This document shows, piece after piece, positions 1 to 64,000 of a stretch of DNA of 64,000 nucleotides. Each line of letters opens with the position of its first letter. Position 1 is the first letter of the stretch. The stretch covers positions 3,904,001 to 3,968,000 of the forward strand of contig OZ251459.1 in the NCBI GenBank assembly GCA_965242525.1, written 5' to 3'. A program made the position numbers and the translations under genes. A model generated the notes under the pieces. It searched no databases. It was not told the origin of the DNA and was given only the letters and a program-made list of their open reading frames with translations. This DNA is from an uncultured Candidatus Binatia bacterium. Its GTDB lineage: Bacteria; Desulfobacterota; Binatia; UBA9968; JAJDTQ01.

Positions 1-1
1 C

Positions 2-1678
<1,677 letters not shown>

Positions 1679-1749
1679 TTGAGAGTTTCCTATCGTATTC
1701 GGGCTCCCGGCGTCAAGGAAGCGGAGGGGCCGCAGGCGGTCCCGCGGGG

Positions 1750-2301
1750 CTATTCCGAATCGTAGCGGACCAGCGAGAACAACTCCTGCCGGAGCTTCTC
1801 CCGCGGCTTGAGGAAGCCGAGCTCGATGATGCAGGCGTGCTCGAAGACGGCGCCGCCGAGCCGTTCCACCAAGTCCGCGGCCGCCGCGGCAGTCCCCCCG
1901 GTGGCCACCAAGTCGTCCACCAGCAGCACGTTCGCGCCGGGGGCGAGGGCGTCGCTGTGCACCTCCAGGGCGTCGCTGCCGTACTCCAGCTCGTAGGTGG
2001 CTTGCAGGGTCCGGTAGGGGAGTTTCCCGGGCTTCCGGATCACGCACAACCCCTTGCCCAACCGATAGGCCAGGGCCGCGCCGATGATGAAACCGCGGGA
2101 TTCGACGCCCGCCACCGTGTCCACCGGCGCCGCGGCGTACCGCTCTGCGAAGAGGTCGATGGTGCGCCGGAACAGCGGTCCGTCGCCCAGGAGCGGGGTG
2201 ATGTCCTTGAACACGATCCCGGGCTTGGGGAAGTCGGGGATGTCGCGGATGACGGCCCGGATGTCGTCCACGGGCGCGGCCCCTTGGGTGCTTTGCGTCA
2301 T
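1750..2301 (-). CDS. apt: Adenine phosphoribosyltransferase
   Basis: IPDFPKPGIVFKDITPLL, ESRGF, RKPGKLP and the PRPP-binding LLVDDLVATGGT motif. Confidence 0.96.
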   Translation of the reverse strand: MTQSTQGAAPVDDIRAVIRDIPDFPKPGIVFKDITPLLGDGPLFRRTIDLFAERYAAAPVDTVAGVESRGFIIGAALAYRLGKGLCVIRKPGKLPYRTLQATYELEYGSDALEVHSDALAPGANVLLVDDLVATGGTAAAAADLVERLGGAVFEHACIIELGFLKPREKLRQELFSLVRYDSE

Positions 2302-2320
2302 GGCGCTTGGGCTAACACAC

Positions 2321-3142
2321 TCAGGGCAAATAGGAAAGCGGGTCCCGGGCCACGTTGTTCCTGCGGATCTCGAAGTGGAGGTACGGCGTGGCGGCCCGTC
2401 CGGTGGCGCCGACCTCGGCGATGACCTGCCTGCGGGACACCTTCTGGCCTTGCCGCACCAGGTTCTTGCGGTTGTGGGCATAGACCGAGGCAAAGCCGCG
2501 GCGGTGGCGCAGGATGATGAGGTTGCCGTAGCCACGCAGCTTGTCGCTGTAGATCACCTGCCCGCCCAGGGTCGCGCGCACCGGGGTCCCCGAGGGCGCG
2601 GCGATGTTGATGCCGTCGTTCAGGCTCTCGTGCCGCGAATCGAACTTGGCGGTGACCTTGCCCGCCACGGGCCAGATGAACCCCTGCCTCGAAGGTTTCC
2701 GCTGTCGGGTACGGGTATCGGCTTTGCCAGCGCCGGCTGGAGGGGCGGCGCCGGGCCGAGGCGCCTTGGCCTGGGTTTCCTTCCCGGGAGCGGTCTTGGG
2801 GGTACGGGTCTTGGCGGGGCGGCGGGGTCTTTGCGCAGGTGCCTTGATGGGGGTAATGATCTCCACCGGCAGCCGGCGGGTGGCCCCGGGGACGAAGATC
2901 CGGCGCCCGACCTTGATGTCGCTCGCATCCGGGATGCGGTTGACGCGGGCGAGCCTCACGTGACCGACGCCGTAGGCCTTGCCGATGCGGAAGAGGTTCT
3001 CTCCCTTCTTGACCACGTGGTGGATGCCGGTCCGGTCGGGGTCTCGCCTGGGCGCGCGGTCATCGACGTAACTGCAACCCGCCAGGGCAAGGACGACGAG
3101 GATGTGTATCAGCCCGAGGTTGCGAAAGGCTAACTCGGCCAA
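2321..3142 (-). CDS. nlpD: LysM + M23 peptidase-family lipoprotein (NlpD-like)
   Basis: TTG start with GGGAGG RBS, lipobox LAGC, LysM (HVVKKGENLFRIG), M23 (FIWPV..GINIAA..YAHN..LHFEIR); lies downstream of pcm. Confidence 0.88.
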   Translation of the reverse strand: MAELAFRNLGLIHILVVLALAGCSYVDDRAPRRDPDRTGIHHVVKKGENLFRIGKAYGVGHVRLARVNRIPDASDIKVGRRIFVPGATRRLPVEIITPIKAPAQRPRRPAKTRTPKTAPGKETQAKAPRPGAAPPAGAGKADTRTRQRKPSRQGFIWPVAGKVTAKFDSRHESLNDGINIAAPSGTPVRATLGGQVIYSDKLRGYGNLIILRHRRGFASVYAHNRKNLVRQGQKVSRRQVIAEVGATGRAATPYLHFEIRRNNVARDPLSYLP

Positions 3143-3801
3143 CCGTACCTCCCCAGAAGCTTCACGAACCGGCATCCACCGAGGCTCGTTTCCTGGAGGC
3201 CGGTGGGAGTGCGGCAGGAGAGTTTCAGGGTCTGGGAGCGGTCATCGCCGATGGGGATGATGAGCCGCCCGCCCGCGGCCAGTTGCCGGAGGAGCGGCTC
3301 CGGGACCTTCGGCGCTCCCGCGGCCACGATGATGGCGTCGTAAGGGGCGTGCTCCGACCATCCCAGGGTCCCGTCTCCCACGTGGACCGCCACGTTGTAG
3401 TACCGCAGCTCGTCCAGGACCGTCCGTGCCTGCACCGCGAGGCTCCGTAGCTTCTCCACCGAGAAGACGTTGCCGCACAACTCCGCGAGCAGCGCCGTCT
3501 GGTAGGCGGACCCCGTCCCGATCTCGAGGACCCGTTCGGTCCCCGTCAACTCCAGGGCTTGCAGCATGTAGCCGACGATGTAGGGCTGGGAGATGGTCTG
3601 TTGCCCGCCGATGGGTAACGGGTCGTCGGCGTAGGCGCGGTCCACCAGGGCGGGCTCCACGAAGAGGTGCCGCGGCACCTTGCGCATGGCGTGGACCACC
3701 CGCTGGTCGTGGACGCCCCGGTCCAGCAACTGGGTCTGGACCATTCGCTCCCTGGCGCCCTCGAAAGCGGATACGCTGCGGTAGCTGGAACCCTCGGCCA
3801 T
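3130..3801 (-). CDS. pcm: Protein-L-isoaspartate O-methyltransferase
   Basis: VPRHLFV, QTISQPY, VLEIGTGSAYQ, GDGTLGW, APYDAIIV. Start codon uncertain. Confidence 0.94.
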   Translation of the reverse strand: MAEGSSYRSVSAFEGARERMVQTQLLDRGVHDQRVVHAMRKVPRHLFVEPALVDRAYADDPLPIGGQQTISQPYIVGYMLQALELTGTERVLEIGTGSAYQTALLAELCGNVFSVEKLRSLAVQARTVLDELRYYNVAVHVGDGTLGWSEHAPYDAIIVAAGAPKVPEPLLRQLAAGGRLIIPIGDDRSQTLKLSCRTPTGLQETSLGGCRFVKLLGRYGWPS

Positions 3802-3851
3802 CGATGGAGGCAGCGGCGGCCCGTGAGGGGCCGCCACGGTCCGGGTAAGAT

Positions 3852-3928
3852 TGGTCGGGGCGACTGGATTTGAACCAGCGACCACACGCACCCCAAGCGT
3901 GTGCGCTACCAGGCTGCGCTACGCCCCG
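3852..3928 (-). tRNA. tRNA-Pro(GGG)
   Basis: CGGGGCGTAGCGCAGCCTGGTAGCGC..anticodon loop TTGGGGT..GGTTCAAATCC..CCCCGACCA cloverleaf with encoded CCA. Confidence 0.97.
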
Positions 3929-4034
3929 ACACCGTTGGAAGAAGTATTAACACTCTACCGGCAACGGGTCAATCTCGGCTTCGCCGGGGGACGCCGGAAT
4001 GCGGCGCGTGAAGGCGGGACCAGGGGGGATCCAG

Positions 4035-4144
4035 GGAAACTCTGAACAATTGCCCCCGTTCGTCCTGAGCGTAGCGAAGCGAAGTCGAAGGACGCGCTTT
4101 CCCATAGGGAGAGGCGCCTCGAGCCGGAATTGATCAGTGGTTCC
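4035..4144. mobile_element. MITE-like element abutting the merR stop codon
   Basis: GGAAACTCTGAACAAT...ATTGATCAGTGGTTCC ends with the core repeat inside; flanks CCAG/CTAG. Confidence 0.75.
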
Positions 4145-4498
4145 CTAGGAGATCAGGTCGCGGAGCTCGGCCAGGTCGTTCCGTATCTCGCGGAGGACTT
4201 CCACGTGCTCGGGACGCGGCCACGGGCCCGGCGGCGTCCCGTCCTCCGGGGCGTCGCGCTGCTTGAGCTTCTTCCGCGCCCCTTCGATGGTGTATCCTTC
4301 GCTGTACAACAGCCGCTTGATCTGGAGCAGCAGCTCCACGTCCTTGCGCTTGTAGAGTCGGTGGCGCGACGGCGCCTTGCCGGGGTTCAGGAGGTCGAAC
4401 TCGCCTTCCCAGTAGCGCAGCACGTACGGCTTCACGTCCAGGAGGTCGCTGACCTCGCCGATCTTGAAGTAGAGCTTGTCGGGGATGACCACCGCCAC
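4145..4498 (-). CDS. MerR-family transcriptional regulator
   Basis: IPDKLYFKIGEVS..VLRYWE..GYTIEGARK; conserved position after ihfA. Confidence 0.92.
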   Translation of the reverse strand: MAVVIPDKLYFKIGEVSDLLDVKPYVLRYWEGEFDLLNPGKAPSRHRLYKRKDVELLLQIKRLLYSEGYTIEGARKKLKQRDAPEDGTPPGPWPRPEHVEVLREIRNDLAELRDLIS

Positions 4499-4511
4499 GG
4501 GTCCTGCCGTA

Positions 4512-4829
4512 TCACGGAATGGTGAAGGCGTCCGCGCCCAGGATTCCGACGGAGTCGGAGTTCATGTTCTTCTTGAGGGTCTGGCTCGGCTTGAAGGTCA
4601 GCACCTTGCGGCTGTCGATGGTGATCTCCTCGCCGGTCCGGGGGTTCCGGCCCTTGCGGGGCTGCTTGCCGTGGATGACGAAGTTCCCGAACCCGGAGAT
4701 CTTGACCTTGTCGCCCTGCTCCAGCCGGGACTTGATGACCTCGAAGGTGGCCTCCACCACGTCCGCGGCCTCCTTCTTGGAGAAGCCCACCCTCTCGTAG
4801 ATCCGGTTGACGATGTCAGCCTTGGTCAT
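4512..4829 (-). CDS. ihfA: Integration host factor alpha subunit
   Basis: MTKADIV..VKISGFGNF..RKGRNPRTGEEI..LTFKPS; follows pheT. Confidence 0.95.
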   Translation of the reverse strand: MTKADIVNRIYERVGFSKKEAADVVEATFEVIKSRLEQGDKVKISGFGNFVIHGKQPRKGRNPRTGEEITIDSRKVLTFKPSQTLKKNMNSDSVGILGADAFTIP

Positions 4830-4868
4830 CGCTGCCCTCCCGGGCCGGCCCGCGGGCCAGGATCCGTT

Positions 4869-7280
4869 CTACCGCAACGTCGCGTCGAACGCGGCGCAGA
4901 GCCTTCGGGTCAGGTCCTCGTGCACGGCGTTGACTTCCTGGTCCGTGAGGGTCCTCTCGGCGGATCGGTAGAAGACCTTGTAGGCGAGGCTCTTCCTGCC
5001 TTCGCTGATGGGGGCACCGGTATATTCGTCGAAGACATCCACCCTTTCGACGAGGGGCTGCTCCAGTCCCCGGACCCAATCGACGACCGTCCGGCTCGGG
5101 AACCCTTGCGCAACCACGATGGCAAGGTCCCGCTCCACCGACGGGAAACGGGGAATGGGCCGCACCTTGAAATCCGCCCGAGCATAGTGGAGCACCGCGT
5201 CGAAGTCAAGCTCGAACAGGAAGCACCCGGGCAGGTCCAATTCCTCACGAACTCGCGGACTTATCTCCCCCACATGGCCCAGCCTGGCGCCCCGGGCGGA
5301 GACCGCGGCGAACCTTTCCGGATGCAGCATGCGGGGGGGGTCTTCCGCGCTCCACCCGGAGTCCGCGCAACCGGCGCTCTCCAGCAGGTTCTCGACGATC
5401 CCCTTCACGTCGGCGAAGGTGAACTCGCGGCTCTCCGCCCCGAGGCCCCGCCGGGGCCGATGGCCGCGGAGGAGTCCCGCCGCGTTCATGCGTTCCGCGG
5501 ACCCGCGGTCACCCCCCAGCGAGAAGACCTTGTTGAGCTCGAAGACCATCGAGCTCCCGCTCCGGCGCTCAGCGTGGCGGCGCAGGTTCTCGGCCAACCC
5601 CGGCAGGAGGCTGAGGCGCATCTCGTCCGTGTCCCGGCGCAGGGGGTTGGCGATGCGTACGGGCGCCGCGTCCCCGCCCCAGAGCCCGGGAAAGGTCCGG
5701 TTCATGCCCGGGGAGCAGAAGGGCAGGGTCACCAACTCGCACAACCCTTCCGCGGCCAGGAGCGAGCGCGTCTTCCGCATCCAGCGCAGCAGCGGGTCCG
5801 CCCGGCCGGCGCCCATGCGGACCGCGGGCAGCGTGGCCGGAATGTTGTCGTACCCGTGGAGCCGGGCCAGCTCCTCCACCATGTCGGCCTCCCGGGTCAG
5901 GTCGAAGCGGAAGGAGGGGGGCGAGACCTCCAGGCCCGCTTCCGAGGAACCCGCGACGCCCATGCCCAGGGACTCGACGATGCCGCGGACCCGTTCCCGG
6001 GGCAGCTCCACTCCCAACGCGCGCTTGACGCTGGCGTAGCGGAGGGCGACGCGCGCGGGCTTGCGCGGGCGGGGATAGACGTCGGCGACCCCCGGGACCG
6101 CCTCGGCGCCGCCCGCGGCCTCCCACAGCGCCGCGGCCCGGTCCATGGCGTAGCGCGTGCCTTCCGGGTCCACGCCCCGCTCGAACCGATGGGACGCCTC
6201 GGTATGCATGCCCATGCGCTTCGCGGTGCGCCGGATGGCCAGCGGATCGAAGTGGGCGCTCTCCAGCAGCACCGATTGGGTCGCTTCTGTGACCTCGGAG
6301 CCGGCCCCTCCCATGACCCCGGCCAGGGCCGCGGGCGTATCGCCGTCGCAGATCAGCAGGTCGTCGGGATGGAGCGCCCGTTCCGACCCGTCCAGGGTCG
6401 TCAACGTTTTCGCCTCGCCCGCGGCGCGCACCACGATCCGCCCGCTGGCGATGCTCCGCGCGTCGAACGCGTGCAGGGGCTGGCCGGTCTCCAGCATGAC
6501 GTAGTTGGTCACGTCCACGATCAGGTTGATGGAGCGGATGCCGCAGGCTTCGAGCCGGAAGCGGAGCCACGGCGGAGACGGCGCCGGCCGGAGCCCGTGG
6601 ACGAGCCGGGCCGAATAGCGCGGGCACAGGGCCGGGTCCGCGATCTCCACGGACACCGGCATGGTCGGGGGGTGGCGCCGGAGATGCTCCGGGACCGCCG
6701 GGGGCCGGAGCCTGCCGCCGGTGAAGGCCGCGGCCTCCCGGGCCAGGCCCAGGACGCTCAGGCAGTCGCCCCGGTTGGGGGTGACGCCCACCTCCAGCAC
6801 CGAGTCGTCCAGCGCCAGGTACCGGTGCAGGGACTCGCCCTCGGGCGCGTCGTCGGGCAGTTCGATGATGCCGCGGTGGTCGTCGGAGAGCCCCATCTCC
6901 TGCTCCGAGCAGAGCATCCCCTCGGAGGGGACGCCGCGGATGGACCGCCGCCCGATGGCCTGCCCGGAGGGCAGCACCGAGCCGGCCCGCAGGAGCGCCG
7001 TCTTCATGCCCTTCCTGACGTTGGGAGCGCCGCACACGATCCGGAGCGGCGCGCCGGCGTCGTGGACCTCGCATACGGACAGCCGGTCGGCGTTGGGATG
7101 GGGCCGGACGTCCTTCACCCGGACGATGACCGCGCCGGCGTCCGCGCCCAGCGGTCGCACCGACTCCACCTCGAGCCCCGCCCGGGTAAGGCCCTCGGCC
7201 AGCTCGCCGGGGCCGAAGGTCTCCGCGGCCCCGGCCGGGAGATCCAGCATCTCCATCAGCCAGTGGAAGGTCAGTTTCAT
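4869..7280 (-). CDS. pheT: Phenylalanine-tRNA ligase beta subunit
   Basis: HPNADRL, IVCGAPNV, SEGMLCS, TPNRGDCLS, RFERGVD, and a C-terminal FDX-ACB domain (RFPSVERDLA). Confidence 0.98.
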   Translation of the reverse strand: MKLTFHWLMEMLDLPAGAAETFGPGELAEGLTRAGLEVESVRPLGADAGAVIVRVKDVRPHPNADRLSVCEVHDAGAPLRIVCGAPNVRKGMKTALLRAGSVLPSGQAIGRRSIRGVPSEGMLCSEQEMGLSDDHRGIIELPDDAPEGESLHRYLALDDSVLEVGVTPNRGDCLSVLGLAREAAAFTGGRLRPPAVPEHLRRHPPTMPVSVEIADPALCPRYSARLVHGLRPAPSPPWLRFRLEACGIRSINLIVDVTNYVMLETGQPLHAFDARSIASGRIVVRAAGEAKTLTTLDGSERALHPDDLLICDGDTPAALAGVMGGAGSEVTEATQSVLLESAHFDPLAIRRTAKRMGMHTEASHRFERGVDPEGTRYAMDRAAALWEAAGGAEAVPGVADVYPRPRKPARVALRYASVKRALGVELPRERVRGIVESLGMGVAGSSEAGLEVSPPSFRFDLTREADMVEELARLHGYDNIPATLPAVRMGAGRADPLLRWMRKTRSLLAAEGLCELVTLPFCSPGMNRTFPGLWGGDAAPVRIANPLRRDTDEMRLSLLPGLAENLRRHAERRSGSSMVFELNKVFSLGGDRGSAERMNAAGLLRGHRPRRGLGAESREFTFADVKGIVENLLESAGCADSGWSAEDPPRMLHPERFAAVSARGARLGHVGEISPRVREELDLPGCFLFELDFDAVLHYARADFKVRPIPRFPSVERDLAIVVAQGFPSRTVVDWVRGLEQPLVERVDVFDEYTGAPISEGRKSLAYKVFYRSAERTLTDQEVNAVHEDLTRRLCAAFDATLR

Positions 7281-7290
7281 GGTCGGTGGC

Positions 7291-8325
7291 TCAGGGAGGG
7301 AACTGCCGCAGGAAGCGGATATCGTTCTGGAAGAACAGCCGGATGTCGTCCATGCCGTACTTGAGCATGGCGATGCGCTCCACGCCCATGCCGAAGGCGA
7401 AGCCCGAGAATTCCTCGGGGTCGTAGCCCACGAAGCCGAAGACGTTGGGGTCGATCATCCCCGACCCGAGGATCTCCAGCCATCCCGACCCCTTGCACAC
7501 GCGGCAGATCCCCGCGTCCTCGGCCTCGCGGCAAAGGATGCAGCCGATATCCACCTCCGCGCTGGGCTCGGTGAACGGGAAGAAGCTCGGGCGGAAGCGG
7601 ACCCGCACCCGGTCCCGGAAGACCTGTTGGAGGAAGTGCGTCAGCACCCCCTTCAGGTCCCCGAAGGTGATGTCCCGATCCACCATGAAGCCTTCGACCT
7701 GGTGGAACACGGGCGAGTGGGTGGCGTCGTCGTCGTGGCGATAGACGGCCCCGGGCGCGATGACCTGGAGCGGCGGCCGGCGCTGCTCCATGACGCGGAT
7801 CTGGACCGGCGAAGTGTGGGTGCGGAGCACCCGGCCGTCCGACACGAAGAAGGTGTCCTGCATGTCCCGGGCCGGATGGTCCCTGGGAATGTTGAGCGCC
7901 TCGAAGTTGTGGTAGTCGTCCTCCACGTCGGGCCCCCGGGCGATCTCGAAGCCCATGCCCGTGAACACGTCGATGATCTCGTCCATGACCCGGGTGAGCG
8001 GATGCGTCCGGCCCCGCTCCAGCCGGTTCCCCGGCAAGGTCACGTCGAGGCGCGGGCCCCCCGATGGGTCCGCCCGGCCTTCCCGCAGGCGCTTGGAGCG
8101 CGCTTCGAGCAGCGCCTCGATCTCTCCCCGCCGCCGGTTGAGCTCCTGGCCGGCGCTCGGCCGCTGGTCGGCCGGCAAGTCCTTGAGCCCGCGCAGCAGC
8201 GCGGTGAGCTTGCCGCCCTTCCGGCCCAGGTAGTCGATGCGGACCTGCTCGACCTCCTGTTCCGAAGCGCACCGCTCCAGGCGTCCGGCCGCTTCCTCGC
8301 GGAGCTTCTCCAGGGTTTCGATCAT
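7291..8325 (-). CDS. pheS: Phenylalanine-tRNA ligase alpha subunit
   Basis: HPARDMQDTF, LRTHTSPVQIR, FPFTEPSAE, GFAFGMGVER. Confidence 0.98.
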   Translation of the reverse strand: MIETLEKLREEAAGRLERCASEQEVEQVRIDYLGRKGGKLTALLRGLKDLPADQRPSAGQELNRRRGEIEALLEARSKRLREGRADPSGGPRLDVTLPGNRLERGRTHPLTRVMDEIIDVFTGMGFEIARGPDVEDDYHNFEALNIPRDHPARDMQDTFFVSDGRVLRTHTSPVQIRVMEQRRPPLQVIAPGAVYRHDDDATHSPVFHQVEGFMVDRDITFGDLKGVLTHFLQQVFRDRVRVRFRPSFFPFTEPSAEVDIGCILCREAEDAGICRVCKGSGWLEILGSGMIDPNVFGFVGYDPEEFSGFAFGMGVERIAMLKYGMDDIRLFFQNDIRFLRQFPP

Positions 8326-8332
8326 GCGGGCG

Positions 8333-8692
8333 TCAGGCGTCGAGGTGGTCCCTGGCGCACTTGGCGATCTGGTCGAACACGGGCGCGTCCGACGCTGCGA
8401 TGTCGGCGAGGATCTTGCGGTCCAACTCCACCCCGGCCTTCTTCAGGCCGTGGATCAGCCGGCTGTAGGACAGGCCGTTGAGCCGCGCCCCGGCGCTGAT
8501 GCGCACGTTCCACAAGCCCCGGAACGTGCGTTTGCGCACCCGCCGGTCGCGGTAGGCGTAGGCAAGTCCGCGCTCGACGGTCTCCCTGGCGGCGCGGTAC
8601 AGCCTCCGTCGGCCTCCCACGTACCCTTTGGCCAACTTCATGATCTTTCTGCGGCGCCGGCGGGAAGCCGGTCCGCCCTTGACTCTCGGCAT
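8333..8692 (-). CDS. rplT: 50S ribosomal protein L20
   Basis: [28 protein letters not shown]. Confidence 0.98.
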
Positions 8693-8797
8693 GGCGTGTA
8701 CTCCTCGGACAGACGTGCGACAGGGGCGCCGCCGGGCAGGCTCGCCCGGGTGCCCGGCAGCGGCGGCGTCGGTGGATACCGGCGTCCGGCCCGGTCC

Positions 8798-8995
8798 CTA
8801 CAGGTAGGGGACGAGACGCCGCATGTTCTTCGATTCGCAGCCCGACACGGCCTCGGGCTGTCTCAGCCGGCGTTTCCGCTTGCGGCTCTTGGTGGACAGG
8901 ATATGGCTCTTGAAGCCCCGCCGGCGCATGACCTTGCCGCTCTTGCTGACCTTGAACCTCTTGGCCGCTCCCCTGTTGGTCTTGATCTTGGGCAT
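8798..8995 (-). CDS. rpmI: 50S ribosomal protein L35
   Basis: [27 protein letters not shown]; 65 aa. Confidence 0.97.
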
Positions 8996-9048
8996 CCCGG
9001 ACTTTCCTCGTTTCCTCGTGTTGGGCCGAACCCGCGCGCCGCCGCCCG

Positions 9049-9564
9049 CTAGGCGTTGGCCTTCGGCGTCAGCAGCATGGCCATGTTCCGCCCCTCGAGC
9101 TTCGGCGGCACGTCCAGCTTCGCCGTGTCCTGGACCTGGTCGAAGACGCTGTTCAGCATGGCCCTGCCGAGCTCGGGGTGGGTGATCTCCCGGCCCCGGA
9201 AGAATACCGACACCTTGACCCTCTGGCCCCGCTCCAGGAAGCGCCGGATGTTGCGCACCTTGAACAGCAGGTCGTGCTGGTTGGTCCGGGCTCCCATCTT
9301 GACTTCCTTGACCGCAACGAAGGTGGCGTGGCGCTTGGCCTCCTGCGTCTTCTTCTTCTGGAGGTAGCGGAACTTGCCGTAGTCCAGCAGGCGGCACACC
9401 GGCGGTTGCGCCTCCGGGGCCACTTCCACCAGGTCGAGCTCCCGCTGCTCCGCGATGCTCAGGGCTTCATGCAGCAGCATGACTCCGAGCTGCTCGCTGT
9501 CCGCGCCAATGACGCGGACCTCGCGCGCCCGGATCTGCTGGTTGATTCTCGTGGGCCGCGCTAT
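9049..9564 (-). CDS. infC: Translation initiation factor IF-3 (non-canonical ATA start)
   Basis: AGGAGG-N6-ATA GCG CGG CCC ACG AGA ATC AAC reads (M)[19 protein letters not shown], in frame with DLVEVAP..DYGKF..FRGRE. Confidence 0.93.
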
Positions 9565-9592
9565 AAAGCACCTCCTGTAGAGATACGTGCGC

Positions 9593-11506
9593 TCATGGGA
9601 CCGGCTCGGTCTCCTGGCGGACGTCTTCCCCGAGCTTCTCCACGAACGCCTCTACCGGCATGGGCGGCAGGTTCTCCCCGCCGCGCCTTCGCGCCGACAG
9701 GGTCCCGTCCTGCACTTCCTTGTCGCCGATGACCACCGCGTAGGGTATCCGGGCCAGTTGCGCTTCGCGGATCTTGAACCCCAGCTTCTCGTTCCGGTCG
9801 TCCAGCTCCACGCGCCACCCGGCTTCCCGCAGCCGGTCGCGGACCCCCGCGGCGTAAGGCTTCTGCAGGTCGGTGACCGTCACCACGCGCGACTGCACCG
9901 GGGCCAGCCACAAGGGGAAGGCCCCGCCGGTGTGCTCGATCAACAGGGCCATGAAACGTTCGATGGAGCCCAGGATGGCCCGGTGGATCATCACCGGGCG
10001 CTCCTCCGCTCCCGAGGATGAGACGTAGGCCAAGTCGAACCGTTCGGGCATGGAGAAGTCGAGTTGGACCGTGCCGAGCTGCCAGCCTCGCTTCATCGCG
10101 TCCTTGACGACGAAATCGATCTTGGGGCCGTAGAAGGCGCCGTCGCCCCGGTTGATCTCATAGGCTACGTTCCGTTTCTCCAGCGATGCGGCCAGTGCAG
10201 CCTCGGCCCGTTCCCAGGTCTCCAGCGCGCCCAGGTACCGGTCCGGTCTGGTGGAGAGGAGGACCTCCAGGTCCTCGAAGTGGAACCTATGATACACCTC
10301 GCGGAGCATGTCAAGCAGCCGGGCGATCTCCTCTTCGATCTGGCCGGGGGTGCAGAAGATGTGGGCGTCGTCCTGGGAGAAGCTGCGCACCCTCGTGAGC
10401 CCCGCGGTGACGCCGGACTTCTCGTATCGGTGCAGCCGTCCGAAGTCCGCCAGCCGCACCGGCAGGTCCCGGTAGGAACGCTTCTTCGACGCGTAGAGGA
10501 ACGTGTGGCCGGGACAGTTCATGGGCTTGACGCCGAACTCGCGCTCGTCCACCTGGGTGAAGTACATGTGGTCCTTGTAGTGGTCGTAGTGGCCCGACCG
10601 GCGCCACAGGCCGGCGTCGAAGATCTGCGGCGTGATCACCTCTTCGTAGCCGTAGCGCAGGTACAGGCTCCTCATGTAGTCCACCAGGGTGTTGTAGAGC
10701 GTGGTTCCCTTGGGGTGGAAGAACGGGCTCGACGGGGCCGCGGGGTGGAAGCTGAACAGGTCCATCTCCTTGCCGAGCCTGCGATGGTCCCGCTTGCGCG
10801 CGGCCTCCAGCAGCGCGAGGTGCTCTTTCAACTGCTTCCGGGACGGGAACGCCGTGCCGTAGATGCGCTGGAGCATCTCGTTCTTCTCGTCGCCGCGCCA
10901 GTAGGCGCCCGCCACCGACGTGAGCTTGAACGCCCGGATGAGCCCGGTGCCGGGCAGGTGCGGGCCGCGGCACAGGTCCACCCAGTCCCCCTGGCGGTAG
11001 AGCGAGACGGTCTCGTCGGGGATCCCCTCGATGATCTCCACCTTGTAGTCCTCGCCCATGCCGCGGAAGAGATCCATGGCTTCGTCCCTGGGCCATTCCT
11101 CGCGCGCGATGGACAGGTCCTCCTCGGCGAGTTCGCGCATGCGCGCCTCGACCTTCTCCACCTCGTCGGGGGTGAACGGCGTGGCGCGCCTGAAGTCGTA
11201 GTAGAAGCCGTCCCGGGTGGTGGGGCCGATGGTCACCTGGGTCCCGGGGAAGAGGCTCTGGACCGCCTGGGCCATGAGGTGCGCGGTGGAGTGGCGGAGG
11301 ATGTCGATGCCCTCCGGGCTGTCGAGGGCGATCCACCGGAAGGCGCAGTCCTCCCGCACCGGCCGCGAGAGGTCCACCGGGGACCCGTCCACGCTGGCCG
11401 CAACCACGCGCCGGTCCGACGGCAACGGCGCCGCGTCGCCGGCCCGGGCGCCCGGCGCGGCCTCGAAGGTCTCCCCTCCGGGCAAGGTTACGCGAATCTT
11501 CTCCAT
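9593..11506 (-). CDS. thrS: Threonine-tRNA ligase
   Basis: RHSTAHLMA, DLCRGPH, RDHRRLG, KPMNCPGH, QDDAHIF, FYGPKID, MIHRAILGS. Confidence 0.98.
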   Translation of the reverse strand: MEKIRVTLPGGETFEAAPGARAGDAAPLPSDRRVVAASVDGSPVDLSRPVREDCAFRWIALDSPEGIDILRHSTAHLMAQAVQSLFPGTQVTIGPTTRDGFYYDFRRATPFTPDEVEKVEARMRELAEEDLSIAREEWPRDEAMDLFRGMGEDYKVEIIEGIPDETVSLYRQGDWVDLCRGPHLPGTGLIRAFKLTSVAGAYWRGDEKNEMLQRIYGTAFPSRKQLKEHLALLEAARKRDHRRLGKEMDLFSFHPAAPSSPFFHPKGTTLYNTLVDYMRSLYLRYGYEEVITPQIFDAGLWRRSGHYDHYKDHMYFTQVDEREFGVKPMNCPGHTFLYASKKRSYRDLPVRLADFGRLHRYEKSGVTAGLTRVRSFSQDDAHIFCTPGQIEEEIARLLDMLREVYHRFHFEDLEVLLSTRPDRYLGALETWERAEAALAASLEKRNVAYEINRGDGAFYGPKIDFVVKDAMKRGWQLGTVQLDFSMPERFDLAYVSSSGAEERPVMIHRAILGSIERFMALLIEHTGGAFPLWLAPVQSRVVTVTDLQKPYAAGVRDRLREAGWRVELDDRNEKLGFKIREAQLARIPYAVVIGDKEVQDGTLSARRRGGENLPPMPVEAFVEKLGEDVRQETEPVP

Positions 11507-11567
11507 CCTGTCACGGATACCGTTCGTTCGAGATGGACCGCTTGCGGAAGCAGGCAACTGCGGGGAA

Positions 11568-11642
11568 TGGTAGGCACGGGCGGGATTGAACCGCCGACCT
11601 CTTCCGCGTCAAGGAAGCGCTCTCCCACTGAGCTACGTGCCT
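11568..11642 (-). tRNA. tRNA-Val(GAC)
   Basis: AGGCACGTAGCTCAGTGGGAGAGCG CTTCC TTGACGC GGAAG..GGTTCAATCC..GTGCCTACCA. Confidence 0.97.
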
Positions 11643-11844
11643 CGATGCGCCTTCGCAAAGGTCCGATTCTACTAGCAATTCACGGGCCTTCTGTCAATCC
11701 CGCAGCGGCCTTTCGCAGTTGACTTCGCGGTTCGGGAAACTCCCTCATCCGTGGCTCGGTCGTTCAGGGATTCCCGTACCGGGAGCAAAGCGAGGCGCAG
11801 GGTTGACATCCGCTTGGTAGCGAGGATCAACTATACCAACGCAT

Positions 11845-11932
11845 GGTGGTCGTTCCCGGATGCAAGGGTCCCTGACAACCGAAGCGGACCGAAAGGCCCG
11901 CCTGCAAACAATGAACTCCTTTCGCAACCACC
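11845..11932 (+). ncRNA. Candidate structured small RNA (unassigned)
   Basis: Closing GGTGGT/ACCACC stem, internal GCGGACC-GAAA-GGCCCGC hairpin, and TTGACA at 11803 upstream. No family recognised. Confidence 0.3.
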
Positions 11933-11966
11933 GATTACGCAGCCATGCCATGCCCATGAGAAGGGT

Positions 11967-13292
11967 ATGAAGTTGCGATTCGACCGGAAGCCGGCGCCTC
12001 GACACGCCGGGCGCACGCCCGGATGGCATGGGGTCGGGGCCGTGCAACCGCAGTCAGGGGAACCTTCGGCAAGGCGGCGGCCATGGGCCGCGACCCCGGT
12101 CCGGGGGATCTCCGGGGCCGCGGCCCTGCGTGCGCGCACCGCGGGCTTGCTCGCCGGGATCGCGCTGCTCGGCGCCGGGGCAACGGTCTTCGCCGCGGAC
12201 CGGAGCTTCTCGCAGTACCCCGGTTTCGCGGAGTACTTTGCGGCGAACCCGCCGGCCGGGGCCGCGGACGAGGACCACCGGGCGATGGCCCGCGGCCATG
12301 CCCCGCGCTTCCACCTGCCCGCGGGGCACGAGGGTCCCATCGACTTCTACCGCGACTACATCGCCCACGGCTACCTGGTGACCGGCCGCGGCGACCGCAT
12401 CGAGAACCCCGGCCCCGCGGAGTTGAACCGGCGCCGGGACGACCCCCGAGCGGAGTTCACGCACGTGCCGGGAGGCGCGCCGCCGCGCCCCCTGGCCTAC
12501 GCCGCGGTGGAGCGCACCGACCTGTGGGCGCCCCGGAAAAGCGGGGGAGCGGCCGAGGAGTTCATCGTCGTCACCTACCACCTGACGTTCCGGGTGAGCG
12601 GCCTGCCTGCGGGGTTGTCCCTGGCCCTGGCCATCCCGCTGGGCCTCGTGGCGGACCTGGACGACTGGCACCAGCTCGACCATTACACAGCGGCGTTCGT
12701 GGTGCTCGACGCAGACGAACGTCCCGTGGCCCTCACCTTGCAGCAGCACAACTACCTGCGCACCTACCTGGTGGGAGAAGCGGTGGAGCCCGGTCCGGAC
12801 GGACGCTTCGACATCGACGTGGCCATCCGCTCCAACGAGCTCTACCCGCACGCGCCGGGGCGGCGGTCACGGCGTGCGGTGCGGTCCCTGGACTTCGACG
12901 CCAGAGCCTTCATGATGGGGTTCGGCGAGCGCCCGTTGATGTCCGCGGACGACGTCACCGACCCGGACCGCACGGTGGATTACGAGCTCGCGTTCCTGCC
13001 CGGCGCCGACGCGTTCTATTCGTTCCACGGCTACCTGGGCGAACGCCGCAGCCTGCCCGGCCGCGACGGCCCGCCCGGCGCACGCTACAACACCCTGCCG
13101 GCGCTCAAGCCGCTGCCGGCGCAGATCCTCGACGGCTACTGGCGCGAGGGCAACGCCGGCGACTGGGAGCGGTACCGCCGAAGCCGCGAGGACGGCGCCG
13201 GACCCGCAGGCTTCGCCCGCGCCCAAGCCGCGGTCTTCCACCACAACCTGGCCTGCCTGCGCCAGGGCCGCAGGGGCTGCGCGTTGCAGTAG
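11967..13292 (+). CDS. Hypothetical, probably exported protein (start uncertain)
   Basis: Long ORF with high-GC3 codon usage from about 12130; signal-like segment RARTAGLLAGIALLGAGATVFA. Confidence 0.7.
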   Translation: MKLRFDRKPAPRHAGRTPGWHGVGAVQPQSGEPSARRRPWAATPVRGISGAAALRARTAGLLAGIALLGAGATVFAADRSFSQYPGFAEYFAANPPAGAADEDHRAMARGHAPRFHLPAGHEGPIDFYRDYIAHGYLVTGRGDRIENPGPAELNRRRDDPRAEFTHVPGGAPPRPLAYAAVERTDLWAPRKSGGAAEEFIVVTYHLTFRVSGLPAGLSLALAIPLGLVADLDDWHQLDHYTAAFVVLDADERPVALTLQQHNYLRTYLVGEAVEPGPDGRFDIDVAIRSNELYPHAPGRRSRRAVRSLDFDARAFMMGFGERPLMSADDVTDPDRTVDYELAFLPGADAFYSFHGYLGERRSLPGRDGPPGARYNTLPALKPLPAQILDGYWREGNAGDWERYRRSREDGAGPAGFARAQAAVFHHNLACLRQGRRGCALQ

Positions 13293-13381
13293 CGCGGGCG
13301 GGCGCGGGCCGTACGAAAATGGCTCTTCCGGCTTTCGTGCGGCGGGGTCTCACGGCCTATGTGCAAGCCGAACATGGTTCA

Positions 13382-13515
13382 GGAACCTCTGAACAATCGG
13401 GACAGGGGGCATGAGCGCGTCCTTCGACTTCGCTTCGCTACGCTCAGGACGAACGGGGATAGGGGCGTCAGGGCGAGGGAATCCATCCTGGATGTCTCGA
13501 TTGTTCGGAGGTTCC
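13382..13515. mobile_element. MITE-like element
   Basis: GGAACCTCTGAACAAT...ATTGTTCGGAGGTTCC inverted ends; closely similar to the 63367-63607 copy. Confidence 0.8.
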
Positions 13516-13638
13516 TTTACAAAATAGACCGGGGACAGCATGGTCGGAACGGGAGGGAAGCGAACATCCTCGCGGGGAGGGGGGTGGTGAGGACCCACAC
13601 GAAATCCTGAAGCGCCCGGTTATTCAGACGTTCCCATA

Positions 13639-13805
13639 GGAAACCCTGAACAACGACCCGGTTCATCCTGAGCCTGGCGAAGCATCCCGGTTCATCCTGA
13701 GCCTGGCGAAGCATCCCCGTTCGTCCTGAGCGTAGCGAAGCGAAGTCGAAGGACGCGCTTTCCCACAGGGAGACGGAGTTCCAGCCGGAATCGTTCAGGC
13801 GTTCC
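13639..13805. mobile_element. MITE-like element with internal tandem duplication
   Basis: GGAAACCCTGAACAA...ATCGTTCAGGCGTTCC ends; CCCGGTTCATCCTGAGCCTGGCGAAGCAT x2 followed by the core. Confidence 0.75.
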
Positions 13806-13856
13806 TGTAGCTATAATGGGCGTCATCGGGCAAGATCACCAAGGCGGGAGACGGAC

Positions 13857-15332
13857 ATGGCAGGATACGACTTCGACTTGGTCTGCATCGGCAGCGGACC
13901 CGCGGGACAGCGCGCCGCCATACAGGCGGCCAAGGCAGGGAAGAGGGTGGCGGTGGTGGAGCGGCAGCGCTTCGTGGGCGGCGTGTGCGTGGACCGGGGC
14001 ACCATCCCTTCCAAGACGTTTCGCGAAGCGGTCCGCCGGGTTTACTCCAGGCCCGGCCTGGAGGGGATGGACCCCTTCTCCACCAGCGCCAGGACCCGGC
14101 CCACCATGCAACAGTTGGTGGGCCACGTGCACCGGGTGATCCAGCGGGAGATCGCGGTGGTGGACGACGCCCTGGGCCGGAACGACGTGAAGGTCCTCCA
14201 CGCCCAGGCGGAGTTCGCGGACGCGCACACCATCCGGCTCGTGGGCGACGGGGAACGGCGCGTGGTCACCACCCGAAAGGTCCTGATCGCGGTGGGCACC
14301 CAGGCCGGCAAGCCCCGGGGCATGGAGCCGGACGGTCGGACCCTGATCACGTCGGACGACATCCTCACCCTCGAAGAGTTGCCGCAGACCATGGCGGTGG
14401 TGGGGGCCGGCGTCATCGGCATCGAATACGCTTCCATGTTCGCCGCCCTGGGGGTGCGCGTCACCGTCATCGACGCGCGCGACCGTCCGCTGGAGTTCAT
14501 GGACCACGAGATCATCGACGAGCTGCTGCACCAACTCCGCAAGGAGGACGTGACCTTCCGTTGCGGCGACGCGGTGGAGCAGGTGGAGATCGTCGAGACC
14601 CCGCGCCGCCAGGGGCTGCTGCGGCTGGCGTCGGGCAAGTACCTGGTGGCCGACGTGATACTGGTCTCGTCGGGCCGCCAGGGGGCGTCTTCGACCCTGA
14701 ACCTCGGGGCGGTGGGCATCGAGGCCGACGAACGCGGGCGGCTGCAAGTGGACGAGGACTACCGCACCTCCGCGGACAACATCTGGGCGGCCGGCGACGT
14801 CATCGGCTTCCCCGCCTTGGCGGCCATGTCCTCGGAGCAGGGCAGGCTGGCGGCCTGCCGCATGTTCGACGTGGACGCGGAGCCCATCGGCAGCCACTAC
14901 CCCATCGGCATCTACGCCATCCCCGAGCTCTCCTCGGTAGGGGCCACGGAGGAAGAGCTGACCCGCCGGAGGGTCCCCTACGAGACCGGGGTTGCGCGCT
15001 ACAAGGAGATCTCCCGCGGCATCATCCTCGGCGACGACTCCGGCATGTTCAAGATGCTGTTCCACCGGGACGACGGGCGTCTCCTCGGTTGCCACTGCAT
15101 CGGCAGCGGGGCCACGGAGCTCATCCACGTGGGACAGGCGGTGCTGGGACTGGGCGGGGGGCTGGACTACTTCCTCAAGACCGTCTTCAACTACCCGACC
15201 CTGGCCGAGTGCTACAAGACCGCGGCGTTCCACGCCGCCAACAAGCTGGCCCTGGTCAGCCAGGCCACGACCTTCATCGAAGAAGGCGACTCCGCGGGAC
15301 GCAGCAACGGTCCCGAGTCCGCCGGCTCCTGA
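13857..15332 (+). CDS. sthA: Soluble pyridine nucleotide transhydrogenase
   Basis: GSGPAG FAD motif, single-Cys GGVCVDRGTIPSKT, VGAGVIGIEY, GDVIGFPALA, VFNYPTLAECYK. Confidence 0.9.
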   Translation: MAGYDFDLVCIGSGPAGQRAAIQAAKAGKRVAVVERQRFVGGVCVDRGTIPSKTFREAVRRVYSRPGLEGMDPFSTSARTRPTMQQLVGHVHRVIQREIAVVDDALGRNDVKVLHAQAEFADAHTIRLVGDGERRVVTTRKVLIAVGTQAGKPRGMEPDGRTLITSDDILTLEELPQTMAVVGAGVIGIEYASMFAALGVRVTVIDARDRPLEFMDHEIIDELLHQLRKEDVTFRCGDAVEQVEIVETPRRQGLLRLASGKYLVADVILVSSGRQGASSTLNLGAVGIEADERGRLQVDEDYRTSADNIWAAGDVIGFPALAAMSSEQGRLAACRMFDVDAEPIGSHYPIGIYAIPELSSVGATEEELTRRRVPYETGVARYKEISRGIILGDDSGMFKMLFHRDDGRLLGCHCIGSGATELIHVGQAVLGLGGGLDYFLKTVFNYPTLAECYKTAAFHAANKLALVSQATTFIEEGDSAGRSNGPESAGS

Positions 15333-15411
15333 CCGCGCCCTCCATCCCGCCCGGTTTCCACTTCCGTTCACCCCGAGCCATGGGCGAGGGCGTTCCCTCA
15401 CCCTCACCATC

Positions 15412-16509
15412 CTATCCCCGTTCGTCCTGAGCGTAGCGAAGCGAAGTCGAAGGACGCGCTTCCTTCCGGGACCCATCGGAGTTTCCTCGATATGGCGACC
15501 GCCAGCGGTCCTCTTCGACGGGTTCGAGCAGCGACACGAACCTCCGGGTCGCCTCCAGCCAAGTGTGTTGGCGGGCGTAGGCCACGCAGTCATCGGGGTC
15601 CAGCTCCAGGGCGCCCAGCACCGCGGCGCGAAGGTCCCGGTCCAGGACACCCGTCTTTCCGTCCTGCACCACGTCCAACGGGCCGGTGACGGGAAAGGCG
15701 GCCACCGGCACGCCGCAGGCCATGGCTTCGAGCAGGACGAGGCCGAAGGTGTCGGTGAGGCTCGGAAAGACGAGCACGTCCGCGGCGGCCACATGGGCCG
15801 CGAGCTCCTCGCCGTGTTTCTGTCCGACGAACCGGACGCCGGGATACCTGGATTCCAGGCGGTGCAGGTCCGGCCCGTCTCCCACCACGTACTTGACCCC
15901 CGGCAGGTCGAGGGCCAGGAACGCCTCGACGTTCTTCTCCGCGGCCACCCGCCCCAGGTACAGGGACACGGGCCGCGGCCCGGGCAGGAAGGACTTGGGA
16001 CCCGGCTTGAACAGCGTCGTGTCCACGCCTCGGGTCCACAGGGCGAGGTTCTCGAAGCCGCGTTCCCGAAGGCGCTCGGCCAGGGAGGGGGTGGCCACCA
16101 GGGTGCGGGCCGCGCTGCGGTGGTGCTTCCGCAGCCAGGAGTAGGACCAGCGCAAGGGCAAAGGGAAGCGCGCGCGGAGGTACTCGGGGAACAGGGTGTG
16201 GAACGCGGTGGTGAAGGGGACGCCGAGGCGGCGGCACACGGACCGGGCGGCGTGGCCGATGGGACCTTCCGTGGCGATATGGACGGCGTGGGGCGCGGAC
16301 TCGCGCAGGGTCCGTTCGACCCCCCTCCCCGGAAAGAGCGCCAGACGGATGGACGGGTAGGTGGGACAGGGCCAAGTGCGGAACTGCAACGGGGTCACGA
16401 ACACGGCCTCGTGCCCCAGCGCCTCCAAGTGCGCGCCCGTCTGCTCCAGGGTGCGCACCACCCCGTTTACCTGGGGATGCCAAGCGTCGGTGACGATCGC
16501 GACTTTCAT
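15412..16509 (-). CDS. GT4 family glycosyltransferase
   Basis: MKVAIVTDAWHPQVNGVVRT, HIATEGPIG, GRVAAEKN, FPSLTDTFGLVLLEAMACG. The C-terminal tail is encoded by the repeat. Confidence 0.92.
   Translation of the reverse strand: MKVAIVTDAWHPQVNGVVRTLEQTGAHLEALGHEAVFVTPLQFRTWPCPTYPSIRLALFPGRGVERTLRESAPHAVHIATEGPIGHAARSVCRRLGVPFTTAFHTLFPEYLRARFPLPLRWSYSWLRKHHRSAARTLVATPSLAERLRERGFENLALWTRGVDTTLFKPGPKSFLPGPRPVSLYLGRVAAEKNVEAFLALDLPGVKYVVGDGPDLHRLESRYPGVRFVGQKHGEELAAHVAAADVLVFPSLTDTFGLVLLEAMACGVPVAAFPVTGPLDVVQDGKTGVLDRDLRAAVLGALELDPDDCVAYARQHTWLEATRRFVSLLEPVEEDRWRSPYRGNSDGSRKEARPSTSLRYAQDERG
15416..15486. repeat. Core repeat with one degenerate TIR, inside the 3' end of the GT4 gene
   Basis: CCCCGTTCGTCCTGAGCGTAGCGAAGCGAAGTCGAAGGACGCGC...CGGAGTTTCC. 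Confidence 0.8.
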
Positions 16510-16688
16510 CCGTGCGAAGGAAACGTTTGCCAAACAGTCTGTCGGGTTATATGACCTCGCAGGAAGAGTCTCTCGAACGGGCGTGACCCGTGTGGACGTT
16601 ACGGTGCGCAACCCCGCGCAGCGGGCCCGGACCGGCTGAGTCCTCGCCGGCAAGTCCATAGCCACGCACCCGGCAGCCGCCTACACCC

Positions 16689-18764
16689 ATGCCAACCCCG
16701 AGGTCCAGCGCCATTCCGGGTCAACATTGGAACATGCCGGGATGCCCTCCGGATTTTCGGCCCCAACGCCTGCCCCTGCTGTTGCTGCTGCTCGCGCTGT
16801 CCACGTCGTTCCTGTACGTGGTGGACAAGGGATACTTCTACCGTCCCGGCTTCCATAGTGATAATTCTTCCAAAGCCTTGGCCATCGCCGAGAACCTGTC
16901 CCCCGACCACGGTTTCCGGTTGTTCCTGGAGTTGCGCGCGAGACCGGGCGACGCCCCGATATACCGGATGTACAGCCGCTTTCCCGTCGGCGGTTACGCC
17001 CTCGTCAAGCTCGCCATCCTCCCTTTCGGAAACGACCTGTCGGCCAAGGTCCTGGCCGCCCGCATCCTCATGCTGCTCCTGTTCAGCACCGCCGCCCTCC
17101 TGGCCTTCCGCTCCCTCGCACGCATCACCTCCCGCCCCTGGATCGCACTGGCCGCCACCCTCATGGCCTTCTCCTCCTACTACATGCTCTTCTACGGCGA
17201 TGCGGTCACCACCGAGGGCAGCGTGGACCTGTTCGCGGTCATGCTGGCCTTCCACGGCATGGTGGTGTTCGTGCAGGAGGGACGCTTCCCCCAGTTGCTG
17301 GCCAAGACCGGCGTGGCGCTGCTGCTGGGCTGGCACGTGTACGCCTTCCTGCTTCCCTTCATCCTCCTGGGCCTTGCCCGGGAAGCCCTTCGGGCATGGA
17401 AACACGGAACTGCGCCCTGGCCCCGGCTGCGCTTCACCGCAGTGACGGTGCTGCGCAGCCGCTACACCGCCCTTGGCCTGGCCGCGCTGCTGTTCGGCGC
17501 GGCCCTCCTCACCTTCAACCTGGCCAACGATTACGCCGCCTTCGGAGGCGAGACCCCGGTGACCGAACTGCCGTCGTTCCAGTCCATGCTCCGGCGCACC
17601 GGACTGGACCGGGACTTCGCCCCGGTGGGTTGGTGGCCGGACTTCCTGCGCCAGCAGTTCTTTCGCGTCTGCGTGGCCTCCGTTCCGTTCCTGCTCACCC
17701 ACCGGGCAGTCGATCCGGCGGGATGGCTCCCTTCCCCCGGCCTTTCGGCCCCGGGCATCTCGGGGCCGAAGTTGTCGGCTTACCTCCTGGCCGTGGGAGC
17801 AGCCGCGGCCCTCGTTCGCCTTGCGAGGCCGCTGCTGGAAGGGCGGCAACGCCTCCTGCTGGCCGCCCTTGCCCTGTCCGGGTTCTGCTGGGCCCTGCCC
17901 ATGCGCCACAATTCCATACACCACAACCACGAAGCCCTGTACTACGTGGGCGTCCCGCTGGCGCTCTACTCGCTGCTCCTGCTGTACTTCCGCGAGCGAT
18001 GGGGGCATCGTCCGGTAGCCGGCCTCGCCGCCGCGGCCCTGCTCGCCTTCGCGGCCTCCGCCTTCCAGATGGACCAACGATGGGGACCGGACCCACGGGC
18101 GGCCGAACTCCAGCAGACCGCCATGGCCGAACTCGGAGCCATCCGCGAAACCACCCGGAGGAAGGTGGTCCTGGTGCTCGAGTCCGTGCAGCCGGAATGG
18201 TCCACGCAGGCCACACGGCCGCGCCACGCATGGAAATACTACCTCGCCGGAAGCGTCCTGACGCACTCCCCCGACGTGGAAGCCGCCGCCCGCAGCGCGG
18301 ACTTCCTCGTCACCCGCGACCGCGTGGAGAGCCGCGCCCTGCTCACCCCCGACAACCAACGGGTGTTCCTGTACGACGCCGCGGGTATCGACGACCTGGT
18401 GGAGTCGTACCGGGCCGCGTACCAACGGGTCGTGTCCTCCGGAGACCCCGCAGCGCACTCCCGCTTCGACGTCTATCTCGGTGACCACACGCTGGCCTAC
18501 GTCAAGCAGCCCTGTGTCCGGGACGATCTGAGACCGAGCCGGATCTTCGTGGACGTGACCCCGGAAGACCCGAAGGACCTGCCCCGACAACACAAACGGC
18601 ACGGCTCGGACAATCCCAGCATCCCGTTCGTCACGTACCCCATGCTATTCGAAGGAAAGTGCATCGCTGTCCTTTCACTCCCCGGTTATCCTGTCTCCCA
18701 CATCAGGACGGGACAGGAAAATAGCCCAACACAACGCCTCTGGGTAGTAGAGATGGACCTCTGA
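16689..18764 (+). CDS. Polytopic membrane protein, GT-C/ArnT-like, with a soluble C-terminal domain
   Basis: Many hydrophobic segments, an N-terminal loop (YSRFPVGGY) and a hydrophilic C-terminus. The family call is inference; the start may be later. Confidence 0.6.
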   Translation: MPTPRSSAIPGQHWNMPGCPPDFRPQRLPLLLLLLALSTSFLYVVDKGYFYRPGFHSDNSSKALAIAENLSPDHGFRLFLELRARPGDAPIYRMYSRFPVGGYALVKLAILPFGNDLSAKVLAARILMLLLFSTAALLAFRSLARITSRPWIALAATLMAFSSYYMLFYGDAVTTEGSVDLFAVMLAFHGMVVFVQEGRFPQLLAKTGVALLLGWHVYAFLLPFILLGLAREALRAWKHGTAPWPRLRFTAVTVLRSRYTALGLAALLFGAALLTFNLANDYAAFGGETPVTELPSFQSMLRRTGLDRDFAPVGWWPDFLRQQFFRVCVASVPFLLTHRAVDPAGWLPSPGLSAPGISGPKLSAYLLAVGAAAALVRLARPLLEGRQRLLLAALALSGFCWALPMRHNSIHHNHEALYYVGVPLALYSLLLLYFRERWGHRPVAGLAAAALLAFAASAFQMDQRWGPDPRAAELQQTAMAELGAIRETTRRKVVLVLESVQPEWSTQATRPRHAWKYYLAGSVLTHSPDVEAAARSADFLVTRDRVESRALLTPDNQRVFLYDAAGIDDLVESYRAAYQRVVSSGDPAAHSRFDVYLGDHTLAYVKQPCVRDDLRPSRIFVDVTPEDPKDLPRQHKRHGSDNPSIPFVTYPMLFEGKCIAVLSLPGYPVSHIRTGQENSPTQRLWVVEMDL

Positions 18765-18908
18765 ACGAACCGGTTCCGCTGACGCTTTCGGACCCGGCGG
18801 CACACCTGCATTGGACGATCCTGCGAGTTGACAGGCGTGGGGCCGGACCCTATCATGGTCCGCCGCGGGGCCGTCCGGCCAGCGAACATCGGCTTCGGCC
18901 CCAACGGT

Positions 18909-18950
18909 CCCCGTTCGTCCTGAGCGTAGCGAAGCGAAGTCGAAGGACGC
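18909..18950. repeat. Core repeat directly upstream of Rieske gene 1
   Basis: Exact core sequence. Confidence 0.85.
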
Positions 18951-18993
18951 AATGGGGCAGCGTCCAAAGCGTCCGTCTTGGGGAGGCAGCGAG

Positions 18994-20220
18994 ATGCACG
19001 GCATGAACGGTCTCGTGGATACGGAACAAGGGTTGCTCGACCGCAGCATCTTCGTCTCCCAAGACATCTACCAGCAGGAACTGGAGCGCATTTTCGCGCG
19101 ATGCTGGCTCTTCCTCGGACACGAAACCCAGATCCCCGACCCCAACGACTTCCTCGCCACCTACATGGGGGAAGACCCGGTGCTGCTCTGTCGGGGCGGC
19201 GACGGGATCATCCGGGCATTCCTCAACATGTGCCGCCACCGGGGCAACCGGGTGTGCCGGGCGGACCGGGGCAACGCCAAGTCGTTCATGTGCACCTACC
19301 ACGGCTGGAGCTACGACAACGACGGTCGGCTCACGGGCGTTCCCGGCATGAAGGAGATCTACGGCGGCGAGTTGGACATGGCGCAGTGGGGCTTGGTGGA
19401 AGTGGCCCAACTGGACGTGCACAGGGGGTTGATCTTCGGGACCTTCGACCCCGATGCGCCGGCGCTGCTGGACTACCTCGGGGGCCAGGAGCGGGAGTTG
19501 GGGGTCATGTTCGACCGCCGGGCCGGCGGTACGGAGGTAATCGGCGGGGCGCACAAGTGGGTGATGCACGCCAACTGGAAGTACGCCGCGGACAACTTCT
19601 TCGGCGACGACGGCCACCACACCGTCACCCACGCGTCGGTCCGCCGCGTGCCCGTGGACGTGAGGTACTACCCTCGCACCAACGACGAGGCGCGGCCCGA
19701 TACGGACCGGGGGCTGTCCAGGATCGCCGAAGGAGTCATACGCGACTACCATGAGGAACACTTCGACGAGCTGGTCCGGCGAATCGGCCCCGAGCTTGCC
19801 GACCGCCCCGGCTTGGTCACCACCGTCTTCCCCAACGTGTCCCCGAACTTCACCCGGCACATGATCCGCGTGTGGCATCCCAAGGGGCCGGACAAGACCG
19901 AGATATGGTCGTACTGCGTGGTGGACAGGGACGCGCCCCCGGAGGTCAAGGACGCCATGCGGTTGCACCTGACCCAGACCTTCGGCCCCAGCGGGAACCT
20001 GGAGCAGGACGACATGAACAACTGGGTCCAGTGCACCGACACGGCCCGGGGCTTGGTGGCCCGGCGCTATCCACAGAACATCCAGGCCCACCTCGGACGC
20101 GAGGAGCGATGCGGTCCCATCGGCGGCGGTCGGCGCCTGCGGGCTTTCTACGCCCGCTGGGCCATGATGATGGCGGCCGAAGATTGGTCCCGCGTGGATC
20201 TGGGGACCCGGTACTACTGA
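18994..20220 (+). CDS. Aromatic ring-hydroxylating (Rieske) oxygenase alpha subunit, copy 1
   Basis: CRHRG..CTYHGW Rieske ligands; [16 protein letters not shown] and EQDD mononuclear-iron motifs; GGAGG RBS. Confidence 0.94.
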
Positions 20221-20248
20221 CGGTCCTCCGGGGCAAGGCGGCAACCAC

Positions 20249-20761
20249 TTGACCGACCACGACCTCTGGCACGAGATCCACGATTTCCTCGTGCAGGAAG
20301 CGAGGCTCCTGGACGATCGATCCTTCGATCGCTGGCTGGACCTCTTTACCGACGACGTCGTTTACTGGATGCCGGAACGGCTGAACCCGTGGGAGAGCAG
20401 CGACCCCGCGGACAGCGTGTCCAAGCCCGGGGATCTCGCGCTGTTCGAGGAGACCAAAGAGACCCTGCGGACCCGGGTGGCCCGGCTCGCCACCGGCATG
20501 GCGTGGTCGGAAGTGCCGCCCTCCCGCACCCGGCACTTGGTCACCAACGTGCAGGTGGAGCCCGGCGCCAACGACGCCGAGGTGCGGGTGCGGTCTTACT
20601 TCATGGTCTATCGGACCCAACTGGAGCACGACCGGCACGTCTTCGTGGGCGAGCGGGACGACGTGCTGCGAAAGGTGGACGGCCAGTGGAAGATCGCCCG
20701 CCGGACCATCCTGCTGGACGAGGCCGTGCTGTCGTCGCCGAACCTGAGCATCTTCTTCTGA
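20249..20761 (+). CDS. Ring-hydroxylating oxygenase beta subunit
   Basis: [45 protein letters not shown]. Confidence 0.94.
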
Positions 20762-20800
20762 CCGGTCCCGGCCGGCGGGAGGGGCGGCGAATCCAACGTT

Positions 20801-20838
20801 CCCCGTTCGTCCTGAGCGAAGCGAAGTCGAAGGACGCG
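20801..20838. repeat. Core repeat directly upstream of Rieske gene 2
   Basis: Core with a 5-nt internal deletion. Confidence 0.8.
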
Positions 20839-20880
20839 ATGGGGCAGCGTCCACAGGTCCGCCTTGGGGGAGGCAACGAG

Positions 20881-22110
20881 ATGCACGGCATGAACGGTTT
20901 CGTGGACACGGAACAAGGGCTGCTGGACCGCAGCATCTTCGCCTCCCGGGACATCTACCAGCAGGAACTGGAGCGCATTTTCGCGCGCTGCTGGCTGTTC
21001 CTCGGTCACGAAACCCAGATCCCCGACCCCAACGACTTCCTCGCCACCTACATGGGGGAAGACCCGGTGCTGCTCTGTCGGGGCGGCGACGGGACCATCC
21101 GGGCGTTCCTCAACATGTGCCGTCACCGGGGCAACCGGGTATGCCGGGCGGACCGGGGCAACGCCAAGTCGTTCATGTGCACCTACCACGGCTGGAGCTA
21201 CGACAACGACGGTCGGCTCACGGGCGTTCCCGGCATGAAGGAGATCTACGGCGGCGAGTTGGACATGGCGCAGTGGGGCCTGGTGGAAGTGGCCCAACTG
21301 GACGTGCACAGGGGGTTGATCTTCGGGACTTTCGACCCCGAGGCGCCGCCTCTGCTGGACTATCTCGGAGGCCAGGAGCGGGAGTTGGGCGTCATGTTCG
21401 ACCGCCGGGCGGGCGGCACGGAGGTAATCGGCGGGGCGCACAAGTGGGTGATGCACGCCAACTGGAAGTACGCCGCGGACAACTTCTTCGGCGACGACGG
21501 CCACCACACCGTCACCCACGCGTCGATCCGGCAAGTGCCGGTGGACGACCTGTCCTACCCCCGCACCAACGAAGAGCCGCGTCCCCATGCCGACGACAGC
21601 GGGCTCGCCAAGGTCGCCGGAGGCGTCGTACGGGACTACCTCCTGGACCACCACCACGAGGCGGTGGAGCGAATCGGCCCTGAACTCGCCCAACAGGCCG
21701 GGCTGGTCACCACCGTTTTCCCCAACGTGTCCCCGAATTTCATCCGGCACATGATCCGCGTGTGGCATCCCAAGGGGCCGGAGAAGACCGAGATATGGTC
21801 GTACTGCGTGGTGGACAGGGACGCGCCCCCGGAGGTCAAGGACGCCATGCGGCGGCACCTGACCCAGACCTTCGGCCCCAGCGGGAACCTGGAGCAGGAC
21901 GACATGAACAACTGGGTCCAGTGCACCGGCACGGCCCGGGGCTTGGTGGCCCGACGCTATCCCCAGAACGTCCAGGCCCACCTCGGACGCGAGGAGCGAT
22001 CCGGCGCGTTCGGCGGCGGCAAGCGCCTGCGAGCCTTCTACGCCCGCTGGGCGGCGATGATGGCCGCGGAGAGATGGTCCGACGTGGACCTGACGACCAA
22101 GTACTACTGA
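20881..22110 (+). CDS. Rieske oxygenase alpha subunit, copy 2
   Basis: Near-identical paralog of 18994-20220 with the same motifs. Confidence 0.94.
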
Positions 22111-22131
22111 CCGCCCCTCGGACGTCCACCC

Positions 22132-22270
22132 CGTCATTCCCGCGAAAGCATGTCCCCGCGGAAGCGGGGAGGGAATCCATCCATTCTCATGAAAAATCGC
22201 ATCCTTCGACTTCGCTGCGCTACGCTCAGGATGAACGGGGGTACATCTTCTCCACGCCAAGCTCAGGATG
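22132..22270. repeat. CGTC-type REP palindrome plus core repeat
   Basis: CGTCATTCCCGCGAAAGC-(ATGTCCCCGCGGAAGCGGGG)-..GGGAATCCA, then CCTTCGACTTCGCTGCGCTACGCTCAGGATGAACGG. Confidence 0.8.
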
Positions 22271-22534
22271 GACGGAAACAGGATTTCCGGCGTCCACCGC
22301 CCGGGAAGGCAAGCTGGACAGGGACAGGACTTCCGGCGTCCACCGCCGGAAAAGGCAAGGTGCGCCGCCGGAAGGCAGGTTGGCGAACGGCGGCTGCGGA
22401 CCTCTCTGCAAGCCTCTATCCGGCGCGGGCGGCTCCGAGCGCTCCCGATGGGGTTCGCCCGTTGTCAAGGGTCAGCGTAAGCGCTATAAACCGGGCGGAC
22501 GCTGGCGGGCGGTCCGCCGGGGATCCCATCGGCC

Positions 22535-23395
22535 ATGACCATTCCGGCTTTCGATCTCTTGAGACCCCGCACCGTGGCCGAAGCCGGCCGCATGCTGCTG
22601 GACCACGGCGAGGAGGCGAGGCCCATCGCCGGGGGGACGACCCTGGTCATCCTCATGAAGCAGCGGGCGCTGCGCTTCTCCCGTCTGGTGGACCTCCGGA
22701 CGATCCCCGGTCTGGACCGGATCGTCGAGAGCGACGGCTGCCTGAGCATCGGGGCGCTGGCCACCCACCGGTCGGTGGAACGCTCGCCCGCGGTGCTCCG
22801 GCGCGCTCCGGCCCTGGCCCGGGCCTTCGGTTGCGTGGGGAACGTGCGCATCCGCGAGACCGCGTCCGTGGGCGGCAACCTGGCCCACGCGGACTGCCGG
22901 CTCGACCCCCCGCCGGTGCTGCTCGCCCTCGGCGCCGAGGTGGTCCTGTCCGGGCCCCGGGGGACCCGCGTGGTGGCTCTCGCGGACTTCTACCGCGGCA
23001 TGTACGAGACCGCGCTGGAGCCCGGCGAGATCCTCCTGGAGGTGCGGACGCCGCGCCTGCCGGCCGCCGCGGGGGCCGCCTACTCGCGCTTCAGCTCCCT
23101 GTCGGCCAACGACTGGCCCTGCATCGGCGTGGCGGCGCTGTTGCGCCGGGAGGGAGAGCGTGTGGGCGAGCTTCGGATCGGGCTCGGCGGGGTTGCGGAA
23201 ACCCCCCTGCTGGCGGCCGGCCTGGACCGGTTCCGGCAGGAGCGCTGCTCCGAGGACCTCTGGGAAGCGGTGTGCGCGGCCATCGACCCCCAGATCGCGC
23301 CCGTGTCCGACCTTCGCGGCGCCGCGGACTACAAGCGCGAGATGACCCGGGTGTTCGTCAAGCGCACGTTGCGGGAGTTGGCCGCGTCCGGGTGA
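22535..23395 (+). CDS. Xanthine dehydrogenase/CoxM-family FAD-binding subunit
   Basis: PIAGGTTL, IGALATH, VGNVRIRETASVGGNLAH, SDLRGAADYKR. Confidence 0.92.
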   Translation: MTIPAFDLLRPRTVAEAGRMLLDHGEEARPIAGGTTLVILMKQRALRFSRLVDLRTIPGLDRIVESDGCLSIGALATHRSVERSPAVLRRAPALARAFGCVGNVRIRETASVGGNLAHADCRLDPPPVLLALGAEVVLSGPRGTRVVALADFYRGMYETALEPGEILLEVRTPRLPAAAGAAYSRFSSLSANDWPCIGVAALLRREGERVGELRIGLGGVAETPLLAAGLDRFRQERCSEDLWEAVCAAIDPQIAPVSDLRGAADYKREMTRVFVKRTLRELAASG

Positions 23396-23449
23396 AGGGC
23401 GCCCCGATAGATCGAGGCACGGATGGAGGTATTCCCCCACGCCGACCCT

Positions 23450-23649
23450 CCCATCCCCGTTCGTCCTGAGCGTAACGATACGATGAGACTCGTATGCGCA
23501 TTGATTGGCTCCCATCCCCGTTCGTTCCGAGCGAGTGACATGATGAGATTCATATCCGCATTGATTGGCCCCATACCCGTTCGTCCTGAGCGTAGCGAAG
23601 CGAAGTCGAAGGACGCACGCGCTCTCTCCGGGATGGATCAGGGTTTCCT
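23450..23649. repeat. Tandem ~60-bp repeats built on the core repeat, ending in a TIR-like end
   Basis: CCCATCCCCGTTCG.. units at 23450, 23511 and 23570; ends GATCAGGGTTTCC. Confidence 0.8.
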
Positions 23650-23734
23650 GACTCTTCAGGCTTTCGTGTGGGTAAGGCAGGAGGGGAAGGAGAGTGAAAA
23701 GGACCACGCCGTCATTGCTCCGCAGACACCTGCC

Positions 23735-23878
23735 CGTCATTCCCGCGAAAGCGGGAATCCAGTATGCAAGGCGCCATGGGGTTGAGTCGGAAGGGTGGAA
23801 ACACGGGGAGTTTTCATAGGAACGGATGGATTCCCGCCCCCGCTTCCGCGGGGACATGCTTTCGCGGGAATGACGGGA
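23735..23878 (-). pseudogene. REP-bracketed 5' fragment of a GIY-YIG (YhbQ-like) nuclease gene
   Basis: Inverted CGTCATTCCCGCGAAAGC palindromes enclose ATG(23817)-MKTPRVSTLPTQPHGALHTG, resembling MKxPxVYILASKPNGTLYTG. Confidence 0.6.
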
Positions 23879-24005
23879 GTGGGGCGTCCGCGACGCCAAA
23901 CCGGGAACGGCATGGTCGGAATGGGAGGGAAGCGGCCCTCATCGCGTGAGCGGGAGTGTCACAACCCACACGGATTCCGGAAGGCCCGTTTCCTGAAGCA
24001 GGTAC

Positions 24006-26348
24006 ATGGAAGGCTACTCCACAGTCGGCAAGTCCGTTGACCGCAGGGACGCGCTCCAGAAGGTGACGGGCCGGGTGCGGCACGTGGGCAGCATGGAGCC
24101 TCCCGGGCTGTTGCACGTGGCGGCGCTCCGGAGCCCCCACGCCCACGCGCGCATCGTGCGCATCGACAAGGAACGGGCCGCGTCCCGGGCCGGCGTGGCC
24201 GCGGTGCTCACGGGCGCGGACATCGCCGCCATGCCGGGGGTGGTCCCCTACCACGGGCCGGCGTTCGCCGACCAGCCGGTGCTGGCGGTGGACCGGGTGC
24301 GGCACGTGGGCGAGCCGGTGGCGGCGGTGGCTGCGGAGAGCCTGCGCGCCGCGGAAGAGGCGCTGGAACTCATCGAGGTGGAGTACGATCCCCTGCCGGT
24401 GGTGCTGGGCGTGCTCGACGCCATGGAGCCGGACGCCCCCATCATCCACGACGAGCTCCGACCCTCGGGGGCGTTCGCGGACCTGGCCCACGTGAAGGCC
24501 GGCGAGCGCTCCAACGTCTGCTACCACTACAAACTCCGCAAGGGCGACGTGGAACGGGCCTTCGCCGAAGCCGACCGCGTCTTCGAGGACGTGTTCACCG
24601 CGCCGCCGGCCCAGCACGTGCCCATGGAGGCCCACGTCTCGCTGGCCTACGTGGACGAGGCCGGGCGCATCAACCTGTACACCGCCAGCCAGTCGCCATC
24701 CTTCGTCCGGGGGGAGCTGGCGCGCATGCTCGGCGTGCCCATGAACCGCATCCGCGTGCGCGTGCCGTACCTGGGCGGCGGCTACGGCGCCAAACTCTAC
24801 AACAAGCTGGAGCCGCTGGTGGCGCTGCTGGCCCTGGCCACCCGCCGGCCGGTGAAGTACGGCCTGAGCCGGGAGGAGGAGTTCCACACCGTGACCAAGC
24901 ACGGCGTGGTGGTGAAGCTCGAGACCGCGGTCAAGGGATCGAACCTGACCGCGCGCAAGTGCGAGGTCTATTGGGACACGGGCGCGTTCGCCGAGATCGG
25001 CCCGAGGATCGTCCACAAGTCGGGCTACACGTCCTCCGGCCCCTACCGCATCCCCAACGTGTGGATCGACTCCTACTGCGTCTATACCAACAAGCCCCCC
25101 GCGGGGCCGTTCCGCGGCTTCGGCGTGCCGCAGGTGATCTGGGCCTACGACTCCCAGATGGACATCATCGCCCGGGGCCTCGGGGTGGATCCGGTGGAGT
25201 TCCGCCTGCGGCACGCGCTGGAGGAGGGGGAGCCCTTCGTCACCGGGACGCCGGTGCACGCCTGCGGCCTGAAGGAGTCCGTGCGGCGGGCCGCGGACGC
25301 GGTGGGGTGGGGCCGGCCCGGAAAGACGGCCGCCGCGGGCGCGAAACGCCGGGGCAAGGGCATCGCCTGCGGGGTCAAGGCGGTGCTCACGCCGTCCATC
25401 TCCGGCGCGGTGGTCATCCTGAACGCCGACGGCAGCGCCAACGTCCTGAGCAGCACCGTGGAGATGGGCCAGGGATCCGAGAGCGCGCTGGCGCAGATCG
25501 CGGCCGAAGAGCTGGGCGTCCCCTTCGACCGGGTCCACGTGGTGCAGCCGGACACGGACGTGACCCCCTACGACACCATCACCGCGGGGAGCCGCTCCAC
25601 CTACCACATGGGCAACGCGGTGCGCGCGGCCGCGGCCAAGGTCAAGGCGGAGCTCTTCGACACGGTGGCCCGGGCCCTGGAGATCGACGCCGGCGACCTG
25701 GAAGCGTCCGGCGGCCGGGTGTTCGTGCGCGGCGCCGAGGAGCGGGGCATGACCGTGACCGAGGCGTTCCTGGCCCGGTTCGGGAGTCTCGGCACCACCA
25801 TGACCGGCGAAGGCGTGTGCCAGCCGACGGTGGCGCCCATGGACCCGGAGACCGGCCAGTCGGAGAAGTGCACCGAGTACTGGTTCGCCTCGGCCAGCGC
25901 GGTGGAGGTGGAGGTGGACACGGAGACGGGCCGCGTGGAGGTGCTGCAATTCCACTGCGCCGGCGACGCCGGCACGGCCATCAACCCCAAGTACTGCGAG
26001 CAGCAGCTCGTGGGGGCGGCCGCCATGCACCTGGGCCTCACGTTGTTCGAGCAGATGGTGTTCGAGGAAGGGCGGCTCCTCAATGGTTCGCTGCTGGACT
26101 ACCAGATCGCCTCCATGGAGGACGTGCCCGCGGCCTTCCACCCCATCGTGGTGGAGGTCCCGCACAAGGACGGCCCCTTCGGGGCCAAGGGCATCGGCGA
26201 GACCGGCGCCCTGACCGTGGCCGCGGCCGTGGCCAACGCGGTGGAGGACGCGGTGGGCGTGCGCATACGCGACGTCCCGCTGACCGCGGAGCGGATCTAC
26301 CGGGCGCTGAAAGCCGCGGGGAAGACATGGAACGGGCCGTCAGCCTGA
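24006..26348 (+). CDS. Xanthine dehydrogenase-family molybdopterin-binding large subunit
   Basis: LRSPHAHA, LGGGYGAK, PAGPFRGFGVPQ, EMGQG, GAKGIGE. Lacks the AYxCSFR motif of form I CO dehydrogenase. Confidence 0.93.
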   Translation: MEGYSTVGKSVDRRDALQKVTGRVRHVGSMEPPGLLHVAALRSPHAHARIVRIDKERAASRAGVAAVLTGADIAAMPGVVPYHGPAFADQPVLAVDRVRHVGEPVAAVAAESLRAAEEALELIEVEYDPLPVVLGVLDAMEPDAPIIHDELRPSGAFADLAHVKAGERSNVCYHYKLRKGDVERAFAEADRVFEDVFTAPPAQHVPMEAHVSLAYVDEAGRINLYTASQSPSFVRGELARMLGVPMNRIRVRVPYLGGGYGAKLYNKLEPLVALLALATRRPVKYGLSREEEFHTVTKHGVVVKLETAVKGSNLTARKCEVYWDTGAFAEIGPRIVHKSGYTSSGPYRIPNVWIDSYCVYTNKPPAGPFRGFGVPQVIWAYDSQMDIIARGLGVDPVEFRLRHALEEGEPFVTGTPVHACGLKESVRRAADAVGWGRPGKTAAAGAKRRGKGIACGVKAVLTPSISGAVVILNADGSANVLSSTVEMGQGSESALAQIAAEELGVPFDRVHVVQPDTDVTPYDTITAGSRSTYHMGNAVRAAAAKVKAELFDTVARALEIDAGDLEASGGRVFVRGAEERGMTVTEAFLARFGSLGTTMTGEGVCQPTVAPMDPETGQSEKCTEYWFASASAVEVEVDTETGRVEVLQFHCAGDAGTAINPKYCEQQLVGAAAMHLGLTLFEQMVFEEGRLLNGSLLDYQIASMEDVPAAFHPIVVEVPHKDGPFGAKGIGETGALTVAAAVANAVEDAVGVRIRDVPLTAERIYRALKAAGKTWNGPSA

Positions 26349-26800
26349 CCGTCAACGGCCAGCCCCGGGAGCTGCGGGTCAACGACGCCGACACCCTGCT
26401 GGAGGTCATGCGGGACCGGCTCAAGCTCTGGAGCGTGCGGGAGGCGTGCGGCGTGGGCGCCTGCGGGAGCTGTACCGTGCTGCTGGACGGAAGGCCGGTG
26501 AGCGCGTGCTTCCTGCTGGCGACGCGCCTGGACGGCAGCGCGGTGGAGACCGTCGAGGGCCTCGGCGGCCCCGACGACCTGCACCCCCTCCAGCAGGCGT
26601 TCCTGGAGCACGACGCGGCCCAGTGCGGCTACTGCACCCCGGGCTTCCTCATGGCCGCCAAGGCGTTGCTGGCGGAGCGCAGCGACCCCACCGAGGACCA
26701 GATCCGCGAGTACCTGTCGGGCAACCTGTGCCGTTGCGGCGGCTACCCCAACATCGTGCGGGCGGTCCGCGCCGCCGCGGCCCGGACCCGCGAGGGATGA
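26327..26800 (+). CDS. (2Fe-2S)-binding small subunit (CoxS-like)
   Basis: CGVGACGSCTV..QCGYCTPG..GNLCRCGGY. Confidence 0.94.
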   Translation: MERAVSLTVNGQPRELRVNDADTLLEVMRDRLKLWSVREACGVGACGSCTVLLDGRPVSACFLLATRLDGSAVETVEGLGGPDDLHPLQQAFLEHDAAQCGYCTPGFLMAAKALLAERSDPTEDQIREYLSGNLCRCGGYPNIVRAVRAAAARTREG

Positions 26801-29028
26801 CCCGGCCCATGGAACCCGGCCCCCGCGGTGACCCCCTGGCGGCGTTGCTGGAACCCCGGAGCATCGCCGTGGTCGGGGCGTCGGAACGGGCGCCCCACGC
26901 CGCGGCGCTGGTGCGGAACCTGCTGCGGTTCGGCTTCCCCGCGGAGCGTATCCACCCGGTCAACCCCCGCTACCCGCGGCTGTTCGAGCGGCCGTGCTAC
27001 CCCGCGGTGGGAGACGTGCCCGAAGACGTGGACCTTGCGGTGCTTGCGATCCCCCGCCGCGGCGTGGTCCCGGCCATGGAGGAATGCGCCGCCAAGGGGG
27101 TTCGGGCCGCCCTCGTGGTGGCCACCGGCTTCGGCGAGTTCGACCGCGAGGGACGGCGCCATCAGGCCGAGCTGGCCCGTCTCGTGCGCGCCCACGACAT
27201 TGCGCTGTGCGGTCCCAACACCCTGGGGTACGTGGCCCTCCCGGGCGGCGCCGCGCTCTGGACCTCGCCGCTCCCCGAGCACCTGGCCGCGGGCCCGGTG
27301 AGCGCGGTGTTCACCAGCGCCGGCCTGCTCAACCTCTTCTTCCACACCGCCGCGGACCGCTGCCTGGGCTTCCGGTACGCCGCGGCTCCGGGCAACCAGG
27401 TGGGCGCGGGCTTCACCGACTACTTCCGGGCCGCGGTGGACGACCCCGGCACCCGGGTCATCGCCGCGGTCATCGAGTCCGTGAGCCGGCCCGGGGAGAT
27501 GGCCGGGCTCCTGGACCGGGCCCGGGAACGCGGGAAGACGGTGGTGGCGCTGCGGCTCGGTAGGTCCCGGAAGGGCGAACGCGCGGTCACCTCCCATTCG
27601 GGCAACATGGCCACTTCCGGAGCGGTGTGGGACGGGCTGTTCCGGCAGAAGGGCGTCATCCCGGTGGACAACATGGACCAGATGCTGGAGGCAACGGCCC
27701 TGGCCGCGGCGGACCCGGACGCGCGCCGCTTCGCCGGTTCCGGCGGCGTGGGCATGGTCACCATCTCGGGCGGGGATTGCAGCTTCCTGGCCGACGTCTG
27801 CGAGCGCAACGGAGTCCCCCTGCCGGAGCCGTCGGAGGCCACCTACCAGGCATTGCGGAGCTGCTTCGACAAGGAGCGCTTCAACGGCAACCCGCTGGAC
27901 ATCGAGGACCTGCACGTGGCGGACCCGGACAAGTACCTGGAGTGCCTGGAGACGTTCGTGAAGGACGAGAACTTCGCCGTGGTCTGTTGCCGCCTGAGCC
28001 TGCCCGGGAGTCCCAACGACCGGCTCCGGGAGTTGTACCGCCAGTCCGCGGCGGTGGCCCGGCGCAACCGCAAGCCGGTGGTGTTTTTGTCCCGGGCCAG
28101 CGAGTTGCTGGACCGGTCCTGGTTCCGGTTCTTCCACGAGTTGGGCGCGCCTTTCCTGATGGAGTACGAGAAGTCGCTCCGCGCGGTGAAGGAGGTCCTC
28201 GCGCTGTCGCAGCGGAGTCCCGCGGGCGGCCCGGACGCAACCGTTGCAAACGATGCAACGGAGACAGCCGCGCCCGCCCCCTCGGAGGTCGCTGCGTTGC
28301 GGCGTCTCATGGCCGGCGGCGACCCGTCCCACGCCGCGGTGCAACGGCTCCTCGACGCCTACGGGATCCCGGTTGCGCCCGAGCGCCTGGTCCATGACCG
28401 GGACGAGGCCGCAGCCGCGGCCGGCGACCTGGGTTTCCCCGTGGCCCTGAAGGTCCGGTCCCCGGACCTGCCCCACAAGACCGAGGCGGGCGGGGTGCTG
28501 CTGAACCTGGGGAGCCGCGGGGAAGCGGCCTCGGCCTACGACCGGTTGCTCCGACGGGTGGCCGGGAGCGCGCCCCATGCCCGTATCGAAGGGGTGCTGG
28601 TGCAGAAGATGGTGGAGGGGGCGGTGGAGGTCATAATCGGGACGTCGCGCACGCCGGACCTGGGGGTCTGCCTCGCGTTCGGCCTGGGCGGCATCTACAC
28701 CGAGGTGCTGAAGGACGTGTCGTTCCGGCTGCCGCGGCTGGACCTGCAGGAAGCCCACCGCATGATCCGGGAGATACGCGCCTACCCGCTGCTCACCGGC
28801 GTCCGGGGCCAGCCCAAGGCCGACGTCCCGGCGCTGGCGCGGGCCATCGCGGCCCTTTCGCGGTTGGCCGCGGACCTGGGCGAGGAAGTGGACGAGGTCG
28901 AGTTCAACCCCCTGTTGGTCCTGCCGGAGGGACGAGGGGTCCTGGCGGTCGATACCCTGGTGCGATGCGCCCGCGGGGAAGCGGGCCCGGGGGCGGCGCG
29001 GAACGAGCCGCTCGGTCTGGAGGAGTGA
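26797..29028 (+). CDS. NDP-forming acyl-CoA synthetase (acetate-CoA ligase family, fused alpha/beta)
   Basis: PRSIAVVGAS, GPNTLG, phospho-His SHSG, NPLD, and an ATP-grasp region HKTEAGGV..FGLGGI..NPL. Confidence 0.9.
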   Translation: MTRPMEPGPRGDPLAALLEPRSIAVVGASERAPHAAALVRNLLRFGFPAERIHPVNPRYPRLFERPCYPAVGDVPEDVDLAVLAIPRRGVVPAMEECAAKGVRAALVVATGFGEFDREGRRHQAELARLVRAHDIALCGPNTLGYVALPGGAALWTSPLPEHLAAGPVSAVFTSAGLLNLFFHTAADRCLGFRYAAAPGNQVGAGFTDYFRAAVDDPGTRVIAAVIESVSRPGEMAGLLDRARERGKTVVALRLGRSRKGERAVTSHSGNMATSGAVWDGLFRQKGVIPVDNMDQMLEATALAAADPDARRFAGSGGVGMVTISGGDCSFLADVCERNGVPLPEPSEATYQALRSCFDKERFNGNPLDIEDLHVADPDKYLECLETFVKDENFAVVCCRLSLPGSPNDRLRELYRQSAAVARRNRKPVVFLSRASELLDRSWFRFFHELGAPFLMEYEKSLRAVKEVLALSQRSPAGGPDATVANDATETAAPAPSEVAALRRLMAGGDPSHAAVQRLLDAYGIPVAPERLVHDRDEAAAAAGDLGFPVALKVRSPDLPHKTEAGGVLLNLGSRGEAASAYDRLLRRVAGSAPHARIEGVLVQKMVEGAVEVIIGTSRTPDLGVCLAFGLGGIYTEVLKDVSFRLPRLDLQEAHRMIREIRAYPLLTGVRGQPKADVPALARAIAALSRLAADLGEEVDEVEFNPLLVLPEGRGVLAVDTLVRCARGEAGPGAARNEPLGLEE

Positions 29029-29033
29029 CGCCC

Positions 29034-30098
29034 ATGAAGATCACGGAACTGCGGGTCGAGACCCTCGACCTGCCGTACAGGAAGCCGCTCATCACCGCCA
29101 CCAACCAGTTCTACACGGCCCGGGGTTTCCTGGTCCACGCGGAGTCGGACGGGGGCCTCACCGGATACGGTTACATCGACGTGTTCCCGAGGACCGGGGA
29201 GACCGTCGGCTCGGCCCGGTACGCCATCGAAGAGGTCATCCGGCCGCTGCTGGTGGGGCAGCCCATCGAAGAGCTGGCGCGGCTGAGCCGCCTGATGAAC
29301 GAGAAGATCACCGACAACCGCCGGGCCAAGGGGGGCGTGGAGATGGCCCTCTACGACCTCCTGGGCAAGCGCTTCGACGCGCCGCTCTACGCGCTGCTCG
29401 GGGGGTTGGCGCGGACCGAGGTCACGGTCATCAAGATGGTCGGCCTGGGGCCGCCGCTGGAGATGGCGCGCCAGTGCCGGGAGCTGGTGGACCAGGGCTA
29501 CCGCGCCCTCAAGCTCAAGATCAAGGGCGAGGTAGGTCTGGACCTCGCCCGGGTGGCCGCGGTCCGCGGCGTGGTGGGCCCGGACATCTTCCTCAAGGTG
29601 GACGCCAACGAGGCCTTCGACGCCAAGTCTGCCGTCCGCATGGCCGCGGGCATGGCCGACCTCGGGGTGGCGGTGTTCGAGCAGCCGGTGCCGCGGCACC
29701 ACCACGAGGCCCTGGCCGAGGTGAGGCGCCGGTCGAGCATCCCCATCGAGGCCGACCAGTCCGCGGGCTCGGTGCACGAAGCCTTCCGGCTCCTCCGGGA
29801 CGGCGCCTGCGACGCCGTCAACACGGGCATACTCAAGGCCGGCGGGGTGCAGCAGGCCCGGCAGATCATCGACCTGTGCGCCCTGACCGGGGCCAAGTGC
29901 GGCCTGAGCAACATCGCCGCCTGCATGGTGGGAGACGCGGCCCTGCTGCACTTGGCCCTGAGCTCCCCCGGCGTCTCCGAGTTCTGCGAGATCGGGGAGT
30001 GCGAGGCCATCACCGGCGACCCCTTCACCGGCATCCGCGTGGTGGACGGAAAGCTCCACGCCCCGGAAGGCCCGGGCCTGGGCGTCGTCAACGACTGA
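29034..30098 (+). CDS. Mandelate racemase/muconate lactonizing enzyme family protein
   Basis: ALYDLLGK, KLK, VDANE, FEQP, PIEADQ, PEGPGLG. Confidence 0.9.
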   Translation: MKITELRVETLDLPYRKPLITATNQFYTARGFLVHAESDGGLTGYGYIDVFPRTGETVGSARYAIEEVIRPLLVGQPIEELARLSRLMNEKITDNRRAKGGVEMALYDLLGKRFDAPLYALLGGLARTEVTVIKMVGLGPPLEMARQCRELVDQGYRALKLKIKGEVGLDLARVAAVRGVVGPDIFLKVDANEAFDAKSAVRMAAGMADLGVAVFEQPVPRHHHEALAEVRRRSSIPIEADQSAGSVHEAFRLLRDGACDAVNTGILKAGGVQQARQIIDLCALTGAKCGLSNIAACMVGDAALLHLALSSPGVSEFCEIGECEAITGDPFTGIRVVDGKLHAPEGPGLGVVND

Positions 30099-30141
30099 AG
30101 CCGTGGACTGCGGCTCCGTCGCCGGTGGTCCCATGCAATAT

Positions 30142-30214
30142 CCCCGTTCGTCCTGAGCGTAGCGAAGCGAAGTCGAAGGACGCGCTCATGCTCCCTCGAT
30201 TGTTCGGAGGTTCC
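30142..30214. repeat. Core repeat plus one TIR
   Basis: Core followed by ATTGTTCGGAGGTTCC. Confidence 0.8.
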
Positions 30215-30247
30215 CCCGGTCGCCTGACGGTGTTGGGGAGGTAGTGC

Positions 30248-31366
30248 ATGGCTTCGCCGCGGACACCGGGCCGCTCCGGCTTCTTGCCCCGCTTCCCGTG
30301 GCTGGGCAGCGACCTGCAGACGCTCCGTTACTATTTCTTTCCACCCCGCGCGGACCTGTCCGCCTGGCCCCCCCGGCGAGTGAGTTTCCCCCTCCAAGAC
30401 ACCGGAGGCGACACGCTGCTGGCGGCGTTGCACCGCCCGGCGAGCGACGCGGCCCGGCCGCTGGTGGTCCTGGCGCACGGGCTCACGGGATGCGAGGGCA
30501 GCTCCTACATGCTGGAGACCGCGCGCTTCTTCCTCACCGCGGGCTATCCGGTCATGCGCCTCAACCTCCGAGGCGCGGGTCCGTCCCGGGACACGTGCCG
30601 CGGCAGCTACTGTGCCGGCTCCGGCGGCGACATCGGGGCGGTGCTTGCGGCGCTGGACGCGGAGGACGCCCGTCGAGGGGTGGCGCTGGTGGGATTCTCC
30701 CTGGGCGGCGCCATCGTCCTGGACTTCCTCGCCCGGCGCGTGCAGTCGGCGCGGCCCCGGGGGTCCGGTCCCGGTATCGACGCTGGAAGCGCCGTGGGCG
30801 AAGGCCATCTCCAGGCCACGGCGCGGGAGTCCGGTCTTGGCATCGACGCCGGAAGCGCCCGGCGCGGGCGCGCGGCTCTGCCCATCTGCGCGGTCACGGT
30901 CTCGGCGCCCCTCGACCTCGGGGCCGCGGTCCACAGGATGATGCGTCCCCGCAACGTCCTCTACCACCGGTGGCTGCTCGCGCGCATGAAGGACGCGGTC
31001 AGCACCGGCGCCCTCCGGGTCTCCGGGCGGGAACGCGACGCGGTCCGGGCCGCCCGCAGCATCCGCGAGTTCGACGACGCCTTCACCGCCCCCCGGAACG
31101 GCTTCGCGGACGCCGACGACTACTATGCGCGTTGCTCCGTCCAGGGAGTCCTGGACCGCGTGGAGACGCCGACGCTGCTCCTCCACGCCAGGAACGACCC
31201 CTGGATACCCTCCGCGGCCTACGAGGAGGCCAGCCGCAACGCGCAGGCCCACGTGACCCTGACCAACGACGGCGGCCACGTGGGGTTCCACGGCCGCGGC
31301 AACCCCACGCCCTGGTACAACACCGTCATCCAAGCGTTCCTGGAGCAGCAGGCAGCCTGTCCCTGA
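30248..31366 (+). CDS. YheT-like alpha/beta hydrolase
   Basis: HGLTG, GFSLGG nucleophile elbow, NDPWI, GGHVGF. Confidence 0.88.
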   Translation: MASPRTPGRSGFLPRFPWLGSDLQTLRYYFFPPRADLSAWPPRRVSFPLQDTGGDTLLAALHRPASDAARPLVVLAHGLTGCEGSSYMLETARFFLTAGYPVMRLNLRGAGPSRDTCRGSYCAGSGGDIGAVLAALDAEDARRGVALVGFSLGGAIVLDFLARRVQSARPRGSGPGIDAGSAVGEGHLQATARESGLGIDAGSARRGRAALPICAVTVSAPLDLGAAVHRMMRPRNVLYHRWLLARMKDAVSTGALRVSGRERDAVRAARSIREFDDAFTAPRNGFADADDYYARCSVQGVLDRVETPTLLLHARNDPWIPSAAYEEASRNAQAHVTLTNDGGHVGFHGRGNPTPWYNTVIQAFLEQQAACP

Positions 31367-31394
31367 ACACGACACGCCCGGGCCAGGCAGAGGG

Positions 31395-32389
31395 AGAGCG
31401 CGTCCTTCGACTTCGCTTCGCTACGCTCAGGACGAACGGATATGGGAGGTCTTCAGCGTATGGAGAAGCCACAACGGGCGCCCTATGTTCAGGACGAACG
31501 GGGATAGGAGGTCTTCAGCGCACGGAGAAGCGGCAACCGCGTTCTCGTCGGCGTAGCCGCCGATCTGGTCTCGGGATAGGAGGTCTTCAAGCGTACGGAG
31601 AAGCCGCAACGGGCGCCCTACGCTCAGGACGAACGGGGATAGGGGGGTCACGTGAGGGAATGCCTCTCGTCCACGGATCGATTCTTCAGGGTTTCCGCAA
31701 GAGGGAAAGGGAAGCGACAGGGGTCAGGCCGTCATGGCTCCGCGGCCGCCCACCCCGTCCCTCCCGCAGACGCTCGCCGGTCCTTCCCGCGAAAGCCCAC
31801 GCCCCGTCATTCCCGCAGACGCCTACGCGGTCATTCCCGCGGCCGCTCGCCCCCTCCTTCCCGCGGCCGCCCGCCCCGACATTCCCGCAGACGCCCACGC
31901 CCCGTCATTCCCGCGAAAGCGGGAATCCATTGTCTGCATCGCTCCCGTTGCACAAACCTCTCCAAGTCGGACGATTCTCGTGTTGCCAGATCCGCGGAAT
32001 GGGATTCGACGTGGCGCCGACATACAGGGCGCCATGGGTTTGGTCGGAAGGATGGAAGCGAATGGCCGGATTCCCACCCCCGCTTCCGCAAGGACATGCT
32101 TTCACGGGAAGGACAAGTCGTCTTCGCGGGAATGTCGTCTGGATTCCCGCTTTCGCGGGAATGACGGGTCGAACGTCTGCAGGGATGATGACGACATTCC
32201 ATTCCCGTTATGACGGGTCGAGTGTCGCGGGGATGATGGCGACATTCCATCCCCGTTCGCCTTGAGCGTAGGGCGCCCGTTGCCGCTTCTCCATACGCCG
32301 AAGACCTCCCATATCCGTTCGTCCTGAGCGTAGCGAAGCGAAGTCGAAGGACGCGCTCTTGCCCCCTGTCCCGATTGTTCAGAGGTTCC
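31395..32389. repeat. Nested repeat complex: ~110-bp outer inverted repeats, tandem units, REP palindromes
   Basis: 31395-31505 is the near-exact reverse complement of 32249-32359. REP copies at 31903-31929 and 32140-32166. TIR-like ends at about 31696 and 32389. Confidence 0.85.
31950..32066 (-). pseudogene. Frameshifted GIY-YIG (YhbQ-like) nuclease fragment
   Basis: FASILPTKP / HGALYVGATSNPIPRIWQHEN across a 1-nt frameshift, resembling YILASKPNGTLYVGVTSDLxRRIWQHK. Confidence 0.7.
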
Positions 32390-32417
32390 CGAAGTCGAAA
32401 GACGCCGTCCTTCCGGC

Positions 32418-33296
32418 TCAACGGCTCAGGATGATCGAGATGGTCCCGGTCATCACCGCGAAGGTGCCGGTGACGGTGCGGGCGTTGACCTGTTCGATGC
32501 CGCGCAGGAAGACCACGGTGAGGATCAGGGTCCACAGGGGCGTGGAGGCGACGATGGGCGACACCACCACCACGCGCCCGAGGCTTACGGCGATGAGCGA
32601 CAGCAGCGACGCTGCGGACTCGAACAGGCCGGACAGGAGGAAGCGGGACAGGGCGCGCCGATTGAACACCAGCTTTTCGGTCCTGAGACGGGCGCCGAGG
32701 TACGGGCTCAGGGAGACGAAGGAGACCACCGCCAGGACCGCGGCGAAGTACAGGGGCTCGTTGGAGATGTCGAAGGCGATGCGCCTTACCGGGAACGCGA
32801 TGCCGGCGAACAGCGCGGCCAGGAGCGGGAAGACCGCCTCCCACCATTGGTAGCGCAGGCCGGAGTCCGCGGGTTGCCAGGAGATCAGTCCGATGCCGCC
32901 CACCACCAGCACCGTGCCCGCAAGGATCCCGGGACCTGCCTGCTCCCGGAGGAACACGATGGCGATGAGGGCGCTCCACAGCGGATAGGTGTTGCGCAGG
33001 GGCTCGGCCCGGGCGGCTCCGAGCCGGTGGATGCCGGTCAACTGGAGTACGCTGGTGGCGGTCTGGAGGACTCCGAGTCCCACGAACAACAGCAGCGGCA
33101 GCCATTCCACGCGGGGGACCCCGCCCGTCAGGAAGACGCCGCTCCAGAACACCACGGTGCGGATGAACAGCACCACGCACGCCGCGGTCAGGGGAGTCGA
33201 GTGCCGCATTCCCATGCGCGCGGTGATGGAGTTGCCGGAGTAGAGGATGGCCGCCATGAGGGCCACGAACTCCGGGGCTATGGAATCGGGTCGCAT
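32418..33296 (-). CDS. DMT/EamA family transporter
   Basis: About 10 TM segments in two EamA repeats (YPLW..FLRE; TPLW..FLRG). Confidence 0.88.
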   Translation of the reverse strand: MRPDSIAPEFVALMAAILYSGNSITARMGMRHSTPLTAACVVLFIRTVVFWSGVFLTGGVPRVEWLPLLLFVGLGVLQTATSVLQLTGIHRLGAARAEPLRNTYPLWSALIAIVFLREQAGPGILAGTVLVVGGIGLISWQPADSGLRYQWWEAVFPLLAALFAGIAFPVRRIAFDISNEPLYFAAVLAVVSFVSLSPYLGARLRTEKLVFNRRALSRFLLSGLFESAASLLSLIAVSLGRVVVVSPIVASTPLWTLILTVVFLRGIEQVNARTVTGTFAVMTGTISIILSR

Positions 33297-33330
33297 GGAA
33301 TGTCGCAGTCTGCCCCGTTGACTTGCCCCC

Positions 33331-33353
33331 GGGAGCGCGGGCGTCCCGCCCGC
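33331..33353. repeat. REP-like hairpin GGGAGCGCGGGCGTCCCGCCCGC
   Basis: GCGGGCG-TCC-CGCCCGC palindrome in an intergenic region; single copy in this window. Confidence 0.45.
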
Positions 33354-33616
33354 ACGCGGCCCCGAGGGTCCACCCGCAGCAAGACGACGGAGGCGCAAGT
33401 CGTCGGTGGACAGCCTGAATCATGCCATACGGACGGACCGGCACAAAGCTCCGCCGGCCCGTTCGACTGCGCCGACCGGGTTCCGAACGGGCAGGGGATG
33501 GGCAGCGGTCCTTCCCGGAAGCGCGCTTGAGTCGGTCTCGGAAGGCGTGGTAGGAATGGGGCCAGGTGAACGGACCCGTGCTCGAAAAATCAACTTCAAC
33601 CCGTGGGAGCCATCCG

Positions 33617-34618
33617 ATGAAGACCGTACTCCGATTCCTGGCGGCAGTCGTGGTTTCGATGGGCGGGGCCGCGGCGCAGGCCGCGGACTTCAAGCCCGCG
33701 GTGATCTATGACCGGGGCGGCAAGTTCGACAAGTCGTTCAACGAAATCGTGTACGAGGGCGTGAAGCGGTTCATCCGGGAGACCGGCATCGAGGTGATGG
33801 AGTTCGAGGTGACCCAGGAGGCCCAACGACGCCGCGGCATGGAGCGCCTGATACAGCGCGGCGCCACCGCCCTGCTCGGGGTCGGGTTCGCCTACGCCGA
33901 CGCCATCGATACGGTGGCCCAGGCCCACCCGGAGGTCCGGTTCGGGATCATCGACGTGTTCTGGCTGGATCGGCCGAACCTGCGCCAGTACTCGTTCGAG
34001 GAGCACGAGGGCAGCTATCTGGTGGGCGTGGCCGCGGCCTTGAAGTCCGAGAGCGGCATCGTGGGCTTCGTGGGCGGGATGGACGTTCCCCTGATCCGCA
34101 AGTTCGCGTGCGGCTACGTCCAGGGCGTCAAGTCGGTCAACCCGGCCATCCGGGTGCTGCAGAACATGACCGGCGCCACCCCCGCGGCCTGGAACGATCC
34201 GGTGAAGGGCGGCGAGTTGGCCCAGAGCCAGATCGACCGGGGCGCGGACGTGGTCTATCACGCGGCCGGGGCCACCGGCGTCGGCGTGATCCGCACCGCC
34301 GCGGACGCCGGCAAGCTGGCCATCGGCGTGGACGCGAACCAGAACTACCTGGCGCCGGGCAACGTGTTGACGTCCATGGTGAAGCGGGTGGACGTGGCCG
34401 CCTACCGTTATTTCAAGGACGTCCGGGAAGGCCGGTTCGTCCCGGGAGTCGTGCGGTTGGGGCTGGCCGAAGGCGGGGTCGATTGGGCGGTGGACGAGCA
34501 CAACCGGGCGCTGGTGGCCGGTGAGGTCGAAGCCGCGGTGAGCGCGGCGCGCGCGGCCATCATCTCCGGCAAGATCAGCGTGCACAACTACGAGGACGAT
34601 TCCTCGTGTCCGTTCTAG
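33617..34618 (+). CDS. BMP-family (nucleoside/purine) ABC substrate-binding protein
   Basis: Signal peptide, GGKFDKSFN, FEEHEGSYLVG, AAGATG, IGVDANQN, TSMVKRVD. Confidence 0.93.
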   Translation: MKTVLRFLAAVVVSMGGAAAQAADFKPAVIYDRGGKFDKSFNEIVYEGVKRFIRETGIEVMEFEVTQEAQRRRGMERLIQRGATALLGVGFAYADAIDTVAQAHPEVRFGIIDVFWLDRPNLRQYSFEEHEGSYLVGVAAALKSESGIVGFVGGMDVPLIRKFACGYVQGVKSVNPAIRVLQNMTGATPAAWNDPVKGGELAQSQIDRGADVVYHAAGATGVGVIRTAADAGKLAIGVDANQNYLAPGNVLTSMVKRVDVAAYRYFKDVREGRFVPGVVRLGLAEGGVDWAVDEHNRALVAGEVEAAVSAARAAIISGKISVHNYEDDSSCPF

Positions 34619-34628
34619 GGGCAACGGC

Positions 34629-36257
34629 TTGCCGCGCTTCACGAGTCCGCGGACGGGAGGCGTCGGTGAGGGAAAGCGACGCAAAGCCTTTCCGGGGCCG
34701 GCCGCGGTGGACCTCCGCGGCATCCACAAGAGTTTCGGCCCGGTCCACGCCAACCGCGACATCCACCTCCGGGTAGAACGCGGCTCCATCACCGGCATCA
34801 TCGGCGAGAACGGCGCCGGCAAGTCCACGCTGGTCTCCATCCTCTACGGCTTCTACGCCGCGGACCGCGGCGAGATCCTCATCGACGGCGAGTTCGTGCG
34901 CCTGGCCGGAACCGCGGACGCCATCGCCCACGGCATCGGCATGGTGCACCAGCACTTCATGCTGGCGCCGACCCTGACGGTGCTCGAGAACGTGATGCTG
35001 GGGAACGAGGGCGGTCCGCTGCTGGCCCGGGGCTCGCAGGCCGCGCGCACGCGGATGGCCGAGTTGAGCGCCCTCTACGGCCTGGACCTGGACCCGGACG
35101 CGCCGGCGGGGGAGTTGCCGGTGGGTCTGCAACAACGGGTGGAGATCGTCAAGGCCTTGTTGCGCGGCGCGCGCATCCTGATCCTGGACGAGCCCACCGG
35201 CGTGCTGACCCCACAGGAAGCCGACCGCCTGTTCGACATCCTCCGGGTGCTCAAGGGCGGCGGCGTCACCGCCATCCTCATCACCCACAAGCTGCGGGAG
35301 GTCCTGGCGGTCACGGACGTGGTGCACGTCATGCGGCGAGGCGAGATGGTGGCCCGCCGGGAGACCCGGGCCACCGGCCAGGATGAGTTGGCCCGGCTCA
35401 TGGTCGGCCGCGACGTGACGTCCGCGGCGAGCCGGGGGTCGGGCGGGCCGCCGGGACCGCCGGTGCTCACCGTCGAGGACCTGAGCCACGCCGACGCCCG
35501 CGGCGTCCCTTGCCTCGCCCACGTGAGCTTCGAACTCCGCGCGGGGGAGATCCTCGGCGTCGCCGGGGTGGCCGGCAACGGGCAGTCCGAGTTGCTGGAC
35601 GTCCTCTCCGGCATGGCCCCGCCCCAGTCGGGCCGCATGACCCTGGCGGGCCGGACCGTCACCCCGGAGAGCCCGGCCGACCCTGCCGCCCTGCGCCGCC
35701 TGGGCTTGGCGCACGTCCCGGAAGACCGCCAGCGACGCGGACTGGTGCTCCCGTTCACCGCGTCCGAGTCCTCCATACTCGGCTACCAGGACGGGGAGGA
35801 GGCCGGCGCCGGCATCCTGCTGGCCCTCGCCGCCATCCGGCAGCGCTGCGCCGACCTCATGGGGCGCTACGACGTGCGCCCGCCCGACCCCGGCCTCCGT
35901 TGCGGCAGCTTCTCCGGCGGCAACCAGCAGAAGCTCGTGGTGGCCCGGGAACTGTCCGCGGCCCCCAGGGTCCTGCTGGTGGGACAGCCCACCCGCGGGT
36001 TGGACATCGGCGCCATCGAGTCCATCCACTCCCGGCTGCGCGACATCCGCGACGCCGGCTGCGCCATCCTGCTGGTGTCTGTGGAGCTGGACGAGATCCT
36101 GGCCCTGTGCGACCGCATACTGGTGATGAACGCGGGGCGGGTCGTGGGCGAGGTCCCCCGCGGCGAGGCCGACGCCAAGCGCATCGGCTTGATGATGGCC
36201 GGCGTGGGCCGGACGGAACGGGCGGACCGGCCGGCGGAACGGGCGACCCCTGCGTGA
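34629..36257 (+). CDS. ABC transporter ATP-binding protein (tandem domains)
   Basis: GENGAGKST, MVHQHF, LDEPT, FSGGNQQK, QPTRGLD. Start uncertain. Confidence 0.93.
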   Translation: MPRFTSPRTGGVGEGKRRKAFPGPAAVDLRGIHKSFGPVHANRDIHLRVERGSITGIIGENGAGKSTLVSILYGFYAADRGEILIDGEFVRLAGTADAIAHGIGMVHQHFMLAPTLTVLENVMLGNEGGPLLARGSQAARTRMAELSALYGLDLDPDAPAGELPVGLQQRVEIVKALLRGARILILDEPTGVLTPQEADRLFDILRVLKGGGVTAILITHKLREVLAVTDVVHVMRRGEMVARRETRATGQDELARLMVGRDVTSAASRGSGGPPGPPVLTVEDLSHADARGVPCLAHVSFELRAGEILGVAGVAGNGQSELLDVLSGMAPPQSGRMTLAGRTVTPESPADPAALRRLGLAHVPEDRQRRGLVLPFTASESSILGYQDGEEAGAGILLALAAIRQRCADLMGRYDVRPPDPGLRCGSFSGGNQQKLVVARELSAAPRVLLVGQPTRGLDIGAIESIHSRLRDIRDAGCAILLVSVELDEILALCDRILVMNAGRVVGEVPRGEADAKRIGLMMAGVGRTERADRPAERATPA

Positions 36258-37372
36258 GCGCGCCGCCGCTTCCCCGCTGGGCGGACGTGGGCCTGTTGCC
36301 CCTGGTCAACCTGGCCCTGGCGCTGGTCGTGTCGAGCCTGGTGGTGCTCGCGGTGGGCGAAGACCCGGTCCGCGCCATGGACGTCATGGTCCGGGGCGCC
36401 TTCGTCTATGAGGGCAGCCTCGGCTACACCCTCTACTACGCCACCAACTTCCTGTTCACCGGACTCGCGGTCTCGGTGGCTTTCCACGCCATGCTGTTCA
36501 ACATCGGCGGCGAGGGGCAGGCCGCCATGGGCGGGCTGGGCGCGGCCCTCGTCTGCCTGGCGCTGGACTCGGTGTTGCCGGGCCTGCTGCTGCTTCCCCT
36601 CGCGGTCGCCGCGGCCGCGGCCTTCGGCGCCGCCTGGGCCCTGGCCCCGGCGTGGCTCCAGGCCCGGCGCGGCAGCCACATCGTCATCACCACCATCATG
36701 TGCAACTTCATCGCCGCGGGGGTCCTGGTCTCGCTGCTGACCGGGCCGCTCATGGAGCAGGGCCAGATCTCCCCCGCGTCCCGGTCCTTCGCGGAGAGCG
36801 CGCGCCTTCCCGCGGTGCACGAGATCCTCGCCGCGGTGGGCGTCGAGACGGCCCACTCGCCCCTGAACCTCTCCTTCGTGCTGGCGCTGGCGGCGTGCGT
36901 CTTCGTCTGGCTGCTGATCTGGCGCACCCGTTTCGGCTACGCGCTCCGCACCCTGGGCCACAGCCCCCAGGCCGCGGCCTACGCGGGCGTCCGCATCCCG
37001 CGCACCATCGTCCTGGCCATGGCGGTCTCCGGCGGCCTCGCCGGCCTCATGGCCGTCAACGAGGTGGTGGGAGCGCAGCAGCGCCTGCTGCTGGACTTCA
37101 CCGCGGGGTACGGCTTCACCGGCATCGCGGTGGCGCTCATGGGCCGCAACCATCCGGTGGGCGTGGTCCTCGCGAGCCTGCTGTTCGGCGCCCTCTACCA
37201 GGGCGGCAGCGAACTCGACCTGGAGTTCCGCACCATCACCCGTGACCTGCTGCTGGTGATCCAGGGTCTCATCATCCTGTTCTCCGGGGCCCTGGCCTAC
37301 ATGCTGGACCCGCCCCTCGCCCGCCTGATCGCGGGCCTGACGCGGCGCCGCCCGCGGGAGGCGCCGGCATGA
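36254..37372 (+). CDS. ABC transporter permease
   Basis: GTG overlapping the upstream stop; FNIGGEGQ, GYGFTGIAVALMGRNHP. Confidence 0.92.
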   Translation: MSAPPLPRWADVGLLPLVNLALALVVSSLVVLAVGEDPVRAMDVMVRGAFVYEGSLGYTLYYATNFLFTGLAVSVAFHAMLFNIGGEGQAAMGGLGAALVCLALDSVLPGLLLLPLAVAAAAAFGAAWALAPAWLQARRGSHIVITTIMCNFIAAGVLVSLLTGPLMEQGQISPASRSFAESARLPAVHEILAAVGVETAHSPLNLSFVLALAACVFVWLLIWRTRFGYALRTLGHSPQAAAYAGVRIPRTIVLAMAVSGGLAGLMAVNEVVGAQQRLLLDFTAGYGFTGIAVALMGRNHPVGVVLASLLFGALYQGGSELDLEFRTITRDLLLVIQGLIILFSGALAYMLDPPLARLIAGLTRRRPREAPA

Positions 37373-38343
37373 GCGAGTTCGCGTTCCAGGTCCTGCTGAC
37401 CTTCGACGCCGCCCTGCGGCTGGCGACGCCGCTCGTCCTGTGCGCTCTGGCGGGCATCTTCTCGGAGCGGTCCGGGGTCATCGACATCTCGCTGGAAGGC
37501 AAGCTGCTGGGCAGCGCCTTTGCCGCGGCCGCGGTGGCGAGCGTCAGCGGGTCGGTTTACCTGGGGCTGCTGGCTGCGGTGGGCGTCTCGGTGTGCATGG
37601 CCCTGGTGCACGGCTTCGCCTGCATCACCCAGCGGGGCAACCAGATCGTCAGCGGGCTGGCCCTGAACATCCTGGCCTCGGGCCTGACCGTCACCCTGGG
37701 CGTGGCGTTCTTCGAGCGCGGCGGACAGACCCCGGCCCTGGGCGCGGCCCAGCGCTTTCAACCGATCCGGCTTCCGCTGACCGAGGCGCTGCAGGACGTG
37801 CCCCTGATCGGGGTCGCATACGGCGAGTTGCTGAGCGGCCACAAGCTCATGGTCTATCTGGCCTTCCTGGCGGCGCCGCTGGCCGCGCTGCTGCTCGCCA
37901 GGACCCGCTTCGGCCTGCGCCTGCGCGCGGTGGGAGAGTCGCCGGAAGCGGTGGACAGCGCCGGCGTCTCGGTCCCGTGGCTGCGCTACCGCGCGGTGGC
38001 CCTGGCCGGCGTCCTGTGCGGCGTCGCGGGGGCCTACCTCTCCACCGCCCACGGAGCAGGGTTCATACGGGAGATGAGCGCCGGCAAGGGCTACATGGCC
38101 CTGGCGGCCATGGTCTTCGGCAAGTGGCGGCCCTGGCCGTCGCTCCTGGCCTGCCTGCTGTTCGGTTTCCTGGAGGCCGCGTCCGCGCGCCTGCAAGGCG
38201 TGGACCTGCCCCTGGTCGGACAGGCGCCCACCCACCTGATACTGGTCCTGCCCTACGTGCTGACGGTGGTCCTGCTGGCCGGTTTCTTCGGCCGCGCCGA
38301 GGCGCCCAAGGCCCTGGGAACGCCTTACGTGAAGGAGCATTGA
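37369..38343 (+). CDS. ABC transporter permease
   Basis: ERSGVIDISLEG, GLRLRAVGE, GKGYMALAA, PKALGTPY. Confidence 0.93.
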   Translation: MSEFAFQVLLTFDAALRLATPLVLCALAGIFSERSGVIDISLEGKLLGSAFAAAAVASVSGSVYLGLLAAVGVSVCMALVHGFACITQRGNQIVSGLALNILASGLTVTLGVAFFERGGQTPALGAAQRFQPIRLPLTEALQDVPLIGVAYGELLSGHKLMVYLAFLAAPLAALLLARTRFGLRLRAVGESPEAVDSAGVSVPWLRYRAVALAGVLCGVAGAYLSTAHGAGFIREMSAGKGYMALAAMVFGKWRPWPSLLACLLFGFLEAASARLQGVDLPLVGQAPTHLILVLPYVLTVVLLAGFFGRAEAPKALGTPYVKEH

Positions 38344-38385
38344 CGGGGTAAGTGGGAACCGCCCTTTCACTACGGTCGATCCGGT

Positions 38386-39300
38386 TTGATCCATGCCGAC
38401 TGCTTCGACTGGCTGGAGGGCCAGGAACCGAACCGCTTCCATGCAGTGGTGACCGACCCGCCTTACGGCTTGCACGAATACACGCATGAACAGCAGGAGA
38501 AGCTGCGCAGCGGAAAAGGCGGCGTCTGGCGCATACCGCCTTCTTTCGACGGGAACAGACGCTCTCCGCTGCCCCGGTTTACCACGCTGACGCAGGAACA
38601 GTTGGAACGGTTGGGGTCGTTCTTCCTCGTATGGGGGAAGTCGTTGCTTCCGAGACTCGTTCCCGGAGCCCATGTGGTCGTCGCCTCCAATCCTCTCGTT
38701 TCCTACATCGTTTCCACCGCCCTGGCCGAAGCCGGCCTGGAGAGACGGGGAGAGATCGTGCGCCTGACCATGACCATGCGCGGCGGAGACCGGCCCAAGG
38801 CCGCCCAGGAAGAATTCCATCGGGTCAGCGTCATGCCGCGTTCCATGTGGGAGCCGTGGATCGTGTGCCGAAAACCCCTGGAAGGCCGCGTGCAGGACAA
38901 CCTGAGGAAATGGAAGACGGGCGGCTTTCGACGTCCGTCGCCGGACAAGCCCTTCGGCGACGTCCTGGCGTCACGGCCTACGAGGAAGACGGAAAGGGAT
39001 CTTGCTCCCCACCCCAGCCTGAAGCCTCAAGCCTTCCTGAGGCAAGTCGTCCACGCCGCGTTGCCTTTGGGAGAAGGCGTGATCCTCGATCCGTTTGCCG
39101 GATCCGGTTCCACGTTGGCCGCGGCAGAGGCGGTGGGTTACGAGAGCATCGGCGTCGAGAGGGATACCGAGTTCTTCTCGCTGGCGCGCGAAGCGATACC
39201 GAAGCTGGCCAAACTCAAGACCAACGGGAGCGCTACAGCCTGTATATCCAGCTATCCCGTGCAGTTCAGGGAGCGTTTCGACGTGGAGGGTGGAAGATGA
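38386..39300 (+). CDS. Orphan N4/N6 DNA methyltransferase (beta-class motif order)
   Basis: TDPPY precedes HPSLKP and LDPFAGSGST. The 5' end may be slightly truncated. Confidence 0.9.
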   Translation: MIHADCFDWLEGQEPNRFHAVVTDPPYGLHEYTHEQQEKLRSGKGGVWRIPPSFDGNRRSPLPRFTTLTQEQLERLGSFFLVWGKSLLPRLVPGAHVVVASNPLVSYIVSTALAEAGLERRGEIVRLTMTMRGGDRPKAAQEEFHRVSVMPRSMWEPWIVCRKPLEGRVQDNLRKWKTGGFRRPSPDKPFGDVLASRPTRKTERDLAPHPSLKPQAFLRQVVHAALPLGEGVILDPFAGSGSTLAAAEAVGYESIGVERDTEFFSLAREAIPKLAKLKTNGSATACISSYPVQFRERFDVEGGR

Positions 39301-39545
39301 CGGCACGGCGTGTCTCGGCGACAGAGTTCAAGGCCAAGTGCCTGCGCATCATCAAGGAGATGAATGGCGACGGGCAACCGGTGACCGTCACCAATCGCGG
39401 GCGGGCGGTGGCGGTCTTGTCGCCGATACCGGCGTCGGACGAGCAACCGTCGCCGTTCATCGGCATGATGCGGGGCACGGTGTTGCGGTACGAAGACCCC
39501 TTCGAGCCTGCGGCCTCGCCATCCGACTGGTCCGTCCTGCGGTGA
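39297..39545 (+). CDS. Phd/YefM-family antitoxin
   Basis: MTARRVSATEFKAKCLRII..PVTVTNRGRAVAVLSP; GGAGG RBS. Confidence 0.9.
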   Translation: MTARRVSATEFKAKCLRIIKEMNGDGQPVTVTNRGRAVAVLSPIPASDEQPSPFIGMMRGTVLRYEDPFEPAASPSDWSVLR

Positions 39546-39670
39546 TCCTGCTCGACACCCATGTGCTGGTATGGTCCGTGGAGGGCCACCCGCGGCTTGG
39601 CGTGGCCGCAGGCGCCCGCATCAAGGAAACGAGACGAACGGATCGGGTCGGGGTGTCGGCCATGACCCCG
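39542..39670 (+). pseudogene. Truncated PIN/VapC toxin
   Basis: GTG-ILLDTHVLVW..RLG..VGVSA, after which resemblance ends; no C-terminal PIN acidic motifs. Confidence 0.75.
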
Positions 39671-39795
39671 ACGACTTCGGGCCACATGAGCCTCTACCTA
39701 TGGAGCACTATCTGGGTTAGAATGGTTGCCTGGTCGCTCATGTACAGGGTCCATCAGGGGCACGACATGCGCGCGAGCCATCGAGCACATTGAAA

Positions 39796-42700
39796 ATGAC
39801 TCCCTTCATCGACCTCCAAAGACGATTTCGCCAACTGACGGAGAAGGAACTCGAAGACATCGAATCCTTTGCCTATTGGGACGAGTTCCGGATTCACTCG
39901 CGCATGGGCTGGCCGGAGCTGTTGAAGCACCACCGCGTCATCCTTCTGGCAGAAGCCGGGGCCGGAAAGACCGTGGAGATGCGCAAGCAGGCGGAACGCC
40001 TCGTCGAAGCAGGTAAGTTCGCCTTCTTCGTGGCGGTGGAATCCCTCGACCGCGAACCCATCGAAGACGTAATCTCCGCAGACGAGGAAAGGACGTTCAA
40101 GGCATGGAAGACAGACCACGAGGCGCCGGCTTGGTTCTTCCTTGACGCGGTAGATGAGCTGAAGCTCACTCAGGGCAAGCTCGACCGGGCGCTTCGCCGA
40201 CTGGCGAAGGAGATCGACGACCGCCTCCACCGTGCCCACATCATCATTTCATGCCGTCCCAGCGACTGGCGTCCGAACAGCGACTTGGACACGGTACAGG
40301 ACAAGCTGCCGGCGCAGGAGGCCGATCGTCAACCTCCATTCCTGTCATCTGATGAAGTCTTCAGGAGTGCGTTCAGGCATGGTCACGGCGAAGTCAGCAC
40401 CGCAATCCAGCGAAGGAATGTCCTTTTGAGTCGAGAAACCGTGCAAACGGTGGCCATGCTTCCGATGAGCGACGGGCAGATCAAGCTCTTCGCAGAGCAG
40501 TCCGGGGTAGAAGACGCAGCCGCGTTTCTTGCAGAGGTTACTCGGCAAGATGCTTGGACCTTCGCCCGTCGTCCTCTGGACCTGACCAATTTGATCGCCG
40601 CATGGACGAGTTCGGGAGGCTCTGGCTCTCGGCGCCTCGGCTCCCGTGCAGAACAGCACGAAGCGAATGTCACTGCCAAGTTGGAAGACGACCCGGATAG
40701 ACCCGATCGGGGTGCCCTCTCCGGCGCCAAAGCTCGCCTTGGGGCAGAGCACTTGGCACTTGCCCTGGCCCTTACTCGTACACGAACCCTTCGATCACCT
40801 GAACAGACGGTGGACTCTGATCGCTCGGATGGCGTCCTCAAACCCGCAGATCTTCTCCTCGACTGGACCGAGGCAGAACGGCAGGCATTGCTTCGACGCG
40901 CCCTTTTCGGCCCTGCTACCTACGGACGTGTACGCTTTCATCATCGGTCGGTTCAGGAATACCTCGCTGCCCGACACTTGCGGGCGCTACGCGATAGAGG
41001 AATGTCCACGAAGGCGCTGTTTCGCTTGTTGTTTGCGGATGCCTACGGCCTTGAAGTCATGCTTCCCTCCATGCGCGCCATCGCCGCATGGCTCGCGTCA
41101 TGGGATGACGATATCTGCAAGGAGATGGCCAGGCGTGAACCGGAGGCGCTTCTATCGCTAGGCGATCCCGCCACTCTCGACATCGCCGCACGAAAAGATG
41201 TCGTTCGACGGTTCGCGGCCATATACGGCAAGGGAGGTTGGCGCGGCTTGGACGTTCCGATCGCCGAAGTTCGCAGGCTTGCAGATCCGGCTCTTGCATC
41301 GGTGATACGGGAGTGTTGGGGTAGCGAATCGACTAGCTACGATGTCCGCAGGTTGCTGGTCGCGCTGATCTGGCTGGGGCCAGTCAAGGAATGTAGAGAT
41401 CTGGTCCATGACACCGCGCATGACGCCTCCTAGGGTTCCAATCTTCGCGCTATGGCAATCCGTGCCCTGCTTGCTTGCGGATGCAACGCCAGCGTCCGCC
41501 AAATTGCGACCAGCATGTTAGCTCAGCCGGACTCTTGGCCTGATAAAGTCGTGTATGGCGTAGCGGCAGATTTGTTTCCGGAGGTCATCACGGCAGACGA
41601 ACTGGTCACGCTGATGGAGCGAAGGATCGAACCAACCGGCAGTGTCCCCAGTGTCAAGTCCGTATCGCGAAAGATAGCGAGGACCATTGCCCCACGGTCG
41701 AAAGAAGCGGCCGTCCTGCGCAACCAGATGGCGGCTCTCATATGGCGAGGTCGAGAACCTATACAAGAATCCGGCAAGATTCGTAGCACGTTCAGTTATC
41801 TCGCGCCGGCGCTGGCAACGCTGTGCCATCGGCAATTATCCGAGGCTTCGGATGGTCCATATGACGACTTGATCTGGGCCAGTGTGACTGCTTCCCGATT
41901 CAGTGGCAACCATTTCCGTGCATATGAACTGGCGGGTAAGCTCCGGGAGCAGTTTCATGATAAGCCAGAGCTACGAAACTCTGTCTTTTGGGCTGAATTG
42001 GCGTTCATGGATGAGGTCGTTCCGACTGATGATGCCTGGGATCGATTCTACCAGACGCGAAGGAATAGCCTTATAGCCCATCTCGACGAAGCGGATCGAT
42101 CTTGGCTTCTGGCGGCGCTCGCAGACGAAAGCCGGCCAGAACGACGTGCGATTGCGCTTTATGCCTTGATGAGGAACAGAGGTCAGCAAGGGCGAGACGC
42201 TTTGGGGTTGGACGCCATCCGTGACGCCATGAAGGACGACACAGAGTTGAGTCGGATACTGGAAGATCGCACGGTGTCACCCAAGCGAAGCAAAGAAATC
42301 GAGAGGTTAGATCGCAAGCATAGAGATATAGGAATACGTGAGGCACAACGCCTGGAACGAAATATGGAACCTTGGCAGCAATGGCGCGCGGAGTTGCTCG
42401 CTGATCCCGACGATGCTTTCTCAGAGGAGAAGCAGGCAGCGACAGTAGATACACTGTTCTCATGGTTGGAACAGAAGCAGCAACATCGGAATTCCTTCAA
42501 CGCCTGGGACAAGAACCCACTGATACATGCCTTTCGTTTGGACATAGCCGACCGCACTGAACAGGTGATTCGGAAACTCTGGCGTACCAACCAACCGATC
42601 CTCTGGTCTGCACAGCCTGCTGACGAACGAAACAGCATTCCCCGTAAATGGATTCTTGGACTTTCAGGTGTCTCGGCCGAAGCCTCGACTCCGGGGTGGA

Positions 42701-44199
42701 CGGATTCACTTTCGCCCGCCGAAGCCAGGATAGCGGCGGCCTACGCCACCTTGGAGTTGCAAGGCTTTGCCCCGTTCCTCGCCGACCTCGTAGAGTCACA
42801 TCCCCAGGAAGTGGACAAGGTGATAGGTGGTGAAGTAAGCGCCGAACTGAGTGTCGGCGGCGATTCTGACGATCTACCAACCTTTCAACGCCTGACTACT
42901 GCGGAGGGGAAACTCAAGCAGCTTCTCACCCCTCGCCTGCTTGCCGAACTGAAGTCTTGGCCTGACACCTTCACGGACGAGACCGGGCCGCATTGGGCAC
43001 AGCATCTAGACCAGGTATTGCAGATCTTGGACGAGACGACCTGTGGGGCGGACCGGGAGGAAATCGCCCAGATCTGCTCCACTCGCTACGAAGCTGAGCC
43101 ACTCGGCGTGGTAGCGATTGCTTGGCTCAAGGGCTTGTTCCGGTTCGACGCGGTGCGCGGAACGCAGACGCTGGTTGGGAAGTTCATGGACAGCAACGAC
43201 CCGGACATGCGCGAACGGGCGACTCAGACCTTCGCCGCTCTCTTTGGCGACCGATTTGGGAACAGGAATCCTGTCATCTTGAAGATTGACGATCTGGATC
43301 ACCGTGCTCAACTTCTCGGACAACTCGTCCGGATCGCTTATACCTTCGTTCGGCCGAAGGAGGATCAGGTTCACGAAGGGGCTTATTCCCTGAACACACG
43401 CGACCATGCCGAACGCGCTCGTGGAAGTTTGGTTTCTATACTGCTTGACACCCCCGGACCGGAAGCCCACCGCGTGGTCATGGCCTTGGCAGAGGATGAC
43501 GACTTTGCGGACTTGGCCGACCGGATGCGGCTTCGCGCCCGGCAACGAGCGGCGGCCGACGCCGAGTTTGCCGCCCTTAACCCCACGCAGGTTTGCGACC
43601 TCGAAAACGGCTTGGAAGCGCCGCCCACTGACAGAGACAGCCTATTTGCGGTTATGGTGGACCGATTGGAGGATCTCGACCATGACCTGAGAGATTCCGA
43701 TTTCACGGACCAGCGGATACTTCGGAGCATTGCGGAAGAATCGGATATGCAGCGTACCCTTGCCAGGCGACTTAAAGAGGGAGCGAAAGGCGCCTACAGT
43801 GTGACACGCGAAGAAGAGGTCGCCGATGGCAAACATACAGACATCCGGCTTGCCGCTGTCGATGGCGATCAGAAGGCGGTCATAGAAGTGAAGATTGCGG
43901 ATCGTTGGACGTTGAAAAAGCTCCGGCAAGCGCTCCGCAACCAACTCTTGAGCCAGTACTTGCGTCACTCGGACTGCAAGGCCGGTTGTCTTCTGCTGAC
44001 CTACCATGGGAGAAAGCAGCATTGGGTTCACCAAGTTCATCCTGAAAACAAAGAGATACTGACGTTTTCGCAGGTGGTCGAATTGCTGAAGGACGAGGCA
44101 CGAAGTATCGAGAAGGAAGGAGCGTATGACGTTCGCCTTGCAGTAATCGGCTTCGACCTCACCGATTCCTCGCCCGCGCCGGTCCATGGGGGGAACTGA
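39796..44199 (+). pseudogene. NACHT/STAND NTPase with C-terminal PD-(D/E)xK-like domain, interrupted by one in-frame TAG (41431-41433)
   Basis: ORFs 39790-41433 and 41452-44199 are in the same frame. Motifs: AEAGAGKT, FFLDAVDE, ISCRP, RRPLDL, FHHRSVQEYLAA; C-terminal EEEVADGKHTDIRL..IEVK. Confidence 0.75.
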
Positions 44200-44301
44200 G
44201 GCGGCCCGTTTTCGACGATGACCGGATCGGTCGCCGAGGACCGCTCGGAGCGAGGACGAACAACGATGCCGTAACCAAGCGTGACAGGAGCAACGCAACC
44301 G

Positions 44302-47007
44302 ATGCCAGCCAGGAAGAAGAAGACGAACCGGGCCGAACGTGGACGGAGCGCCGGCAGTTACGCGCACCCCGAGGCGGGCGCGCTGCTGCGGCCCGACATC
44401 GGCACGCAATCACAGTTTCGGAAGAAGAAGCCGCCGGTCACTTGGCGTTACGATCCTTCGCTCTCCCCGGCCCTCGACTGGGCCGGAAAGGCCGAACGCA
44501 TCTCCTTCGACGCGCCGACCCTGCCCCTGTTCGTGCACGAGCGGCTGTCCACGTCCGCCATCCTGGAAACCCTGAAGGGGCACACCCGCGACCGCCAGGT
44601 GGACATGTTCGACCTCTTCGGGGAGAGCGACCTCCCCATCCGTGACCGGCTGCTCAAGGCATACGAGCATCGCAACGGGTGGGTGAACCGGCTGGTCCTC
44701 GGCGATTCCCTGGTGGTGATGAACTCCCTCATCGGCTACGAGGGCCTCGGCGGCCAAGTGCGGACCATCTACATGGACCCGCCCTACGCGGTGAAGTTCG
44801 GCTCGAACTTCCAGCCCTTCGTGCGCAAGCGCGACGTGACCCACGGCGACGACGAACACATGGTGCGCGAACCGGAGATGGTGCAGGCGTACCGGGACAC
44901 CTGGGAGTTGGGGATCCATTCCTTCCTGACCTACTTGCGGGACCGGCTGCTGCTCGCGCGGGAGCTGCTCCACCCTTCGGGGAGCATCTTCGTGCAGATG
45001 TCCGACACCAATTTGCACCACGTGCGCGAGGTGATGGACGAGGTGTTCGGGCCGGAGTGCTTCGTCTCGCAGATCAGCTTCCAGACCACTTCGGGCTTCG
45101 AGACCAGGACACTCGCTACTTTAGGCGACTTCCTGCTGTGGTACGCACGCGACCCGGATCGGCTGAAGGTGAGGAAGCTGTTCGAGGAACAGCCCGCGGC
45201 GCCCGGCGAGGGCAACGCGAGATGGGTCCTGCTCCCGGACGGCAGCTACCGGGGGGTGAGCGCCGCGGAGAAACGCGGGGAAGCGCCGCTCCCCGAGGAC
45301 GCCCGGCTCTACAAGCCCGACAACTTGCAGGGCCAAGGCGCGTCCCGCGAGCCCCAGCCCTTCGAGTTCGAGGGCAAGGTTTACGAGCCGGGCGCGAATT
45401 CGCACTGGAAGGCCAACTACCCGGCGGGGCTCGAACGCCTCGCTGCCGCGGGCCGGATCCACGCCGCGGCCAACAGCATCCAGTACCGGCGTTTTGCCTC
45501 AGACTTCCCCTACAAGGAGCGGGGCAACCTCTGGACCGACACCCTGACCGGCAGCTTCACGGAAGAGAAGCTGTACGTTGTCCAGACCAACCCCAAGGTG
45601 GTCGAACGCTGCCTGCTGATGACATCCGACCCCGGGGACCTCGTGTTCGATCCCACCTGCGGCTCCGGGACCACGGCTTGGTGCGCGGAGAAATGGGGGC
45701 GGCGGTGGATCACCTGCGATACGTCCCGGGTGCCCATCGCGCTGGCGCGGCAGCGGCTGCTGACGAGCACCTTTCATTTCTACCGGCTCAAGGAACCGGA
45801 GCGCGGTCCGGCCGGCGGCTTCGAGTACCAGCGCCGGCAAAATCGAAGGGGCGAGGAGGTCGGCGGCATCGTGCCCCACGTCAAGCTGGAATACATCGCC
45901 AATGACGAACCGGCCAAGGAAGAGGTGCTGGTGGACCGGCCGGAGACGGACGGGAGCGTCACGCGGGTGAGCGGCCCCTTCTGCGTGGAGGCGACCATTC
46001 CGGCCCCGGTGGAGTGGGAGGGAGATGGTGGGGATGGTTCCGGTGATATTGCCAGCGTCATCACTGGTGACGCGGACGCTACCGGCGCCATCGGTGACGC
46101 CGGCGCCGTCGGCTACACGAGCGACGGCTCCACCGCGGTCGCCCACGCCCGCCACGTCGATCGCATGATCGAGTTGCTGCGGCGCTCGCCAGTGCTGCGT
46201 CTCGGCGGCGGCCGTTCGGTCAGCCTGGCCAAGGTGCGCCGTCCCGCCCGGACCCTGAGCCTGTCCGCGGAAGCGGTGGTCGAGGGCGAAGGAGGGCAGA
46301 GCGCCGGAGAGACGACCGGCCAAGCCGTCGGGCAGAGCGCCGCCATCGTCTTCGGCCCCGAGAACGGCGCGGTCTCGGAGGCCCTGGTGTTCGAGGCGGC
46401 GCGGGAGGCCTACGCCAAGGGTTACGGCCATCTCTACGTCGTGGGCTTCGCCATCCAGCCCAACGCCAGACGCCTGATCGAAGACTGCGAACAGGCGGTG
46501 GGGACGCCCGCGACCTACGTGCAGGCGAGCATGGACCTGGTGATGGGAGACCTGCTCAAGAACCTGCGGTCGAGCCAGATCTTCTCGGTGTGCGGGCTGC
46601 CTGACGTGCGCATCCGGCGGGCGGAGGCGGGGGATTCGGCGGCATCGTCGGCGCAGAGCTACCAAGTCGAGCTGCTCGGCCTCGACGTGTTCGACCCCGT
46701 GGCCATGGACTCCGACCACCGGGAGGGAAACGACGTCCCGGCCTGGTTCCTCGATACCGACTACAACGGGCTCTGCTTCCACGTCTGCCAAGCGTTCTTC
46801 CCGCGAACTTCGGCCTGGGAGGGCCTCAAGCGCTCCCTCCGGGGCGAGTTCGAGGACAGCGTGTGGGCGCACCTTTCGGGAACCCTCAGCGCGCCCTTCC
46901 AGGCGGGAGAGCGCGGGCAGGTCGCGGTGAAGGTCGTCGATGACCGGGGAAACGAGCTGCTGGTAGTCAAGCCCCTCTCGGAGGCGGAAGCAGGGACGGA
47001 GGAGTGA
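44302..47007 (+). CDS. mod: Type III-like restriction-modification Mod (adenine methyltransferase)
   Basis: NRLVLGDSL, YMDPPY, VFDPTCGSGTT; long C-terminal extension ending in VKVVDDRGNE. Confidence 0.9.
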   Translation: MPARKKKTNRAERGRSAGSYAHPEAGALLRPDIGTQSQFRKKKPPVTWRYDPSLSPALDWAGKAERISFDAPTLPLFVHERLSTSAILETLKGHTRDRQVDMFDLFGESDLPIRDRLLKAYEHRNGWVNRLVLGDSLVVMNSLIGYEGLGGQVRTIYMDPPYAVKFGSNFQPFVRKRDVTHGDDEHMVREPEMVQAYRDTWELGIHSFLTYLRDRLLLARELLHPSGSIFVQMSDTNLHHVREVMDEVFGPECFVSQISFQTTSGFETRTLATLGDFLLWYARDPDRLKVRKLFEEQPAAPGEGNARWVLLPDGSYRGVSAAEKRGEAPLPEDARLYKPDNLQGQGASREPQPFEFEGKVYEPGANSHWKANYPAGLERLAAAGRIHAAANSIQYRRFASDFPYKERGNLWTDTLTGSFTEEKLYVVQTNPKVVERCLLMTSDPGDLVFDPTCGSGTTAWCAEKWGRRWITCDTSRVPIALARQRLLTSTFHFYRLKEPERGPAGGFEYQRRQNRRGEEVGGIVPHVKLEYIANDEPAKEEVLVDRPETDGSVTRVSGPFCVEATIPAPVEWEGDGGDGSGDIASVITGDADATGAIGDAGAVGYTSDGSTAVAHARHVDRMIELLRRSPVLRLGGGRSVSLAKVRRPARTLSLSAEAVVEGEGGQSAGETTGQAVGQSAAIVFGPENGAVSEALVFEAAREAYAKGYGHLYVVGFAIQPNARRLIEDCEQAVGTPATYVQASMDLVMGDLLKNLRSSQIFSVCGLPDVRIRRAEAGDSAASSAQSYQVELLGLDVFDPVAMDSDHREGNDVPAWFLDTDYNGLCFHVCQAFFPRTSAWEGLKRSLRGEFEDSVWAHLSGTLSAPFQAGERGQVAVKVVDDRGNELLVVKPLSEAEAGTEE

Positions 47008-47114
47008 GTTTGGTCCGAACCTTGCCTGAATCGTAACAGGGCTGGTAGGTTCTACACGGGAACCGCCTGCATTTGGAATCGTGTGCACGTAATTGCGTTA
47101 TTGGAGGCCGGGCC

Positions 47115-47339
47115 ATGAAGAACATCACCCTGAGCGCGGACGAACACCTGATCGAAGCTGCCCGCCAACGAGCCTCGTCCGAACATACGACCCTGAACGC
47201 GCAGTTTCGGCTGTGGCTGGAAGACTATGTCGGCCGGCGAAGGCATGCGGATGCTGCAATGGCGACCATCGACTCGCTTCATGCAAGCCTGTCCACCAGG
47301 GGCCGCAGATTCACGCGAGATGAAATGAATGAGCGCTGA
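47115..47339 (+). CDS. Small RHH-like antitoxin
   Basis: GGAGG RBS; MKNITLSADEHLIEAARQRA..TTLN..RFTRDEMNER; overlaps the start of a PIN gene. Confidence 0.75.
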   Translation: MKNITLSADEHLIEAARQRASSEHTTLNAQFRLWLEDYVGRRRHADAAMATIDSLHASLSTRGRRFTRDEMNER

Positions 47340-47450
47340 CGCCTTTATCGACACCAAGGTTTTCGTTCCCTGTACAGCGAAGACCTGCAGCACGGTCAGC
47401 AGATTGCCGGACTGACCATCGTGAACCCCTTCAGGGTATCGGATTCGTGA
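47329..47450 (+). pseudogene. Internally deleted PIN toxin
   Basis: N-terminus MSADAFIDTKVFV is joined out of frame to the C-terminus LYSEDLQHGQQIAGLTIVNPF. Confidence 0.8.
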
Positions 47451-47487
47451 AGCAGTCCTACCGCTTGCCGGAAGCCGAAGGGAAATC

Positions 47488-49158
47488 ATGATCCGCACGG
47501 TCCGCATTCGCGGCTTCAAGCGCTTCGACGAGGTGGAGTTCCGCCTGCCGGGGCATGTGGTGTTGGCCGGCCCCAACAACACCGGCAAGACGACGATGCT
47601 CCAGGCCGTCGCTTCGTGGTCGCTGGCTCTACGGCGGTGGCGGGAGCTCAACGACTTCAATCCGCGCCAGGGATACACCCGGGCGCCCATCGCCCGGCAC
47701 GCGTTTTCCGCGGTCCCGCTACGGAGCTTCGACCTCCTTTGGACCGATCGAAAGTACTGGGGGCAGATCGAGATCGAGATCCGGCACGACGCGGGCTGGT
47801 CGGTGACGATGGAGTTCATCTCGGACAGCACCGAGCAGATCTACGTCCGGCCCAGGGCGGACGTACCGGCGGATACATTGCGGGAACTCGATCTTCAGGC
47901 GGTGTTCGTTCCTTCCATGACCGGCCTCGGGATCGACGAGCCCCTGTTTCAACCGCCGAAGGTCGAGCAGCTTCTCGGCTTCGGCCGACCAGGCGAGGTC
48001 ATACGCAACCTGCTTGCGGAGGCCAACCAGGACGAACGCGCGTGGGATGCCCTCACGACGTCCATCGACAAGCTGTTCGGCTACGATCTCCTGCATCCTG
48101 ACGCAAGCAGCGCCCATATCCTCGCAGACTACACCATGACCCCAGGCGGGCCGCGGCTGGACATAGCGAGTGCCGGCAGCGGATTCCAGCAGGTGCTGAT
48201 GCTGCTTACGTTCCTCCACACGCGGCAAGGCGCGGTGCTGCTCCTGGACGAGCCGGATGCGCATCTGCACGTCATCCTCCAGGACGCCATCTATCACGAG
48301 TTGCGGAGCGTAGCCGCCCGGCAGCGATCACAACTCATCGTCGCAACACACTCGGAGGTGGTCATCAACGCCGTCGAGCCCCGCGAGCTGTGCGTTACGC
48401 TCAACGAACCCCGGATGGTCGCCGACAACGAGGAGCGCAGCCGGCTCATTACCTCGTTGCGCGTATTGACCAACGCGGACGTCATGCAGGCGATGGAAGC
48501 GCGCGGCGTCCTCTACGTCGAGGACTACACGGACATCAACATCCTGCGCGCCTGGGCAACGACCCTCGGGCACCGGGCCGCGGGCCTGCTCAACACGGAA
48601 CTGATGTGGAAGCCGTTGGTCTTCCAGGCGCAGGAGGACCGTCGAGGGACCAAGGCGGGCGGGCGAGGGATCGTCGCACGCGATCACTTCGAGGCGTTGC
48701 AACTCGTGCGCGAGGGGCTTCCCGGCTTGGAGCTTCACGACGGGGACGCGCGGCCGCCCGTCCCGGACACGGAGATCACGGGCGCGGGGTTGCAGCGGCT
48801 GCGCTGGCGGCGCTACGAGATCGAAAGCTACCTCCTTCATCCGGATGCGCTCGCCCGTTTCGTCGAGGCGGTGGTGGGAGCCGATTCCGCCGAAGCGCAC
48901 GTCGAGGACATGCTTCGCTATTGGCGCGACGAGTTCCCTCCAGCGGTGGTGAGGGACCCGTTCGGCGAACACATCATCCTGAACAGAACCAAGGCGCGTC
49001 GGGAAATCCTCCCTCCGCTGCTGGACGCAGCCGGACTCTACGGCCTGCCTTACACCCGCTACCACGAGATCGCCGCGCTGATGCGCCCCGAGGAGATCCA
49101 CCCCGAGGTCGTGGAAAAACTCGACGCCATCTGCCGCGCCTTCGGAGTCGAGCCGTGA
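47488..49158 (+). CDS. ABC-type ATPase fused to a TOPRIM-like domain (OLD/PARIS-like)
   Basis: GPNNTGKT, AGSGFQQ signature, LLLDEPDAHLH, VATHS; then YVEDYTD, HDGD, RYEIESYL. Confidence 0.82.
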   Translation: MIRTVRIRGFKRFDEVEFRLPGHVVLAGPNNTGKTTMLQAVASWSLALRRWRELNDFNPRQGYTRAPIARHAFSAVPLRSFDLLWTDRKYWGQIEIEIRHDAGWSVTMEFISDSTEQIYVRPRADVPADTLRELDLQAVFVPSMTGLGIDEPLFQPPKVEQLLGFGRPGEVIRNLLAEANQDERAWDALTTSIDKLFGYDLLHPDASSAHILADYTMTPGGPRLDIASAGSGFQQVLMLLTFLHTRQGAVLLLDEPDAHLHVILQDAIYHELRSVAARQRSQLIVATHSEVVINAVEPRELCVTLNEPRMVADNEERSRLITSLRVLTNADVMQAMEARGVLYVEDYTDINILRAWATTLGHRAAGLLNTELMWKPLVFQAQEDRRGTKAGGRGIVARDHFEALQLVREGLPGLELHDGDARPPVPDTEITGAGLQRLRWRRYEIESYLLHPDALARFVEAVVGADSAEAHVEDMLRYWRDEFPPAVVRDPFGEHIILNRTKARREILPPLLDAAGLYGLPYTRYHEIAALMRPEEIHPEVVEKLDAICRAFGVEP

Positions 49159-52100
49159 ACGCGCACGAAGTTCCCGAACCCATCCTCAATTCGCCGTTCG
49201 AGGAGCCGAAGGAGCACTGGTGGATCACGGAGCACGATCCGCCGGAGCGGCGGGCGGGCCGGCGCCCGGCCATGTACTTCTATCGGCCCCCGGGACGCGA
49301 AGCTTCACGGGAAGGCCAGGACGCGGGGACGGCCATCGAGTTGAAGCTGGTCAACCGCATCCGCGCCAAGCTTGCCGAGTGGCGGCCCCTGGCCTTGCGC
49401 GGCGAGGGCGGGGTGACCCGCACCACCACGGATCTGCTGCGCTACTGGCGGCGGGAAGGGCGAAGGCATCCGCTGTTCTTCGCCCAGGTCGAGGCGGCCG
49501 AGACCGTCATCTTCCTCACCGAGGCCCGCGAGGACTTCCTGCAAGGCGTGGACGTCCCGCTGGACGAGCCGGGCGAGGAGGCCAGGGCTGACGGCGTCCG
49601 GGCGTTCCGACGCCACGCGTGCAAGATGGCCACGGGCACGGGGAAGACGACGGTGATGGGGATGCTTGCCGCCTGGAGCATCCTCAACAAGGTGGCGGCC
49701 CGGGGCGACGCGCGCTTCTCGGACGTGGTGCTGGTGGTCTGCCCCAACGTGACCATCCGCAGCCGGCTCGAAGAGCTCAAGCCGCAAGGAGGCGAGGCCA
49801 GCCTGTACCGCACCCGCGACCTCGTGCCGTCGCACCTGATGCCGCAGTTGGCGCGCGGCCACGTGCTGGTCACCAACTGGCACGTGTTCGAACCCAGGAC
49901 CGTGCAGGCCGCGGGCGAGACCGCCAGGGTCCTTCGCACCGGGCGCCAGGTCCGAACCCGGGAGACCATCCGCATCGGCGCCCGGACGACGACGGCGCGC
50001 GGGACCCGCTACCTGACCCTGAAGGACCTCGAACGGCAGGCGGCCACCGGCCTAGTTCGCGTCCTCGACGAACAGCGGGACGGCCAGGGGAACCTCAAGT
50101 CGGTCTCCGTGGAGTCCGTCCGTTACGTCGAGAGCGACAGCAAGCTCATCGAGCGCGTGCTCGGGCGCGAGGTGGGAGGCAAGCGTAACATCCTGGTGAT
50201 GAACGACGAGGCCCACCACGCCTATCGCATCCGGCGCGCGGAGCCGGACGAGGACGAGGCGGACCTGTTCGGCGAAACGGACGACGGCGAGGCGTTCTAC
50301 CGGGAGGCGACCGTGTGGGTGGACGGCCTCGACCGCATCCACAAGCATCGCGGCATCAACCTCTGCATCGACCTCTCCGCCACGCCCTACTACCTGGGGC
50401 GGGTCGGGCAGAACGCCAACCGGCCCTTTCCGTGGGTGGTGAGCGACTTCGGACTCATCGACGCCATCGAGTCCGGCCTGGTCAAGATCCCGCAGCTTGC
50501 GGTGCGGGACACGAGCGGCGCCCCCATCCCCGGCTACTTCAACATCTGGCGCTGGATCCTCCCGAAGCTGACCCCGGCGGAACGCGGCGGCCGGCGGGGA
50601 AGCGTGAAGCCGGAGGCGGTGCTCAAGTATGCGCACGTGCCCATGGCCATGCTCGGCGGGCTGTGGGAGGCCCTGCGCCAGGAGTGGAGCGAGGAAGGCC
50701 GTCCGCCGGTGTTCATCATCGTGTGCAAGGACACCGCCCTCGCCAGGGTCGTGTATCGGTGGCTCGCCGAAGACAAGGCGCCGGTGGGGATTCCGCCCGC
50801 GCGCCTCGACGGGTTGCGCAACGCGGATGGGGCCGTCCGCACCATCCGGGTGGACACCAAGGTCGTGCGCGAATCCGACAGCGGGGAGGCGAAGTTCGAC
50901 GAAGACAGGTGGATGCGCGTGACCCTGGATACGGTGGGCAAGACCGACTGGCCGCGGGACGGGCAGGGACGGTCCATCTACCCGGAAGGTTTCGAGGCGC
51001 TTGCCGGGAAGCTCCAACGGCCGCTGCATCCGCCGGGCCGGGACGTGCGGTGCATCGTCAGCGTGGGGATGCTGACCGAGGGCTGGGACTGCAACACCGT
51101 TACCCATATCGTGGGGCTTCGCCCGTTCATGTCGCAGTTGCTCTGCGAGCAGGTGGTCGGCCGCGGGCTGCGGCGGTCCAGCTACACGGTGGAGGAAGAC
51201 GGGAAGCTCGGCGAGGAGGTCGCGAAGATCTTCGGGGTTCCGTTCGAGATCGTCCCGCTGAAGGGGAACCCTTCCGGCAACGAGCCGAAGCCGCCTCCGA
51301 AGACCTGGCGGGTGCGGGCGGTCCCCGGGAAGGCCCGCCTGGAGATCCGGTTTCCCCGCGTCGAGGGTTACGCCCGGGAGATCCGCCACCGCGTGAAGGT
51401 CGATTGGGAGAGCATCGCTCCCCTCCGTCTCGACCCGATGCACATCCCGCCGGAAGTGGAGATGAAGGCAGGGCTTCCGGGCAATACCGGCCGCCCTTCG
51501 CTCGTGGGTCCGGGACGGCTGGAGCGCGTGGACCTGAACCCGTACCGCGAAGAACGGCGCTTCCAGCGGCTGGTGTTCGAGATGGCGCGGGACCTGACAC
51601 GGGACTACCGGCAGCAACCCGGCTGCGACGCCCCTGCCCACGTCCTGTTCGTCCAGCTTGCCGCCATCGTCCATCGGTACCTCAGGGAGAAGGTCCAACC
51701 CGTCGAGCCGGCGCAGAACGTCGATGCGTTCCTCTCTCCCTGGTACGGCTGGATGGTGGAACGGCTCATCGCCGCCGTCGAGCCGGACCACGAGACCGGC
51801 GAGGACGCCGAACTGCCGCGCTACGAGAGCGGCCGCGGCCCCGGCTCCACCGCAGAGGTCGATTTCGAGACCCGGCGGGAGCCCTACCCGGTGGTCAAGA
51901 GCCACGTCAACGCAGTCGTGCCCGACACCGCCAAGTGGGAACAGTCCGCGGCCTACCGGCTGGACACCCACGAGCGCGTGCATTCCTTCGTCAAGAACGC
52001 CTCCCTCGGTTTCGCCATCCCCTACCTGCACAACGGCCAGCACCACGAGTACCTGCCCGACTTCATCGTCCGCCTGACCGGGGACGCCGAACGCTACCTG

Positions 52101-52295
52101 ATCCTGGAAACCAAGGGCTACGACCCCCTCGAACAAGTGAAGTCACAGGCCGCCCAACGGTGGGTGCGGGCCGTGAACGCGGACCGCGGGTTCGGAACCT
52201 GGGACTATGCTATAGTCTCGGACATGGGCAAGGTCGGCGAGGCGGTCGAGCGGTTCGCGAACCAGCCGGATGGTTCAATCGAGGTTGAAGGCTGA
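49155..52295 (+). CDS. res: Type III-like restriction Res subunit (SF2 helicase + PD-(D/E)xK nuclease)
   Basis: GTG overlaps the upstream TGA. MATGTGKT, NDEAHH, SATP, MLTEGWD, QVVGRGLR, YLPDFIV..LETKG. Confidence 0.9.
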   Translation: MNAHEVPEPILNSPFEEPKEHWWITEHDPPERRAGRRPAMYFYRPPGREASREGQDAGTAIELKLVNRIRAKLAEWRPLALRGEGGVTRTTTDLLRYWRREGRRHPLFFAQVEAAETVIFLTEAREDFLQGVDVPLDEPGEEARADGVRAFRRHACKMATGTGKTTVMGMLAAWSILNKVAARGDARFSDVVLVVCPNVTIRSRLEELKPQGGEASLYRTRDLVPSHLMPQLARGHVLVTNWHVFEPRTVQAAGETARVLRTGRQVRTRETIRIGARTTTARGTRYLTLKDLERQAATGLVRVLDEQRDGQGNLKSVSVESVRYVESDSKLIERVLGREVGGKRNILVMNDEAHHAYRIRRAEPDEDEADLFGETDDGEAFYREATVWVDGLDRIHKHRGINLCIDLSATPYYLGRVGQNANRPFPWVVSDFGLIDAIESGLVKIPQLAVRDTSGAPIPGYFNIWRWILPKLTPAERGGRRGSVKPEAVLKYAHVPMAMLGGLWEALRQEWSEEGRPPVFIIVCKDTALARVVYRWLAEDKAPVGIPPARLDGLRNADGAVRTIRVDTKVVRESDSGEAKFDEDRWMRVTLDTVGKTDWPRDGQGRSIYPEGFEALAGKLQRPLHPPGRDVRCIVSVGMLTEGWDCNTVTHIVGLRPFMSQLLCEQVVGRGLRRSSYTVEEDGKLGEEVAKIFGVPFEIVPLKGNPSGNEPKPPPKTWRVRAVPGKARLEIRFPRVEGYAREIRHRVKVDWESIAPLRLDPMHIPPEVEMKAGLPGNTGRPSLVGPGRLERVDLNPYREERRFQRLVFEMARDLTRDYRQQPGCDAPAHVLFVQLAAIVHRYLREKVQPVEPAQNVDAFLSPWYGWMVERLIAAVEPDHETGEDAELPRYESGRGPGSTAEVDFETRREPYPVVKSHVNAVVPDTAKWEQSAAYRLDTHERVHSFVKNASLGFAIPYLHNGQHHEYLPDFIVRLTGDAERYLILETKGYDPLEQVKSQAAQRWVRAVNADRGFGTWDYAIVSDMGKVGEAVERFANQPDGSIEVEG

Positions 52296-52318
52296 ACCAG
52301 GAAGACGGAGATCAATCC

Positions 52319-54181
52319 ATGGAATACAAGAGCTTTCATATTAAGAACTTCAAGGGTATTTCCGATCAGACGATCAATCTCGGCAAGCGACCGACTGGTA
52401 GGGTATTTACCCTCGTGGGTCTCAACGAATCCGGGAAAACCACGGTTCTGGAGGCAATCAGTTCATTGGAAAGTAGAGAAACGCATCTGGAAGCCCTATA
52501 TCAGGAAGATTTTCCACATGGCGATGCCCATGATTTGATTCCCATGAAGAAAAAAGCCAATTTCAATGAATTGGTAGAAGTCTCTGCTGAAATCTCCCTG
52601 TCCGATCCGGAAGTTGACAAATTGATAAGTTATGCAAAGAGATCTCTCGCCTTCACAGTTGATCGTAAAGAATTCCCAACCGTGATCGGAATGAAAAAAG
52701 AGATGAAGTTCGAGAACTCGAGATACACAGGGACGACCTTTTGGTGGAATATAGATCCGATGGGAATACCGAGTAGAGGAAGAAAGAAGAGAAGACTTTC
52801 TATTCATAGCAAAGAGAAGTGGCAGCAGTTTGTACGTGAGATTAGCAATAACTTGCCCTCCATTCTATATTTTCCGACATTTCTGTTTGATTTCCCAAAG
52901 CGCATCTACGTGAGCTCAGATGCTAAGGAATCCGAAAAGAATACATTTTATTATGACGTAATCAAGGATATACTTGATTCGCTCGACGCTGACCTTGATA
53001 TAGAACAGCATATTGTCGATCGCGCCAGAAATGGTGACTCGCCGTCGCAAAGATCTCTGGAAGCAGTCTTGGCAAAGATGAGCTCGTCGGTGAGCAAGAC
53101 AGTGTTCAAGATGTGGAATAGTATATTTGGAAACAAAAAGAATATCCCCAGAAAGGATATCGTTATCCGTTGCGATACGGAGCCTGCCGGCAATGAGGGA
53201 GCATCGAAGGTTTACCTTGAATTCTTCGTTAAGGATGGGGATGAAATATACCTCATCACGGAACGGTCCCTTGGCTTCCGTTGGTTTTTCTGTTTTATGC
53301 TGTTTACCCAATTTCGCCAATACCGAAAAGAGACAGAAAACACGTTGTTTTTGTTCGATGAACCGGCATCCAACTTGCATTCTCACGCGCAAGCTCAGTT
53401 GCTGAAAAGTTTTATGACGATTATTGGTAGAGGACAAGGCAGGATTCTATACTCCACACATAGTCATTATATGATCAATCCTAGATGGTTGGAGAATACT
53501 TATATCGTCTCTAATGGTAGCCTATACGACAATGACAAGTCCATGTACGAGTATTCTTCGCGTGATGCAGACATACAGATAACGCCATATAGGGAGTTTG
53601 TCAGCCATCATCCCACGAAGACGAACTATTTCCAACCAATACTGGACACTCTTGAACATGCTCCCAGTAGTTTGGAGAGAATCTCTGACGCGGTATTTGT
53701 TGAGGGGAAGAATGATTTCTACATGCTCAAGTACTTCAATGAAGTCATTTTGCGGAATCACGAAACGTTCTCGATCATTCCGGGGACAGGTGCTGGTGGT
53801 TTCGATGCTTTGATTGGTTTGTATCTCGGTTGGGGGAAGAAGTTTATCTTACTACTTGACGATGATAACGCGGGTAGGATGAGTAAGGCAGGGTACATCC
53901 GAGAATGGCAGCCGCAAGAGTTTCTCGTTCTTACATTGAGAGACATCTCACAAGACTGGGCAGGCTTGGAAATGGATAGACTTCTGTCGGAACCAGATGT
54001 TGAGAACATCCGAGCAGATTTTTATCCAGACAAGAAGGGCAGGCCATCGAAGAAGGAAATCTGCCGTGCATTGCAAGAGAAGCTCAGCCGTGAAGATGCA
54101 AGCAATATCTCTGAGGAAACCATTGCTTCGTTTCGAAGGTTGCTGGACACATTGAAAGATAGATTGAATGGTCAGCGGTAG
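52319..54181 (+). CDS. OLD-like ABC ATPase-TOPRIM protein, visibly AT-richer than the host
   Basis: GLNESGKT, RSLGFRWF, LFDEPASNLH, YSTHS, FVEGKND, LLDDD. Confidence 0.85.
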   Translation: MEYKSFHIKNFKGISDQTINLGKRPTGRVFTLVGLNESGKTTVLEAISSLESRETHLEALYQEDFPHGDAHDLIPMKKKANFNELVEVSAEISLSDPEVDKLISYAKRSLAFTVDRKEFPTVIGMKKEMKFENSRYTGTTFWWNIDPMGIPSRGRKKRRLSIHSKEKWQQFVREISNNLPSILYFPTFLFDFPKRIYVSSDAKESEKNTFYYDVIKDILDSLDADLDIEQHIVDRARNGDSPSQRSLEAVLAKMSSSVSKTVFKMWNSIFGNKKNIPRKDIVIRCDTEPAGNEGASKVYLEFFVKDGDEIYLITERSLGFRWFFCFMLFTQFRQYRKETENTLFLFDEPASNLHSHAQAQLLKSFMTIIGRGQGRILYSTHSHYMINPRWLENTYIVSNGSLYDNDKSMYEYSSRDADIQITPYREFVSHHPTKTNYFQPILDTLEHAPSSLERISDAVFVEGKNDFYMLKYFNEVILRNHETFSIIPGTGAGGFDALIGLYLGWGKKFILLLDDDNAGRMSKAGYIREWQPQEFLVLTLRDISQDWAGLEMDRLLSEPDVENIRADFYPDKKGRPSKKEICRALQEKLSREDASNISEETIASFRRLLDTLKDRLNGQR

Positions 54182-54239
54182 TACCGGATGGCAATCGGGC
54201 AGATCCGTTGCCGGATTTCCGTGCAGGGCTACCGGCGCC

Positions 54240-54704
54240 TCACAGCAACGGCAATATCGCGCCGAACAGTACGCCCTCGAACAGGGACCGCTTCAGCAGC
54301 AGGTCGAGGCTGACGAAGACCAGGGCCCAGACCGCGGCCGCGGCCAGGAGGCAGCGGGGCCAGGAGGCGCCGCCGTAGCGGCGCAGGAACAGGACCATGT
54401 AGAGGGGGATGGCGAGATGGAAGCCGATGAGGAGCACCAGCACGCAGAAGGCCCCCAGCCAGGCGATGACCGGGGCGGCCTTGGACCACGGCGCCACGTC
54501 CGGGGCGGCTTCGTCCGCGGCCGCGCTCGGGTAGAGCAGTTCCCGGCCCAGACTGAACAGGATCAGCGCCAGCGTGGGCGCGCCCAGCACCACCGGCACG
54601 AGCCCTCCCTGTCCTTCGAACCCGAGGGACAGGGAGACCACCAGCGCCACCACCGCCAAGTAGAGCAGGTTGACGATCACGCCGGTGTAGTCCATGCGCT
54701 TCAT
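54240..54704 (-). CDS. tctB: Tripartite tricarboxylate transporter small subunit TctB
   Basis: About 5 TM segments; lies downstream of tctA. Confidence 0.75.
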   Translation of the reverse strand: MKRMDYTGVIVNLLYLAVVALVVSLSLGFEGQGGLVPVVLGAPTLALILFSLGRELLYPSAAADEAAPDVAPWSKAAPVIAWLGAFCVLVLLIGFHLAIPLYMVLFLRRYGGASWPRCLLAAAAVWALVFVSLDLLLKRSLFEGVLFGAILPLL

Positions 54705-54714
54705 GGCGGTCTCG

Positions 54715-56184
54715 TCAGCGGGTCCGCAGCCGCTTGGCCACCGGCGCCGCGGCCATCGTGAGGATGAGGATCCAGGAGATGGCGCTGTCGAAGAATCCCG
54801 TATAGCTGCCGTCGTGGATGCGCAGGGTCAGCAGGAAGGACTTCTCCGCCAGGTCGCCGAGCACGAAGCCGATGACCAGGGGCAGCACCGGCACTCCCGC
54901 CCGCCGCATGGCGAAGCCGAGCACGCCCAGCAGCACCACCAGCACCACGTCCCAGACGTTCTCCCGCAGGATGTAGGTTCCGGCCAGGGAGACCACCGCG
55001 ATGACGGCCGAGAGGTAGTGGACCGGGACCCGGGTGATGACGGCCAGGTAGCGGGCGGCGAACAGGCCGAATATGCTGGCGAAGGCGTTGGACACCACGT
55101 AGCCGTTGAGCAGGGTCCAGACGAATATGGGCTGCTCCACGATCAACTGGGGTCCCGGCGAGATCCCGTGCATGATGAATATGCTCAGGAGCAGGGCCAT
55201 GGCGAGGCTCCCGGGGATGCCGAAGCTGAGGGTGGTCAGCAACGCCCCGCCATCCTTGGAGTCGTTGGCCGCCTCGCTGGCGATGACGCCCTCGGGATGG
55301 CCCTTGCCGAAGGAGCCCGGGTCCCTGGAGGCCTGCACCGCCACCGTATAGGCGATGAGGTTGGCGGTCTCGCCCCCCACTCCCGGTATGATCCCCACCA
55401 GCGTGCCGATGGAGGAGCTCCGCAGCAGGCACACCGCGTAGCGGAAGTTCTCCAGCACCCCCTGCCAGGCGCCCCGTATGCTGGCCTCGACGTTGTCCCG
55501 GGCGATGGTGCCCCCCTGGGCCGAGTAGTTGATGAGCTCCCCGATGGCGAACAGCCCCACGAAGAACGGTATCAGGGGGATGCCGTCCCACAGGTACTCG
55601 CTGCCCAGCGTATAGCGGATGAGCCCGGTGGGCTCGTTGAGCCCCACCAAGGACAGCAGGATGCCGACGCCGCCGGCCACGAGGCCCTTCAGCAGCGACC
55701 CCTGGCTCACGGTGGCGGTGGTGACGAGGCCGAACACCACCAGCCAGAAGATCTCCGGGTGGCCGAAGGCCAGCACCAGCGGGCGCATGACCTGGATCAG
55801 CAGGGCGAGGATCACGAGTCCGAAGAGCGCCCCCAGGAGGCAGGCCCCGGCCGACAGGCCCAGGGCCCGGGCCGCCTCCCCTCGCTTGGCCATGGGGTAG
55901 CCGTCGAAGCAGGTGGCGGCGTTCACCGGCGTGCCCGGGGTGTTGAGCAGGATGGCGCTGATGGAGCCGCCGAAAGAGCTCGCTCCCATGATGCCGGAGA
56001 ACAGATAGACCGCGGTGATGGCGTCCCAGGTGAACGTGAACGGGAGCAGCATGGACATGGCGAGGATGCCGCCCAGGCCCGGCACCGCGCCGAAGACCAG
56101 GCCGATGATGCTGCCCGCGCACAGCGTCAGTATGACGTGCGGCTCGGCAATGGTGGCCAGGGCGCCGCCGAATCCCTCGAACAT
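54715..56184 (-). CDS. tctA: Tripartite tricarboxylate transporter TctA
   Basis: GAVPGLG, ILLNTPGTP..TCFDGYPMAK, SEAANDSKDGG..GIPGS. Confidence 0.93.
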   Translation of the reverse strand: MFEGFGGALATIAEPHVILTLCAGSIIGLVFGAVPGLGGILAMSMLLPFTFTWDAITAVYLFSGIMGASSFGGSISAILLNTPGTPVNAATCFDGYPMAKRGEAARALGLSAGACLLGALFGLVILALLIQVMRPLVLAFGHPEIFWLVVFGLVTTATVSQGSLLKGLVAGGVGILLSLVGLNEPTGLIRYTLGSEYLWDGIPLIPFFVGLFAIGELINYSAQGGTIARDNVEASIRGAWQGVLENFRYAVCLLRSSSIGTLVGIIPGVGGETANLIAYTVAVQASRDPGSFGKGHPEGVIASEAANDSKDGGALLTTLSFGIPGSLAMALLLSIFIMHGISPGPQLIVEQPIFVWTLLNGYVVSNAFASIFGLFAARYLAVITRVPVHYLSAVIAVVSLAGTYILRENVWDVVLVVLLGVLGFAMRRAGVPVLPLVIGFVLGDLAEKSFLLTLRIHDGSYTGFFDSAISWILILTMAAAPVAKRLRTR

Positions 56185-56337
56185 GGACGCGGGTGTCCCG
56201 GGGTCACCGTCCGCGCGTCCCTGCGCCCCTCGACCCGGTGGACGGGCGGGGGCCGGAACGGGACGGCGGAAGCCCGGAAGGAAGGGGGCGAGACGGTCCC
56301 GCACCGCGGAGCCGTCTCGCTGCGTGACCGGCCGCGG

Positions 56338-57333
56338 TCACTTGACGTATTTCTTCAGCAGGGAGGCGTTGTCTCCCACTAGGCCGATCATGTCCCCGAT
56401 GAGCTTCGAGGTGTCCTGGGCGCTCAGCGGGGCCACGACGTTGCCGTTGGCCTGGATCTTGGCCTTGAGCTTGGCGTCGCCGTTGACCTTCACCAGGGCC
56501 GCCTCCAGCACCGAGGCGATCTTGCCGGGGGTCTTGGGCGGCAGCGCGTAGAGGTTCTGCCCCACCAGGGAGGCCGACCCCAGTTCCGGGAACCCCTGTT
56601 CCACTCCGGTGGGGATGTCCGGGAACTTGGGATGCCGCTCGGGCAGGTAAACGGCGATGGCCTTGGCCTCGCCGGACTGGACCGCGGTGGTCCAGCGGTT
56701 GACCAGGGGCAGGTTGGTGATGGCGATGTCACCGCGGATGATGCCGGTGATCAGCTCGGGTCCCTTGAAGCCGGCGATGAAGTCCACCGGGTAGCCCACG
56801 AGGTTGGCGGTGATCACCGAGATGGGGAAGGTGTTGCCGCCGGTGCCGGTGATGCCCGCCTTGATGGGCTTCCCGGCCGTCTTCATCTGTTCCAGCGACG
56901 TCCATTGGTCCATGCCATCCTTGGCGGTGGCCTGGAGGAAGTACGGGTTGGACACCTGCCGCCCGATCCAGGTGAAGCTCCGCAGGTCGGGATCCATCCC
57001 CCGGACCACCTGGTTGACCGCCTGGCCGGGCAGGTTGATGGCCGCCATGGTGTAGCCGTCGGGCTTGGAGCGGTTCAGTATCGTCACCGAGTTCCGCCCG
57101 CCCGCCCCCGGCACGTTGCGCACCAACACGGGCACGCCCAGGAGCTTCGACAGGACCTCGCCCTGGAGCCTCGCCGCGGTGTCCATGGCCCCGCCCACCG
57201 AAAAGCCCACGAGGATCGTGATGGGCTTGACGGGATATTTGTCCTGGGCCGCTGCCGGCGTACCGGCCAGCGCCAGGGCCCCGGCCGCGAGCATGGCGAT
57301 GGCCGCGGTTCGCAAAGGTTTCGAGTTCGACAT
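56338..57333 (-). CDS. tctC: TctC/Bug-family substrate-binding protein
   Basis: Signal peptide, YPVKPITILVGFSVGG..D..AR, NVPGAGG, KPDGYT, PDIPT. Confidence 0.9.
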   Translation of the reverse strand: MSNSKPLRTAAIAMLAAGALALAGTPAAAQDKYPVKPITILVGFSVGGAMDTAARLQGEVLSKLLGVPVLVRNVPGAGGRNSVTILNRSKPDGYTMAAINLPGQAVNQVVRGMDPDLRSFTWIGRQVSNPYFLQATAKDGMDQWTSLEQMKTAGKPIKAGITGTGGNTFPISVITANLVGYPVDFIAGFKGPELITGIIRGDIAITNLPLVNRWTTAVQSGEAKAIAVYLPERHPKFPDIPTGVEQGFPELGSASLVGQNLYALPPKTPGKIASVLEAALVKVNGDAKLKAKIQANGNVVAPLSAQDTSKLIGDMIGLVGDNASLLKKYVK

Positions 57334-57422
57334 GAGTGCTCCTTTCCTGTCGGAGGACGCGGTGAAGACCGCTGTTCGGCACGCTGCGGACCTTATCGCC
57401 CCGTCCATGACCTTGTCAACGG

Positions 57423-58838
57423 CTACCTCCGCAGCAGCGAACGGTCGAAGGGCTCCAGCAGCCCTTCCAGTTCCACCTCGCGCACCCGGGCCTCCGGCGG
57501 GCGCGCCCGCTGGGGGTACTGGACCGGCGGGGCGGGCTTGGTGGCGTCCAGGATCATGACGGCGCCCATCACGGGCTGGTGGGTCCCGTCCAGTGCGTAG
57601 TCCCAGTTGGACGGCAGCAGGTCCCCGGGACCGTTCCAGTCCGGGATGGTCAGCACGTCCCGGTCCGGGCGCAGGCGCGTGCCCACGGCCCAGGTCACTT
57701 CCGGCTCGTGGAACACGTCGATGTCCTCGTCCACCACCACCACGCACCGGAGGTTCTCGGGTTCCGTGGCGATGGCGGCCAGGGCCGCCCGCTTGACCTC
57801 CGAGTCGCGGCGCTTGCGGATGGAGATGTAGCAGTGGGTGCGGGCGTGGGCGGGCACGTTGACGTTGACTACACCCGGGACCGCTTCCTTCACCCGGCGG
57901 TAGATGGTGCCCATGCGGGGCAGGCTCCCGAGCACCAGGTGTTCCCGGCCCGCGGGGAAGACGTCGTAGTAGATGGGGTTGCGGCGCATGGTCAGGGCCG
58001 ACACGCGCATGACCGGCTGGGCGCCGACGCTCACGTAGTAGCCGGTCCACTCGCCGAAGGGGCCTTCGAGCCGGGTCTCGTCGGCGGGGAGCCGCCCCTC
58101 GATGACCATCTCGGCGTGGGCCGGCACCATGAGGTCCACGGTCTCGGCCTTGACGAGCTGGATGGGCTCCTGCAGCAGCGCGCCCGCCTCCGCGAACTCC
58201 CCGCCGATCCCCGGCAGCCGGGAGACCGCCCCGAGCATGAACGTGGGGTAGTGCCCGATGACCAGGGCGAACTCGGTGGGCTCGCCCCGTTCCGAGCAGC
58301 GCCGGTGGATGTAGCCGCCGTGGTGGCTGCCCTGGAAATAGACCCCGAGGGTGTGCGGGTCGTGGACTTGGTGGCGGTAGATCCCGGCGTTCTGGACGCC
58401 CGTGTCCGGGTCCTTGAGGATCAGGACTCCGCCGGTGACGTAGGGACCGGCGTCGAGCTCGTTGTGGAACGGGATGGGCAGGGCGGACAGGTCGGCCGCG
58501 TCCCCCTTGAGCACCACCTCCTTCACCGGACCGTCGGCCACGGTCTCCGCGGGGATGGGCCGCGCCTGCCTTTCGCCGTACACCCGGGCCATGTCCGGCA
58601 CGCCGGTATCCAGGGCCAGGGCCAGCCGCTCGTAGGTGGCCGTCAGGTTGATGAGCAGGGGCATGGACGAGCCTTCCACGTGGGTGAAGAGCAGCGCGGG
58701 GAAGCGTCCTTCCTCCCCCAGCCTCGCGGCGATGGCGGTGACGTCGAACCTGCGGTCCACCCGTCGGGTGACCACCCGGAGCTGGTCCGGGGCCGAGTCC
58801 GCCAACTGCTCGATGAACGCGCGCAGATCCTTTGCCAT
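57423..58838 (-). CDS. UbiD-family (prFMN) decarboxylase
   Basis: MAKDLRAFI, DAGPYVT, NAGIYR, EGPFGEWTGYY, VVVVDEDID. Confidence 0.92.
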   Translation of the reverse strand: MAKDLRAFIEQLADSAPDQLRVVTRRVDRRFDVTAIAARLGEEGRFPALLFTHVEGSSMPLLINLTATYERLALALDTGVPDMARVYGERQARPIPAETVADGPVKEVVLKGDAADLSALPIPFHNELDAGPYVTGGVLILKDPDTGVQNAGIYRHQVHDPHTLGVYFQGSHHGGYIHRRCSERGEPTEFALVIGHYPTFMLGAVSRLPGIGGEFAEAGALLQEPIQLVKAETVDLMVPAHAEMVIEGRLPADETRLEGPFGEWTGYYVSVGAQPVMRVSALTMRRNPIYYDVFPAGREHLVLGSLPRMGTIYRRVKEAVPGVVNVNVPAHARTHCYISIRKRRDSEVKRAALAAIATEPENLRCVVVVDEDIDVFHEPEVTWAVGTRLRPDRDVLTIPDWNGPGDLLPSNWDYALDGTHQPVMGAVMILDATKPAPPVQYPQRARPPEARVREVELEGLLEPFDRSLLRR

Positions 58839-58948
58839 GTGTGTGTGGTCCTTTCGTTGCCGCGGACGCGGGTTTCGTCCGGCCGTGCGCCCGCGGCGGG
58901 CGCTTGAAGGTCGCGCTTGAAATCGGGCAGCCTATATCATAGACGATA

Positions 58949-59057
58949 GGAACCTCTGAACGATTCCGGCTTGAACATCTTCTTCCTGCGGGAAAGCGCG
59001 TCCTTCGACTTCGCTTCGCTACGCTCAGGACGAACGGGATAATTGTCCAGATGTTCC
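58949..59057. mobile_element. MITE-like element with a perfect 4-bp target duplication (GATA)
   Basis: GATA|GGAACCTCTGAACGAT...ATTGTCCAGATGTTCC|GATA, with the core inside. Confidence 0.82.
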
Positions 59058-59082
59058 GATAACCTTTCCGAGCGACGCTCCC

Positions 59083-60084
59083 ATGGGAAACTACCTGCTC
59101 CGCCGACTGATCGGAACCATCCCGGTGATGGTCCTCATCAGCATCCTGGTGTTCCTGCTGATCCAGGCCGCGCCGGGCGACCCCACGCTCATGCTGCTCG
59201 GGGAGGACACCACCGCCGCGGACATCGCCGAGGCCAAGGAGCGGTGGGGGCTGGACCAGCCGGTCTATGTCCAGTACGTCAAGTTCTTCCTGTCCGCGGT
59301 CCAGGGGGATTTCGGACGCTCCTTCAAGTACGACGAGCCGGTGCTGGACGTCATCCTCGCCCGGGTGCCGGCGACCCTGGAGCTCGCCACCGCCGCGGTG
59401 GTCATCGCCCTCATCATCGCCATTCCCCTCGGGGTGTGGGCCGCGGCCAAGCCCAACTCGTGGGTGGACAACACCGGCACCACCTTCGGCCTGTTCGGCA
59501 TCAGCATGCCCAGCTTCTGGTTCGGCATCATGCTGATCCTGCTGTTCGCCGGGATACTGAACGTCCTGCCGTCCGCGGGCCGGGACACCTACGGCATCGC
59601 CGGCAAGCCCGTCACCGGGTTCTACATCCTCGACAGCGCCCTCCTGGGGAACTGGGCCGGAGTGCGCGACGGCCTGGAGCACGTGTTCCTGCCGGCCCTC
59701 GCCCTCGGCGCCAACATGCTGGGCATCCTCATGCGCGTGACGCGGTCGTCGGTGCTGGAGGTCATGCACGAGGATTACGTGACCACGGCCCGGGCCAAGG
59801 GGCTGGTGGAGCGCAAGGTGATGTGGCGCCACGTGTTGAGCAACGCCCTGATCCCGGTCATCACCGTGGTGGGGCTGGAGCTCGGCACGCTCCTGAGCGG
59901 CTCGATCATCGTGGAGACGGTCTTTTCGTGGCCCGGCAGCGGCAGCCTCCTGGTCATCGCCCTGAACGCCCGGGACCATCCGCTGGTGACCGGCCTGGTG
60001 CTGGTCTATACCGCGGCCTTCGTGGCCATCAACTTCCTGATCGACGTGCTCTATGCAGTCATCGACCCCAGGATCCGATACTAG
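59083..60084 (+). CDS. Peptide/nickel ABC permease (DppB-like)
   Basis: PGDP, GLDQP..QY, DYVTTARAKGL, IIVETVFSWPG, DPRIR. Confidence 0.93.
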   Translation: MGNYLLRRLIGTIPVMVLISILVFLLIQAAPGDPTLMLLGEDTTAADIAEAKERWGLDQPVYVQYVKFFLSAVQGDFGRSFKYDEPVLDVILARVPATLELATAAVVIALIIAIPLGVWAAAKPNSWVDNTGTTFGLFGISMPSFWFGIMLILLFAGILNVLPSAGRDTYGIAGKPVTGFYILDSALLGNWAGVRDGLEHVFLPALALGANMLGILMRVTRSSVLEVMHEDYVTTARAKGLVERKVMWRHVLSNALIPVITVVGLELGTLLSGSIIVETVFSWPGSGSLLVIALNARDHPLVTGLVLVYTAAFVAINFLIDVLYAVIDPRIRY

Positions 60085-60973
60085 CCCAGGTGTTCCGGAA
60101 CCGTCCGCCGCCCGGCGGCCCGGCCGCGGGTGGTGGCGCCGCTGGATGCGCGTGAAGGTCTATGCCGGCGGGCTCATCGTGCTGGTGTTCATCGTCGTGG
60201 GCGTACTCGGGCCGCTGGTGGCCCCCTACGACCCCAACCGCCAGAGCCTGGAGACCATGCTGCAGGCGCCCCAGTGGTTCTGGGGGCCGCATTTCCTCGG
60301 CACCGACAACCTCGGCCGGGACATCCTGAGCCGCATCGTGTTCGGCGCCCGGGTGTCGCTGCTGGTGGCCTTCGCGGTGGTGTTCATCTCGGGCTTCGTC
60401 GGCGTCCTGCTGGGGGCCGTCTCGGGCTACTTCGGCGGCAACGTGGATTTCTCCATCCAGAAGCTGGTGGAGGTGGTGTGGGCCTTCCCGCCCCTGCTCC
60501 TGGCGCTGACCATCATGGCGTTCCTCGGCCAGGGCCTGTTCAACCTGATCCTGGCCCTGGTGGCCCAGCGGTGGATCCAGTACTGCCGGGTGACCCGCGG
60601 GCAGAGCCTTTCCCTCAAGGCCCGGGAGTTCGTCATCTCGGCCAAGTCCCTGGGCGCCAGCGACGCCCAGGTCATCTCGCGCCACATCATCCCCAACCTG
60701 ATCCAGGTCTCCCTGGTCATCGGCACTTTCGCCATGGCGTCGTCCATCATCTCCGAGGCGAGCCTGAGCTTCCTGGGCCTCGGGGTGCCCCCCGAGATCC
60801 CCACCTGGGGCACCATGCTCGCGGACGGCCGGATCTACATCAGCACCGCGTGGTGGCTGGCCCTGTTCCCCGGGCTCAGCATCTTCGTCACCGTCCTGGG
60901 GATCAACCTGCTGGGCGACGCCCTGCGGGACGTCCTGGACCCCCGGCTCAAGCGGGCGGGGACCGGGATCTGA
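60053..60973 (+). CDS. Peptide/nickel ABC permease (DppC-like)
   Basis: LGTDNLGRD, EASLSFLGLG, NLLGDALRD. Start uncertain. Confidence 0.92.
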   Translation: MQSSTPGSDTSPGVPEPSAARRPGRGWWRRWMRVKVYAGGLIVLVFIVVGVLGPLVAPYDPNRQSLETMLQAPQWFWGPHFLGTDNLGRDILSRIVFGARVSLLVAFAVVFISGFVGVLLGAVSGYFGGNVDFSIQKLVEVVWAFPPLLLALTIMAFLGQGLFNLILALVAQRWIQYCRVTRGQSLSLKAREFVISAKSLGASDAQVISRHIIPNLIQVSLVIGTFAMASSIISEASLSFLGLGVPPEIPTWGTMLADGRIYISTAWWLALFPGLSIFVTVLGINLLGDALRDVLDPRLKRAGTGI

Positions 60974-61007
60974 CCCGCCGGCAGGACCCGCGCACGGACG
61001 GACTCCC

Positions 61008-62054
61008 ATGCCACGACTCGGAATGGTCCTCTACCACGGCATCGAGAGCGGCGACGCGCTGCGGAACTACGCCCGCACCGCGGAAGAGGCCGGCTTCGAC
61101 TCCCTGTGGGTGACCGAGCGCTACTTCCACGAAGAGACCTTCTCCCTGCTGGGGTTCCTGGCCGCGGCCACCCGAAGGATGCGGCTGGGGCTGGGCGTGG
61201 CCAACCCCTACACGCGCAACCCGGCGCTCCTGGGCATGTGCGCGGCGACCTTGGACCGCGTCTCCGGGGGCCGGTTCCTGCTGGGGCTGGGCCGGAGCGA
61301 CAAGTCGGTGATCGAAGGGCGCATGGGCATGCCCTACGAGCGGCCCCTGCGCACCCTGGAGGAAACCGTGGCCCGGCTCAGGCGGCTCCTGGCCGGCGAG
61401 CGCGTCACCGGCAGCGGCCTTGAGGGCGTCCGCCTCGCGGTGGAGCCGGCGCAGCCGCGCCTGCCCATCTACCTCGCCGCCATCGGCCCCAGGGCCCTGC
61501 GGCTGGCGGGGGCGGTGGCGGACGGCGTCCTGCTCAACGCCTACGTCCCCGTGGACTACGTCCGCTACGCGGTCCGGGAGGTCGCCGCCGCGGCCCGGGA
61601 GGCGGGCCGGGACCCCGGGGCCATCGACATGGCCTGCATGCTCGTGGTGCGCCTGACCGACGACCCGTCGCGGATGATGCCGGCCCTCAAGGAGAGGATG
61701 GCGCGGCTGCTGGCCGAGCCCTTCGTGGGGGAGGTCCTGCTGGAGCGGGGCGGCTTCGACCCCGGCATCCTGCCGCCGCTCCGGGCGGCCGCGGAAGGCG
61801 GAGACGAAAAGGCCGCGGCCCACTTGGTCACCGACGCCATGGTGGAGGCGTTCTACCTGCTCGGAGACGCCGCCGCGTGCCGCGGACGCCTGGCCGAATA
61901 CCGCGAGGCGGGGGTGGACCACCCGTTGCTGCTGCCGCGGCTCGAAGACTACGAGGTCGCCGCGGACGCCCTGGGGCCCGGCTCCCGGGACCAGCGGACG
62001 TCCGGCCCCTCCGCCGGGGCTTCGCCGGAAGGCATCCATGGACGCAAAACCTGA
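61008..62054 (+). CDS. LLM-class (luciferase-like) flavin/F420-dependent oxidoreductase
   Basis: AEEAGFDSLWVTE, LDRVSGGRFLLGLG, PIYLAAIGP..AGAVADG. Confidence 0.9.
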   Translation: MPRLGMVLYHGIESGDALRNYARTAEEAGFDSLWVTERYFHEETFSLLGFLAAATRRMRLGLGVANPYTRNPALLGMCAATLDRVSGGRFLLGLGRSDKSVIEGRMGMPYERPLRTLEETVARLRRLLAGERVTGSGLEGVRLAVEPAQPRLPIYLAAIGPRALRLAGAVADGVLLNAYVPVDYVRYAVREVAAAAREAGRDPGAIDMACMLVVRLTDDPSRMMPALKERMARLLAEPFVGEVLLERGGFDPGILPPLRAAAEGGDEKAAAHLVTDAMVEAFYLLGDAAACRGRLAEYREAGVDHPLLLPRLEDYEVAADALGPGSRDQRTSGPSAGASPEGIHGRKT

Positions 62055-63357
62055 CAACCTCGACCCCACGCCCCGGAACCCGCTGAACGTGCGCTTCTTC
62101 TACGGCTGGGTGGTGGCGGCCCTGACCTTCGTGGCCACGCTCATGGCCGCGGGCATCCGGGCCGCGCCGCAGACCTTCGTCCGGCCGCTGGAGGCGGAGT
62201 TCGGCTGGAGCCGCGCGTCGATCATGTCCGCGGTGTCCATCAACCTGGTGCTGTACGGGGCCATCGGCCCGGTGGGCGGCCGCATCCAGGACCGCCGCGG
62301 GGTGCGGGTGGTGATGCTCGCCGCCCTGGCGCTGTTGTGCGTGGGGGTGGGCCTCACCGCCTACATCGACGGGCTGTGGGAGTTCGTCCTGGTCTGGGGC
62401 TTCATCGTCGGCACGGGCGCCGGCGGCCTGTCGTCAGTGCTGGCGGCCAGCGTGGCCCACCGCTGGTTCGTGCGCCACCGGGGCGTGATGCTGGGCCTGC
62501 TGAACAGCGCGGGGTCCACCGGGCAACTCATCTTCATCCCCCTGGTCATGGGCATCATCGTGGCCTGGGGCTGGCGCGCCGCGGCCACGTTCCTGGCCTG
62601 TGCGGCCGCGGTCATCTTCGTCCTGGTCTGGTGGCTCATGCGCAACGACCCGGCCGACGTGGGCGACGAGGCCCTGGGCGAGTCCGAAGCCGCCTCGTCG
62701 AAGGCTTTCGCGGGCGGGGGGGCGCGTCCGGTCACGAGCACCACGGTGCGGGACGCCCTGCGGCACCGCACCTTCTGGCTCCTGTGCGGCGCCTACGCCA
62801 TTTGCGGCGGCACGTCCAACGGGCTCATCGGCAGCCACATGATCCCCCACGCCCTGGACATCGGCATCAGCACCGGCGCCGCCTCCTGGACCGTGGCGAT
62901 CATGGGGGGCATGAACTTCGTCGGCACCATGATGGCGGGTTGGCTGAGCGACCGCATGGACCCCCGCAAGGTCCTGGCCTGGGTCTATGGGCTGCGGGCG
63001 GTGTCGTTGTTCATCCTGCCGGCGGTCACCGGCCCCGCCGGCCTGTTCGTGTTCGGGGTGATCTACGGCCTGGACTGGTTCGCCACCGTGCCGCCGGTGG
63101 TGGCCCTCGCCGGCTCCACGTTCGGCAAGAACTCCGTGGGCAGCATCTACGGCCTGATCTTCATGTCGCACCAGTTGGGCGGGGCCGCCATGGCCCAGGG
63201 CGGCGGCGTCATCTTCGACTACTTCGGCGACTACGTCCCCGCGTTCCTCATCGGCGCGGTGCTGGCGGTCATGGCCGCGGCCATGTCCCTGGCCATCGCC
63301 AGGGAGGCGCCGCGGGCCCCGTTGCCCACGCCGCAGCCCGGGCTGGCCGCCACGTGA
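62038..63357 (+). CDS. MFS transporter
   Basis: FFYGW, GRIQDRRG, GWLSDR, HQLGG; 12 TM segments. Confidence 0.92.
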   Translation: MDAKPDNLDPTPRNPLNVRFFYGWVVAALTFVATLMAAGIRAAPQTFVRPLEAEFGWSRASIMSAVSINLVLYGAIGPVGGRIQDRRGVRVVMLAALALLCVGVGLTAYIDGLWEFVLVWGFIVGTGAGGLSSVLAASVAHRWFVRHRGVMLGLLNSAGSTGQLIFIPLVMGIIVAWGWRAAATFLACAAAVIFVLVWWLMRNDPADVGDEALGESEAASSKAFAGGGARPVTSTTVRDALRHRTFWLLCGAYAICGGTSNGLIGSHMIPHALDIGISTGAASWTVAIMGGMNFVGTMMAGWLSDRMDPRKVLAWVYGLRAVSLFILPAVTGPAGLFVFGVIYGLDWFATVPPVVALAGSTFGKNSVGSIYGLIFMSHQLGGAAMAQGGGVIFDYFGDYVPAFLIGAVLAVMAAAMSLAIAREAPRAPLPTPQPGLAAT

Positions 63358-63366
63358 GCGGAGCGG

Positions 63367-63607
63367 GGAACCTCCGGACGATCGGGACAGGGGGCATGAG
63401 CGCGTCCTTCGACTTCGCTTCGCTACGCTCAGGACGAACGGAGGGACTCTGCTACGCTACGCTCAGGATGAATGGGGGACTTCGCTACGCTACGCTCAGG
63501 TGAATGGGGGGACTTCGCAACGCTATGCTCAGGATGAACGGGGACAGGGGTGTCAGGGTGAAGGAATCGGGAATCCATCCCGGATGTCTCGATCGTTCGG
63601 AGGTTCC
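63367..63607. mobile_element. MITE-like element with an internal 4x tandem expansion of the core
   Basis: Same ends and flanks as 13382-13515, with CGCTAyGCTCAGG(A)YGAAYGG repeated four times. Confidence 0.8.
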
Positions 63608-63640
63608 CTGATGCGGTTCCCCGGAAAGGAACGAAGAAGC

Positions 63641-64000
63641 ATGGCTTGCGACCCCGCCTACCTGTCGTTTTCCGAGGCCGAGTACGAGCGCCGCGAGCGG
63701 GCGGTGCGGCAGCGCATGGACCGTCTCGGCCTGGAGACCGTGGTGTTCCACGGCAAGGGGGCCACGCCCGAGATCCACTACCTGTGCAACTGGCTGACGA
63801 CCACCGAGTCGTACTTCATCTACCCGCGCCGGGGGGAGCCCACGCTTTTCGTGCAGTTGTCCAACCACCTGCCCAACGCCCGGCGGATGGCGGTCATCGA
63901 CGACGTCCGCTTCGGCGGCTCCAGCGCCGCGGGCGCGGTGGACTCGATACCGCGGGTGCTGGAGAACCTGAGGGAACGGGGCGTGGAGAAGGGCCGGGCG
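63641..64000 (+). CDS. M24 peptidase/creatinase-family protein (N-terminal part; runs off the window)
   Basis: ATG after AAAGGA; MACDPAYLSFSEAEYERR..VRQRM..IHYLCNW resembles Creatinase_N. Confidence 0.7.
   Translation, partial: MACDPAYLSFSEAEYERRERAVRQRMDRLGLETVVFHGKGATPEIHYLCNWLTTTESYFIYPRRGEPTLFVQLSNHLPNARRMAVIDDVRFGGSSAAGAVDSIPRVLENLRERGVEKGRA

Follow-up and report, generated by a model that had tools for sequence, protein, structure and literature searches.

Nested defence genes are common, and whether such a gene is a passenger or a partner of the system around it is usually unclear. The window analysed here, a stretch of 64,000 nucleotides, raises this question twice at one locus: a type III-like restriction-modification (R-M) pair, mod and res, is accompanied by two genes, #1 and #2, each predicted to encode an ATPase joined to a TOPRIM-type domain, and both cases appear to stand side by side. 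The features of the locus are as follows.

44302..47007, + strand: mod, encoding Mod, a type III-like N6-adenine methyltransferase of 901 aa
47115..47339, + strand: antitoxin-like ORF of 74 aa, from an inserted toxin-antitoxin (TA) pair outside the system proper
47329..47450, + strand: PIN toxin remnant of 122 nt with a large internal deletion (459 nt in locus L013)
47488..49158, + strand: ATPase-TOPRIM #1, 556 aa, conserved third gene of the mod/res clade
49155..52295, + strand: res, encoding Res, a BPTD_3080-family SF2 helicase with a PD-(D/E)xK nuclease, 1046 aa
49266..49349, + strand: Res patch, residues 38-65, co-varying with the presence of #1; candidate docking surface
52319..54181, + strand: ATPase-TOPRIM #2, 620 aa, low-G+C OLD-like probable passenger at a variable position 3' of res

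A sequence-only reading had proposed the order mod, TA relic, #1, res, #2, and both coordinates and order hold. The GTGA overlap between the end of #1 and res is present (res starts at 49155, #1 ends at 49158), and #2, said to start 24 nt past res, begins at the 24th base, after a gap of 23 nt from the res stop. A contig of run X3 covers 51557-55500 with zero differences from the window, so the junction between res and #2 is no assembly artefact. In runs X5 and X7 cover over #2 was little or nil, which does not prove its absence. Promoter and terminator scans gave a signal no better than shuffled sequence. The TA relic is real: in L013 an intact PIN gene (152 aa, PF01850) lies 3' of an antitoxin-like gene 85% identical to the ORF of the window. 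The antitoxin-like ORF is missing between mod and #1 in L001, as well as from a run X5 contig in which 46990 and 47487 are contiguous.

Mod matched the PADLOC family MTase_III (E 1.5e-139) and PF01555, with DPPY at 159 and the SAM-binding motif DPTCGSGTT at 450; DPPY was kept in 57/57 Mod sequences compared. Res scored 1020 bits against NCBIfam NF046055 (BPTD_3080), above the cut-off of 800, and carries K164, DEAH at 351-354, D969, E985 and K987. Residues K164, D351, E352, H354, D969, E985 and K987 were invariant in 68/68 loci with or without #1, ruling out that the Res nuclease was lost and replaced by #1. Because the catalytic motifs of Mod and Res are intact whether or not #1 is there, #1 is optional. 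With Res over the family cut-off, Mod assigned to MTase_III and the helicase and nuclease motifs intact, the pair resembles BPTD_3080 R-M and type III enzymes (EcoP15I); it differs in having #1 as a conserved third gene, placed between the other two in some four in ten subclade loci, and in the matching Res patch. Type III R-M involves hemimethylation, and its cleavage needs inverted site pairs. The type III-like BPTD_3080 family was found in several phyla; a literature search on 'BPTD_3080' returned no paper.

Walker A/B, the H-loop and the acidic TOPRIM-type residues are present in both ATPases and kept among homologues, as had been noticed from the sequence. In #1, an ABC/SMC-type ATPase head (about residues 1-330) is fused to the TOPRIM-type domain; K34, D254, H288, E345, D349, D418, D420, E444, E446 and K502 were found in 39/39 close homologues, and E255 in 38/39. 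K40, D347, E348, H381, E462, D466, D514, D516 and K578 of #2 were found in 111/111 homologues. The two proteins share an identity of only 21% across 96 residues. They were folded with AlphaFold2 as full-length chains (pLDDT 93.7 for #1, 88.1 for #2), and the fold lists were dominated by the ATPase head, so that the lack of AriB and of isolated OLD TOPRIM chains in these lists excludes nothing. Thermus scotoductus OLD (PDB 6p74) was the best profile match of both proteins and the top Foldseek match of #1, whose model aligned with it over residues 1-554 (Z 16.4, rmsd 8.9, 362 residues); #2 matched it in Foldseek at E 1.1e-12 over 600 columns, and also matched GajA. Both resemble class 1 OLD proteins in the single chain, the ABC ATPase plus TOPRIM, and the E...D and DxD motifs, with the TOPRIM acidic residues of #1 at its C-terminus and no UvrD/RT partner. 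The differences are the identity, 13-17%, and the lack of any match to the PF20469 (OLD-like TOPRIM) profile in #1 or 26 relatives. In the Atlas, the C-terminus of #1 reached one cluster at 0.90, with PF20469 in 20% of its members, and DUF4435 clusters at 0.93. PADLOC searches on the C-terminal and insert regions of #1 and #2 gave no family at E 0.1.

The architecture had been likened to OLD nucleases and to fused PARIS; 6p74 upholds the first likeness, and the second falls on the Pfam definition. According to the available text of PMC9122126, fused PARIS has AAA_15/21 and DUF4435 (PF14491) in one chain, and no Pfam match to PF14491 was found in #1, #2 or 37 relatives; the PADLOC AriAB match of #1 covers ATPase residues 244-316 only. 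What PARIS (AriA with AriB/DUF4435, or fused AriAB) would share with #1 is the ABC ATPase plus TOPRIM and an anti-anti-restriction logic; AriA binds Ocr directly, and docking on an R-M enzyme is not described in the available parts of PMC9122126 and PMC11464382. HEC-04 is, like #1, an embedded fused ATPase-TOPRIM and needs its Walker A and TOPRIM residues; the hosts surveyed for embedding were Hma, BREX, DISARM and type I R-M, type III not being named in the part of the source available (10.1101/2024.01.29.577857). HEC-04 was absent among the best 25 of 127 PADLOC families for #1 and the best 25 of 76 for #2. Gabija was rejected: the GajA PADLOC matches were mainly to ATPase motifs, and the genes nearby are mod, res and one for a transporter, with no GajB UvrD-type helicase gene. 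MANTIS (10.64898/2026.09.23.753747) and Menshen (PMC12065111) are, as far as the accessible accounts go, different systems.

Our main reading, to which we give a probability of about 0.45, is that mod-#1-res forms a cassette in which #1 has travelled with the clade and would dock, as a guard, on a patch near the N-terminus of Res, #2 being a probable stand-alone passenger. The best surviving alternative, which we consider unlikely, takes #1 for a hitchhiker of long standing: a HEC-04/class 1 OLD-like defence nuclease, complete in itself, that entered the slot once, has been passed down with the cassette since, and makes no contact with Res. Single embedded defence genes are indeed common in the accessible part of one survey (10.1101/2024.01.29.577857). 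We examined the slot before res in 80 metagenome loci of the Res clade (Res 54-72% identity, some near copies), assigning labels by hand from the neighbourhood listing. Among the 74 informative loci, 32 held #1 and 18 other cargo, and mod and res, supposed from the sequence to be normally adjacent, were so in only 24. Four 'other' loci (L080, L113, L131, L149) have a different gene 5' of res, mod not being shown. A slot so often empty or otherwise filled is hot-spot-like, which counts against a guard role. The other cargo comprises HepT-like, NYN, STAND, ATPase+DUF4276 and unknown genes, as a hitchhiker would lead one to expect; against this, none of it recurs beyond a few related loci.

The association of #1 with mod/res, on which the sequence-only reading had staked its proposal, was borne out by 8/13 GTDB loci of close homologues and by 11/12 class matches of at least 60% identity (the two sets overlap in some genomes), as well as by the Res patch described below. 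A 4-nt overlap joins #1 to res in 36/42 cases and to mod in 20/30. Embedded copies belong to one branch (32 rows, SH-aLRT 99), with 29 embedded and three solo copies nested within. Across 29 loci the #1 tree tracks the Res tree: 8/11 strong #1 splits are strong Res splits, with one conflict, the distance correlation is 0.63 (as high in 0/2000 permutations), and GC3 of #1 and res correlates at 0.96. Congruent trees are also expected of a hitchhiker, from co-location alone, and the gains and losses of #1 on the Res tree, at least 8-12, suit it too. In L230 mod and res are full length and #1 is mostly deleted, which counts against our main reading. Copies of #1 apart from mod/res are often damaged (truncated in L011 and L210, frameshifted in L013) or changed in motifs (Walker B E to Q in L005, Walker A P to R in L009). 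The #1 of L004 looks intact, yet no mod/res lies within 10 kb of it and its genome yielded no Res of this clade (best 37%); such a locus is hard to reconcile with a toxin that kills whenever it is not caged. Distant relatives (27-45%) lie mostly away from mod/res, which indicates that the family can stand alone; they are found alone or by type I hsdS, other BPTD_3080 pairs or E1/E2-like genes, a distribution that again favours the hitchhiker. Viral contigs hold 31 distant relatives (22-34%), none arranged mod-#1-res; neither plasmids nor a metagenome scan with #1 as lone query gave a match. We conclude that this type III-like restriction system has long had #1 as an optional third gene.

The localised Res patch gives a direct handle on whether #1 is a passenger or a partner. 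Defining a separating position by a difference above 0.6 between 47 loci with #1 and 45 without, we found 5/1045 Res positions (40, 59, 60, 61, 64); in the window the co-varying residues are M40 and T59-A60-I61-E-L-K64, flanking residues being without signal. With near copies thinned, I61 together with K/R64 occurred in 36/40 loci with #1 against 1/31 without. On supported branches, seven independent pairs gave 6.1 changes in the same direction and 0 in the opposite (median p 0.03); the patch was chosen after a scan of all Res positions, and supported independent contrasts number only 5-7 (p 0.06 and 0.03). The Res tree had 74 rows, leaving out contig-end-clipped Res and four identical copies, and the patch analyses 92, 88 and 71 rows. 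All 13 further loci agreed with the rule, one with #1 and 12 without, nine of the latter forming a distant subclade and one being a near copy. L113 branches among loci that carry #1 but is itself without it, and its patch is altered; against the rule, L116 and L085 have a similar patch though without #1. Mod positions 575-579 and 635-637, once candidates for tracking #1, were dropped, as they weakened with more loci (33-42% without #1); the best Mod difference then, 0.70, fell at a poorly aligned N-terminal position.

If #1 were a hitchhiker, the patch would have to follow it through short recombination tracts or another shared pressure. Against this stands the confinement of the signal: nearest-neighbour agreement was 0.96 for Res 38-65 and only 0.77 for residues 5-37, a stretch nearer to the #1 gene than the patch is, with 0.61-0.75 elsewhere. 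Synonymous codons vary within the patch, so that conservation is at the protein and not the codon level, which also rules out a DNA or RNA element. The co-variation thus points to protein-level coupling of #1 and Res. Because the presence of #1 tracks one small Res patch, a physically coupled back-up defence is likely, and #1 may plausibly act as a guard. In a literature search that covered few subscription papers, we found no paper on a mod-#1-res cassette and no printed account of the co-variation.

In its more specific form the cassette reading is tentative: #1 would be a dedicated third subunit, docking on M40, T59-A60-I61 and K64 and firing on attack on Mod-Res, a type III counterpart of PrrC-EcoprrI. 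Mod2-Res would restrict DNA in the manner of type III enzymes. While in contact with Res 38-65, a dimer of #1, formed via the ABC heads, would be kept inactive. Disturbance of Mod-Res, by an anti-restriction protein of a phage or in some other way, may alter this contact, and ATP turnover would then switch on the metal-dependent TOPRIM site, #1 nicking DNA, or cleaving tRNA as in PARIS, so that the infected cell is stopped. The PrrC effector is a HEPN tRNase, and its host is type I R-M, where that of #1 is type III-like. In PrrC-EcoprrI, Ronin and EcoR22I the effector lies within and is controlled by the R-M enzyme; for #1 there is co-variation with Res only. Ronin, unlike #1, works through a small membrane protein. 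Unlike the three-gene cassette, EcoR22I requires mod and res only; it is a type III system and kills in response to Ocr, and Ocr blocks type III R-M, according to the accessible part of 10.1101/2023.04.06.535777. In the available portion of 10.1101/2024.01.29.577857, PrrC is nearly always found inside a type I R-M system. As described in the available part of PMC11464382, the PARIS ATPase itself binds the trigger, not via an R-M enzyme, which counts against a guard role. Were #1 docked on Res, guarded restriction, as seen with PrrC in type I, would also take in a type III-like family, with a TOPRIM effector, and Res sequence alone would predict the presence of the guard; otherwise #1 would be one more embedded OLD-like gene.

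The same association and patch would fit, with a still lower probability, an accessory restriction subunit comparable to MAD3 and MAD4 in one chain, which would dock on Res and nick or resect Res-cut or Res-engaged DNA; phage DNA would be made unrepairable, with no need of an anti-restriction trigger or cell death. MAD3-MAD4 of MADS is, like #1, an ATPase plus TOPRIM-like DNase in a methylation-based operon, with a similar acidic set (ExE plus lysine), in the accessible part of PMC13662399, and is needed for efficient defence, as far as PMC13662399 and 10.1101/2023.03.30.534895 could be consulted. MAD3 is also the best NCBIfam match of #1, at 47.6 bits against a cut-off of 420; this score, and the lack of a separate MAD4 or a mad1-8 operon around #1, a single gene where MADS has two in an operon of eight, exclude MADS membership. 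The nuclease residues kept in every Res compared and the 42/74 loci that manage without #1 argue against such a subunit, and a single-site nickase would endanger newly replicated, hemimethylated host DNA.

The proposed link of #2 to mod/res did not hold up. #2 was found in 0/80 Res-clade loci and 0/300 other genomes of the class, and 0/9 homologue loci lie beside mod/res, seven of these loci being in viral contigs. The site 3' of res holds a #2 stub in L001, lacks #2 in L230, and has other genes in L002 (Abi_alpha) and L227; G+C of #2 is 44% (GC3 0.50), against 66-69% (0.84-0.90) for mod, #1 and res. It is therefore very improbable that a single layered module uses both #1 and #2 as dedicated sensors of inhibited Mod/Res, as the sequence-only reading had proposed, even with the short gap and shared strand, no terminator-like site found between res and #2 and the 5' end of the L001 stub at the same place as in the window. 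#2 is probably an unrelated, transient passenger. It would work like other abortive nucleases of the class 1 OLD-like kind, answering to a trigger of its own. Its assignment to class 1 OLD follows from a stand-alone ABC ATPase with a PF20469-type TOPRIM: the protein of the window has no PF20469 match itself, 5/11 relatives match at E 0.02 or better (one above the cut-off), and the C-terminus reached 0.95 in the Atlas to a cluster that is 99% PF20469. Plasmids yielded two 26% matches to #2.

The four genes of the operon lie on one strand, in the order mod, #1, res, #2 and at the positions that the sequence-only reading had assigned to them:

44302-47007, + strand: mod, matching the PADLOC type III methyltransferase model (E 1.5e-139)
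47488-49158, + strand: ATPase #1, AAA_15/AAA_21 match
49155-52295, + strand: res, overlapping #1 by GTGA; BPTD_3080 family, 1020 bits (family cut-off, 800 bits)
52319-54181, + strand: ATPase #2, AAA_15/AAA_21 match, 23-nt gap after res

The two ATPases share just 21% identity over 96 residues. The G+C content of #2 is 44%, and that of mod, #1 and res 66-69%. The nearest named relatives of the window DNA are two Candidatus Binatia genomes, L001 and L002, at 84-92% nucleotide identity. The interval between mod and #1 corresponds to an inserted toxin-antitoxin (TA) pair whose PIN toxin is mostly deleted. This toxin is intact in locus L013, the pair is absent from L001, and one contig of sequencing run X5 skips the insertion. 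Upstream, an orphan type II-like methyltransferase (38386-39700, PADLOC E 1e-109) is followed, within the same interval, by an apparent Phd/PIN toxin-antitoxin relic seen in ORF translations. A NACHT anti-phage HyoA-like gene (39790-44199; two halves matching NF058534 at 613 and 671 bits) is apparently interrupted by a TAG (41431-41433); L001 has TGG there, within a single 1425-aa ORF. Since methyltransferase, TA relic and HyoA-like gene occur together, the region from 38.4 to 54.2 kb is, on its predicted gene content, a defence island.

AlphaFold2 gave confident models of both #1 (pLDDT 93.7) and #2 (88.1). By structure comparison, the ABC head of each is of the SMC/Rad50/PtuA type (best Z about 20-21). 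The #1 model aligned along its whole length with Thermus OLD (Z 16.4, rmsd 8.9, 362 residues), GajA (Z 14.9, rmsd 9.2, 368 residues) and the retron Eco8 nuclease (Z 14.0, rmsd 8.7, 401 residues), while Foldseek matched #2 to GajA and OLD over 600-700 columns. The TOPRIM-nuclease-type residues are invariant, both in #1 (E345, D349, D418, D420, E444, E446 and K502; 39/39 close homologues) and in #2 (E462, D466, D514, D516 and K578; 111/111 homologues). Given these folds and conserved acidic residues, we read both proteins as predicted ATPase-nucleases that would work like those of the OLD/PARIS type. Neither fits the Pfam definition of fused PARIS, and no PADLOC model matched their C-terminal parts. 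Because PF20469 was matched by 5 of 11 relatives of #2, and the Atlas placed its C-terminus with PF20469 clusters, #2 is the more ordinary OLD. In a Pfam search, #1 and 26 relatives matched neither PF20469 nor DUF4435; the Atlas assigned the #1 C-terminus mostly to unnamed clusters, then to DUF4435 clusters at 0.93.

Neighbourhood surveys confirmed an association of #1 homologues with mod/res. The mod-#1-res arrangement was found in 8 of 13 GTDB loci carrying #1 at 65-85% identity, distributed over Binatia, Gammaproteobacteria, Alphaproteobacteria and Thermodesulfobacteriota. A survey of 301 genomes of the class gave 12 other matches with at least 60% identity, of which 11 lay between mod and res; two were in genomes already counted in the other set. 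Starting instead from Res, among 80 metagenome loci (54-72% Res identity, several of them near copies) #1 was directly upstream in 32, mod was adjacent in 24, other genes occupied the position in 18 and six were undetermined. A 4-nt overlap joins #1 to res in 36/42 loci and to mod in 20/30. In the #1 tree a single branch holds the embedded copies, and three solo copies are nested inside it. This tree is largely congruent with that of Res over 29 loci (8 of 11 strong splits in common, one conflict; Spearman 0.63), and the GC3 values of #1 and res are correlated (r 0.96). On the Res tree, loci with #1 are interspersed with loci that lack it, which requires 8 to 12 changes; the helicase and nuclease residues of Res are kept in both. 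The association, tree agreement, scattered presence and intact Res motifs indicate that #1 is old in this Res clade and optional. Outside mod/res, six close copies were found: three broken genes, two with Walker substitutions and one, in L004, that is apparently intact. At locus L096 (4414-7974), the mod-res slot carries, in tandem, an ATPase/DUF4276 pair and #1.

When 47 loci carrying #1 were compared with 45 that lack it, only five of 1045 Res positions showed a frequency difference above 0.6. I61 was present in 98% versus 9% and K64 in 91% versus 4%, the other three being A60, T59 and M40. After near copies were thinned, I61 together with K/R64 was found in 36/40 loci with #1 and 1/31 without. 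This patch (residues 38-65) was chosen post hoc, after inspection of positions. With a Res tree built on residues 101 onward, seven independent contrasts on supported branches gave 6.1 in the same direction and 0 in the opposite one (median p 0.03), and the five positions ranked first of 31 candidates; an earlier Res tree had given five contrasts and p 0.06. Nearest-neighbour agreement was 0.96 for residues 38-65, 0.77 for residues 5-37 and 0.61-0.75 elsewhere in Res. Residues 5-37 lie nearer to the #1 gene than the patch and yet gave a weaker signal, and the patch codons vary at silent sites. A simple shared recombination block fits poorly with so local a signal and with the silent-site variation, and a DNA element was rejected on these grounds. 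All 13 loci fetched later, nine of them from a distant subclade, fit the rule. In L113, nested among #1 carriers, the patch is altered and res is preceded by a different gene. L085 and L116 are counter-cases, with a similar patch but no #1, and L230 also speaks against the link, as mod and res persist there after deletion of most of #1. Two other patch types occur in loci without #1, one with G40 and W60 and a longer one with YP-SGYEL, neither tied to any cargo seen there.

We tentatively favour, with a probability of about 0.45, a guard role for #1, in which it would contact Res at residues 38-65. This preference arises because mod/res is kept in loci without #1, and because there are precedents: anti-defence proteins often trigger ABC-ATPase defence proteins, PrrC being the known embedded case (10.1101/2024.01.29.577857), and Ocr acts on type III enzymes (10.1101/2023.04.06.535777). 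For the same reasons we consider it rather unlikely that #1 is a self-contained hitchhiker. An accessory processing nuclease is less probable again, even though MAD3-MAD4 shows such an alternative to be real (PMC13662399; 10.1101/2023.03.30.534895). The likeness of a guard-type #1 to PARIS would concern architecture more than wiring, since in PARIS Ocr is sensed through AriA itself (PMC11464382; PMC9122126). Defence-gene embedding and ATPase-TOPRIM effectors are already known; no paper on the mod-#1-res cassette was found in the literature searched, most subscription papers being outside its coverage.

The proposal of an R-M operon with two ATPase-TOPRIM sensors thus holds for gene content and for the association of #1, but not for that of #2. 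No copy of the latter turned up in the 80 Res loci or in 300 further genomes from the class. Its homologues (two genomic loci, seven viral) are lone genes, mostly of lower G+C than their neighbours and never adjoining mod/res. In L001 its site holds an 84-residue stub. At the corresponding chromosomal site in L230 (genome G757), #2 is missing, mod and res are of full length, and only a 156-aa in-frame C-terminal remnant of #1 is left. The position after res is occupied in other loci by Abi_alpha, TIR, FRG, AAA_5 or nothing. As judged from these neighbourhoods, #2 is most probably a passenger.

Relatives of #1 at 27-45% identity are mostly away from mod/res. Three distant ones (L237-L239; 28-32%, from two other branches) lie in other BPTD_3080 loci, which suggests repeated recruitment of the family into such loci; the arrangements there are res-ATPase-mod and res-mod-ATPase. 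In L235 and L236, the relative (40% identity) comes after type I hsdM/hsdS genes, one of them specificity-like. A sister branch of the embedded clade (L240, L226) follows genes that, by motif, we take to encode ThiF/E1-like and E2-like enzymes. The genome that contains the window (G000, contig C1) has four more mod/res-like loci (770-777, 3494-3500, 4128-4136 and 1939-1944 kb), in some of which other cargo separates the genes. It also has three #1 paralogues (33-45%) outside mod/res, at 110, 180 and 2073 kb. At L231 (11327-15397), the 1356-aa Mod contains an insertion adjoining the SAM-binding motif, which ends in what is presumably, by motif, an intein-like HN-C junction.
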